From IMG/VR virus record IMGVR_UViG_2802429245_000006: a stretch of DNA of 40,663 bases. One strand, written 5' to 3'. The DNA is from a virus (Duplodnaviria; Heunggongvirae; Uroviricota; Caudoviricetes). The position numbers and the translations under genes were made by a program. Shown one piece after another: positions 1-40,663 of the stretch; within the stretch, counting starts at the first letter, position 1, and the number at the start of each line of letters is the position of its first letter. The notes under the pieces are model-generated. The model searched no databases. It was not told the DNA's origin and saw only the letters and a list, made by a program, of their open reading frames with translations.

Positions 1-846
1 TCAGATGGCTGATAGTTGCCCCGGATAATGCTTCGCAACGATGTCATTTAGCCGATCAACCAGTTCTGGTTTTCTGAACGTGATATGCGCGGAGCCCTTC
101 TTAAAGTATCTGATGCTGAACATCTCATCTTCATAGTCCTCTTTACCCTGAACAGACTGGATGTGATCATCCAGACGAATAGTGATGTTTTCCCGGTTGT
201 CGGGGATCGGTTTGCCGCTGAACAGATGCAGCATTCTTTCCAGGTCGGCAAGTCGATCGGCCTGTGGGCCGTTGTTCAGATGAAATCCCCATCTGTCCCA
301 CCTCACCAGATTGTTGACGATAATTTTACTGCCAAATTTACAGGGGCAATTGTTTTTGTAATTCCAGCTCAATCCCCTGAAGACGTTGATCACCCCTCGC
401 TCAAACACTTCATCTTTGTTCTGGTGCAGTTGTTCAAATGTGCTCAGAATGTTCGCTTCACTGATTTCCGGAAAATTATCGTACTCCAGTGACCGGTACC
501 ATGTCTCACGGGCCTGCGCATCCATTAATGACAGCATCCCGGAACGTTGCATCAGGTCACGCCAGATTTCGCGATCGAGATTGCGGGTGATGGCTTTCAT
601 TGCCGTTTCAGGTTTTTCCATCAGCCAGCAACCGCAGCGAAAATCCTGTTTCATCGCCCAGTCCAGTGCGGTTTTACCGCCAATACTTTCTGTCATTGCT
701 GAGATTTCTGCCAGTTGCCGGGTAAGTGTGTCGATTTGCAGCAGCGTACTCTTTCGTACAGCCAGAATGTGGCGGATACTGGTTGAGCAGATAACGTCCG
801 TATGCCCGTTGACCACTTCCGGACGGGGGGCTGTGATTTCAGACAT
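1..846 (-). CDS. Conserved island-associated hypothetical protein (possibly DUF4942 family)
   Basis: Complete 281-aa ORF; stop at 1-3, ATG at 846 preceded by AAGGA. Sits at the toxin-distal end of the CP4-like module. Family name recalled, not verified. Confidence 0.55.
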   Translation of the reverse strand: MSEITAPRPEVVNGHTDVICSTSIRHILAVRKSTLLQIDTLTRQLAEISAMTESIGGKTALDWAMKQDFRCGCWLMEKPETAMKAITRNLDREIWRDLMQRSGMLSLMDAQARETWYRSLEYDNFPEISEANILSTFEQLHQNKDEVFERGVINVFRGLSWNYKNNCPCKFGSKIIVNNLVRWDRWGFHLNNGPQADRLADLERMLHLFSGKPIPDNRENITIRLDDHIQSVQGKEDYEDEMFSIRYFKKGSAHITFRKPELVDRLNDIVAKHYPGQLSAI

Positions 847-874
847 AATCGATATTCCTTTTTGCAGATAAATG

Positions 875-901
875 AAAACGCCAGCTCTGTTAAGGCTGGC
901 G
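875..901 (-). terminator. Putative intrinsic terminator/attenuator between yeeW-like gene and downstream gene
   Basis: Stem cgccagc/gctggcg (879-885 / 895-901) followed on the minus strand by a T-run (plus-strand A-run 875-878). Confidence 0.4.
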
Positions 902-930
902 TCAGGAGAATGAAGTCTGGTGAGTGATAT

Positions 931-1353
931 TCACCGGTTCTGGTGCAGAAGCTGCAGTTGGCGCAGGGTACGGATATCCTCCCTGGCCTGTTCAATACAG
1001 GGCAGCAGTGCTGCCGAATCCGTTTTATCCTCATCGTTGTCGAAAATAATTCCGGACTCACAGTCGATATTGTCCTGCAGCCACGCAATGAGGATATCCA
1101 GCGCTGTTTCAGTGGTTAATGGCATCACGCTCTGTATCACTGTATTGTCTTCCGGCAACTGATGAGGGCTGGCAGAAGTTGCCGGTGTTTCGGTAGCGTC
1201 ACGTTCATCCACCACGCGGAGTGAATAACCGTTTTCAGCGACTTTGTTAATCAGTTCAGCGAGCTTAATACCATCGACGTCAACGACAATGCGCCCCATG
1301 TTCAGTGCCTGCACGTTAACGCTGTCTGCCTCCAGCGTCAGGGCCAGTTTCAT
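931..1353 (-). CDS. YeeW-like hypothetical protein immediately downstream of cbtA
   Basis: 140-aa ORF; its ATG (1351-1353) overlaps the cbtA stop in an ATGA junction. Position matches yeeW in CP4-44-type islands. Confidence 0.5.
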   Translation of the reverse strand: MKLALTLEADSVNVQALNMGRIVVDVDGIKLAELINKVAENGYSLRVVDERDATETPATSASPHQLPEDNTVIQSVMPLTTETALDILIAWLQDNIDCESGIIFDNDEDKTDSAALLPCIEQAREDIRTLRQLQLLHQNR

Positions 1354-1727
1354 TGTTTCGCCTCCGGATGCTTCCCCTGGGTAATGCCATTTACCGTTCT
1401 GTAATTGTCGCGGGTCATCAGGCCTGTCGCCCGGCGGGCCCGGAGGATATCGATGCTGTTTATTAACTGAGAGTGGGTACAGGTGCTGAATCCCGGCTGG
1501 TCGGTACGTACCAGCGCGTATTTTTCAACGAGAAAGTTCACCGCATCACACAGTGAAATGCCAGCTTCAATATGCTGCTCAATCACACGTTCATCGGCGA
1601 ACGGTGTGTCATTCAGCGTGAGGCCGTAATGCTGGTCCAGCAGTCGGGTGAGCAGTGTCTGCCAGATTTCAACCGGAGACGGGCGTGAACCGGCCGCCTG
1701 CCCGGGTAATACAGGTAATGTTTTCAT
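1350..1727 (-). CDS. cbtA: CbtA/YeeV-family type IV toxin (cytoskeleton-targeting)
   Basis: Translation from the ATG at 1727 (MKTLPVLPGQAAGSRPSPVEIWQTLLTRLLDQHYGLTLNDTPFADERVIEQHIEAG...) closely matches my memory of YeeV/CbtA. The ORF-track frame extends 47 codons further upstream. Confidence 0.85.
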   Translation of the reverse strand: MKTLPVLPGQAAGSRPSPVEIWQTLLTRLLDQHYGLTLNDTPFADERVIEQHIEAGISLCDAVNFLVEKYALVRTDQPGFSTCTHSQLINSIDILRARRATGLMTRDNYRTVNGITQGKHPEAKQ

Positions 1728-1816
1728 ACTGAAGATTTTCCTGATATGCAGAGATGAGAAATGGGAAAGTGGTGTGGTGAAAGCACCTGGCCGGAGCAGA
1801 AGGTTATTCTGATTAT

Positions 1817-2185
1817 TTACTTTTTCGTTTCGGGCGTCGGATAAACAGCCATATAAACGTAGCCACAACTGCCGAGGGTGTCGGCTTCGCAGGTCAGCCC
1901 TTTTGCATACAGCGTGACGGTATGCTGATGGCGGGGATTCAGTTCACCGCTGGTGAGCATGAGTTCCAGTTGTTTCATCAGCAGCGGAAGGGCTTGGTCC
2001 AGGTGGTACGCATCCGCGTCGCTGAACCGGCCTCTGATACCGGCACGGTCGGCAAGGTAATGCAACTGGTTGTCTTCCTGCACCAGACGTGCCCCGAAAC
2101 AGGGCGTCACGGTGCAGGGTAGCCCCCACCAGGGGCGGTCGTTGTTGTCGTCGGGATAATTTGTTTCATGGAGCGTGTCTGACAC
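1817..2185 (-). CDS. cbeA: CbeA/YeeU-family antitoxin
   Basis: GTG start at 2183-2185 gives VSDTLHETNYPDDNNDRPWWGLPCTVTPCFGARLVQE..., 122 aa, matching the YeeU family. AAGGA lies upstream. Confidence 0.85.
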   Translation of the reverse strand: MSDTLHETNYPDDNNDRPWWGLPCTVTPCFGARLVQEDNQLHYLADRAGIRGRFSDADAYHLDQALPLLMKQLELMLTSGELNPRHQHTVTLYAKGLTCEADTLGSCGYVYMAVYPTPETKK

Positions 2186-2234
2186 GATAAAATCCTTACA
2201 GAAAATCGGTGAATGATAGTTTAACGATGACGAG

Positions 2235-2882
2235 TCAGCCGGCGCGCAGACCGGCTTCGGTGAAGGTGTATTCGTTGATGAGCAGGGCCTCATCCACAGC
2301 GGCGTCTGAGGTCAGCCAGTCGTACTCGTTTTCCAGTTGACGGTACAACCAGAAGGCCAGGTCGCGCAGGGCTTCGCTGACTGCGGCTTCCGCATCGGTT
2401 GTCATTATCTGACCAGTCGGACTGTTCCGGGTGACGGTGATATCCATGCTGTACGGATGGCAGTAACGTCCCCGGTGACTGATTTCAGCCTGTAACTGCC
2501 AGAAGTTACGCTTCTGTACCGACTGCAGGGCATCCGCGATACGATGAAGTTCACGGTCCTGTGGGGCATACTCCCGGATTCTCCTGGCTGTTGCTGACTG
2601 CCAGTGCCAGCGTCCTTCAAAACAGGCTCCGTCCCCCTGGCTGCAGAATCCGCTGAACCAGATGCACGGCTCTTCCATAAACCTGCCGTTGCTGAGCCGG
2701 AAAACGCGCTGGCGGAGGCTAATCCCGAAAATGTTACAGACCTCCCTGAAGTCTTCATACACGTTTTCATACCAGTTGCTGTCAGCATGATGCTGACGGT
2801 ACCAGTCGCGGGCTTTTTCCCGTGCAGCAGGGCAGGAAAGTTCATCCAGCGTATACACAGTGGTGGTGATAATGCTGCTCAT
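2235..2882 (-). CDS. Hypothetical protein, 215 aa, Trp/Cys-rich, function unknown
   Basis: ATG at 2880-2882 with AGGGGAT upstream. Fits exactly between the yeeT stop (2901) and the cbeA start. Not recognised by me. Confidence 0.6.
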   Translation of the reverse strand: MSSIITTTVYTLDELSCPAAREKARDWYRQHHADSNWYENVYEDFREVCNIFGISLRQRVFRLSNGRFMEEPCIWFSGFCSQGDGACFEGRWHWQSATARRIREYAPQDRELHRIADALQSVQKRNFWQLQAEISHRGRYCHPYSMDITVTRNSPTGQIMTTDAEAAVSEALRDLAFWLYRQLENEYDWLTSDAAVDEALLINEYTFTEAGLRAG

Positions 2883-2900
2883 CAGAATCCCCTTTCTGAT

Positions 2901-3122
2901 TCAGTTCAGGGTGACGCTCATCAGCCGGACATACGGACCAAAACTGTCCTTACGGCGTTCTGCAAACACGGCCAGCACACCGGGAATATCCTGCACTTCA
3001 CGACCGGTATACGCTTCAGCACTGCCGTGCCAGCGGTATTTGCCGGTACAGAACGGAAAAAGACGGGATGCCGGATGCTGACGGTGAATACGCATGGCTT
3101 CGCCACGGGTGATGATTTTCAT
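2901..3122 (-). CDS. yeeT: YeeT-family protein (DUF987)
   Basis: 73-aa translation MKIITRGEAMRIHRQHPASRLFPFCTGKYRWHGSAEAYTGREVQDIPGVLAVFAERRKDSFGPYVRLMSVTLN matches YeeT. Confidence 0.85.
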   Translation of the reverse strand: MKIITRGEAMRIHRQHPASRLFPFCTGKYRWHGSAEAYTGREVQDIPGVLAVFAERRKDSFGPYVRLMSVTLN

Positions 3123-3184
3123 AGTGGGATACCTCTGAAGACAGAAGATAAAAGTGAAAACAGGTGTGATGTGGTTGTGACGGG

Positions 3185-3661
3185 TTAAAGCAGACCATGT
3201 TCGGCAAAGGAGAAAACCTGGCTGCCACCGACTATCAGATGGTCCGGCACCCGGATATCCACCAGGCCCAGTGCCTGTACCAGACGTTCCGTGATAAGGC
3301 GGTCTGCCTTGCTGGGTGTGACTTCACCGGACGGGTGATTGTGTGCCAGCACCACAGCAGCGGCATTGTGATACAGGGCGCGTTTAATCACTTCCCGGGG
3401 ATGGACTTCCGTGCGGTTGATGGTGCCGGTGAAGAGGGTTTCACCGGCAATCAGCTGATTCTGGTTGTTCAGATACAGCACCCGGAACTCTTCACGCTCC
3501 AGTCCCGCCATGTTCAGAATCAGCCATTCTCGTGCCGCACGGGTGGAGGTGAAGGCCACGCCGGGTTCATGAAGATGGCGGTCCAGGGTTTTCAGGGCCC
3601 GTTGAATGAGGCTGAGCTCGCCGGGCGTCATCTCTCCGGGCAGAAAGGAAAGCTGTTGCAT
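3185..3661 (-). CDS. yeeS: RadC-like JAB/MPN-domain protein (YeeS/YfjY/YkfG family)
   Basis: From the ATG at 3661: MQQLSFLPGEMTPGELSLIQRALKTLDRHLHEPG... with the HNHPSG JAB motif. Confidence 0.85.
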   Translation of the reverse strand: MQQLSFLPGEMTPGELSLIQRALKTLDRHLHEPGVAFTSTRAAREWLILNMAGLEREEFRVLYLNNQNQLIAGETLFTGTINRTEVHPREVIKRALYHNAAAVVLAHNHPSGEVTPSKADRLITERLVQALGLVDIRVPDHLIVGGSQVFSFAEHGLL

Positions 3662-3676
3662 TGTACTTCTCTCCAT

Positions 3677-4150
3677 TCAGTCGATGATGCGCATAATGGC
3701 GCTGCATTCCGGATGCTGCAGGGCGTAATCCCGCAGCCGGTAATAATGGACCGTCATGGCATAACACTCCGTACGACAGGCATGATGACTGTACGTCATC
3801 AGACAGGCAGCAATGCCGGCAGCTTCCGGACTCATTTCAGCGCGGTTACCGTTCATGGCATTGAACAGTACCCATGTTTCGTCATCATCGTCATCCGGTT
3901 CGGGTGCTATAAATGCCCCGCCGTTGTTCAGGGTGTACAGATTCCAGATACCACCGCAGTAGTCTTCGCACAGACGGTCCATCCAGCCGAAGACACGGGG
4001 CTCCAGGGTCACCCACTGTGGAATGAGGCCAAAATGCTGCGGCCAGAAGCTGATGCGCTGTTCATCAGGGACTATGGTGGCAACCAGTTGTTGCAGGCCA
4101 GTCTCCGGTGCACAGGCCGAAGAGGTGGTGTTCTGAGACAATGTTTTCAT
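3677..4150 (-). CDS. klcA: KlcA/ArdB-type antirestriction protein (YfjX/YafX family)
   Basis: From the ATG at 4148-4150: MKTLSQNTTSS...FWPQHFGLIPQWVTLEPRVFGWMDRLCEDYCGGIWNLYTLNNGGAFIAPEPDDDDDETW..., characteristic of the family. Confidence 0.8.
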   Translation of the reverse strand: MKTLSQNTTSSACAPETGLQQLVATIVPDEQRISFWPQHFGLIPQWVTLEPRVFGWMDRLCEDYCGGIWNLYTLNNGGAFIAPEPDDDDDETWVLFNAMNGNRAEMSPEAAGIAACLMTYSHHACRTECYAMTVHYYRLRDYALQHPECSAIMRIID

Positions 4151-4243
4151 GTATGAAATCCTTGTAATGTGAATAAATGAGAGGGAGTAAAGGTCGGGAG
4201 CTGGCAACATCACGTTCATCACTGACCGTGAGACCCGGCAATA

Positions 4244-4489
4244 TCAGGGATGAATGATATTCGTCTGAAATTCCGGACAGCCGTACGCGTAACCGTTCCG
4301 GTCACAGACGGATGGCCAGATGCCATTGTCTGTACTCAGTCTGCACAGACTGAGTTCTCCGGGACGGTAAAGCAGACGGGTACACCAGGCGCACAGGTCA
4401 TCATCAGAAATGGAACGACACCCCAGCAGCGCCTCCGGGGCGTCGGGTGATTCTGGTACCTGAATCACGCCTTCAGAGACAGGCTGCAT
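4244..4489 (-). CDS. Small Cys-rich hypothetical protein (81 aa)
   Basis: ATG at 4487-4489 overlaps the stop of the upstream DUF932 gene (TGATG), suggesting translational coupling. No recognised family. Confidence 0.45.
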   Translation of the reverse strand: MQPVSEGVIQVPESPDAPEALLGCRSISDDDLCAWCTRLLYRPGELSLCRLSTDNGIWPSVCDRNGYAYGCPEFQTNIIHP

Positions 4490-5307
4490 CAGCGCATACT
4501 CTCCAGCAGCGTTTCTGCCATTACCCACAATGCGCGGTTGAGCTTAATATCGGTATCAATGCTGTGAATGGCACGGGTGTGGATACGTTTTCCTCTGGCA
4601 CTGCGACCGGAAATCCCGCCTTTCAGCATATTCTCCTGGATGGTCTGATAAGTACTCCACAGGTCCTTACCGTAATCCTCCCGGCGTCGTGGCGTCAGAA
4701 TGTCGGCGGTGGTGACGGGCTGATGTTCGTCACCATAACGGTAAGTCAGTGCCGCCTGTGCCAGCGCCTGGCGTGCCGGTGGCGGCAGGACCAGCGACTG
4801 CATGGCATCACGCTTTTCCTCAATCCGGTCAAAAACCCCCACCACTTCGTAAGCCCCTTCGATAACTTTCTCCACCACATTTCCCCGGTGTGGAACACGC
4901 ACTTCCCCCAGAGACTGACCGCAGACCAGGCCATTGGTACAAATGGCACGGAAATATCCGGGTAACATCTGGTAGCTGGATGAACCGTCATGGGAGTTGA
5001 GCAGAATAATTTCAGGCACATGCTGACCGGTTATCTGTCCGGCCCGCCGCAGGCGCAGCATGTGTTTTGTGTATCCCCGGCGGCCCGGGTCACGTACGCG
5101 GGTCTGGCAGGCAAAGAAGGGCTGAAAACCTTCCCGCTGCAGGCTTTCCAGCACGGTGATGGTGGGGATCCAGGTATAGTTCTCGCTTCTGGATGTGTGC
5201 TTATCTTCCCCGAATACGCTGGGGACGACCTGCATCAGTTCTTCACGAGTTAAGGGGCGGTCACGGCGTATCTGGTTCGCATAACCAAAACGACTGGCTA
5301 ATCGCAT
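4489..5307 (-). CDS. DUF932-family protein (YafZ-like)
   Basis: 272-aa translation MRLASRFGYANQIRRDRPLTREELMQVVPSVFGEDKHTSRSENYTWIPT... matches the YafZ family of CP4-type prophages. Confidence 0.8.
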   Translation of the reverse strand: MRLASRFGYANQIRRDRPLTREELMQVVPSVFGEDKHTSRSENYTWIPTITVLESLQREGFQPFFACQTRVRDPGRRGYTKHMLRLRRAGQITGQHVPEIILLNSHDGSSSYQMLPGYFRAICTNGLVCGQSLGEVRVPHRGNVVEKVIEGAYEVVGVFDRIEEKRDAMQSLVLPPPARQALAQAALTYRYGDEHQPVTTADILTPRRREDYGKDLWSTYQTIQENMLKGGISGRSARGKRIHTRAIHSIDTDIKLNRALWVMAETLLESMR

Positions 5308-5343
5308 GATTTATTCCTTATGAATGAGTTAGCGGTATAAATG

Positions 5344-5374
5344 AAAAAGCCGCGTCTCCCGGAGAAGACGCGGC
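5344..5374 (-). terminator. Intrinsic terminator downstream of the DUF905 gene
   Basis: Stem gccgcgtc/gacgcggc (5349-5356 / 5367-5374) followed on the minus strand by TTTTT (plus-strand 5344-5348). Confidence 0.5.
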
Positions 5375-5397
5375 CTGATGGGGGAAATGAATGACGT

Positions 5398-5622
5398 TTA
5401 TTGTCTGAGAAGCCCTTCACTGGCGAGCCGCGTATTAAGTTGTTTGCCGGCATCGGATTCAAAATTCCAGCACCGCCAGCGTAGCTGCCCTTCAGCATTA
5501 CGGATAACCAGCCGGAAATGCGTTCCCTGGTCATCTTCAGTAAACACATTGCGGTAAGCTGTTGTGACGGCAACCGCCTGTTCGCGTGAGAAAGGGCCTT
5601 CGGCAATAAACGTGATGTACAA
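5398..5622 (-). CDS. DUF905-family small protein (YkfF-like)
   Basis: 74-aa ORF with ...[49 protein letters not shown]..., resembling the DUF905 proteins of CP4-type islands. Confidence 0.65.
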
Positions 5623-5650
5623 CCCGGCATATCTGTTGCTCCCTGAAAGT

Positions 5651-5678
5651 AAAAAGCCCCGGTCATGATGACCGGGGC
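5651..5678 (-). terminator. Intrinsic terminator downstream of flu
   Basis: Near-perfect palindrome gccccggtcat/atgaccggggc (5656-5678) followed on the minus strand by TTTTT (plus-strand 5651-5655). Confidence 0.55.
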
Positions 5679-5700
5679 CTGAAGGGGAGTGACCTGATTA

Positions 5701-8550
5701 TCAGAAAGTCACATTCAGCGTGGCCTGACCGTTATAACCTTCAGCGCTGCTGCCGCTGACGCTGTGGGCATAACCGGCCTGAACGCCCAGGGTGATATTT
5801 TCCCGGACACGGGCTTCCAGTCCGGCCTGCAGGTCCAGTGACGTGCCATTCTGGGACGGTGAGAACGTCATGTTACTGCCGGCGGCGGCTGTACCCATGC
5901 TCATGTCACCCCGGGAGCTGAAAGTGCGGATAACAGAAGGCTGTACCCACCAGTTCACCGGCAGTTCACTCACACGGTGCTTTGCACTGTCGCGCAGAGT
6001 GTCACGGGATGAGGTGCCTTCGCCAAAGGTCATATCGTTGTGGCTGCCCAGACGGAAACCGGCACGCACATGTTGTGCACTGCCATGCCCGAACTTCACA
6101 TAACCGGCGTTATCCTGGCCGTCATCCAGGGAGAGTCCCTGCCAGGTGTACTGCAGTTGTGGCTCCAGCATCAGGTTGTCAGTGATACTGAAGGGCAGAC
6201 CGGTTTCCAGTGAGCCCAGCCAGCCCCAGCCCCGGGCGCGGAAGTCGTTATTGTCCGATGACGCTTTCATGCTGTGGCAGGTTCCCTGTGCCACAATGTC
6301 AGCCCACAGGCCGGAGGACGTGTGTACCAGATTCAGATATCCGCCCAGACTGCCGGCATCATCCCGGACCGTGCCGGCGCGGGAGCCGTCATCATCCTTA
6401 ACATCAACGGAAGAATGGCCTGCAGCACCATATACCCCTGTCGTCAGAGACATACCGGCCACCTCTGTTCTGAGCAGGTCACCCTCCAGACGGACGAAGC
6501 CATAGCTGCCGCTGCTTTCCGGCGTGGCCCCACGGGCAATACCACCGTTGTTATCGTGCCCGAGATGACCGCCCTGAATGCTGAGACGGACGCTGTTATT
6601 TTCACCGTTTACACCGGTCTGATGGCTGCGGGAGCCTGCCAGAATCCGGTCATAGTCCATTGCCTGTGTCAGCATGGATGTATACAGGGGGACTTCAGCA
6701 CGATAAGCATTTTCACTGCGCAGGTACCAGTCTTCATCGCTGTCACGGTTCAGGGTGTAGTTAAAGGCGCCGGCCTGAAGCGGGCGACTCAGGGCAAACG
6801 CACCTTCTTCTGTGGTGGCGCCATTCTGTGCATCCACAACCCGGATACCCTGTCCGGAGGTTGCCACCCCGAGGTTACTGTTTCCGACATTTGTAAACGC
6901 AAGCCAGGTTTTGCCGGTTGCCTGACCACCATTAATCACCAGCTGGTCAGAGGTATTGCTGCCATCAAGGCGAACACGCATATTGATGGTGCCACCCTGA
7001 CCGGTGAGGTTACTGGTTGTCAGTTTATGGAACGTTACCGGGGCGTTGCCTTTTGCAACAGCACGGCTCAGTACGGCGTCCGGTGTTGTCTGATTATCAA
7101 AGTAAATCTCCCCTGCGTTAACAATATCGCCGGTACTGACCACATCACCATTCAGTACCATGCTGGCGCCTTTACTGAGCTGTGTTCTGCCACTCAGACT
7201 TCCCCCGGCAGCCAGCGTCAGTGTTCCACGATATCCGACAGTGGTGTTACCGGCCTGTCCCCCGGCATTAACCGTAAAGCTGCCGCCATTTTCCAGTAGC
7301 AGGCCGCTGGCCTGACCGGATATGCCATCAATACTGAACTTACCGCTGGCATTGGTCCCCTCAACAGTGGCACCACTGTCTGCAATCAGGGCACCACCGG
7401 ATGTCATGGTGACACCTGTCGCCTTACCACCGGCAGACACTGCCAGGGTACCGCCGTCATCCACCAGGGTATTCTGTGCTGAATGGTTCTCCAGTACATC
7501 CAGACGACCGCCATTTTCCAGAACGACGTTATCTGCCATGCCATTTCCCACGGAGAAATGCCCCAGGCAGTTTGTGCCGGTGACAGTTGCAGCAGTACTG
7601 GTAACCAGTGCACCGCCCGTGTTCTGGGTGACTGCAGTGGCTTCCCCGCCGGCATGTACCCTCAGTTCACCGTTCTGATTTATGGTGGTGTTACCAACAG
7701 CACCACCTGCCTTAACAACCTGCCAGCCCCCCTCGTTAATTACCGTGTTCAGCGCAAGTCCGTCCTTGTGCACATACTGGTAACCGCCATTCAGTGTGGT
7801 ATTCAGGGCCCTTCCGTGTACCGACTGGTCACCACCTGCGTAAATGAGAGTGTCACGGGCTATCCCGGAAAATAAGATAATCTGCCGTCCATTTTTGTTG
7901 ATGGTGGTGGATTCTGCTGTTCCCTGGACCTTCTGCCCCGTGTACGAGTTGTCAGAATCCGGGCCGCCTTCTGCGCCGGTGTTGATGATGGTTCCTGTTG
8001 CCAGCCCGCCACTTTTAACGCTCTGGTAACCGTCGCGGTTGATAATTGTACCGGTGGCAACCCCGCCCTCATGAACCCACTGCTCGCCTCTGTTATTCAG
8101 CGTGGTGTTCACCGCCAGCCCGTTCAGGCTCTGTCCCCCGCCGTCACGAATAACCGTATCACTGGCTGTTCCCCCCTCCAGCACGACCTGACGACCATTT
8201 GTGGTGACAGTGGTGTTTCCGGCTATCCCGCCATTCTGTATCCATTGCCCACCGGTGTTTTCTTCACTGTCCGGCCCCAGTTCCAGCCCGGTACTGATGG
8301 TCATTCCGTTGGCCGTACCGAAGACAATCTGGTTGTCGTGATTTGTCAGTGTTCCGCCGCTCACGGTTTCTCCAGCCTGTACAACCGTGTCAGCAGCCAG
8401 TGCCGGGACTGAAGTGGCGGTGGCAAGAGACAGCGCCAGCGCCACGCCAGTACGTTTCCCCCGTGAGCGGGCCAGTTCGGAAGCCACCACCAGGGTGCCC
8501 GTAATGTGATTCCATACCAGCCTGTAGCTGGTGTTCAGATGTCGTTTCAT
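5701..8550 (-). CDS. flu: Antigen 43 (Ag43) self-associating autotransporter adhesin
   Basis: From the ATG at 8548-8550: MKRHLNTSYRLVWNHITGTLVVASELARSRGKRTGVALALSLA... with a repetitive passenger and the conserved beta-barrel C-terminus ...QATLNVTF; 949 aa. The ORF-track frame extends 25 codons upstream. Confidence 0.95.
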   Translation of the reverse strand: MKRHLNTSYRLVWNHITGTLVVASELARSRGKRTGVALALSLATATSVPALAADTVVQAGETVSGGTLTNHDNQIVFGTANGMTISTGLELGPDSEENTGGQWIQNGGIAGNTTVTTNGRQVVLEGGTASDTVIRDGGGQSLNGLAVNTTLNNRGEQWVHEGGVATGTIINRDGYQSVKSGGLATGTIINTGAEGGPDSDNSYTGQKVQGTAESTTINKNGRQIILFSGIARDTLIYAGGDQSVHGRALNTTLNGGYQYVHKDGLALNTVINEGGWQVVKAGGAVGNTTINQNGELRVHAGGEATAVTQNTGGALVTSTAATVTGTNCLGHFSVGNGMADNVVLENGGRLDVLENHSAQNTLVDDGGTLAVSAGGKATGVTMTSGGALIADSGATVEGTNASGKFSIDGISGQASGLLLENGGSFTVNAGGQAGNTTVGYRGTLTLAAGGSLSGRTQLSKGASMVLNGDVVSTGDIVNAGEIYFDNQTTPDAVLSRAVAKGNAPVTFHKLTTSNLTGQGGTINMRVRLDGSNTSDQLVINGGQATGKTWLAFTNVGNSNLGVATSGQGIRVVDAQNGATTEEGAFALSRPLQAGAFNYTLNRDSDEDWYLRSENAYRAEVPLYTSMLTQAMDYDRILAGSRSHQTGVNGENNSVRLSIQGGHLGHDNNGGIARGATPESSGSYGFVRLEGDLLRTEVAGMSLTTGVYGAAGHSSVDVKDDDGSRAGTVRDDAGSLGGYLNLVHTSSGLWADIVAQGTCHSMKASSDNNDFRARGWGWLGSLETGLPFSITDNLMLEPQLQYTWQGLSLDDGQDNAGYVKFGHGSAQHVRAGFRLGSHNDMTFGEGTSSRDTLRDSAKHRVSELPVNWWVQPSVIRTFSSRGDMSMGTAAAGSNMTFSPSQNGTSLDLQAGLEARVRENITLGVQAGYAHSVSGSSAEGYNGQATLNVTF

Positions 8551-8767
8551 CAGCTTTTCCTTACAGAGGGTGAATAAAAAAGCCGGTACCCACAAAAGTG
8601 GATACCGGCAGGTACAAAACAGCATGGTCAGATAAAGTGGTTTTTCCCGGACATAAATGCTTCCCCTCTCTCATCCGCCAGAGAAGTATCAGTCCGTTGT
8701 GTGCAATTCCGTTCTGCATGATGAAGAGATTCAGCTGCCTTTTCGCAGACCATTAACCACTATAAAC

Positions 8768-8803
8768 GATCGATAGCAACGATCGATACCTATTTTATCG
8801 ATC
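8768..8803. promoter_or_regulatory. agn43-type phase-variation switch: three clustered GATC sites (Dam methylation / OxyR operator)
   Basis: GATC at 8768, 8781 and 8800 inside a cgatcg-rich tract about 220-250 bp upstream of the flu start codon. Confidence 0.75.
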
Positions 8804-8922
8804 GTTTTATTCTATTAACAGCAAAGCAGTCACGCAAGAGAAACAGGAGGGGTATGAGGTGTTTGTGTCATGTTTTCAGTTGGTTAACGCAATGTAATCG
8901 GGTATTTCCCCTGGCAGACTGT

Positions 8923-9795
8923 TCAGAAGAAAATCCAGTTCCATACAGCGCGGGCAACAGAGACCACCGAGTCACGGACGGCACGCAGAACCGTGCGTGC
9001 AACAGAGGCAATACAGACGCTCTCCGCCGTGTCAAATATCCGGTCCACCGCACCGGTAAACTGTTCACGGGCCTGAGACCGGACAGATTCCGTGCGCAGT
9101 TCGTCCTGCAGGCGGGTCATCAGGGGACTGGCGGCATGGTCGGGAAGCGCTGTCATGAGCGCACTGACCAGCGTATCCAGTTCCCAGCCGGTGCGGGCCG
9201 ATACGGCAACAACAGGATGTACGGGCCGGAACAGACGGAATACCACCTCCGTTTTTTCGCGAATGTTCTGTGCCTGTGCGGGAGAAGGCTGAATGCCGGC
9301 CATATCCCATTCATGGCAGGGTTCGGTTTTGTCGGCCTGTGTCACCACAAACAGCACCTGCTGATGTCCCCGGTGCAGGATGTGTCGCCAGAAATACTCA
9401 TCCACAGACAGGGCACGGTCATCGGCTTTAATCAGCCACAGTACCAGGTCAAGTTCAGGCAGAATGTTACGGTACAGGGCTTCATACTCTGCATCCCTGT
9501 CCCGGCTCTCGCCCACCCCGGGCAGGTCAGTGATAATCATGCTGTGACCGTGGCCACTCAGACGGAAGCGCCGCACTTCCCGGGTGCCGGCGTGAACATC
9601 ACTGACCGGGGTGACCTCCCCCTGAAACAGCGCATTACAGAGTGAAGATTTACCGGCCCCGCTTTTCCCCATAATGCCAATCACGGGTTCGTGGCTGGTG
9701 AGTTTACGCAGATGTTCCAGGATGTGACGGGAAAGCGAATAAGGCAGGGAGGAGAGCGGTTTTTCAATTGCCTCAATGGCATCAGACGGATTCAT
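8923..9795 (-). CDS. yeeP: YeeP/YkfA/YfjP-family GTPase (50S ribosome-binding GTPase fold)
   Basis: From the ATG at 9793-9795: MNPSDAIEAIEKPL...; P-loop GIMGKSGAGKSS and DLPG motif. Appears intact at 290 aa. Confidence 0.85.
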   Translation of the reverse strand: MNPSDAIEAIEKPLSSLPYSLSRHILEHLRKLTSHEPVIGIMGKSGAGKSSLCNALFQGEVTPVSDVHAGTREVRRFRLSGHGHSMIITDLPGVGESRDRDAEYEALYRNILPELDLVLWLIKADDRALSVDEYFWRHILHRGHQQVLFVVTQADKTEPCHEWDMAGIQPSPAQAQNIREKTEVVFRLFRPVHPVVAVSARTGWELDTLVSALMTALPDHAASPLMTRLQDELRTESVRSQAREQFTGAVDRIFDTAESVCIASVARTVLRAVRDSVVSVARAVWNWIFF

Positions 9796-10125
9796 ATATG
9801 TATTCCCGGTGAAAAAAGACAAAACCCCGCGCACCGGAAAGGTGGCGGGGGATTCACGGAGATAATATCTGTCTGAAATTATTTAGGATGCAGGTATCTT
9901 CAGATAATCGCACCTCCAGAATTTTATTCTTAATAGTTGAATAGTGGTATTTGGTTTCCCTGAGAGAATATAAAGGTGAATCATGCTGTATTGAGTTTGA
10001 TTCTATTTGTACTGAGACAGGTATCTTCATGATTATAATCAAAAGTCGGGTGGATTGGTCTGGCGCTCATTATTTTTTCGAATAAACTCACTAATTATTG
10101 TAACAATCCCAAAGGAGATGATTTT

Positions 10126-10308
10126 ATGTATAATTGTGGTGAATCATATTCAGAATACGACATATCATTATCTGACGATGAAAACTATAACGATGACTAT
10201 TATCGTGAACGCCCGTGCCCGGGAGAAGTTTTCGGCTATGATAATACTGAGGATAATGATGAGGCGGCATCTGATTATGCATTAAAAATAAATGAAAACT
10301 CTGATTAA
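10126..10308 (+). CDS. Small highly acidic protein (60 aa), function unknown
   Basis: ATG at 10126 preceded by AAAGGAG at good spacing; about one third D/E plus many Tyr; lies in an AT-rich ORF-poor tract. Confidence 0.4.
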   Translation: MYNCGESYSEYDISLSDDENYNDDYYRERPCPGEVFGYDNTEDNDEAASDYALKINENSD

Positions 10309-10527
10309 GACGGGGGTAACTGATAATAAGACAATCAATGACAGATATTAATGAATGAACATAATCAGGCGCTCAATACTTGATTTAATCTGGGCGCCTG
10401 ATTAAAATCCGAGGTGACATATAATAATTTTCATCAAAATAGTTTTTATGTACTAACTAAGCAGGATTTAAACCTCTATTTCTGGGCATTTGTTATCACT
10501 TAATCCATTACTGCTCCTCCTTCAGCA

Positions 10528-11112
10528 TATGTCGTATCCGTTGAAGGATTTACGCATATCGGTAATGCCGGCACCCAGCCAGATGCGGGTACCTGACGGG
10601 AGTGAGATCATTGTCCCCTCCCGCTCAGTTCACGGAGCAACACTGTGAGCAGATCTGGTGAAGGATTTTCCAGCGTCATGTTACCGTGACGGAACTCCAC
10701 CTTGCAGGAGCTGGCACTGACAGTAGTCTGGGTGGATAAAGACGGAGTAAGAGCAGCCACCGGTTCTTGCGGCTCATCCGGCGTTATCTCCACAGGTAAT
10801 AATTCAACGCCAGTGTCAGAAGAGGTTGTTACCGGAAGACGCCGCGATATACGCCCTTCGTTTTGCCAAAGTCTGAGCCATTTGAAAATAACATTATCAT
10901 TGACGCCATTTTCTCGAGCAATCTGGGCCACACAAGCACCGGGTTGTGATGCCAGTTCAACCATACGAAGTTTGAATTCATTCGAATACTTTTTACGAGG
11001 TTCTTTTCGCCAGTCCTGTAATTCCATACTTAGATGTCCGTCTGTGTCAGATGGGCGTCTAAGTTACCAATTCTTGTCTAATGGCTACATACGGCGGTCG
11101 GTTTACGCTTAC
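10528..11112 (-). mobile_element. IS66-family remnant (terminal repeat, tnpA, 5' stub of tnpB)
   Basis: Minus-strand terminus GTAAGCGTAAACC ends at 11112. tnpA is followed by a tnpB start (MISLPSGTRIW...) overlapping the tnpA stop in ATGA at 10608-10611. tnpB homology ends near 10528. Confidence 0.65.
10608..11027 (-). CDS. tnpA: IS66-family accessory protein TnpA
   Basis: 139-aa ORF with ...YSNEFKLRMVELASQPGACVAQIARENGVNDNVIFKWLRLWQNEG..., the TnpA pattern recalled from IS66-family elements. Confidence 0.65.
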   Translation of the reverse strand: MELQDWRKEPRKKYSNEFKLRMVELASQPGACVAQIARENGVNDNVIFKWLRLWQNEGRISRRLPVTTSSDTGVELLPVEITPDEPQEPVAALTPSLSTQTTVSASSCKVEFRHGNMTLENPSPDLLTVLLRELSGRGQ

Positions 11113-11865
11113 CTTGTTCTGGAAAAGCTGGAGATGAAATGGTCTCCAGAGCAAATATCAGGATGGTTAAGGCGAACAAAACCACGTCAAAAAACGCTGC
11201 GAATATCACCTGAGACAATTTATAAAACGCTGTACTTTCGTAGCCGTGAAGCGCTACACCACCTGAATATACAGCATCTGCGACGGTCGCATAGCCTTCG
11301 CCATGGCAGGCGTCATACCCGCAAAGGCGAAAGAGGTACGATTAACATAGTGAACGGAACACCAATTCACGAACGTTCCCGAAATATCGATAACAGACGC
11401 TCTCTGGGGCATTGGGAGGGCGATTTAGTCTCAGGTACAAAAAACTCTCATATAGCCACACTTGTAGACCGAAAATCACGTTATACGATCATCCTTAGAC
11501 TCAGGGGCAAAGATTCTGTCTCAGTAAATCAGGCTCTTACCGACAAATTCCTGAGTTTACCGTCAGAACTCAGAAAATCACTGACATGGGACAGAGGAAT
11601 GGAACTGGCCAGACATCTAGAATTTACTGTCAGCACCGGCGTTAAAGTTTACTTCTGCGATCCTCAGAGTCCTTGGCAGCGGGGAACAAATGAGAACACA
11701 AATGGGCTAATTCGGCAGTACTTTCCTAAAAAGACATGTCTTGCCCAATATACTCAACATGAACTAGATCTGGTTGCTGCTCAGCTAAACAACAGACCGA
11801 GAAAGACACTGAAGTTCAAAACACCGAAAGAGATAATTGAAAGGGGTGTTGCATTGACAGATTGA
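11113..11865 (+). pseudogene. insI: IS30 transposase InsI, N-terminally truncated
   Basis: Translation ...LVLEKLEMKWSPEQISGWLRRTKPRQKTLRISPETIYKTLYF...[15 protein letters not shown] is the C-terminal two thirds of the IS30 transposase. The 387-aa ORF-track frame is a chimeric read-through. Confidence 0.85.
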
Positions 11866-11872
11866 ATCTACA
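11113..11872 (+). mobile_element. IS30 3' fragment, 5'-truncated by the IS66-family insertion
   Basis: Sequence from cttgttctggaaaagctggagatgaaatgg to the terminal ...attgacagattgaatctaca matches the IS30 right half and terminal repeat. Confidence 0.85.
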
Positions 11873-12207
11873 GTAGCCTTTTTTAATATTTCATTCTCCA
11901 TTTCAATGCGTTGTAGCTTTTTCCTCAGCTCACGTATTTCGATTTGTTCTGGTGTTATCGGAGAGGCTTTTGGTGTTTTGCCCTGACGCTCATCACGCAG
12001 TTGTTTGACCCATCTTGTCATTGTGGAAAGGCCAACATCCATAGCTTTGGCGGCATCTGCCACCGTGTAGTTCTGGTCAACAACCAGTTGAGCGGATTCG
12101 CGTTTAAACTCTGCGCTGAAATTTCTTTTTTTCATTGGAGCACCTGTGTTGTTCTGAGGTGAGCATATCACCTCTGTTCAGGTGGCCAAATTCAGTGTGC
12201 CACTTCA
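11873..12207 (-). mobile_element. IS911 5' fragment (left IR plus orfA codons 1-88), interrupted by IS30
   Basis: Minus-strand end TGAAGTGGCACACTGAATTTGGCCACCTGAACAGAGGTGATATGCTCACC... and orf[47 protein letters not shown]... stop matching IS911 after ...EILKKAT at the IS30 junction (11872/11873). Confidence 0.85.
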
Positions 12208-12541
12208 CTCGAACCCCAAGACCGGCAATGGAATCGCTTTGTAGAGCTAGAGTTAGTGCCGCATCCTCGTATTGAGCACAGCGAAGCGATTGAGCTAGAC
12301 TATGGCATGACGGGGGGCGCTCTAAAGGTTGAGATTAGAGCGGCCTCGGCAGGCTACTTACTCAGACAATGGAATGTGGATTGTTCTACCAACGCCACAC
12401 TCCAAGATGGTGGAGCTCAATTGTACTTAAAGAACAGAGCAACACTTTATGGAGTTAAAAACATCATGCTAGCTCCAGGGATTGAAAAAGAACTTGGTAA
12501 CTAATGCACAAAAACGAACTTGGCGCAGGGAATAAATTTTG

Positions 12542-15500
12542 ATGAAAATAATCGATAACCTTAACAACCTATTAGGTGACGAGCTTCAACAGACGCTGAC
12601 ACCGAATACAAAGTTAAAGATTGCTGCGTCTTGCTTTTCTATTTATGCGTATGAGGCTCTCAAAAAGGAGTTAGCGAAGATAGACTCACTTGAGTTCATC
12701 TTCACATCACCTACTTTTGTCGCAGATGAAGTTACCGATAAATTCAAAAAAGAAAAACGAGAGTTCTTTATTCCCAAAGCAGGGCGTGAACGCAGCCTTT
12801 ACGGAACTGACTTTGAAATACAGTTAAAGAACAAGCTCACTCAAAAGGCGATCGCCAAAGAGTGTGCAAACTGGATCAGAAAGAAAGCGACATTCAAATC
12901 AAACAAAACTGATTCTCCAATGCAGTCGTTTGTTGTGACGGAAGCACCTAGACAGCAAACAGAGACAATGAGTGCAGTTTTTGCTCCGGTTAGCGGGTTT
13001 ACGGCGGTTGATCTAGGGTATCAGCGAGGAAATGCTATTTCGAATTTTGTGCAAAAAATCGATGAGCCAAATTTCACAGCCCAGTACTTACAGTTATTCG
13101 ACCAAATTTGGAAAGACCCTGCGAAGCTTCAAGATGTTACTAAAACAATTTGCGAGCATATAGAGTCTGTCTACCAGGAAAACTCGCCTGAGAAAGTCTA
13201 TTTCATTATTTTGTATAACATTTTTAATGAGTTCCTTGATGATATTACAGAGGATGTATTACCAAATGATCGAACCGGCTATCAGGACACCTTGATTTGG
13301 AACAAGTTATTCAACTACCAAAAAGATGCCGCGACTGGGATTATCAATAAGTTAGAGACCTATAACGGCTGCATTCTGGCTGATAGTGTTGGTCTTGGTA
13401 AAACATTTACAGCGTTAGCTGTCATCAAGTATTACGAGCTCAGGAACAAGTCCGTACTTCTACTGTGTCCGAAAAAATTGGCAGATAACTGGCTCAACTT
13501 TAATCGAAACTTAAAGACAAATATCTTTGCTAAAGACCGTTTTAGTTACGATGTTTTGTGTCACACAGATTTGAGCCGAATCTCTGGCGAATCCTTCGGT
13601 ACTCCGTTGAATAGAATAAACTGGGGTAACTATGACTTGGTCGTCATTGATGAGTCGCATAACTTTAGAAATAACGATGCAGTGAAAGATCGAGAAACCC
13701 GATATCAGAAACTGATGAATAAAGTTATTCGGGCTGGCGTGAAAACCAAAGTCCTGATGCTATCAGCGACACCAGTGAATAATAGATTTACTGACCTGAG
13801 AAACCAGCTTGCGTTAGCTTATGAAGGCGAGTCGAGCAATCTCACAAAGCATCTTAAAACCACAAAAAGCGTAGAACAGATCTTCAACCAAGCACAAGCC
13901 GCATTTAACGCTTGGTCCAAACTCGACCCAGAGACGCGAACAGCTAAAGCCATACTCGATGCCTTAGATTTCGACTTTTTTGAACTGCTTGATAGCGTCA
14001 CTATCGCTCGCTCACGAAAGCACATCACAACATTCTACGACACAACAGATATTGGCCATTTCCCTGAACGTAACAAGCCAATCTCGTTTCATTGTCCGCT
14101 TACTACTCGTTCGGATGTAGTTAGCCTGAATGAGATCTTTGAACAGCTTAAGCTACTCAAACTATCTGTTTATGCGCCAGTGAGTTATATCCTCCCGAGT
14201 AGATTGAAGAAATATGAGGAGATGTATGACACGGAAGTTGAAGGCGGAAAAGGTAAGTTAAAGCAAAGCGACCGTGAAAAAAGTTTGGTTGCATTGATGA
14301 CAACGAACCTCCTAAAGCGTCTTGAGAGCTCCGTATACTCGTTCAGAAGCACCTTGCAATCTCTCCATGATAACCATGTTCGTGTTCTAGGTATTATCGA
14401 CGAATTCTATAAGCGAGACGGGCAAACCGAAGTGAGCAGTCTCGTTGAAGCGCTAGAGTCTATTGAAGCAGATGAAGACGATATGCCTTCTTATCACGAT
14501 ATGGAAATCGGTAACAAAATCAAAATTAAGCTAATGGATATGGATCTTCCATCCTGGCAGCAGGATTTAGATGGCGATTTGGAGCTGATCAAAGGGTTAC
14601 TAGATTCTGTTAGCAAAATTAAGCCAGAAGAAGATGCTAAGTTGCAGCATCTGAAATCACATATTGCTGCAAAAATAAATAATCCGATAAATCCTGGAAA
14701 CCGGAAAATCATCGTGTTCACGGCGTTTGCTGACACCGCTCAGTATCTGTACGAGCAGTTGTCACCTGTGATGTTAAGCGAGCATAGAATCCATACTGCG
14801 ATGATCACTGGTGGTGCCAGTTTACCTAAGACCACCTTAAAAACCGGACGAAAAGGTTACGACACACAAGAAGTGCTCACCTTGTTTTCTCCAGTTTCCA
14901 AATCGAAAGCCAGTGTATTACCTGACGAACCCGCTGAAATCGATTTGTTGATTGCTACAGACTGTATCTCTGAAGGGCAGAACTTACAGGATTGCGATTA
15001 CTTAATTAACTTTGATATTCATTGGAATCCAGTTCGGATTGTTCAGCGCTTTGGGCGTGTTGACCGTATTGGCTCGGCGAATAAATGTATTCAGTTAGTT
15101 AACTACTGGCCTGATATATCGCTGGATGAGTACATCAACTTAAAAGAACGTGTTGAAAGTCGAATGACGATTGTTGACGTAACAGCGACCGGTGATGACA
15201 ACGTTCTAAGTTGTCAAGCGAATGATGTGTCGTACCGTAAAGAGCAGTTAAAGAAACTACAAGAAGAAGTCATCGAGCTTGAAGATTTAAAAACGGGGGT
15301 TTCTATCACCGATCTAGGTCTAAACGAATTTCGAATGGACCTGCTAAATCTAATGAAACTCTACGGCGAACCAAGAAATGCACCAAGCGGCATGCATGCG
15401 GTGGTTGAGGCTAAGCCAGAATTAGGGTTATTGCCTGGCGTGGTGTTTGCGCTGAAAAACGTTAATAACAGTATCGATAGAGATCTGCAAAACAGGCTCC

Positions 15501-15874
15501 ACCCTTATTACCTTGTCTATGTATCGAATGAAGGGGACATCGTCGCTAATCATTTTGAGGTAAAGAGACTATTAGATTTAATCCGAAGTAGCTGTAAAGG
15601 TCAAACAGCACCGCTCAGTGAGATTTGTGCTTTATTTAATCGCTTAACGCAAGACGGTCGAGATATGCAGTGTTACTCTCACCTTCTAACAGATGCCATA
15701 AAAAGCATGGTTGAAGTTAAGGAAGAAAAAGATATTGATAGTTTGTTCAATGGTGGCGCTACCTCAGCTTTAGTGAATACATTTGCCGGGCTTGATGACT
15801 TTGAATTGCTGGCATTTATTGTGATCCAGCAAAAGCACCTGATGGAAAATAGTGCTCAGGATGAGGTTAGCTAG
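12542..15874 (+). CDS. SNF2-family helicase/ATPase with an unassigned ~250-aa N-terminal domain
   Basis: Motif I ADSVGLGKT, motif II VVIDESHNFRN, motif III LMLSATPVNN, C-terminal helicase motifs ...TDCISEGQNLQ... and QRFGRVDRIGS; 1110 aa from the ATG at 12542. Low-GC coding sequence. Confidence 0.85.
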   Translation: MKIIDNLNNLLGDELQQTLTPNTKLKIAASCFSIYAYEALKKELAKIDSLEFIFTSPTFVADEVTDKFKKEKREFFIPKAGRERSLYGTDFEIQLKNKLTQKAIAKECANWIRKKATFKSNKTDSPMQSFVVTEAPRQQTETMSAVFAPVSGFTAVDLGYQRGNAISNFVQKIDEPNFTAQYLQLFDQIWKDPAKLQDVTKTICEHIESVYQENSPEKVYFIILYNIFNEFLDDITEDVLPNDRTGYQDTLIWNKLFNYQKDAATGIINKLETYNGCILADSVGLGKTFTALAVIKYYELRNKSVLLLCPKKLADNWLNFNRNLKTNIFAKDRFSYDVLCHTDLSRISGESFGTPLNRINWGNYDLVVIDESHNFRNNDAVKDRETRYQKLMNKVIRAGVKTKVLMLSATPVNNRFTDLRNQLALAYEGESSNLTKHLKTTKSVEQIFNQAQAAFNAWSKLDPETRTAKAILDALDFDFFELLDSVTIARSRKHITTFYDTTDIGHFPERNKPISFHCPLTTRSDVVSLNEIFEQLKLLKLSVYAPVSYILPSRLKKYEEMYDTEVEGGKGKLKQSDREKSLVALMTTNLLKRLESSVYSFRSTLQSLHDNHVRVLGIIDEFYKRDGQTEVSSLVEALESIEADEDDMPSYHDMEIGNKIKIKLMDMDLPSWQQDLDGDLELIKGLLDSVSKIKPEEDAKLQHLKSHIAAKINNPINPGNRKIIVFTAFADTAQYLYEQLSPVMLSEHRIHTAMITGGASLPKTTLKTGRKGYDTQEVLTLFSPVSKSKASVLPDEPAEIDLLIATDCISEGQNLQDCDYLINFDIHWNPVRIVQRFGRVDRIGSANKCIQLVNYWPDISLDEYINLKERVESRMTIVDVTATGDDNVLSCQANDVSYRKEQLKKLQEEVIELEDLKTGVSITDLGLNEFRMDLLNLMKLYGEPRNAPSGMHAVVEAKPELGLLPGVVFALKNVNNSIDRDLQNRLHPYYLVYVSNEGDIVANHFEVKRLLDLIRSSCKGQTAPLSEICALFNRLTQDGRDMQCYSHLLTDAIKSMVEVKEEKDIDSLFNGGATSALVNTFAGLDDFELLAFIVIQQKHLMENSAQDEVS

Positions 15875-15877
15875 TTT

Positions 15878-16564
15878 ATGAACTCACCTTGGATATTTCC
15901 TGACAACGCAAAGTTCGGTCGAGTCGTGCCTAAGAACAAAATATATGAGCACAGCGCGGCAAGCACTGGGTTGAAGTCACTTTTTGTAGAGCAAGTAGAG
16001 CAAATCCTTTGGGCTTACAAGCTATCGCCTAGCACGCTGAATATTCCTCAAACCAGTGAGGTCAGTGAAATACAGGTTTTCAGTGTGAAGCTTAAAGGTG
16101 ACTCGATAGACGACAGCGTACTAAAAGCCATTGATTTGGCGATACCTTTTCCCATTCTATTTGAGGTATGGGAAGCTCGCGGTGAGCAAGGCCACTACGT
16201 TGCTTGCTATAAGCGTAAGGCAGAAAATGATCAGTCAAAATGGTTTTGTAGCCGCTATTTACGTTCAGAAACCTTCTATTCAAGTGATTCATTAGCAGTG
16301 ACTTCAGAAGTTTTGGGTTTGCCTACCGCTATCGATATGGCGGAGCTGTATCAAAAGCTTCTTACTCGCTTGTTACCCATACCCCAACGAGCCGCTGAGA
16401 GTATAGAAGAGGCTATTCAACGCCTGGAGGCAATTCAGGCATTGGAAAAGCAAATCTCGCAATATAAGAAGAAGGTTCATGCCGAGAAACAGTTTAACCG
16501 CAAGGTTGAGCTCAATAAGCAGTTAAAGAATTTAAGGTGCGAGCTTCAAGAGTTACTCGCATAA
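15878..16564 (+). CDS. Small accessory protein (DUF4391-like, with C-terminal coiled coil)
   Basis: 228-aa ORF starting 3 nt after the helicase stop. Family assignment is from recalled gene neighbourhoods, not a verified match. Confidence 0.55.
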   Translation: MNSPWIFPDNAKFGRVVPKNKIYEHSAASTGLKSLFVEQVEQILWAYKLSPSTLNIPQTSEVSEIQVFSVKLKGDSIDDSVLKAIDLAIPFPILFEVWEARGEQGHYVACYKRKAENDQSKWFCSRYLRSETFYSSDSLAVTSEVLGLPTAIDMAELYQKLLTRLLPIPQRAAESIEEAIQRLEAIQALEKQISQYKKKVHAEKQFNRKVELNKQLKNLRCELQELLA

Positions 16565-16637
16565 AGAATAAACAATTTCAATCAGTTAAATAGTGCCACA
16601 TGCTTTTTATGCAAGGCATCACGCAAAAGGTGAACAC

Positions 16638-18629
16638 ATGGACAAATTAAAGATGCACAGCCCCGACATGACGCAGCAAAACATAGAGAAAATTCAGGCG
16701 TTGTTTCCGAACTGTGTGACGGAATCAAGAGGAGCTAACGGAGAGCTAAAGTTAGTCATTGATTTTGACCAACTTAAACAAGAGCTATCAAATTCAATCG
16801 TTGAAGGCCCGCAAGAGCGCTATCAGCTGAACTGGCCCGGTAAGCGAGAAGCACTACTAACAGCGAATGCACCTATTGCCAAAACCTTAAGACCTTGTCG
16901 AGAAGAAAGTGTCAATTTTGACACCACTAAAAACCTCTTTATTGAAGGCGATAACCTTGATGCATTGAAACTGCTACAAGAGGCATATATTGGAAAAGTC
17001 AAATTAATATATATTGATCCACCTTATAACACCGGTAATGACTTTATATATGAAGACGATTTTTCTGAAAATGCAGAGAGCTTCTTAATAAAGTCCAACC
17101 AGAAAGATAGTGATGGTAATAAATTAGTAGCGAATACAGAAGCTAATGGCAGATTTCACTCGGATTGGCTAAGCATGATGTACTCACGTTTGAAATTGGC
17201 TCGTAATCTACTAAGTGATGAAGGAGCTGTGATTATCTCAATTGATGAGAATGAACACAGCAACATAGTGAAATTAGGTGGTCTTATATTTGGCGATGAA
17301 AACTTTTGTGGCGAAATAGTCTGGAAAAATAGTAGTAAAAATGACCAGAAATATGTCTCAATACAACACGAATACCTTGTTATATTTGTTAAATCAAAGC
17401 AAAACAATAAGGGGGATTGGGTTGAGAAAAAAGAAGGCCTAGACCAAATTTATCAAGCGTTTGATGGTTTTAAACGCAAACATGGCAATGACTGGGATGC
17501 AATACATGCAGATGCGCTTGAATGGTATAGGAGTTTCCCTGCATCCAATCCAATTTCATCAAGTAAACATTATAGCTGGATGGACGAGCGCGGTGTATAT
17601 TTCCCAGATAATATTTCAGGCCCAAACGATGGTCAGTATGTTTATGACGTCATCCATCCTGTGACTAACAAACCATGCAAAATGCCTTCTACAGGATGGC
17701 GCTATCCAGAATCAACGTTAATTGAAAGAATAGCTGATAATCGAGTGCACTTTGGAAAGGATCATAAAACTGTTCCAAACAATAAAACGTATCTAAAAGA
17801 TACTGAATATCAGAGCCTTACGAGCATGCGCTTCGTTGATGGTCGCAGCGCTTCTAAAAGGCTGCAAACCCTTTTCGGTGATAAAGTTTTTACAAACCCT
17901 AAAGATGAAATTTTATTAAAAGATTTATTTAAAGCAATTGGTGTATCAGAAAAAGATATAGTCCTTGATTTCTTTGCAGGTTCTGCATCGACGATACATG
18001 CTGTTTTTGAACTCAATAAAGAAACTGGCAGTAATTGTTCGTGTATCCTAGTGCAGCTTCCAGAAGATCTGAAAGAAATGTTAAAAACGGCTAAAGGTTC
18101 TGCTAAGAAAGTCACGCAGAACGCTATCAATTATTTGAAAAATAAAGGCCTACCACAAACAATTAGTGAAATTGCAAAAGAACGTATTCGACTTTCGGGG
18201 CAAAAGTATACCGAAGATTTCGATATTGGATTCCGAGTTCTCAAAGTAGATACCTCCAACATGGCGGATGTGTACTACTCTCCAGATCAAGTTACTCAGG
18301 GTTCGTTAGACTTATTGGTAGATAATATTAAAGCAGACCGCACTGATGAAGATTTACTTTTCCAGGTTCTACTTGATTGGGGCGTCGATTTAACCTTGCC
18401 AATTAGAAAAGAAACGATTCAAGGTAAATCGGTATTCTTTGTCGATGATGATGCACTGGTGGCCTGTTTTGATCTGCGCATAAATGAAGCTTTGATTAAA
18501 GAGTTAGCCACAAAAGAGCCACTTCGCGTAGTGTTCCGTGATGACGGCTTTGAGTCTGATGCAGTAAAAATCAATGCTGAGCAGATTTTCAAGCAAGTGT
18601 CGCCACATACTGAAGTTAAAGCGATATAA
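16638..18629 (+). CDS. mod: Type III Mod-like N6-adenine DNA methyltransferase (beta class)
   Basis: Catalytic motif [12 protein letters not shown] precedes AdoMet motif [12 protein letters not shown], the order typical of Type III Mod. ATG at 16638 with AAGGTG upstream; the ORF-track frame begins 15 codons earlier. Confidence 0.85.
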
Positions 18630-18638
18630 GGAGGGATC

Positions 18639-18728
18639 ATGACAAATTTTACCGGATTAAAATTTGCACACAGCCTTGTCGCAGACAAGGTGTGCCCGAA
18701 GTGTTGCGTACATGGAGGTGCGCAATGA
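18639..18728 (+). CDS. Possible 29-aa leader peptide (uORF) coupled to res
   Basis: ATG at 18639 is 4 nt after AGGAGG; translation [29 protein letters not shown]; its TGA overlaps the res ATG (ATGA at 18725-18728). Confidence 0.3.
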
Positions 18729-21700
18729 AACTTAAGTTCAAAGTCCAACCTTATCAAACTGTTGCCGTAGAGTCGGTTGTTGACTGCTTTGCGGGGCAAC
18801 CTAACACATCCGGCGTTACCTACCGAATCGACCCTGGCGTTGCCAAGGATAAGTTTGGCAATGCTGGTTGGGATATGAGCGACCAAGACGGTTTTAAAAA
18901 TGCAGAACTCGCGATCACTGAATCGCAGTTATTGCAAAATATTCATGGTGTTCAAAGTAGACAGAACCTCCCTGTTTCAGAAGCGTTAGTCAGCAATGCT
19001 AGCGCTAAGATTAATCTCGATGTTGAAATGGAAACCGGTACTGGTAAGACATATTGCTACATCAAAACCATCTTTGAGATGAATAAGCGCTATGGCTGGA
19101 GCAAATTTATTATCGTTGTGCCTAGCATCGCCATTCGTGAAGGTGTTTACAAGTCGCTGCAAATCACAGGTGAGCATTTTGCTCAGAATTACGACGGTAA
19201 AAAGGCCCGGTTCTTTATCTATAACTCGAAACAATTGCACCAGTTAGAGAGTTTTTCTTCTGACAGTGGCATCAATGTGATGGTCATTAATATTCAAGCC
19301 TTTAATGCTTCAGGAAAAGACAATAGACGTATTTATGAAGAGTTGGATGACTTTCAGTCTAGGCGTCCTATTGATGTTATTAGTGCAAACCGTCCAATCC
19401 TGATTTTGGATGAGCCACAAAAGATGGAAGGCAAGAAGACATTAGATGCCTTAGCCAAATTCAAACCACTGATGGTACTTCGATATTCGGCCACGCATAA
19501 GACAACACATAATAAAGTGCATCGCCTGGATGCGCTTGACGCTTATAACAATAAGCTGGTTAAGAAAATTGCCGTTCGTGGTATTTCAGTAAAAGGCTTG
19601 GCGGGAACGACAGCCTATCTATATTTGGAATCCATCGAGATCTCGAAAAAAATGCCAGTGGCTCGCATTGAGATCGAAGTTAAACAACAAAATGGTATTA
19701 AACGCATACCCAAGAAGGTTACTAAGGGCGATAATCTTTTTGATCTTAGCAATGGTCTGGACCAGTACCGTGACTTTGTGGTTACTGATGTCAACGCGAT
19801 TAACGACACGGTTGAATTCAAAAATGGCCATGTTTTAACCACGGGCGATGCGACGGGAGACGTGACCGAAGAGACCATTCGCCGAATACAGATCCGCGAG
19901 ACAATTAAAGCGCACCTTGAAAAAGAAAAAACACTTTTTAACCAGGGTATAAAGGTTCTCTCTCTCTTTTTTATTGACGAAGTCGCAAAGTATAGGGACT
20001 ACTCTCAAGCCGATGAAAAAGGTGATTATGCTCGCGTTTTTGAAGAAGAGTACTCCTTGCTTGTACAGGAATATCTTGATGAGTTGACTCTTTTACCGAG
20101 TGAGCAGACTGATGCCTATAAAGCCTATCTATCGGCCATTGAAGGCTCCAGAACGCATAATGGTTACTTCTCAATTGATAAGAAATCAAATCGTCTTCAG
20201 AACCCCGGCTTTAAAGTCCGTGGTGAAGATGCCGGGCTATCAGACGATGTAGATGCTTATGATTTGATTCTAAAAGATAAGGAAAAGTTACTTTCGTTTG
20301 AAGAGCCTACTCGGTTTATCTTTTCACATTCGGCCTTGCGCGAGGGGTGGGATAATCCAAACGTATTTGTCATGTGTATGTTAAAACACAGCGACAACAC
20401 TATCTCTCGTCGTCAAGAAGTTGGGCGTGGTTTACGTCTGGCCGTCAATAAACATGGTGACAGACAAGACCATCCGGCAACTGTGCATGAAATTAATGTT
20501 TTGTCGGTGATTGCAAGTGAAAGCTATAAAGACTTTGTCACGAATCTGCAAAAAGAGATCAGCGAGTCTCTCTCAGCGAGACCTAGAAAAGCAGATGAAG
20601 CTTATTTTACGGGTAAGACAATTACAACAGCTGATGGACCTGTAGAAGTAACACCTGTCATGGCTAAGCAAATTTATAAGTATTTGCTTAAAAATGATTA
20701 TACCAATGACGTTGACGATTCAATTGCGCCATCATTCCACCAGGCTAAGGCTAGTGGACAGTTAGCGCCAATGCCTGCTGAGTTAGAGCCTTACCGCGAG
20801 CAAATATTGACCCTGATTGACGGTGTTTATAGTGAAGCGCAATTGCCAGGTGTTGGTGATGATCGTAAACCTAAAAACAATCCGTTGAATGCTAATTTTG
20901 ATAAGAAAGAGTTTCAGGAGCTTTGGCACAAAATCAATCGCAAAGCGGTTTATAAGGTTGATTTTGATTCGTCTGAGTTGATTAAAAATTGTATTCGGGT
21001 ACTCAATAAAGAGCTTAAGGTAACGCCTCTTCAGTACACGATTCAAGATGGTGTTCAATTGGATGGCATTACCGACGAACAACTCAAAGCTGGACAAAGT
21101 TTCAAGGTGAAAAACACTGAGACTGAAACTCATCAATCGAGCATTCATTCTGCTGTTCGTTATGACTTGGTTGGTAAGTTGGCTGAAAATTGTGTGCTGA
21201 CTCGCAAAACAGTCGCCGAAATACTGATGGGTATAGAACCTGTAGTATTTGCACAATTTAAGCAGAACCCTGAGCATTTTCTCGCTGAGGCTTCACGCCT
21301 TGTGAAAGAGCAAAAGGCATCTGTGATCATCGAGAAGCTATCATATGATCCAACGAACGAATCTTATGATGTTGATATATTCACGGCAGAGCAAAAAATC
21401 ACTGATATGACAAAAGCCGTTAGTGGCGTTAATAAGCATATTTATGATTATGTTGTCGTTGATTCACAAGGCATTGAACGGGACTTTGTTACCGAGCTTG
21501 ATACAAGCAAAGAAGTCGTGGTTTATGCAAAACTGCCTCGTGGTTTTCTGATACCGACGCCTGTTGGCGACTACAACCCTGATTGGGCGATTTCTTTCAA
21601 AGAAGGAAGTGTTAAACACATTTACTTTATTGCAGAGACTAAAGGAACGATGTCTTCGCTTGAATTGCGTGGCATAGAAGATCGCAAGATTGAATGTGCT

Positions 21701-21802
21701 AGGAAATTCTTTGAAAAAATTAATGCAGAGATAACGAGTGAAAACGTCAAATATGATGTTGTAACGAGTTACTCGAAATTAATGGAAGTCATAAGCGGTT
21801 AG
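18725..21802 (+). CDS. res: Type III Res-like restriction subunit (helicase plus C-terminal PD-(D/E)xK nuclease)
   Basis: Walker [11 protein letters not shown], motif [13 protein letters not shown]-like RYSATHK, motif [12 protein letters not shown]-terminal ...NPDW...FIAETKG nuclease-like motif. ATG at 18725 with GGAGG upstream. Confidence 0.85.
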
Positions 21803-21823
21803 TTGTTTTCGTTTTTATATCGG

Positions 21824-21856
21824 GCTGTCAGTTCATCTGGCTGACAGCTCACTTTT
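21824..21856 (+). terminator. Putative intrinsic terminator after res
   Basis: Stem gctgtcag/ctgacagc (21824-21831 / 21841-21848) followed by a short T-rich tract. Confidence 0.4.
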
Positions 21857-22077
21857 AGTTACATAAAAATAATTGAAAAATTGAGTCAGCAGATTGAGTC
21901 TAAATGTCGCTCACTCATGCGGTTATATTTTAAGTATGGTTGTTGACATGACGGAGAAATAGCATGAATCCTGAAAAGTGAATCGCCACGGATAATTTAG
22001 ACACTTCCGAGCCGTTGATGGACTGACCCCACCTCGGTAGACGATCCTGCCCTATAGTTTGAGTATAGGGGGAGCAT

Positions 22078-22362
22078 ATGGGCACACCACGATTTACACC
22101 TGAATTTAAGGAAGAAGCCGTCCGACAGATAACGGAACGCGGTTATTCCGTTGCCGAAGTATCTGACCGTCTGGGCGTTTCTGCCCACAGCCTCTACAAG
22201 TGGCTACGGGCTATCAAACCGGATAACAGCGAGCAGCATGCCCGGGATTTACTGGAAGCCAAAAGCGAGATCCTGAAACTACGGGCGCAGCTAAAACGTA
22301 CCGAAGAAGAACGGGATATCCTGAAAAAGGCCGCGCGGTACTTTGCAAGGGAGCCCGACTGA
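22078..22362 (+). CDS. IS3-family transposase OrfA (HTH)
   Basis: 94-aa ORF MGTPRFTPEFKEEAVRQITERGYSVAEVSDRLGVSAHSLYKWLR... ending in a leucine-zipper-like region. Confidence 0.8.
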   Translation: MGTPRFTPEFKEEAVRQITERGYSVAEVSDRLGVSAHSLYKWLRAIKPDNSEQHARDLLEAKSEILKLRAQLKRTEEERDILKKAARYFAREPD

Positions 22363-22400
22363 AGTACCGCTTTATCAATGAGCACCGCACTGTATGGGGT

Positions 22401-23213
22401 GTGATGACAATGTGTCGGGTACTGGATGTCGCCCGGGCCGGGTTCTACGCGTGGCTGCATAACCCGGTCTCGGCACGTGATAAAGATAATCAGCGTCTGC
22501 TGACGCTTATCCGTGACTCCTATTCACTGAGCGGAGGCGTATACGGTTACCGGCGGGTTCATGGCGACCTGAACGAAATCGGGGAAACCTGCGGTAAAAA
22601 CCGGGTGGGCCGTATTATGCAACTGAACCGGATTAAAGCCGTGCGCGGCTATAAAGCGCCGCGTCGTATCGCTGGCAGACCTTCAGTGGTTGCCCCTAAT
22701 CGCGTGCAGCGGCAGTTTACTGTTGTCCGGGCCAATCAGGTCTGGGTCACCGACATTACTTATTTCCGCACCTGGCAGGGCTGGCTGTATCTGGCGGTGG
22801 TTATCGATCTCTTCGCCCGTAACGTGGTGGGCTGGTCGATGAAGCCCACTCTCTCACGCGAACTGGCGTTGGATGCACTGATGATGGCGGTCTGGCGACG
22901 TAAACCCGACGGCGAGGTCATCGTGCACTCAGACCAGGGAAGCCAGTACGGCAGTGACGACTGGCAGCGCTTCTGCCGGGCTAATAACCTGGTCCCGAGC
23001 ATGAGCCGGCGTGGCAACTGCTGGGATAATGCGGTGGCCGAATCGTTCTTCAGTTCACTGAAAAAAGAGCGCATCAGGAAGAGAATATACAAAACCCGGG
23101 ATCTAGCCCGGGCGGATATCTTCGATTACATTGAAGTGTTCTACAACCGGGCCCGGCGCCACAGTCACCTCGGCGGCGTCAGTCCGGAGGCCTTTGAACA
23201 GGCCTCGTCGTGA
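22401..23213 (+). CDS. IS3-family transposase OrfB (DDE integrase core), expressed by -1 frameshift from orfA
   Basis: The frame is open from about 22320; DDE-region motifs ...WVTDITYF...HSDQGSQY...CWDNAVAESFF... The annotated start is a GTG. Confidence 0.8.
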   Translation: MMTMCRVLDVARAGFYAWLHNPVSARDKDNQRLLTLIRDSYSLSGGVYGYRRVHGDLNEIGETCGKNRVGRIMQLNRIKAVRGYKAPRRIAGRPSVVAPNRVQRQFTVVRANQVWVTDITYFRTWQGWLYLAVVIDLFARNVVGWSMKPTLSRELALDALMMAVWRRKPDGEVIVHSDQGSQYGSDDWQRFCRANNLVPSMSRRGNCWDNAVAESFFSSLKKERIRKRIYKTRDLARADIFDYIEVFYNRARRHSHLGGVSPEAFEQASS

Positions 23214-23971
23214 GGACAGAATTTGTCTACGGGCGTGGGGTCAGTCCAGTGTATGTCTATTACCCAACTGTGAGAGATACTGAAATCACAACATTTGAAG
23301 AAACTCTGGATAACCTCCTACAACGCCGACGAGCATTGGCCAGAGATATGCTCTGCGCTACTCCCGATTTGAACTGTGCGGATTTTGAGACCATTTTGAA
23401 GGGAGCCTAACCGATATGAGCGGCAATACTACCAGTTGCCAAACCTGAAATAACACTTAGCTGTGATGATTCGCTATTACCTATCGATAGCTTCGGAAAA
23501 CATAAATTAAAAATGCCCAGAGGAGTACTATTATCGTTAGCATTACCCGAACGTCGTATTAACGGTTATTTATTGGTAAGTGCTACGTTCCATGGCAAGA
23601 GTTCATCAACAGGTTGGAAGGCCATTCCGGCAAAACTCTCAGTATATGGCGCAGATACCATTCAGACAGCAGGTCCCGCTCAGCCCGTACAGTAGAGCGC
23701 CGTTCACTACCGTAATCGCTACCGAAGAACACATTGATTGCCCCTCAATAATCCTGCTGTTAACATCAAAATTGTTGGTCGGGCTCGATTTATTTAATTG
23801 TGTAAACAGGGTCTCTCAGAGAAAGGCCCTTATGCATCACCTGACGTTAAAAGTCACTACACCCAAGATGACGTTCAAAGTGTCATAGTCCCCTGCGCTG
23901 AGGACAAAGCTACGCATTAACGACAAATCCACGCGATAACTTACGATAGTTCGGGCATAAGCCCCCGTAAT

Positions 23972-24535
23972 TCAGTTATGTCGTGGTCGGCCCCGGTTAC
24001 TTTTTTCGGGAAGCCTGCTACGGCCCAGAATAATACCGTGTTCTTTCTGATCCTGTTTAGCCAGGTAGCTGAGGGCGTAACGTAAGTCGTCTACCGCAGA
24101 CTTATCACTATAGTGAATCACGTGATCGATACACACAGGGTATTTGTCTTTAGCCCGGCAAAGGTGAAAATAACCATCCCCTTCCGTGATCCGCCTCCAG
24201 ATATCTCCCAGTTGCCTGGATATCTGATAAGAGTTCTTGTGACGTTGTCCATCCAGGTAGCCGATAAAATGAATATGAAGCCCTTTGTTTGGTGTATATT
24301 CCATAACCCAGTAATATCCCACCAACATCGTCTGGGTTTCGCTAAGTAAGCGGTATATTTCCATACACATACTGTGCTTACAGGAATGCCCGAAACTGGG
24401 CGTGTCTTTCCTGTAGGCAAAATCAATTCTGAAAGGTAACAGTTTAGAAAAACGTTGAAACAACCCCTCCATGTGTTCATTCACATCTTTCAGAATCGCG
24501 AAATTCATTTCGTAATTGGGATTGGCATTATACAT
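23972..24535 (-). CDS. yfjJ: YfjJ/YagK-family protein (inovirus Gp2-like)
   Basis: 187-aa ORF with ATG at 24535 and AAGGAC upstream; sequence and position next to a yfjI-like gene match the CP4-57 layout. Confidence 0.7.
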   Translation of the reverse strand: MYNANPNYEMNFAILKDVNEHMEGLFQRFSKLLPFRIDFAYRKDTPSFGHSCKHSMCMEIYRLLSETQTMLVGYYWVMEYTPNKGLHIHFIGYLDGQRHKNSYQISRQLGDIWRRITEGDGYFHLCRAKDKYPVCIDHVIHYSDKSAVDDLRYALSYLAKQDQKEHGIILGRSRLPEKSNRGRPRHN

Positions 24536-25411
24536 TTTATAGTCCTTACTTTATAAAACTCACAGGAAGAGGAAATTATGTAAATGCTGAGGGTACAGAA
24601 ACGTCGTACCACGGCATTAATAAACGAGGTAACCAGCAGTACAGACAACCTGATAAAACTGTTTGGTATTACCTCATTGCTGTAATGAGGTAATATATTC
24701 AGAATACAGTGAAACTCTCTTAAACTGAGGACCAGTACAAATTACAATGGTAAAAACATACCCCATAGAATTAACTTTAAGGAAACACCATTCAATCACT
24801 TAAAGGAAGTAATCTGACATTCACAAAAGTCAGTATCGGGTAGCTACAGGCAACACCGCTATTGATACTCCCGCACCATTAAGTAAAAACATCAACTCAG
24901 CTTAAGGCCTCTACAGATATTTAATCTCCACCATAAACAATAACGGAGCTATAACGTACGAACCAGACACACATTCAATGATTAACTTTCTCAATATTAC
25001 ACTATGAGTAAGTGACATAATTTAACATATAACTAAACAACATACACTACTCACTGATGTATATACATCACATACCTACAGACTAAGCAGAATGGTCAGC
25101 ATAAAGAGGAGCGACAATACGATAAAAAGAGATAAAACAATATAACAGATCACATAACTCCCACTAATAATACTAATTAACCTAAATTATTTATTGAACA
25201 CGAGAACAATGAGGGAACCTCCTCATCTAGGACTAAAGCCAGCAATATCCTGAGCAACACTCTATCCAATAGTAAATAATGGTTATACCAGTTATATTTG
25301 CTGACTGACCTGTACCAGAGTTCTGTAATACAACAACGCTGACATGGTAAAGGCATTAGTCTCCTCCGCAAGTAGCAGAGGAGACTATATGTTACTCAAC
25401 GATTAAGTCGT

Positions 25412-26845
25412 TCAGAGGTCAAAGTTAGGTGCGACATACCACGTTTTTCCCTCAATAACCGGTACAACTCTGTTTTGTTCATACAGTAAATCCAGTAACC
25501 AATTGATTTTATCCTTTTTCCGGAAACGGTTCGGACCACGCTGTAAAATGTCATTTTTTTTCATACAGGGGATCCCCTTCTCAATGCAATAGCTTTTTAT
25601 CCAGTTAAAAAGTTCAAGCTCCTCTGGAATGAGTCGCACAGGTACGGTCAGGGCAGAGTTTTCAAACGTTAACGGACTGGATAACCGAACATACTCATTA
25701 CCATACCATATTGCTAATTCTCTCGCCATTTCAGCAGTGTAGGGGGAAATGTCACCTTCCTCACCGCTAAAATGGTGAATAAGTCCTGCCAGTCTTGCCA
25801 TATACTCTGCATTTTTAGCAGCATATTCTCTGAAGTCTCTTAAAGGCCCCAGAACCGACATCTTCGATTCCACATCGTTGTAATAGTCCGTCCAGATTCT
25901 GGCTGCCTGAGGAGAAAAGTGAAGGCAACGCCGCTCTCCCCTCATCGCCAGGCTTTCATCAATGAGTTCATTTATCCTCTGTTCAAACAAATCCTGATAC
26001 TGTGATGAATAATTATCTCCGGTTATTATCCTTGTCCCCTGCGTTGATGTTGGTTGACACATCAAAAACCTTGCATGATGTCCCGACGTTTTCACAAGTT
26101 CTTTTTTTCGTGTACAAAAACCTTTGTGGTAAACATCAGGCTGAACCATCACCGATATCGTCAGTCTTGGTTCCTTCAAAAAAATTCCGGGAGATGATTT
26201 CCTGTCGATGAAAAGAGAACCACCATCCCACAAAGAGTTAAGTATTCCCAGTTTACTCATTGCCCGGCTGTCAAAAATTATCCCACCTTCACTGGATACA
26301 AGAGCAAAAGAGCGATTGCTATCAGAATAATATTTTAACATTCCCTCTATCGTTGTATCATTAAAAATTGTTCGATGTATCTGTGGTGGAACAGGACACT
26401 TATTCAGATGTGTTTTAAGCTCTGATTCTGTTGTCTTATAATCTTTACCGGCACGAATCTCTTTATGAAGTTTTGACTCCAGTGCTTTTTGTTTTTGCTC
26501 CCATATTTCCTTTTCTGTACTGTAATTCTCAACCAGTTTCGCGTATTCTTCCGCCAGGGCTTCATCCCTGAGATAAAATGCTTTCATAAACACTTTATCC
26601 ACGGTCGTTTTCCTTTCACCAGAATCAGCCAGAATCATAGAGTAAATATTAGAGGACCCACGTAAATTTCCTGGCCTGCACACATCAACCTGATTCTGAC
26701 AGGCAATTGACATCGCTGTTAATGCTGCAGTTATCGCCATAGCTATAGGTGTCTGTGTATTCTTTTGAGTTTCAATTATTGCATTTCTCGCCAGCGGTGG
26801 CATTGCATATATCGGACAAGGATTTTCTGGTGCAAGTAAGCACAT
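25412..26845 (-). CDS. yfjI: YfjI-like protein (DUF3987 family)
   Basis: Long ORF; ATG at 26845 with GAGG upstream is preferred over the ORF-track start at 26863. Position between alpA and yfjJ matches CP4-57. Confidence 0.7.
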   Translation of the reverse strand: MCLLAPENPCPIYAMPPLARNAIIETQKNTQTPIAMAITAALTAMSIACQNQVDVCRPGNLRGSSNIYSMILADSGERKTTVDKVFMKAFYLRDEALAEEYAKLVENYSTEKEIWEQKQKALESKLHKEIRAGKDYKTTESELKTHLNKCPVPPQIHRTIFNDTTIEGMLKYYSDSNRSFALVSSEGGIIFDSRAMSKLGILNSLWDGGSLFIDRKSSPGIFLKEPRLTISVMVQPDVYHKGFCTRKKELVKTSGHHARFLMCQPTSTQGTRIITGDNYSSQYQDLFEQRINELIDESLAMRGERRCLHFSPQAARIWTDYYNDVESKMSVLGPLRDFREYAAKNAEYMARLAGLIHHFSGEEGDISPYTAEMARELAIWYGNEYVRLSSPLTFENSALTVPVRLIPEELELFNWIKSYCIEKGIPCMKKNDILQRGPNRFRKKDKINWLLDLLYEQNRVVPVIEGKTWYVAPNFDL

Positions 26846-27420
26846 AAATGCCTCTCTTTTCATTAATGGGTTAGTAAAGTAGCAGCAACTCCCGCTATAA
26901 TAGCGAAAATAGCTGCTGTTCAGACCTAATGTTCTGAAAAATACAGAATATCTGTAGATCTGATGTTTAATAACCGATAAGGTTAATTCAGTTCAGACTG
27001 TGTTATTTACCACGAAATATCATTCATGTTTCTCATTCTTAACACCTCCTAAAATTATTTCACTAACACCTTCCCCCCGGTCTTTTTCCTTTCTCAGGAA
27101 TCAGCCAGAACCATAGTGTAAATATTAACGGGCCCACGTAAATTTCCGGAGCTGCACACGTCAATCTGATTCTGACAGGCAATTGACATCGCTGTTAATA
27201 ATGATGTTGTAGTCATAGCCAGAGATGCTTTTTCATTTTGTTGAGTTTCAATTATTGCATTTCCAGTCATTGATGGTTGCGCATATACTGGATACGGAGT
27301 ATCCGGTTTGATGTAAGACATAAATATTCCCTTTTTTCGTAATGACTTTCGGTTATAGCAGCTATTTCCGCTACAATAGCAACAATAGCTGCTATACAGA
27401 CTGGATATACTGAAAATACA
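26603..27420. repeat. Tandem imperfect direct duplication (~350 bp, roughly 75-80% identical) of the yfjI promoter-proximal and 5' coding region
   Basis: 26603-26940 aligns with 27076-27420 by eye (for example gacaggcaattgacatcgctgttaat and gagtttcaattattgcattt occur in both). Confidence 0.75.
27094..27321 (-). pseudogene. Truncated duplicate of the yfjI 5' end
   Basis: 75-aa ORF MSYIKPDTPYPVYAQPSMTGNAIIETQQNEKASLAMTTTSLLTAMSIACQNQIDVC... parallels the N-terminus of the full gene and ends inside the duplicated block. Confidence 0.6.
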
Positions 27421-27426
27421 AACAGT

Positions 27427-27654
27427 TCATCTGGTCTGTATCCAGCAGAGAAGGTCACTTAACAACCATCCGCAAGATTTCTTTCCGATAGACTTACGTG
27501 GTGGAAATTTTCCCTCCCGTTCAAGTTTCCACGCTTGCGTACGAGAAACTGACGTGATCTCATATCGTTCCTTTTCACGTACCAGTCTGTCGCATTCAAT
27601 CCCATAAGCTTTCAAAATGACCAGACGCTGTTCATCTGTTAATGGAAGCCACAT
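27427..27654 (-). CDS. alpA: AlpA-family phage transcriptional regulator (HTH)
   Basis: ATG at 27652-27654 with AGGAGGG upstream; ...ERYEITSVSRTQAWKLEREGKFPPRKSIGKKSCGWLLSDLLCWIQ resembles AlpA-type HTH proteins. Confidence 0.75.
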   Translation of the reverse strand: MWLPLTDEQRLVILKAYGIECDRLVREKERYEITSVSRTQAWKLEREGKFPPRKSIGKKSCGWLLSDLLCWIQTR

Positions 27655-28346
27655 ACTACCCTCCTGATATATCAATACTTTTTATTTCCGGCATGAGCAT
27701 GAAATGACTAAGTTTCCCGGATAAACAATGAGTGAAAGTCACTGTCATTCATCCAGCCAACACCTTGCAAATAAAATGTAATACTATGATTTTTATAGGT
27801 CAAAATACTGAATTACAATGTTAAAATGGCTTTTAATAGAAAAAATAAAGACATATAGAGCCAAATAAAAATAAACTACGACAAATAAAAACAAAAGATT
27901 AATATTAAAAATCCATTATGACGATTTTTATTGACTAAAATCAGGTTGGGATATATAAATAAATCCATGTAAAATTCAAACAAGGCATGGAGGAGTCGCA
28001 GGAAGGTGAAATATTTCCATCTAATTTGTGATAATCATCACAAAAATAAGCTACAACAAGCGGAGGAAAAGACAATCTGTTGCTGAACAGACAGAAGCAG
28101 GCTACGAATGATCGGAAAATGAAGCAAATACGCTTATACAGAAGACGCAGGGGTAACTGACGGAGACAATCACAATCAGGAGAAAATGATCGTAAATAAT
28201 GTATAAAATCTCAGGATATAAACAAATGTACACAAGCTATCCACGTAATCTGCGGCTGGCTCAGGATTAACGTTTCATTTCAGTGGACGACATCGATTCT
28301 GTCTGACAGTGGGCCAATATGTGGCAAGCAGAAAACTTCTGACATC

Positions 28347-29978
28347 ATGGTAACTCGGACAATGCAACAAAAGTATGATCGTGTTTTATCTGGCGAATCC
28401 CATCCATTCCCTGGCATATACGAGGCGGTTTCCGAACAACTCCTTTTGCTCATCTTTAAGGCTCGTCAGCTATATCAGAATCCAGAATATCGCCCCTGGT
28501 TTGAAGAACAGCACAGAGTTCTCTCTGCATTACGTGCTAATACAGAGCTCTTGAGAATATTTAGAGAACAAAGAAACGCGGAAGAACCAGAGCTTATTAT
28601 TAAAGAATCTACATTACCCCTACTCACTAATTCTAATCTTACAGATGCGCTTAATATTATGTGCCATTTATACAATGGTTTTGATGAAGGAAATATCAGT
28701 CTGAAAACCTGGGGGGCGATGCAAGAGGTACAGACAACATCAACCTTTATCAGCCCGGGACCGAGAACCTGGAAAACACCTGAACTGGCAAAGTTTGTAG
28801 GAGATGATTTATTTAATATTCTGACTGAATGTAAAGCCTGGAGTTCACCAATTCCAGCAGAAACCCGACAGGGCTATTGCCATCAGGATCTGTCTGTTGC
28901 ACACTCCTGCACCTCAGAGTTACTGGCACACCTGAATCAATACCATGAAATTGATGAATCAGCAATACTTGCCAGAGTTATTGGTATGACGGTTAACGGA
29001 TTCTACAAGAAAAATAATACAGACCTCCCAGAATGGCTATCCCCCTTTAAAGAGGAACATAAAATATTCAGAGATTGTCTGGAGCAAAAGACCGAGGATG
29101 TAATCAGACTGAAAGAACAACTGTTGAAAACAGGACGTTCAGAATTCGTGAATAATTTGTGTCGGGTCGCCAACTGGTATGAAATTAAGTCAATATACGA
29201 TGAATATGTCCGTCTTTATGCCAATGAAATCATTGGTTGGTTCAACAAAACCATGGAATATTTTAAACCAACAGATTTTATCCGATATACATGGAAATTC
29301 GCAACAGTTACTCCAGGTAAAGAGACAGAAACCAAGCATACAACTGCATGGGAAAAGGATTATTGCCAGATAACTATACAACGTGATGAACTTCTGAGAT
29401 TGATTCACACGAATACCCTTCAGGATGCAGTAATTTATCTTTGCCATTGTCTGCAGAAGAAATACAAGAAATCATCCCAAAATGAGATAGAGTTTCCAGG
29501 AATAAAACCTCCGGCATCAGAGAGTGAAATTAATATAACAGATAGTTTTGAATTTTATTCTCTCCTGGAGCTCAGTAAAGATAATGAGAGACGGCTGGAA
29601 ACATTTCAAAAATGGTATGAAAAAAATAAAGTTTTGTTAGAAAGTCATAAACAAAAACGAACAGAGAAGATTGACGTTGCCGTACGACTTGTAGGGCTGA
29701 AAGCCTATGATCTGCATGAAGGGATTCCGGATAGTCCAAAACGAAAAGTTAAAGATGGCATAAATGAAGACATCAAAGCCGATACCAGTTTACGCCTGCC
29801 AAAGACAAATATAAGTGATACGTCGCTAAACCGTTATCGCCGCACTGTTAAGGAGATTATCAATAACGAAATCGACGCATTCCTGTTGGAACAGAAGAAA
29901 AAAAATAAAAGATTTCCCTACAGTGAAGATAGAGATGTGATTCGACCTTTATGGGGAAAATGCCTGACCGGGCAGTAG
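28347..29978 (+). CDS. Hypothetical protein, 543 aa, low GC, function unknown
   Basis: Long clean ORF in AT-rich DNA, divergent from alpA; no motifs recognised. A second possible ATG lies at 28362. Confidence 0.6.
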   Translation: MVTRTMQQKYDRVLSGESHPFPGIYEAVSEQLLLLIFKARQLYQNPEYRPWFEEQHRVLSALRANTELLRIFREQRNAEEPELIIKESTLPLLTNSNLTDALNIMCHLYNGFDEGNISLKTWGAMQEVQTTSTFISPGPRTWKTPELAKFVGDDLFNILTECKAWSSPIPAETRQGYCHQDLSVAHSCTSELLAHLNQYHEIDESAILARVIGMTVNGFYKKNNTDLPEWLSPFKEEHKIFRDCLEQKTEDVIRLKEQLLKTGRSEFVNNLCRVANWYEIKSIYDEYVRLYANEIIGWFNKTMEYFKPTDFIRYTWKFATVTPGKETETKHTTAWEKDYCQITIQRDELLRLIHTNTLQDAVIYLCHCLQKKYKKSSQNEIEFPGIKPPASESEINITDSFEFYSLLELSKDNERRLETFQKWYEKNKVLLESHKQKRTEKIDVAVRLVGLKAYDLHEGIPDSPKRKVKDGINEDIKADTSLRLPKTNISDTSLNRYRRTVKEIINNEIDAFLLEQKKKNKRFPYSEDRDVIRPLWGKCLTGQ

Positions 29979-30064
29979 ATCACTGAGGGGATAACAGCCC
30001 GGTTATCCCCTGTTTGTTCTGCTTCAGGTTGCCAGAGCTCTAGGAACACGAGGCAATCGGCAAA

Positions 30065-30661
30065 TTATGCGGCTTTTCCATTAACAGATTCGGCCACAAG
30101 AACGACAGTGTGTTTGTTTCGCTCAGGATGTTCACTCCAGATTTCTGATTCCGGGATGCTTTCCCCGTCATAACTGATCCGTTCGCCATCAAACGGGTAA
30201 TACCGTGCGGAATCAGTATCTAAAATAAACACCTTCAGATTCGTTGAACGACGCGCAATATGCTGCCAGAGAGCTTTTCCTCCTTCATATTGCTCGTTAT
30301 CACTTAATAGTACAACGCCCGCTTTTGTGACTATCGTTTCATAAACAAACGTTGCAAGACCAACATCGCGTACAGCTCCATCGACAACAATCCCTTCAAT
30401 CTGAGCAACATCCTGTTCTTCCCAGAATTTCTGGACAAACACGCCTTCAAGTCGGGGACGACGCTGAAGCTCCAGAGTGGCAACAACCTTATGGCGAACA
30501 TCACCATCAATAACAGAAGGTGCAGCTTCGATTACCGCAGCAAACGGAGTCTTTGGATCCCAGATGATCTGGTAAAGCACGCCCTGAATAGTTACTCCAT
30601 CCAGTATCGAAAAACGACGGGCTACAGTAGCAGGGGAGTAAGACATTGGAATTACAGCCAT
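30065..30661 (-). CDS. Hypothetical protein, 198 aa, function unknown
   Basis: ATG at 30659-30661 with GAGGGG upstream; the ORF-track start at 30691 is a GTG without an RBS. Confidence 0.55.
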   Translation of the reverse strand: MAVIPMSYSPATVARRFSILDGVTIQGVLYQIIWDPKTPFAAVIEAAPSVIDGDVRHKVVATLELQRRPRLEGVFVQKFWEEQDVAQIEGIVVDGAVRDVGLATFVYETIVTKAGVVLLSDNEQYEGGKALWQHIARRSTNLKVFILDTDSARYYPFDGERISYDGESIPESEIWSEHPERNKHTVVLVAESVNGKAA

Positions 30662-30790
30662 TTTAGAATCCCCTCTGAGTAATACAGGCACGAAAATTTA
30701 CCTCAATAATTATAGTAAACAATACCAGAGCCAGGCGCATCAACAATACTCATCAATTGTACTCAAGTCGTACAACGATCAGGAACGCCC

Positions 30791-32107
30791 TCACCTTCTA
30801 CCAAACAGATTAACAACATTATTACCTGTCTGCTGTTGGTGGTTATTAACCCGGTCCTCCCAGATCTCAAGTGCTCTGCGTTTTTCTGGCAAATAATCGT
30901 ATCGATCATAATGTTTTGAACTGACATCGTTCAACGCATGATTTTGAATACGATCGCGGATTTCCTTACTGATTCCAGCTTCTCCCATTAACGTTTTACA
31001 GGTCCGACGTAAGTCACGTGCTGTAAAAATTTTAAAGTCAGGATTACAAGCCCGGAAATACATGATAGCGCGAGCCAGACTGTCCGTACGAACCGGACGC
31101 TTACCATTAGTCGAAAGCGGGAAAATGTAAGGGCTCGATTTTTCTTTTGTTAACTCCTGCACACAAGATAATTCCTGTAATGCTGATTCAGTCAACGGTA
31201 TCAAATGTTCTCGCTTATTTTTAGAGACATCCGCAGTCACCAGCAGCGTTTTTTGCTGAAAATCAACATCACACCACTGACTGGCGATCATTTCGAAGGG
31301 ACGTTGCCCCCCGGTATAGATACAGAATCGGATCAAATGTTGCATCAATAATCCAACGTTGGTTGCTTCAGCAAAATGTTCCATTAGAAAACGCAACTCT
31401 TCGAGTGTCAGCCAGGTGTCACCGACTTTTTCAGCAGATGACTGTTTCGGTATCACTGATACCGGATTGGCCTCCAGCCCAAAAGTAATCCCTACACTTG
31501 TGTTCATCGGATCGTTATCAGCTTTCAGACCATAGTTAAATGCAGCCATCAGGTAAGAACGGATCCGGTTAGAGTGAACCACTGCACCGCGCTGAATGAT
31601 CCCGGCCAGGATATGTTTAATCTGTCCGGAAGTCACATCTTTAGCTTTAGTCTCACGGGGGATCACTGTATAGCATTCATTTTCAAGGCGTTTCAGAACA
31701 TCCTGCCATGTTCTCTTATTATCAATTTTCATTTTGTTAACATAACCATGAATCAATGCTTCAAATGAGCCCTGTGATTGATGGAGTTGTATCCGCTGCT
31801 GTTCTGCAAGCTGTTGTCGCTCCAGTTCTGTCTGGGGATCCTTTCCTTCAATGAGCCAGGCACCATACTTTTTTGCCAGTTCATTCGCTGTAGCCAGTTT
31901 CATCTCAGGCCATATACCCAATTGAATGAATCTTTCTTTTTTCCCTTTTTCCACGTAATAGCGGAAATAGAAAATTTTGCTGCCAGAAGACTGAACTTTG
32001 ATGCCAAGTCGTCCAGTGCCACGTTGAGAACTGTTGCTCCAGACATAGAACGATGTCTTTTTTGCTTTCAATGCTCGGATAGCTGTTTCAGTTAGATTGA
32101 CGGCCAT
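30791..32107 (-). CDS. int: Tyrosine-type site-specific integrase (P4/CP4-like)
   Basis: 438 aa; C-terminal catalytic region with ...HALNDVSSKHYDRYDY... and ...RDLRRTCKTLM... typical of tyrosine recombinases; ATG at 32105-32107. Confidence 0.9.
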   Translation of the reverse strand: MAVNLTETAIRALKAKKTSFYVWSNSSQRGTGRLGIKVQSSGSKIFYFRYYVEKGKKERFIQLGIWPEMKLATANELAKKYGAWLIEGKDPQTELERQQLAEQQRIQLHQSQGSFEALIHGYVNKMKIDNKRTWQDVLKRLENECYTVIPRETKAKDVTSGQIKHILAGIIQRGAVVHSNRIRSYLMAAFNYGLKADNDPMNTSVGITFGLEANPVSVIPKQSSAEKVGDTWLTLEELRFLMEHFAEATNVGLLMQHLIRFCIYTGGQRPFEMIASQWCDVDFQQKTLLVTADVSKNKREHLIPLTESALQELSCVQELTKEKSSPYIFPLSTNGKRPVRTDSLARAIMYFRACNPDFKIFTARDLRRTCKTLMGEAGISKEIRDRIQNHALNDVSSKHYDRYDYLPEKRRALEIWEDRVNNHQQQTGNNVVNLFGRR

Positions 32108-32303
32108 AGAACCTCTTTTCTAAACCAGTAACAATCAAAATAACTCGTAAATTTGGGTCAGGTAATGGGTCAGGTAACGATCGTACAATGGAGAAAAAAC
32201 GGAACCAAGCGGAAACAGAAGCAATTACATAATTACTTGATTATAAACAATTAATAAAACAATTACGAACAAACCAAAACAATATAGAATGGACTTGCCT
32301 CAT

Positions 32304-32350
32304 GACTCATAATCGCTTGGTCGTTGGTTCAAACCCAACAGGGGCCACCA
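32304..32350 (+). other. tRNA-Ile(CAU) (ileX/ileY-like) 3' fragment: anticodon loop through CCA, no 5' half; putative att core
   Basis: GACTCATAATCGCTTGGTCGTTGGTTCAAACCCAACAGGGGCCACCA matches the 3' 47 nt of ileX as recalled, with compensatory T-stem changes. The preceding 29 nt do not form the acceptor/D arm. Confidence 0.7.
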
Positions 32351-32358
32351 TATCTATC

Positions 32359-32395
32359 AAGGGGTTACGTTAACAGCGTGACCCCTTCGTTTTTT
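32359..32395 (+). terminator. Intrinsic terminator immediately 3' of the tRNA fragment
   Basis: Stem aaggggttacg/cgtgacccctt with one mismatch, followed by TTTTTT at 32390-32395. Confidence 0.55.
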
Positions 32396-32906
32396 CTAGG
32401 ATACCTATAGGATACCGTGACAGAGTATAAGCAGGTATAAAAACAACAAGTTACGCAACATCATACCTGTCATGAAACTTTAACTATCCGACATGATAGC
32501 TGGTCGATGATCACGGATAATCCGTTATGTGGATCCCCATATCGGCATCAGACCCACCAGCGTGAAGCGTTTTTCATTTTTCGCGGGTATAAAAAATCGA
32601 TGGGGCTGGCAGTCCGGAAGACGTCAGGTCACAGGGATTTGACCCGCCCCTCCCTGTGCATGAGCACAATAAGTAACCGAAGGCGGAATTCCGCCCTCGG
32701 TACTCACATATGAGAAACGATATTTCTTCCACCGATACCCTTTATTTGGGTATCGCGAGTAAGCCCCAAAATCTGGGTGTTACTCTTACTACCCAAACTA
32801 CGGGTAGTTTCCGTAATTTCATGGTCGAGTTGCAGATCTGCAACTCACCCACCAGCGCAACGCTGAAAGCCAGTCAGTAAACTGGCTTCGGTCATTGTGC
32901 ACTACG

Positions 32907-33449
32907 TTACTTGTCTTTATCCGGCTGAAACTTATCAGGCACATTTCCGGTAGTTTCCATCAGATAATCGGACAGCATTCGCGGGATGTTTTCATCAAGT
33001 TTTGTGCATGCGTTACAGGCTCTGACAACTTCTTTTTTCAGGCCATCCAGCATGACGGGGGTCATCTGTGGGAAGCTCCTTTGCATAGTAAGCGGCAGGC
33101 TGTCCATGATTGATGAAATCTGACTCGCCAGTTTTGAAAGCGCGTACATGCAAAACTCTGTATCAATCACGTCACCGCGATCGCGCTCGTTTTTAAGTTC
33201 CTGCGCCTCCGCCTGTGCTGTCAGTAATCTGATCCTGACTCGTAAGAGTTCATCATCATCAATCTCGCCTTTGTCGTTTGTAAGCTGGCTAATTGCATTG
33301 TTAACCCTATTGTCTATCACGCTGGCAACATCATAAAACGCCTCACGGCCTTTACGTTCAACGGGAGTCACTCCCCACTTGTCGAATGCTGTAGCACTTA
33401 CCCGGCAGCTTTGCGCCATGGTTTTTTTGTTCATCAGGTGCGATTTCAT
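32907..33449 (-). CDS. Terminase small subunit, lambda Nu1-like
   Basis: ...LTAQAEAQELKNERDRGDVIDTEFCMYALSKLASQISSIMDSLPLTMQRSFPQM... parallels lambda Nu1 as recalled. Start uncertain: ATG at 33449 or 33434. Confidence 0.75.
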   Translation of the reverse strand: MKSHLMNKKTMAQSCRVSATAFDKWGVTPVERKGREAFYDVASVIDNRVNNAISQLTNDKGEIDDDELLRVRIRLLTAQAEAQELKNERDRGDVIDTEFCMYALSKLASQISSIMDSLPLTMQRSFPQMTPVMLDGLKKEVVRACNACTKLDENIPRMLSDYLMETTGNVPDKFQPDKDK

Positions 33450-33650
33450 CAATATCCCAACTTGGTCAAGGTTTCAGGTTGGTGTGTTGGTGTTATCTTT
33501 CCCTTTTTATTCATGGAGATAGAGCAAACAACAAAACCACCACCACCACCCTGAAAAAGCTCATAAATAGCGAAAAACCGCGAGGTCGCCGCCCCGTAGC
33601 CTACCGGATCGCCGGAAAGGACCCGCCAGCCAGAACGGGCCCTAATTTCA

Positions 33651-34034
33651 TCAACCAATCAACTTATAGCGACCATCCCGTGCATTGCGGCGTACACGCT
33701 CAATCTTGAGGCATAGCGCCGCATCTGGCTTTTTTGGGACAGGTACGCGGCAATATTCAGAAGCTCGAGGAATATTGTTTATCCAGTCGATCACTTCGCT
33801 TAAATACCAGGCCTTACGCCCTTCCGTAACCTGTACGCGTTCGGGGAACTCTCCGCGAGCCTCAAGGTTTAGCAATGTGCGACGGCTAAGGGTAGTAAGT
33901 TCCATCACCTGATTCATATCAACAAGGCGTTCACTTAAACGCATTTTGTCAGCAATAGCCTTTAATTCCTCTACTGCTGGATCCGGATACATCATTTCGG
34001 CAATTGGCTTAAGGTCATTGTAATGATTCTGCAT
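33651..34034 (-). CDS. HTH DNA-binding protein (AlpA/excisionase-like HTH with N-terminal extension), 127 aa
   Basis: ATG at 34034 with AGGGGGAT upstream; contains ...LTTLSRRTLLNLEARGEFPERVQV... HTH-like segment. Confidence 0.5.
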   Translation of the reverse strand: MQNHYNDLKPIAEMMYPDPAVEELKAIADKMRLSERLVDMNQVMELTTLSRRTLLNLEARGEFPERVQVTEGRKAWYLSEVIDWINNIPRASEYCRVPVPKKPDAALCLKIERVRRNARDGRYKLIG

Positions 34035-34045
34035 TGTATCCCCCT

Positions 34046-34387
34046 TTACACACGAGCCAGCGGCTGAACAGAAATACCTGAGCCAACAAACGCGGCAACC
34101 TTTGCCGACAGTTCTTTTACAGACTCAGGCCAGTTCAGAGCATCAACATTTAAAACACCTGTCTTATAAACCTGTGCCTGTGTTTTTTTCGCTGTGTCGA
34201 TTTGTACAGCGGAAACATAAACCGCTTTGCCTGCGCTCGTTCCATCCCATACCACTAGCGCACCAGTTGCATCTTCCTGCATCAGTGGCGTAAACGCAGG
34301 TATTACCCCTTTATTGGCTGAAAATATCCCCAGCGTAGTAACCAGTGCTTCAGTGCCAGACATGAGTTCAGTGTAATGAGTAGCCAT
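34046..34387 (-). CDS. Head decoration protein, lambda gpD-like
   Basis: 113 aa; ...PLMQEDATGALVVWDGTSAGKAV... parallels the gpD pattern PLMLD...LVAWDGT; strong RBS AAGGGGGAG. Confidence 0.65.
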   Translation of the reverse strand: MATHYTELMSGTEALVTTLGIFSANKGVIPAFTPLMQEDATGALVVWDGTSAGKAVYVSAVQIDTAKKTQAQVYKTGVLNVDALNWPESVKELSAKVAAFVGSGISVQPLARV

Positions 34388-34396
34388 TGCTCCCCC

Positions 34397-35443
34397 TTAG
34401 CCAATGCGAACGGTAACAAAACGATTGATGCGGGCCGGTATTGGCTGTGGTGCTGAATGTGTCTGCACATATTCAATAGCCGGATCACCAGGCACAATAT
34501 AGTTTTTCGGTGCAAGTTCGGCTTTAGTCAGCCCCATCCGAATTAGCTCCGGATCCTGAATACCGCCATAAGCGACAATCCCCTGAAGAGCCGTATTGCC
34601 AAGCACCATCAAATCAGGATCAAGGAAATATTTTTCAGTTCCGTCCTCGTCGGTATAACGCCCGCTGTAAACAACAATCGCAACATCGCCCATATACCCT
34701 TTAAAACTCACCGAATCACCAAGGTCTTTAAGGGCCGTTTCCAGTTCGGAATTAGAACCACGACGGGTATCCAGAGCCTCTTTTATCGCTCTGAATGAAC
34801 GGTATTTCTTCCATACATTACCGCCCATAATGATGATATTAGTGACGCCCTCACTAAATTCTGCGTAGCTCTCAATATCATCATTTGGATCAAAAGTTTC
34901 TTTATCCTTACCTGACCACTCAGCACCGCCAGACTGCGTGATAATATTTTGTGGTTTTATATTCCAGTCCAGTTCATAACGTTCAATACCATCGCCCTCA
35001 ATGATATTTTTCCCCGTTGTGATTGCCTGAACAGCAAGCCATTCAATACGTGCACGTATAGCTTTAGCCTGATTTACAATCGCCTGTTTAACTTTAATAT
35101 TACGCGCCCCAAAAGCATTGTATTGTTCAGGTGATACACCAGCAGGGCGCACAGCTAACTTATTTGGATCAATGCTGCTTTTCGGTTTCATATAGCCAGG
35201 GCGAATTGTTTTTGATTCGTATCCCTCATCTCGTGAAACTTTACTGCCCACCATAGGAGAGCAAAACGCCGCGATCGGGATATTTGGATCGTCGATCGTA
35301 TCAAGAATAATGTCTCTCGATTCAAACATTACCGAGCGAGTGAAAAACAAACTGGTAAACAACGCATTTAATTTTTTTTGCACATCTTCAGCATTAGCCA
35401 CCTGCACAAGCTGTGTAGGCGAATATAAATCAACCATACTCAT
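34397..35443 (-). CDS. Major capsid protein, lambda gpE-like
   Basis: From the ATG at 35443 (AAGAGG upstream): MSMVDLYSPTQLV... and a long block ...NIITQSGGAEWSGKDKETFDPNDDIESYA...DTRRGSNSELETALKDLGDSVSFKGYMGDVAIVVYSG... closely parallels lambda E. Confidence 0.85.
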   Translation of the reverse strand: MSMVDLYSPTQLVQVANAEDVQKKLNALFTSLFFTRSVMFESRDIILDTIDDPNIPIAAFCSPMVGSKVSRDEGYESKTIRPGYMKPKSSIDPNKLAVRPAGVSPEQYNAFGARNIKVKQAIVNQAKAIRARIEWLAVQAITTGKNIIEGDGIERYELDWNIKPQNIITQSGGAEWSGKDKETFDPNDDIESYAEFSEGVTNIIIMGGNVWKKYRSFRAIKEALDTRRGSNSELETALKDLGDSVSFKGYMGDVAIVVYSGRYTDEDGTEKYFLDPDLMVLGNTALQGIVAYGGIQDPELIRMGLTKAELAPKNYIVPGDPAIEYVQTHSAPQPIPARINRFVTVRIG

Positions 35444-35721
35444 CCTCTTTACATTCATTACAAATAATTGTGAATATATTCTATTACCGATGTCTGCTAT
35501 GCGAATACATGCAACCAAGTGCAATGTTGTATAAAATATGCCGTGACAACTTCAGTGCTGATAATTCGTGTTAATGTATTTACTTCCTTTGGTCGGGATT
35601 TATGTAGCATGCCGGAAAATCTATTTTTTTCCGGCATCTTTTTGTTTGCAGAATTTAAAACGGTATATTATCGCCGTACGGATCATCATTCCCCGACTGT
35701 TGTTTTGCCCTGTTCAGTGCG

Positions 35722-36078
35722 TCAGTGGCCTGCCCCTGCTGGCCTTTTTTTGCCGCCCGGTCGCGCCGTTCGCGCACTGATTACGCTGTCTGCGATAACC
35801 TGCCAGCCCTGCCGCGTTTCGCCGTTCTGGCCTGTCCACTGGCTTACCTGCATGTTACCCGCCACGCTCACCAGTTCGCCTTTGTGGTGTTTTGCCAGTG
35901 CGTCGGCCTGTCTGCCAAACGCCAGGACGGATAACCACATCGTCGCCGTTCCGTCATCTGCCTGGCTGCACGGAAGGGGGACCGCCATACTAGCCATCGC
36001 CATTTGTGTACCCTTGCTGGTGGTCTTTAACTGCGGGTCAGCCACCAGCCGTCCGTAAGCCGCTATCTGTGCTGTCAT
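35722..36078 (-). CDS. SSB-like OB-fold protein (118 aa)
   Basis: ...YGRLVADPQLKTTSKGTQMA...VSQWTGQNGETRQGWQVIADSV... resembles single-stranded DNA-binding proteins; start overlaps the upstream stop (ATGA). Confidence 0.5.
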   Translation of the reverse strand: MTAQIAAYGRLVADPQLKTTSKGTQMAMASMAVPLPCSQADDGTATMWLSVLAFGRQADALAKHHKGELVSVAGNMQVSQWTGQNGETRQGWQVIADSVISARTARPGGKKRPAGAGH

Positions 36079-36317
36079 GCTGTCTGCTCTCCGGTTTTAA
36101 CGTTGATGGTTGTTACCTGTTCCGCTTCGGCAATCTCCCGTTCTGTCATCGTGGCAAAGTTTGCAGCTGCCGTTGTCATGAATGCGCTAATCAGTTCGGG
36201 ATGTGCTTTCGCATATCCTTCCCCGGCGTTGCGGTCGATGATTTTTATCGCCACTCTCAGCCAGTGCTCTGTAAGGTCAATAGCGCGGTAGTGTGGTTGT
36301 TTGCGGTTTGCCTTCAT
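36075..36317 (-). CDS. Hypothetical protein (80 aa)
   Basis: ORF between the iteron array and the SSB-like gene; stop overlaps the SSB-like start. Confidence 0.4.
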   Translation of the reverse strand: MKANRKQPHYRAIDLTEHWLRVAIKIIDRNAGEGYAKAHPELISAFMTTAAANFATMTEREIAEAEQVTTINVKTGEQTA

Positions 36318-36356
36318 AGTTCAGATCTCAATTTTTCGTATATATATACAAAACAG

Positions 36357-36680
36357 TGCGGGTTATGCGGGTTAGCGGGTTAGCGGGTTATCTTCGCTTG
36401 CTAAGTATTTTTTATTCATTAATATCAATACATTACAAAATTAACTGTTTACTGTTTAGCCGTGGCGTAACCCGCAAAATGCTCAAAATAACCCGCAAAC
36501 GGGGTTTTTTCTGCGGGTTACGCGTGGCTGTTTGCTGTCACTTCCTGTTATTCATCTGCGGGTTATAATCGCACTTTTGTGGGTTATAACTGCCGTTTTG
36601 CGGGTTACGTGCGGGTTATTGATTTCCTTTTTATTCATGCAGTTAATGCACTTATACACAGAGTAACCCACATAACCCGC
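36357..36680. repeat. Iteron array: at least 13 copies of GCGGGTTA / TAACCCGC in both orientations (putative replication origin)
   Basis: Four tandem copies at 36357-36392 and dispersed copies at 36468, 36488, 36513, 36558, 36579, 36600, 36611, 36664 and 36673; adjacent AT-rich tatatata tract at 36340-36350; immediately downstream of the primase-helicase-like gene. Confidence 0.75.
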
Positions 36681-36703
36681 AACTTTTCACCTCACACAGG
36701 GGG

Positions 36704-38827
36704 TTAATCTTCTGCCTCAGGCTGGAACATCAGCACGTAAAAAACATGCTGCTTCCCCCCAATTTTGCCGAGAGCCTTTTTCTTGTAACGGCGATCGTTA
36801 CCCGCTTCCAGCATTCCGGCAGCACTCAACGCGCGGGCAAAGTGGGACGGGTTAAATCCCTGTGCGATCTCCCCCTCAAACACATGAGGAAACGTGTAAA
36901 AACGGAACTCATCATCTTCATTTCTGATACTCCCCTTTCTGTATCCGGCAAGGTCTTTAATCGGTAAATCACGTTCATCACTGTTTGGGTAAGGAAGGTA
37001 TCGACTGAACCCGAACGACGACAAAAACGCCTCAGCCTGTTCAACCATCTGTTTAAATTCCCTGTTACCCGTGCCGAACTCCTTCACCCAGGCATTAAAG
37101 TTATGCTGTATTGCGTCCCGGCATTCCTGCGCGGCCCAGCCAGTTACATGACCGGAAAGCACAAGCGCGGCCTCCAGTATGGCGAAACGCTCACCCACGC
37201 GGTGGACCTGCTCGCCGTAGCTCTCCGGTATCAGGTTGCGCCACCGTTCGCGGCATTCCCTTACCGTATCCTTTGCCTCCTGCTGGTGGCCTGCCAGCCA
37301 TTTAACCCACTCACGACCCGCTGCCCCGTGATTTTCTGTCCAGGCATCCTTTAACGCGTCTGCGTGCGCCTTTCCGGTGCTGTATTCGTGAAAGTGCGTG
37401 GCTTTTTCCATCGGAACGTTAAGCAGGCGGACAAGCTGCCCCGCTTTGACTTTTATCCCCTCCGTTTTGAGGAATGTCTCAACGTCCATTTCTCCGGTGC
37501 TGATTGCCACCGTGCGCCAGTGTTTTATCTCCCGGTTGCCGCCGTCCTTCGCCCCCTGTAATTTCCCGGAACCGTTAAACAACGTATAGGCTGACGTGGA
37601 CACCTCCCGCGCGTTTCCGGCCTGGCCTATTTCATCCAGGGGTAACAGCCCGTCGTTGTGCGCCTCTGCCTCGTTAGCGATACCTAACGCTGTGCCGTAC
37701 CAGGTCAGCCGTTGTGCGTCCGGCTCTCCCCATAAACTTGATGCGATGTTCTGCGTGGTGGTTTTCCCTGCCGATGACTGTTCGAAAAGATGTACCCCGA
37801 AGCCGTCAGCACCAACAAGGCCAATCAAAGGTGCTGCCAGTGACGTGGCAACACCCAGCATCATGGACGGATTGCCACCAGCCAGCCGCGCCACGCAGTC
37901 GCGCCAGCCCTCCGACGTACCCGCAACCGAATAGCCATTAACAGTGGCACTTTTTCCGGTAAACAGGATCGGTTTTTCAGAATCACCAATGATTGAGCCG
38001 TCCGGCATGATATACGCGCCAAAATGCCAGCCCGTTGTTGTGCTTAGCTGCCATTCCTCATGGCTTCCGCTTAACTGCATCCAGTCAGCCAGGATAGCCC
38101 TGTATTTGCCGTTTGTTGTCACGTTCAGCCCGTGATCTTTAAGCAACCGCCAGCCGTCACGGTCGCCAATGCCACCACACGGGATCGCCATTGTGATGAC
38201 TTCATGGTTTGCTAATTTTTTCCAGCGCATCACGCGGTAATGCTCTTTACCGATCGTCCCTGTTCCCAGTAGTTCAAGCGGAGAACATAACCACGTCTCA
38301 GGCCGGATAATTTCGCCTGACTGCTTATCCACTTTGGGCGTTACCCAGAAAACACCATCGACGCGACTTTCAACGCGGGGCTTTAATTCATCATCCTGAT
38401 AGCATGGCTCTTTTTTCTTTACAGGCAGTTCAACTACCTTTTTCTTTTCCGCCTGCTCTGCCCGTTCACGTTCCAGATATTCACGCCAGTTCTCCCGTTT
38501 CTGGCTGTGCATTCCTTCAGGGTAATAATCAGCATCCCTGACACCTGCCGCTGCCAGTTTCTGCCCGATGGTATTAACAAGCCCCGGACGCAATAACCCC
38601 GCCTGATAGAGACGCACGCGATAGCGTCCGTCCGGTACGATTTGCAGGTTGTCCAGTTCGGCAAGTTGTTGCTCTCCAAGCCAGACAGGAGGCACGTTAT
38701 CGCCAGCCAGTCGCCCGTCCTGTTCCTGCCACTGCTTCGCATGTGCCCACGCATCACTACCCGCAAAAATGATGACTTCCGTCATTTTGTCACGTGGCTG
38801 GTGTTTTAAATTTGGCGCTTTTTTCAT
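36704..38827 (-). CDS. Primase-helicase-like replication protein (P-loop ATPase, DUF927/P4-alpha-like)
   Basis: 707 aa from the ATG at 38827; Walker A-like FEQSSAGKTT and Walker B-like LLPLDEIG; position next to the iterons. Confidence 0.7.
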   Translation of the reverse strand: MKKAPNLKHQPRDKMTEVIIFAGSDAWAHAKQWQEQDGRLAGDNVPPVWLGEQQLAELDNLQIVPDGRYRVRLYQAGLLRPGLVNTIGQKLAAAGVRDADYYPEGMHSQKRENWREYLERERAEQAEKKKVVELPVKKKEPCYQDDELKPRVESRVDGVFWVTPKVDKQSGEIIRPETWLCSPLELLGTGTIGKEHYRVMRWKKLANHEVITMAIPCGGIGDRDGWRLLKDHGLNVTTNGKYRAILADWMQLSGSHEEWQLSTTTGWHFGAYIMPDGSIIGDSEKPILFTGKSATVNGYSVAGTSEGWRDCVARLAGGNPSMMLGVATSLAAPLIGLVGADGFGVHLFEQSSAGKTTTQNIASSLWGEPDAQRLTWYGTALGIANEAEAHNDGLLPLDEIGQAGNAREVSTSAYTLFNGSGKLQGAKDGGNREIKHWRTVAISTGEMDVETFLKTEGIKVKAGQLVRLLNVPMEKATHFHEYSTGKAHADALKDAWTENHGAAGREWVKWLAGHQQEAKDTVRECRERWRNLIPESYGEQVHRVGERFAILEAALVLSGHVTGWAAQECRDAIQHNFNAWVKEFGTGNREFKQMVEQAEAFLSSFGFSRYLPYPNSDERDLPIKDLAGYRKGSIRNEDDEFRFYTFPHVFEGEIAQGFNPSHFARALSAAGMLEAGNDRRYKKKALGKIGGKQHVFYVLMFQPEAED

Positions 38828-39123
38828 TTCTGCTCTCTCCACGCGGCAATCATGTTTTTCAGTTCCTGTAGTTTTTTATCCACATTCACACGTGACACAT
38901 GGTTATTTCTGGAAAGCGGGATTTCCCGCCTGAATCTGCTAATAAAGATCTCCACGTTCAGCGAACTATGAAATGAATAGCCATCACGAATAAAATACAC
39001 ACGGTCAAACATTATCGATTTTACTGTTACTCTGTTGCCGTTCTTATCCCGATAAATAGCGCCGGGGATAATTTTGGGATGTGCATAACCGCTGGCAGTC
39101 AAGCCAGATAAATACGTTCTCAT
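38824..39123 (-). CDS. Hypothetical protein (99 aa)
   Basis: ATG at 39123; stop overlaps the primase start (ATGA). Confidence 0.45.
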   Translation of the reverse strand: MRTYLSGLTASGYAHPKIIPGAIYRDKNGNRVTVKSIMFDRVYFIRDGYSFHSSLNVEIFISRFRREIPLSRNNHVSRVNVDKKLQELKNMIAAWREQK

Positions 39124-39129
39124 GATTAT

Positions 39130-39450
39130 TTATCCCCGATTTGAATCAGTATTCGCTTTCTTTATGGCATTTAATGCATCTGTGGCATTTTCAATGGTGC
39201 ACCGTAACGAAATATCAAAATGTCCAAGCATTGCCAGTAACAAACCGATATTACCCATATCAATGCGCATGGCCTTTTCGTCATAGTCCTCATTTTCTGA
39301 CGCATGCCACATCAGGCTACCAATTGACGCAACGGCCATTGATATATTGTCAGTCGCCCCATCCGCAGCGGAATAAACCTTTTTAGCAATATCATGCTCA
39401 CAGTTAAAATGCGGATTAATCAGGTACTGGTAATTTGACATATCAGGCAT
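39130..39450 (-). CDS. Hypothetical protein (106 aa)
   Basis: ORF in the same co-directional gene string; no family recognised. Confidence 0.45.
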   Translation of the reverse strand: MPDMSNYQYLINPHFNCEHDIAKKVYSAADGATDNISMAVASIGSLMWHASENEDYDEKAMRIDMGNIGLLLAMLGHFDISLRCTIENATDALNAIKKANTDSNRG

Positions 39451-39646
39451 GGCACACCCCCTGACGAATACGGGCGGCGAATACCATCACGCAGCCAGCC
39501 GGGGATTGCTGGCGTGCTTCCTGTTCGCTGGTGGCCACGATGGTAATCACACGCGGTTTTGCGGCGCTCAGGGCGATAAAACGCCAGGCGAATTTATTCA
39601 GGTTGTGCGAATCCCGCCCTTGCGGGTGTATGGTATGATTTCTCAT
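39443..39646 (-). CDS. Hypothetical small protein (67 aa)
   Basis: ATG at 39644-39646 with GAGGTA upstream; corresponds to the C-terminal part of the 334-aa ORF-track frame, which I consider spurious as a whole. Confidence 0.35.
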   Translation of the reverse strand: MRNHTIHPQGRDSHNLNKFAWRFIALSAAKPRVITIVATSEQEARQQSPAGCVMVFAARIRQGVCHA

Positions 39647-39742
39647 AGCTACCTCGATACTCTCGTTATCGTTGGTGGTTAGAAGCCCTGCGAGTGGTAA
39701 CGACACTTGCGGGGCTTTGTTTTTTGTTGCACTTACTGTTAA

Positions 39743-39786
39743 TGTACGTACGTAATATTGATGATAATAGGAGTTACGTACGTACA
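39743..39786. promoter_or_regulatory. Operator-like inverted repeat overlapping the RBS and start of the RHH gene
   Basis: TGTACGTACGTAA (39743-39755) and TTACGTACGTACA (39774-39786) are exact reverse complements, separated by 18 bp containing TAGGAG. Confidence 0.5.
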
Positions 39787-39977
39787 TGTCAACATTAAAG
39801 CGGGATAAATCACCACGCGGCGAGGGATGGTCGCCGACATTCCAGATACGAATTAGCAAAGAACTACGCCAGCAAGTAAACGAGGCAGCAACCGCCGATG
39901 GCCTAACCCTCGGCAATTGGTTTAAAGAATTAGCTCGTGCCGAACTAAAGCGACGTGGCATTGAACCTAAAGGCTGA
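39786..39977 (+). CDS. Ribbon-helix-helix (Arc/MetJ/CopG-like) putative repressor, 63 aa
   Basis: ...FQIRISKELRQQVNEAATADGLTLGNWFKELARAEL... has the beta-strand/helix pattern of RHH proteins; divergent from the satellite gene string. Confidence 0.5.
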   Translation: MSTLKRDKSPRGEGWSPTFQIRISKELRQQVNEAATADGLTLGNWFKELARAELKRRGIEPKG

Positions 39978-40453
39978 TGTATGACTGAAAAGCAGACCGA
40001 TAACAAACTTTCTCTACCAGAGAATAAACCAGCAGGCTTCTTACCAAGAAAAATCCTTGATGAGATCAAACGCCGCCAGCGGCGCAAGGCCAAAGAGCTG
40101 GAGTAACCATCACCAGCGCCGTGGTGCGGTGAACTGTGGCGCACAGGGTTACAGGTATCTACGATGACTGACAAATCATTAAAGAAATTATCCTCATCCA
40201 AGAAAAAACAACGCAAAAATGCGGTAAACGAACATGAACCGGAGAGATTCGCACCATGTGCGTTTATCCTTGAGAAGTACCTTAAAGAGTATTCTAGGAA
40301 AATACGCTCATTGCAGGCATGGCAGCGAATCGAGCCAGACTGATAGCATTGCCCACCAGCCAACAACCTGGTATTCTGGATATGCTCAAGTTTAGTGTTA
40401 TGCCACTGGCGGCCCTCTGCGGTCGCCTTTGTTTTATGTGCCATCACTCCCCC

Positions 40454-40663
40454 TTACACCGTCTGCGTTCTGCGAGTGGATGCAAGATAAGCATCGAGAT
40501 CAGTGCGCATATACAGCACTTTGCGCCCCAGCTTATGGAAAGGGATTTTTACCTTGCCAGTACAGGCCCAGTTCGCCAGCGTTTGATTGTTAACGCCAAG
40601 GTAGGCAGCAGCTTCAGCACGTGTAAGGCGGTCAGTTGATAAATCAGATTTCTTTAAATTCAT
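40454..40663 (-). CDS. AlpA/excisionase-family HTH protein (69 aa)
   Basis: ATG at the window edge (40661-40663); ...LTRAEAAAYLGVNNQTLANWACTGKVKIPFHKLGRKVLYMRTDLDAYL... is an excisionase/AlpA-like HTH. Confidence 0.65.
   Translation of the reverse strand: MNLKKSDLSTDRLTRAEAAAYLGVNNQTLANWACTGKVKIPFHKLGRKVLYMRTDLDAYLASTRRTQTV

What the first reader, a model, noticed from the sequence alone, without database searches (positions are those of the whole stretch)
36357..36680. Dense iteron array GCGGGTTA/TAACCCGC next to the primase-helicase gene
At least 13 copies of an 8-bp motif in both orientations within about 320 bp, beginning with four tandem copies and flanked by an AT-rich tract, located just downstream of the replication protein gene. 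This is the architecture of a primase-helicase-dependent origin, as in P4 ori/crr. It is not a CRISPR array: the repeats are too short, irregularly spaced and bidirectional.
Basis: seen in the sequence. Interest (0 to 1): 0.55.

Follow-up and report, generated by a model that had tools for sequence, protein, structure and literature searches.

The report
Replication origin of a phage satellite
The repeat cluster is almost certainly the replication origin of a phage-parasitic chromosomal island (an E. coli PICI satellite), placed right after the gene for the initiator-helicase that reads it; this is a real feature of a known, expected kind.

Summary
GCGGGTTA occurs 11 times in the 40.6-kb window, all within 36358-36680, plus two GTGGGTTA variants. 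The array fills the non-coding gap between a DUF927 replication gene and the next gene.

The host element is an E. coli phage-inducible chromosomal island with the same gene order as EcCICFT073, whose equivalent rep-proximal iteron region was shown experimentally to act as an origin.

Comparative evidence is strong:
- Four Rep classes in the same syntenic slot each carry their own iteron.
- In 80 Enterobacterales relatives, nearly every DUF927 Rep is followed by the same array architecture, with at least 17 iteron variants.
- The variant tracks the Rep C-terminal ~100 residues, not the neighbouring genes.

The origin has two modules. Each has opposed iterons around an AT-rich spacer. In other islands the modules lie 8-11 kb apart, like P4 crr and ori. 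The distal module also occurs as an orphan in islands with unrelated Reps.

This Rep lacks the zinc-ribbon and Toprim primase domains of its longer relatives. It belongs to the SaPI Rep/Cch helicase family, not the P4 alpha family.

Verdict: a new member of a known kind, of modest interest. No binding or replication was tested here.

The parts
36704..38827 (-). Rep gene (707 aa). It has a DUF927 initiator-helicase core (residues ~173-440 by Pfam), a ~150-aa N-terminal domain shared with other EcCI Rep classes, and a C-terminal ~100 aa inferred to read the iterons.
   Evidence: Pfam DUF927 at 3.7e-47. PDB 8tch 'Pathogenicity island protein' at 5e-17 and Cch 5dgk at 1.7e-4. N-terminus is 50% identical to the CFT073 Pri-Rep by BLASTP and 64-69% to four relatives' Reps, spanning three Rep classes, by global alignment. 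C-terminal covariation with iteron class. Weak HTH_56 hit at 6e-4.
36318..36703 (.). Whole non-coding gap between rep and the next gene; the proposed origin, made of modules B and A.
   Evidence: Positional equivalent of the tested EcCICFT073 ori.
36558..36680 (.). Module B (next to rep, crr-like). Four iterons on + at 36558, 36579 (GTGGGTTA), 36600 and 36611. A 45-bp spacer at 36619-36663, about 30% GC. Two iterons on - at 36664 (GTGGGTTA) and 36673.
   Evidence: This module alone follows rep in L005/L092 and L008.
36358..36520 (.). Module A (far from rep, ori-like). Four tandem iterons on + at 36358-36390. An AT-rich tract at 36391-36467, with a minimum of 18% GC. Iterons on - at 36468 and 36489, and one on + at 36513.
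   Evidence: The same module lies 8.5-10.8 kb from rep in L008 and L092, and occurs as an orphan in L007 and L094.
36332..36353 (.). Conserved box TTTTTCGTATATATATACAAAA at the outer edge of module A, just upstream of the 80-aa gene.
   Evidence: A matching box, TTTT(G)..TATATA..C(G)AAAA, was found in 11 of 78 arrays belonging to several different iteron classes and in Klebsiella phage P12620-1. Its function is unknown.
36652..36660 (+). Single DnaA-box-like match (TTATACACA) in the module B spacer.
   Evidence: Conserved only in the close GCGGGTTA lineage, not across the family. Weak evidence; listed for completeness.
36075..36317 (-). 80-aa gene immediately after the origin (PHROG 1231, unknown function).
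   Evidence: It is 84-90% identical to islands that carry different iterons, so it is not the specificity determinant.
35722..36078 (-). SSB gene of the replication module.
   Evidence: Pfam SSB at 2.8e-16. Same position in EcCICFT073.
38824..39123 (-). DUF4222 gene upstream of rep; a conserved neighbour in all EcCI islands examined.
   Evidence: Only 34% identical to the O157 island, which has the same iteron, so it does not track the iteron.

Best explanation
The array is the vegetative replication origin of an E. coli phage-inducible chromosomal island (an EcCI-type PICI satellite), matched to the DUF927 Rep encoded immediately upstream.

Inferred mechanism, by homology with SaPI Rep:
- After the island is induced, Rep binds the 8-9-bp iterons (T)GCGGGTTA through its C-terminal domain, probably a winged helix.
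- Rep assembles on the opposed iteron sets on either side of an AT-rich spacer, melts the spacer, and loads itself as the replicative helicase.
- Priming is probably done by the host primase or by an unidentified activity, because this Rep has no recognisable primase domain.

The origin has two parts. Module B (36558-36680) lies next to rep. Module A (36358-36520) carries the most AT-rich tract and is the likelier melting site. The two modules probably cooperate as P4 crr and ori do.

Shown here: the sequence anatomy, the synteny, the homology and the covariation.
Inferred, not shown: binding, melting, helicase loading and the division of labour between the modules.
For: 1. Synteny with a tested origin. 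The island has the gene order of EcCICFT073: icd-like, DUF4222, Rep, gap, 80-aa gene, SSB, capsid, decoration. In that island, pri-rep plus the iteron region immediately 3' of rep drove plasmid replication (PMC6092414).

2. The same slot holds a different iteron for each Rep class:
- DUF927: GCGGGTTA.
- 584-aa P4-family primase type (CFT073, ECONIH2): TGTCTACC.
- 607-aa type (RM13514): TGTTCACC.
- RepA-helicase type (042): AAGTGAGG.

3. The iteron follows only Rep residues beyond 150.
- Window versus O157 island: 94% identity in that region and the same iteron, although DUF4222 is 34% and the 80-aa gene 72% identical.
- Window versus ECONIH2: 80-aa gene 90% and SSB 91% identical, but Rep 22% and a different iteron.

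4. Family-wide pattern. Among 80 DUF927-Rep loci from Enterobacterales, nearly all have arrays of up to 13 copies starting about 23-27 bp after the stop codon. They share the layout of opposed iterons around spacers of 52-86 bp, mostly 13-35% GC, and fall into at least 17 iteron classes.

5. Iteron class covaries with the Rep C-terminus. The mutual-information z-score peaks at 8.5 for residues 675-694, against a baseline of about 2-3. At matched core identity of 0.6-0.7, C-terminal identity is 0.69 for pairs with the same iteron and 0.43 for pairs with different iterons.

6. Rep is homologous to SaPI Rep and Cch self-loading helicases. In those systems a C-terminal winged helix binds iterons located just downstream of rep, around a central AT-rich region (PMC9371898; PMC7581432).

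7. Iteron columns are better conserved than spacer columns between the window and O157: 88% versus 74%, Fisher p = 0.003.

8. In E. coli complete genomes, module B matches 246 genomes, module A 300 and the full gap 302. So about 244 of the 246 genomes with module B also hold module A somewhere.
Against: Nothing here shows binding, melting or replication.

Both AlphaFold models were of low confidence (mean pLDDT 49 and 45), so the winged-helix fold of the C-terminus is not confirmed. The Pfam HTH_56 hit is below threshold and is found in only 7 of 70 relatives.

Module A also occurs intact in islands that encode unrelated Reps and have no DUF927 gene (L007, L094). Module A is therefore not always paired with its presumed reader.

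The covariation analysis controls for shared ancestry only by matching core identity.

I could not see Fig. 2a of PMC6092414, so I do not know whether this iteron is already drawn there.
Confidence: 0.85

Rival explanations
1. The array is a packaging site: cosB-like binding sites for the island's Nu1-like small terminase.
For: The island encodes a Nu1-like TerS. Copies of module A sit at the distal end of other islands, which is where EcCICFT073 carries its cos sites.
Against: A perfect lambda-type cosN (GGGCGGCGACCT) lies at 33583-33594 on the minus strand, directly upstream of the TerS gene and about 2.8 kb from the array. Islands with entirely different packaging modules, such as the HK97-type cf-PICIs L003 and L092, carry the same iterons together with the same Rep. 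The iteron class tracks the Rep C-terminus.
Confidence: 0.02
2. The array is an operator or promoter region: binding sites for a transcription factor such as AlpA, PerC or DUF4222 that controls the downstream SSB-capsid operon.
For: The array sits between genes of one transcription direction, directly upstream of the 80-aa, SSB and capsid genes. A conserved TATATATATA box lies about 20 bp before the next start codon.
Against: No sigma-70-like promoter was found in 36000-37000. The iteron changes with the Rep class while the flanking genes stay similar, and DUF4222 does not track the iteron. Thirteen sites in two opposed sets around AT-rich spacers is origin architecture, as in SaPI and EcCICFT073. 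A promoter embedded in the origin is not excluded, and the two roles could coexist.
Confidence: 0.05
3. The array is mainly a copy-control or incompatibility element, or a decaying relic, and not the site where replication starts.
For: Orphan copies of module A exist without a matching Rep. The tandem copy number varies from 2 to 4 between strains. In P4, crr next to the alpha gene is a required cis element but is not where replication starts (annotation).
Against: Iterons are better conserved than spacers and are intact even in orphans. The architecture is conserved across Enterobacterales. The most AT-rich stretch of the island lies inside module A. The equivalent region of EcCICFT073 is needed for replication.
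Confidence: 0.06
4. The element is a true P4-family ori/crr read by a P4 alpha-type primase-helicase.
For: Both have 8-bp iterons in both orientations immediately 3' of the replication gene, as with P4 crr. Both are two-part. Both islands carry an Icd-like gene.
Against: The Rep has DUF927, not the P4-family primase_Cterm helicase. It has no zinc ribbon or Toprim domain. The iteron is not TGTTCACC. No sid, psu, delta or epsilon genes were seen. The gene order is that of EcCI PICIs.
Confidence: 0.02

Closest known systems
EcCICFT073 pri-rep-ori module (Gram-negative PICIs; Fillol-Salom et al. 2018, PMC6092414)
   Same: The island gene order is the same, and the array occupies the same slot immediately 3' of rep. 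Both have short iterons in both orientations in sets around AT-rich DNA. The 80-aa gene (84% identity), SSB (77%) and the Rep N-terminal ~150 aa (65%) are homologous.
   Different: The Rep core is unrelated: DUF927 here, against a P4-family primase_Cterm helicase there, with 23% identity beyond residue 150. The iteron differs: GCGGGTTA against TGTCTACC. This island also has a Nu1-like TerS with its own cosN.
SaPI Rep-ori (Staphylococcus aureus pathogenicity islands) and the SCCmec Cch helicase
   Same: The Rep is homologous (PDB 8tch 5e-17, Cch 5dgk 1.7e-4). The origin lies directly downstream of rep, with multiple short iterons on both sides of an AT-rich centre pointing in opposite directions, and a C-terminal domain gives specificity (PMC9371898; PMC7581432; covariation).
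   Different: The host is Gram-negative. The iterons are 8-9 bp rather than 5-6 bp. There are two iteron/AT-rich modules rather than one. There is an extra N-terminal domain and no separate pri gene.
Satellite phage P4 ori and crr with the alpha protein
   Same: Both use 8-bp iterons in both orientations. P4 crr lies directly 3' of the replication gene, and a second iteron cluster (ori) lies elsewhere. Relatives of this island split modules B and A by 8.5-10.8 kb in the same way.
   Different: The protein family and the iteron sequence differ. In this window the two modules are contiguous. The alpha protein has a zinc-ribbon and Toprim primase, which this Rep lacks.
EcCIEDL933-type capsid-forming PICIs (cf-PICI)
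   Same: An O157-type island (L003), with HK97 capsid, protease and portal genes, carries a 94%-identical Rep core and the same GCGGGTTA two-module origin. EcCIEDL933 replicates after induction (bioRxiv 10.1101/2022.09.08.507074).
   Different: The packaging module differs: HK97-type heads there, lambda E/D-like capsid genes plus Nu1-like TerS here. The origin itself is not described in that paper.

Membership tests
PICI/SaPI-type Rep-ori module | The origin lies immediately 3' of the rep gene, in a non-coding gap within the same transcription unit. | tested here: met
   The array starts 23 bp after the rep stop codon, in a 386-bp gap with no annotated gene.
PICI/SaPI-type Rep-ori module | Multiple short iterons in sets flanking an AT-rich region, with opposite orientation on the two sides. 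| tested here: met
   There are 13 copies in two modules, each with opposed sets around a spacer. The module A spacer has a minimum of 18% GC.
PICI/SaPI-type Rep-ori module | The Rep is an initiator-helicase whose C-terminal domain sets iteron specificity. | tested here: inconclusive
   Homology to SaPI Rep and Cch and covariation of the C-terminus with iteron class support this. The fold is not confirmed, and binding was not tested.
PICI/SaPI-type Rep-ori module | It resides in a PICI, with integrase, AlpA-type regulator, replication module, packaging or interference genes, and a size of about 8-15 kb. | tested here: met
   The orthologous island in strain A36 shows integrase, HTH, icd-like, DUF4222, Rep, SSB, capsid, decoration, AlpA-like HTH and TerS genes. 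The window itself ends before the integrase.
PICI/SaPI-type Rep-ori module | Rep plus ori drive autonomous replication. | not testable with these tools
   This needs cloning and a replication assay. It has been shown only for EcCICFT073.
P4 ori/crr with alpha protein | An alpha-type protein: zinc ribbon, Toprim primase and P4-family (primase_Cterm) helicase. | tested here: not met
   Pfam and NCBIfam find only DUF927 and Cch-like matches. There is no PF08273, PF13362 or TIGR01613 hit.
P4 ori/crr with alpha protein | Type 1 iteron TGTTCACC. | tested here: not met
   The iteron here is GCGGGTTA. TGTTCACC is found in P4 and in the EcCIRM13514 array.
P4 ori/crr with alpha protein | Two separate cis elements (ori and crr), kilobases apart. 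| tested here: not met
   The two modules are contiguous in the window. They are split by 8.5-10.8 kb in the relatives L008 and L092.
Iteron plasmids (pSC101, R6K, F or P1 type) | Direct repeats of 17-22 bp in one orientation, read by a Rep_3-type dimeric initiator, with DnaA boxes. | tested here: not met
   The repeats are 8-9 bp and bidirectional. There is no Rep_3 domain. A single DnaA-box-like match is not conserved across the family.
CRISPR array | Direct repeats of 24-48 bp, regularly spaced by unique spacers of similar length. | tested here: not met
   The repeats are 8 bp, in both orientations, with irregular spacing of 8-85 bp.
Lambda-type cos site | cosN flanked by cosQ and by TerS-binding cosB repeats. 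| tested here: not met
   cosN lies at 33583-33594, not in the array.

The most novel reading that the evidence does not exclude
Module A is a portable origin cassette specific to GCGGGTTA-reading DUF927 Reps.

By set arithmetic on three searches, about 100 complete E. coli genomes hold both modules without a contiguous copy. Two examined islands show what that can mean: module A sits 8.5-10.8 kb from rep and module B. That would be P4-like long-range ori/crr cooperation in an unrelated Rep family.

By the same arithmetic, about 56 genomes hold module A without module B. In the two islands examined it sits intact at the distal end of satellites that encode unrelated Reps. There it could allow those satellites to be replicated in trans by the DUF927 Rep of another satellite, a form of replication hitch-hiking between satellites.

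Together with the 17 or more iteron classes that track the Rep C-terminus, this would amount to a readable specificity code governing which satellites can cross-replicate or exclude each other.
Probability: 0.15. Interest if true: 0.6.

Novelty: new member of a known kind. Interest (0 to 1): 0.35.

Why it matters
This gives a precise, testable origin and initiator pair for a widespread class of E. coli and Enterobacterales phage satellites. About 300 of 5,426 complete E. coli genomes carry this iteron type.

The natural series of 17 or more iteron variants, paired with variation in the Rep C-terminus, is a ready-made dataset for working out how SaPI/Cch-type self-loading helicases recognise DNA. 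It could also help predict replication compatibility between co-resident satellites.

The feature itself is what a specialist would expect to find after a PICI rep gene.

Tried and rejected
- **Structure prediction.** AlphaFold2 on the full Rep (12-sequence alignment) and on the C-terminal 130 aa (56 sequences) gave mean pLDDT 48.8 and 45.1. This is too poor for a fold search, so none was run. The secondary structure of the C-terminal model (two helices, then a beta-hairpin) is only suggestive of a winged helix.
- **Searches with the C-terminus.** A profile of the C-terminus against PDB sequences gave no hit. Pfam HTH_56 matched below threshold.
- **N-terminal 150 aa.** No Pfam hit even at E = 10, so its function, primase or otherwise, is unresolved.
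- **DnaA involvement.** One DnaA-box match at 36652-36660 is conserved only in close relatives and is absent in the wider family. Rejected as a family feature.
- **cos hypothesis.** Rejected because cosN is elsewhere.
- **Promoter and terminator scan.** No promoter was found. The five terminator-like hairpins all lie on the strand antisense to the genes and are made of inverted iterons.
- **Rfam.** Nothing in the region.
- **Phage collection.** The array matches only a 2.2-kb record that is itself a rep-ori fragment from an O157 strain.
- **Literature.** The held library has no primary papers on P4 crr, so I used the annotated P4 record instead. I could not view Fig. 2a of PMC6092414 to see which iterons are drawn there.

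Full report
**1. The observation**

GCGGGTTA occurs 11 times on the two strands of the 40,663-bp window, and every copy lies in 36358-36680. Dinucleotide-preserving shuffles give a mean of 1.08 copies for the whole window and never more than 4. The Poisson probability of 11 or more in 323 bp is about 5e-31.

The flanks extend the consensus to about (T)TGCGGGTTAY.

From left to right on the + strand the layout is:
- four tandem copies at 36358-36390;
- an AT-rich tract, with a minimum 60-nt GC of 18% at 36398-36457, the lowest in the island and in the lowest 0.11% of the window;
- two copies on the minus strand, at 36468 and 36489;
- five on the plus strand, at 36513, 36558, 36579, 36600 and 36611;
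- a 45-bp spacer;
- two on the minus strand, at 36664 and 36673.

Spacings of 21, 21, 21 and 11 bp recur.

The array fills the 386-bp gap between the stop codon of a 707-aa gene on the minus strand (36704-38827) and the start of an 80-aa gene (36075-36317). No gene is annotated in this gap in RefSeq orthologues.

**2. The host element**

The right-hand 8 kb of the window is a chromosomal island, with all genes on the minus strand. In order it encodes an HTH regulator, an Icd-like protein, a 106-aa protein, DUF4222, a DUF927 protein, the array, the 80-aa protein, SSB, a lambda E-like major capsid protein, a D-like decoration protein, an AlpA-like HTH and a Nu1-like small terminase. In the near-identical locus of strain A36 the integrase lies just beyond the window's end.

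This is the gene order of EcCICFT073, the model Gram-negative phage-inducible chromosomal island.

[quoted passage not shown] They showed that pri-rep plus this region supports plasmid replication, and that deleting either one impairs it (PMC6092414). The CFT073 gap indeed carries at least 9 copies of TGTCTACC/GGTAGACA in both orientations around an AT-rich stretch.

**3. Evidence that the array belongs to Rep**

*Four Rep classes, four iterons.* Four E. coli islands with the same flanking genes carry four unrelated Rep cores, and each gap has its own iteron:
- DUF927: GCGGGTTA;
- 584-aa P4-family type (CFT073, ECONIH2): TGTCTACC;
- 607-aa type (RM13514): TGTTCACC;
- RepA-helicase type (042): AAGTGAGG.

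*The iteron tracks only the Rep core.* All four share a ~150-aa N-terminal domain at 64-69% identity, so specificity must lie beyond it. The window and an O157-type island share 94% identity beyond residue 150 and have the same iteron, although their DUF4222 proteins are 34% and their 80-aa proteins 72% identical. The window and the ECONIH2 island share 90% (80-aa protein) and 91% (SSB), but their Rep cores are 22% identical and their iterons differ.

*The pattern holds across the family.* A scan of one genome per species returned 80 loci encoding DUF927-Rep relatives across Enterobacterales. In nearly all, an array of up to 13 copies starts 23-27 bp after the stop codon. At least 17 iteron classes appear on a shared 9-bp skeleton, for example GTTGGTTCA (the commonest), GTCGGTTCA, GTTGTCTCA, GTTGTCCCA, ACGGGTTA, GTGGGTTA and GTGTGTCA. 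The architecture is constant: two or three iterons, a spacer of 52-66 bp at 13-28% GC, and three or four opposed iterons. In about half the loci a second such unit follows.

*The class covaries with the Rep C-terminus.* Column-by-column mutual information with iteron class is highest in the last ~100 residues. The mean z-score is 8.5 for residues 675-694, against about 2-3 elsewhere. At matched core identity of 0.6-0.7, pairs with the same iteron are 69% identical in residues 630-700, and pairs with different iterons are 43% identical.

*Iterons are conserved more than spacers.* Between the window and the O157 origin, identity is 88% in iteron columns and 74% in the rest (Fisher p = 0.003).

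**4. The Rep protein**

Pfam finds only DUF927. The protein matches PDB 8tch, 'Pathogenicity island protein', at 5e-17, and the SCCmec helicase Cch (5dgk) at 1.7e-4. NCBIfam gives a Cch1 match.

According to the literature, DUF927 proteins include Cch and the SaPIbov1 Rep. SaPI Reps are self-loading helicases. Their C-terminal winged helix binds iterons just downstream of rep, with an AT-rich centre, and they probably act as two hexamers (PMC7581432; PMC9371898).

The last 118 residues here give a sub-threshold hit to Pfam HTH_56, 'Cch helix turn helix' (E = 6e-4; 7 of 70 relatives). Both structure predictions were of low confidence, so the fold is not confirmed.

Most relatives are 900-940 aa and carry Prim_Zn_Ribbon, Toprim_3 and DUF927 domains, which makes them true primase-helicases. 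The window's protein lacks both primase domains. So 'primase-helicase' describes the family but has not been shown for this protein.

**5. Two modules, and the P4 parallel**

In two other E. coli islands with the same Rep type, only the rep-proximal unit (module B, equivalent to 36555-36703) follows rep. The other unit (module A, equivalent to 36329-36520) lies 10.8 kb away in ExPEC XM and 8.5 kb away in TUM1881, at the far end of the island.

The annotated P4 genome shows the same logic. P4 crr, with ten 8-bp type 1 repeats, lies directly 3' of the alpha gene, and P4 ori, with six more, lies 4.7 kb away.

In complete E. coli genomes, module A matches 300 genomes, module B 246 and the full gap 302, and 141 genomes hold a contiguous copy. 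By set arithmetic, about 244 of the 246 genomes with module B also hold module A, about 100 of them not contiguously. About 56 genomes hold module A alone. This arithmetic assumes the three searches are comparable, so the numbers are approximate.

The near-absence of module B without module A suggests that Rep needs module A. With the island's most AT-rich tract inside it, module A is the likelier melting site.

**6. What remains unexplained**

Module A occurs intact, with 3 + 3 perfect iterons, at the distal end of islands whose Rep is of the 584-aa type (ECONIH2) or the RepA-helicase type (A19). Both have no DUF927 gene in the island, and ECONIH2 demonstrably carries its own cognate array next to its own rep, whereas A19's rep-adjacent gap has no copy of the 042-type AAGTGAG motif and was not scanned for other repeats.

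The distal copies share flanking sequence. The simplest reading is therefore mosaicism: the rep-origin cassette or the terminal cassette is exchanged by recombination through the conserved flanks. A role in replication in trans by another satellite's Rep is possible but untested.

**7. Rivals**

- A packaging site is excluded, because a perfect lambda cosN lies at 33583-33594, next to the TerS gene.
- A transcriptional operator is unlikely as the main role, because of the covariation with Rep and the lack of a promoter match. A promoter inside the origin could still coexist with it.
- Membership of the P4 family fails on protein domains and on iteron sequence.
- Iteron-plasmid and CRISPR definitions also fail.

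**8. Verdict**

This is the origin of a PICI satellite, of the SaPI/EcCI Rep-ori kind, with a P4-like two-part layout. It is a new member of a known kind and would not surprise a specialist. The family-wide pairing of iterons with the Rep C-terminus, and the split and orphan modules, are the parts worth following up.

Noticed in passing
window 32907-33594: A Nu1-like small terminase gene (32907-33452, minus strand) is preceded by a perfect lambda-type cosN, GGGCGGCGACCT, at 33583-33594. So this PICI carries its own TerS and cos, together with lambda E-like capsid and D-like decoration genes.
   Followed up: partly
L009 8055-8300 (EcCIRM13514, NZ_CP006027.1): The array after the 607-aa Rep of EcCIRM13514 uses TGTTCACC/GGTGAACA (9 copies). 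This is the same octamer as the type 1 repeat of P4 ori and crr.
   Followed up: partly
L007 20069-20221; L094 13036-13188: Intact GCGGGTTA module A (3 + 3 perfect iterons around an AT-rich spacer) sits at the distal end of islands whose Rep is unrelated (584-aa P4-family type, or RepA helicase) and which have no DUF927 gene. About 56 E. coli genomes appear to hold module A without module B.
   Followed up: partly
L092 626-1654 and 18534-19277 (E. coli TUM1881): A capsid-forming PICI with this Rep and origin is inserted inside a prophage large-terminase gene, which is annotated as two partial halves on either side of the island.
   Followed up: no
window 38378-38827 (Rep residues 1-150): The ~150-aa N-terminal Rep domain is shared at 64-69% identity by four relatives' Reps spanning three of the four E. 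coli PICI Rep classes (RM13514 not compared), although their helicase cores are unrelated. It has no Pfam match. The AlphaFold model there, at moderate confidence (pLDDT about 75-84), shows alternating strands and helices. Its function is unknown.
   Followed up: partly
window 36332-36353: The box TTTTTCGTATATATATACAAAA at the outer edge of module A recurs in arrays of many different iteron classes, and in Klebsiella phage P12620-1. It could be a promoter element, part of the unwinding region or a priming site.
   Followed up: partly
window 36358-36390 versus L001 and L003: The number of tandem iterons varies between strains: 4 in the window, 3 in strain A36, and 2 plus one degenerate copy in the O157-type island.
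   Followed up: yes
L093 (Klebsiella phage P12620-1, PQ569648.1) 5155-5432: A 106-kb record deposited as a phage encodes a 64%-identical DUF927 Rep followed by 11 GTTGGTTCA iterons in the same two-module layout. I did not check whether this is a phage, a phage-plasmid or an assembly that includes a satellite.
   Followed up: no
OR845527.1 (Escherichia phage ECO95 1-6-1, 2183 bp): This short 'phage' record from an O157:H7 strain is a fragment of a PICI rep gene plus its origin (72% protein identity, 78% DNA identity). It does not look like a phage genome.
   Followed up: partly
window 12539-21802: A separate island to the left encodes an SNF2/ResIII helicase (1111 aa), a DUF4391 protein, an N6/N4 DNA methylase and a ResIII protein with an endonuclease domain (1036 aa). 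This looks like a restriction-modification or defence cluster. A DUF3987 protein lies at 25412-26863 and an integrase at 30791-32107.
   Followed up: no
window 5701-8805: An AIDA/Ag43-type autotransporter (974 aa) has an Rfam IS102 sRNA match (69.8 bits) directly upstream, at 8569-8805.
   Followed up: no
window 35722-36078: The island's SSB ORF is 118 aa, against 136-140 aa in related islands. The orthologue in strain A36 is annotated as frameshifted, so SSB may be truncated here.
   Followed up: no
window 39443-40447: The 334-aa mechanical ORF is probably overcalled. Only its last ~80 residues match Icd-like or repressor PHROGs, and RefSeq annotates a 67-aa Icd-like gene there.
   Followed up: partly

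Follow-up and report, generated by a model that had tools for sequence, protein, structure and literature searches.

Introduction

The immI region of phage P22 combines the ribbon-helix-helix (RHH) repressors Mnt and Arc, the divergent promoters Pant and Pmnt, and the sar antisense RNA. Copy control of plasmid pMV158/pLS1 pairs the RHH repressor CopG with an antisense RNA, RNA II, and immunity of P4 relies on the CI RNA and its seqA/seqC targets. For Gram-negative PICIs, the searchable literature describes activation by AlpA and identifies no repressor, and genome surveys have treated satellite HicB-like and YlcI/YnfO genes as accessory or toxin–antitoxin genes (PMC13612085).

Here we describe an intergenic region of an E. 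coli phage satellite, contained in a 40,663-nt stretch of DNA (the window, by which we mean the whole stretch analysed), whose control logic appears closest to that of P22 immI (Arc/Mnt plus sar RNA) and of pMV158 (CopG plus RNA II). As in P22, a small RHH repressor would act at an operator over a divergent promoter pair, and a countertranscript would run from inside the first regulated gene, over its ribosome-binding site, to an intrinsic terminator; as modelled, the RHH protein of the window is structurally closest to Arc. Unlike P22 immI, the locus has one RHH gene instead of two, belongs to a satellite and not a phage, controls an operon that leads from an Icd-like gene to replication and capsid genes instead of ant, and would encode an RNA without detectable sequence homology. 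The parallel with pMV158 lies in a replication operon that would be governed by an RHH protein at its promoter and by a terminator-ended countertranscript at translation initiation. In pMV158, however, the RHH gene heads the repressed operon, whereas that of the window is divergent; the context there is a plasmid, and the sequences are unrelated.

The locus also resembles P4 and the immI region of P1/P7 (c4-icd-ant), where control of an icd-type gene is RNA-based. Like its P4 counterpart, it occupies the slot between a Vis/AlpA-like gene and a primase-leading operon, and the first ORF of that operon is Icd-like and matches a PHROG built around the P4 'cI' ORF. The P4 backbone runs from vis through a promoter, the 'cI' ORF and epsilon on to alpha; its sense strand matches C4 (RF01695) with 74.9 bits, which served as the positive control for our C4 search, and isrK/c4-a1b1 with 60.8 and 44.1 bits, and there is no divergent repressor gene. 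In the window, by contrast, the RNA lies on the antisense strand, and C4/P4 CI RNA (RF01695, clan CL00128) had no match, either across the whole window at the gathering score or in 39300-40663 at E <= 10. Because the same slot holds none of P4's RNAs, these elements appear to solve P4's problem with a different device. A further parallel is Stl (Rpr) of SaPIs and Gram-positive PICIs, a divergent repressor gene between int and the replication operon that comes in many allelic specificities, although Stl proteins are larger HTH proteins (PMC6092414). Finally, prophage proteins of the YlcI/YnfO family (NF041551), whose function is unknown, occupy the same slot in one class of the cassettes described below.

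We consider it probable that two adjacent devices operate at this locus: a swappable RHH immunity cassette acting on the main promoter, and a cis-antisense RNA directed against the Icd-like mRNA. The repeats, the position and conservation of the promoter, the co-variation of operator with repressor, and the structure and strand of the RNA were read from the sequence and its comparison with relatives.

The locus lies in a phage satellite

The window is part of an E. coli chromosome, and an element 99.8% identical to it across 39400-40663 is present in four complete genomes; E. coli A36, TUM1886, 06-00048 and GF4 are carrier strains. Based on the RefSeq copy and Pfam, a tyrosine integrase, a hypothetical gene and an HTH_17/excisionase (AlpA-like) gene come first, followed by three small + strand ORFs. 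The - strand then carries the Icd-like gene, a hypothetical gene, DUF4222, a DUF927 primase (38842-36704), SSB, a lambda-type capsid protein E, decoration protein D, a second AlpA-family protein and a Nu1-like small terminase. Beside the RefSeq annotation of an identical element, there are Pfam matches to DUF927 primase, Phage_cap_E, HDPD, Phage_Nu1 and Phage_AlpA. The element thus has the integrase, AlpA-type regulator, primase and packaging genes by which Gram-negative (PICI-like) phage satellites of ~10-15 kb are recognised. By its gene content, the layout is that of a phage satellite.

The homologues of lambda capsid E (PF03864), decoration D (PF02924) and Nu1 small terminase (PF07471) lie at 32907-35524 (- strand), with the second AlpA-family gene at 33651-34034; genes for a portal or a protease were not seen. 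Given these homologues, a helper phage would probably be lambdoid. Directly past the terminase end of the satellite (28347-32107 region) is a second tyrosine integrase (30791-32107, - strand), which suggests a tandem island. Two ORFs near this integrase, of 543 and 208 aa, have no Pfam or PADLOC match. Farther away, a defence-type cluster on the + strand (12539-21802) encodes an HKD plus Snf2 helicase-like protein (1111 aa), a 228-aa ORF, a type III methyltransferase (678 aa) and a type III restriction enzyme (1036 aa). At 8569-8805 (- strand), an Rfam IS102 RNA match (69.8 bits, above the gathering score) adjoins the end of a 974-aa ORF, the latter without a PADLOC match.

The Icd-like gene (67 aa; 39443-39646, - strand) is the first in the leftward operon. 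It is annotated in RefSeq and matches NCBIfam phage_ICD_like (1.9e-18) and PHROG 6196 (1.3e-42). A 140-bp gap separates it from a divergent gene of 63 aa, and it is in this gap that the features of interest are found. The rightward transcription unit of the divergent gene ends at a terminator-like hairpin plus T-run (40408-40437, + strand), before the convergent AlpA/excisionase-like gene (40663-40454, - strand).

A predicted RHH protein and its probable operators

A first-pass annotation of the sequence had described the 63-aa gene (39786-39977, + strand) as an RHH gene. The ORF is as stated, and the assignment agrees with profiles, an AF2 model and Foldseek, from which we predict an RHH repressor. 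Residues T18-F-Q20-I-R22 form the predicted DNA-reading strand, with helices at 25-37 and 42-56. The AF2 monomer model (mean pLDDT 73) forms both helices and lacks the strand. In Foldseek, the list consists almost entirely of RHH proteins, with P22 Arc first (target-normalised TM 0.85) and AtaR, AmrZ, PutA, CopG and ParG after it, at weak E-values (>= 0.12). The protein has the arrangement of an RHH fold, ~45 residues with an N-terminal strand and two helices, though the strand is unformed in the monomer model.

Pfam scores fall under the cut-offs for HicB (17.6 bits; cut-off 21), Arc (12.2; 20.4) and DUF6290 (14.2; 27), and the sub-threshold Pfam and NCBIfam matches are exclusively to RHH families (HicB, Arc, DUF6290, YlcI_YnfO_N and RelB). 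With 20.3 bits against a cut-off of 30, the protein lies outside the YlcI/YnfO family NF041551. A PDB profile search returned Arc (E = 0.11), aligning PtFqiRis with Arc PQFNLRWP and hence T18/Q20/R22 with the base-contacting Arc residues Q9/N11/R13. Among relatives, these three positions change with the operator, reading P-H-R with GGTGTACACC and P-Q-R with GGTAATTACC. Homologues are 63-97% identical and all have the strand SPTFQIRI; some carry a precomputed PF05534 assignment and the database name 'HicB family antitoxin'. Models and profiles together support an RHH-like protein.

The inverted repeat reported in the first-pass annotation is exact, and its arms are one base longer than claimed. 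The left arm, ATGTACGTACGTAA (39742-39755; core GTACGTAC at 39744-39751), and the right arm, TTACGTACGTACAT (39774-39787; core at 39778-39785), are 14 nt each, 100% complementary and 18 nt apart, and the core is kept in relatives. Both arms include TACGTACGTA, which is self-complementary, so that they can be viewed just as well as a direct repeat with a 30-bp spacing. There are two copies of TACGTACGTA in the 40.6-kb window, both of them in the arms, even when one mismatch is allowed (0.42 expected). For the core GTACGTAC, the window count is 3, compared to 0.27 expected. The repeat had been described as overlapping both the ribosome-binding site and the start codon of the RHH gene. The second overlap is confirmed, as the right arm terminates on the AT of the ATG (39786); the first is not, as GGAG (39770-39773) lies directly upstream of the arm and outside it.

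The only strong promoter match in the region faces left. This sigma-70-type promoter, P_left (39764-39792, - strand), has a -35 TTGACA (39792-39787), a 17-nt spacer and a -10 TATTAT (39769-39764), agreeing with the consensus at 11 of 12 positions; its -35 hexamer is complementary to ATGTCAA, with which the RHH coding sequence opens. The right arm fills the spacer between -35 and -10 and abuts the RHH start codon. We infer a start site at ~39757, which would place the left arm at about +3 to +16, over the predicted start; this arm also overlaps the -35 of the best rightward promoter candidate. These locations correspond to classical repressing positions for a promoter reading into the Icd-like/primase operon. 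P_left is predicted to drive the Icd-like/DUF4222/primase operon.

At homologue loci in Edwardsiella, Klebsiella and metagenomes, two GTACGTAC sites likewise lie upstream of the RHH gene, 30 to 35 bp apart, with the right one always abutting ATGTCAA. The retention of these sites indicates that protein and site travel together across genera and varied neighbours. In one case, a Klebsiella pneumoniae contig (L096, 1-2700), the RHH/operator/antisense-RNA module lies beside Mu-like genes (Mor, Gp27-like, Mu protease) instead of a primase, and therefore the module is not confined to one kind of element.

Repressor and operator change together across relatives

Using the Icd-like protein, we gathered 8 genomic loci (from genome contigs) and 80 from IMG/VR, the latter contributing most of the diversity. 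These represent about 55 distinct versions of the region. At least 18 repressor/operator cassettes can be told apart in them, and we group these into two classes. Every cassette carries its own palindromes, in two or three repeats (TACGTACGTA, GGTGTACACC, GGTAATTACC, GTGTTGAACAC and others). Class A encodes short Arc-like proteins starting MST and has two copies of a cassette-specific palindrome in the intergenic region, TACGTACGTA in the window and AGGTGTACACCT, GGTAATTACC or TGGTACGTACCA in relatives. Class B encodes YlcI/YnfO proteins, which score 59.7-64 bits (above the NF041551 cut-off of 30), and has intergenic motifs in three copies, such as GTGTTGAACAC, GGTGTCAGCCAC and TGTGCGCACA. One class A protein passes the YlcI/YnfO cut-off as well (31.1 bits).

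The leftward promoter stays fixed within each class although the operators differ completely. Its -35 lies on the ATG in four of the five class A cassettes and at -67 to -62 in 12 of 13 class B cassettes. Because the operator sequence switches with repressor type across relatives, we read the palindrome as the likely operator of the RHH protein, with binding as a prediction. The region had been proposed to be an autoregulated repressor locus. The operator half of that proposal gains from this co-variation, while the presumed target shifts. Because the best promoter of the interval faces the opposite way, we take the Icd-like/primase operon to be the probable main target and RHH autoregulation to play a lesser part. 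Most likely, then, the operator silences the main operon of the satellite as well as the RHH gene.

The immunity cassette would span about 39721-40072 and appears swappable. The 41-codon ORF (39981-40106, + strand) that begins 3 nt past the RHH gene bears on its boundary. Its final 33 residues share 58% identity with the C-terminal end of one class B (YlcI/YnfO-type) repressor, and 99% DNA identity with a relative carrying a YlcI/YnfO cassette restarts at 40073, within this ORF. The interpretation we favour is that it survives from the C-terminal half of a class B gene whose 5' part was exchanged for a class A cassette. The first-pass annotation had placed this ORF correctly; as a conserved partner of the RHH gene it does not hold up, being missing in most class A cassettes. 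Farther downstream, a 59-aa ORF (40164-40343, + strand) matches PHROG 21027 (5e-30; unknown function) and has 99% identical DNA in locus L002. This ORF is kept downstream of different cassettes, and is annotated in a relative but not in the RefSeq copy.

A conserved RNA structure antisense to the Icd-like mRNA

The hairpin and T-run noted in the first-pass annotation are real and make a strong terminator-like element. The hairpin, SL2, has a 15-bp stem (39682-39696/39704-39718) with eight G-C pairs and a 7-nt loop, and GTTTTTTGTT follows the stem. Six consecutive T's trail the stem on the + strand, and the - strand has no T-run; in several relatives, the T-runs after SL2 are weak. From its fold and its compensated pairs, we read SL2 plus T-run (39682-39727, + strand) as the intrinsic terminator of an antisense RNA. 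A second hairpin, SL1 (39646-39681, + strand), precedes it, with stems 39646-39653/39674-39681 and 39655-39659/39667-39671 and a 7-nt loop (39660-39666). Together they would form a cis-antisense RNA of ~80 nt (39646-39727, + strand), predicted from a covariance model, covariation and strand asymmetry. This RNA would cover the Icd-like start codon region, the Shine-Dalgarno sequence (GAGG, 39655-39652, - strand) and most of the 5' UTR, with SL1 complementary to the Shine-Dalgarno and start codon region. It had been suggested that a small transcript might end at the hairpin, and the predicted RNA fits that suggestion.

A candidate extended -10 for the RNA, TGgTATGAT (39631-39639, + strand), can be read from the sequence as a pattern. 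It lies inside Icd-like codons 3-6, seven bases upstream of SL1, and its variants (TATGAT, TATAAT, TATTAT, TATGCT, TACGAT) keep a constant distance to SL1 in all relatives, other genera with differing Icd-like N-termini included. One caveat here is that the candidate has no -35 in the window and that its overlap with coding sequence partly confounds its conservation.

In silico, the + strand RNA of 39640-39730 folds with -40.1 kcal/mol (z = -5.8; none of 200 shuffles was as good), compared to -26.9 kcal/mol for the - strand, which forms a weaker hairpin. We aligned 46 distinct sequences from six genera. The two-hairpin structure is paired in 95.9% of cells on the + strand and 81.7% on the - strand, and G-U cells number 182 on the + strand versus 7 on the - strand. 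Given this asymmetry in G-U pairing and paired fraction, the selected structure is that of the strand antisense to the Icd-like mRNA. Doubly changed pairs number 12, compared to 4.9 ± 1.1 in shuffles (0 of 500 reach 12) and 2-6 in slid controls, bearing in mind that kinship of the aligned sequences can inflate such shuffle-based statistics. Nine of the 15 SL2 pairs show compensated changes, and RNAalifold found the same two hairpins independently. A conserved structure thus lies opposite the translation initiation region of the target, as in a cis-antisense RNA.

A covariance model (R1) has one match in the window (39640-39734, + strand only, 91 bits). On loci outside its build it scores 88-90 bits in Edwardsiella, 59 in a cf-PICI (vB_KppS-Ant, deposited as a phage), 32 in Klebsiella and 23 in a metagenome contig; P4 gave no match. 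Rfam has no family for the region, whether the whole window was searched at the gathering score or 39300-40663 at E <= 10, and weak matches to R1162-antisense and microRNA families (E 5-8) were dismissed as chance. A 77-aa ORF on the + strand (39449-39682) was considered as a gene terminated by the hairpin and rejected, because stop codons interrupt it in 19 of 53 variants and its start is gone in 7. No + strand gene is therefore left that would end there. Since this overlapping ORF is broken in those 19, we regard the + strand transcript as non-coding.

The SL1 loop (39660-39666) is hypervariable, with nine alleles and a diversity of 0.344; the value for the stems is 0.022, and that for third codon positions of the Icd-like gene 0.099. 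This is as expected if the loop sets pairing specificity, with relaxed constraint as the alternative. The loop may be the determinant of antisense specificity among co-resident satellites. SL1 loop alleles, SL2 alleles and repressor cassettes are found in varied combinations, indicating that they recombine independently. The hairpin had been grouped with the palindrome as one operator unit, a view that this independent recombination contradicts; we predict instead that it terminates an antisense RNA whose conservation is a separate matter from that of the cassette.

A model for the locus and its alternatives

We propose that the RHH protein would bind both sites centred on GTACGTAC, the first between the -35 and -10 of P_left and the second at the start site, and so turn off the Icd-like/replication operon. 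Binding would limit RHH synthesis too, because the same 46 bp must hold the RHH gene's own promoter. The ~80-nt RNA would begin at the extended -10 in the first Icd-like codons and stop at the hairpin plus T-run. Pairing to the Icd-like mRNA over the 5' UTR, the ribosome-binding site and the start region, it would block translation of leaky transcripts, and its transcription would collide with transcription from P_left. The predicted parts of this model are protein binding, repression, the 5' end and expression of the RNA, the effect on translation, and the lifting of the block by a helper.

A different reading, which we find rather unlikely, takes the + strand transcript chiefly for a long RHH mRNA leader in which the hairpin attenuates. 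RHH expression would then come, by read-through of the terminator, from the candidate promoter within the Icd-like gene, and any antisense effect would be secondary. Transcript and RHH gene share a strand and are ~60 nt apart, T-runs are imperfect in many relatives, and class A cassettes lack a convincing RHH promoter of their own (the best candidate matches 8 of 12 positions, and its start would fall downstream of GGAG). Class B cassettes, however, show a distinct -10 at a constant position (TATACT, with its end at about -30) and yet retain the same RNA, and the terminator of the window combines a long stem with six consecutive T's. An attenuator also leaves the complementarity of SL1 to the ribosome-binding site and the hypervariable loop unexplained. 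Attenuation is nevertheless compatible with the two-device model and could possibly hold alongside it.

The palindrome might instead autoregulate the divergent RHH gene only, with the hairpin as a local terminator or insulator that has no role as a regulatory RNA. RHH proteins usually autoregulate, so this would be established behaviour, and the arms are placed accordingly in part, the right one abutting the RHH start codon and the left one overlapping the best rightward candidate. What makes this reading unlikely is that the sole strong promoter faces left, at a place conserved across cassettes and with the arms in repressing positions, and that SL1, which co-varies too, covers the Icd-like ribosome-binding site, both hairpins being kept in other genera.

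We also considered whether the hairpin has its role in the leftward mRNA, where it could stabilise the 5' UTR or bind a protein, or whether a protein recognises it as a palindrome in the DNA. It is indeed located in the Icd-like mRNA 5' UTR, and the - strand can form a weaker hairpin. Both versions are very improbable given the strand bias described above in pairing and, almost exclusively on the + strand, in G-U pairs, given a T-run that trails the stem on that strand only, and given that a DNA site would conserve sequence and not pairing.

Least probable by our estimate is a toxin–antitoxin system, in which the RHH protein is the antitoxin, the palindrome its operator and the 41-aa or 59-aa ORF the toxin: RHH antitoxins are established to autoregulate via palindromes, and homologues bear the HicB antitoxin name and PF05534, but the downstream ORFs match no HicA or other toxin family (Pfam, NCBIfam, PHROG) and are missing in most cassettes, the 41-aa ORF is a repressor relic, the 63-aa protein has no HicB N-terminal domain and is matched as a C-terminal-type RHH segment alone, and the gene always lies opposite the main promoter of the satellite. 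With neither an adjacent HicA nor the HicB N-terminal domain, the locus falls outside HicAB, and because the repressor gene alone is the conserved unit, a toxin–antitoxin pair is unlikely.

Distribution and implications

Of 5426 complete E. coli genomes, 1405 contain sequences resembling 39628-39730, at up to six places per genome; these are annotated as part of an Icd-like CDS or left unannotated, nothing else. A DNA search of a phage collection with 39440-39800 gave no match, and tblastn with the Icd-like protein returned one record, a cf-PICI deposited as a phage. In LR881103.1 (L099, 'Escherichia phage vB_KppS-Ant'), which has the gene set of a capsid-forming satellite, the segment 8578-9552 includes a YlcI/YnfO-type repressor ORF that lacks annotation (8982-9185, - strand), as well as the motif of the antisense RNA (9284-9376, - strand); the annotated 324-aa CDS that covers both is probably spurious. 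In two other loci (L004, 1237-1695; L005, 1763-2158), a partial 'ash family'/Icd-like pseudogene separates the regulatory region from a second Icd-like gene, which is complete, and therefore the target gene of the module has been duplicated or displaced by insertion there.

In the searchable literature, which leaves older and subscription papers outside, satellite surveys make no mention of a repressor cassette or antisense RNA. Nor does it include a paper linking Gram-negative PICIs with RHH proteins, though a prior description is possible, and in the literature searched there is no repressor role for the YlcI/YnfO family. The region would thus be a variation on phage and plasmid control logic, in elements without a previously recognised repressor. 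An immunity or helper-sensing switch had been suggested for it. Immunity fits the cassette mosaicism; this fit does not extend to helper sensing.

Extending the model beyond the window is more tentative. It is possible, though we stop short of calling it probable, that a sizeable group of enterobacterial satellites (including those of the lambda-capsid-gene type, at least one cf-PICI, and other int/AlpA/primase islands) share an unrecognised two-layer immunity module. The first layer would be a recombining RHH or YlcI/YnfO repressor cassette with cognate operators, in at least 18 specificities. The second would be the cis-antisense RNA, whose hypervariable loop would provide a second, independently shuffled specificity; roughly one in four complete E. 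coli genomes contains the RNA part.

If true, these small satellite genes would be repressors, giving proteins of the YlcI/YnfO family a function, and the numerous operator specificities would mark immunity groups. Helper phages may then induce these islands by countering the repressors, in the way that staphylococcal islands are induced. For the antisense RNA, it would mean a widespread family of E. coli small RNAs that has gone unannotated, and the two-layer module would be the 'missing' master repressor of Gram-negative satellites and the basis of helper specificity and of heteroimmunity among co-residents.
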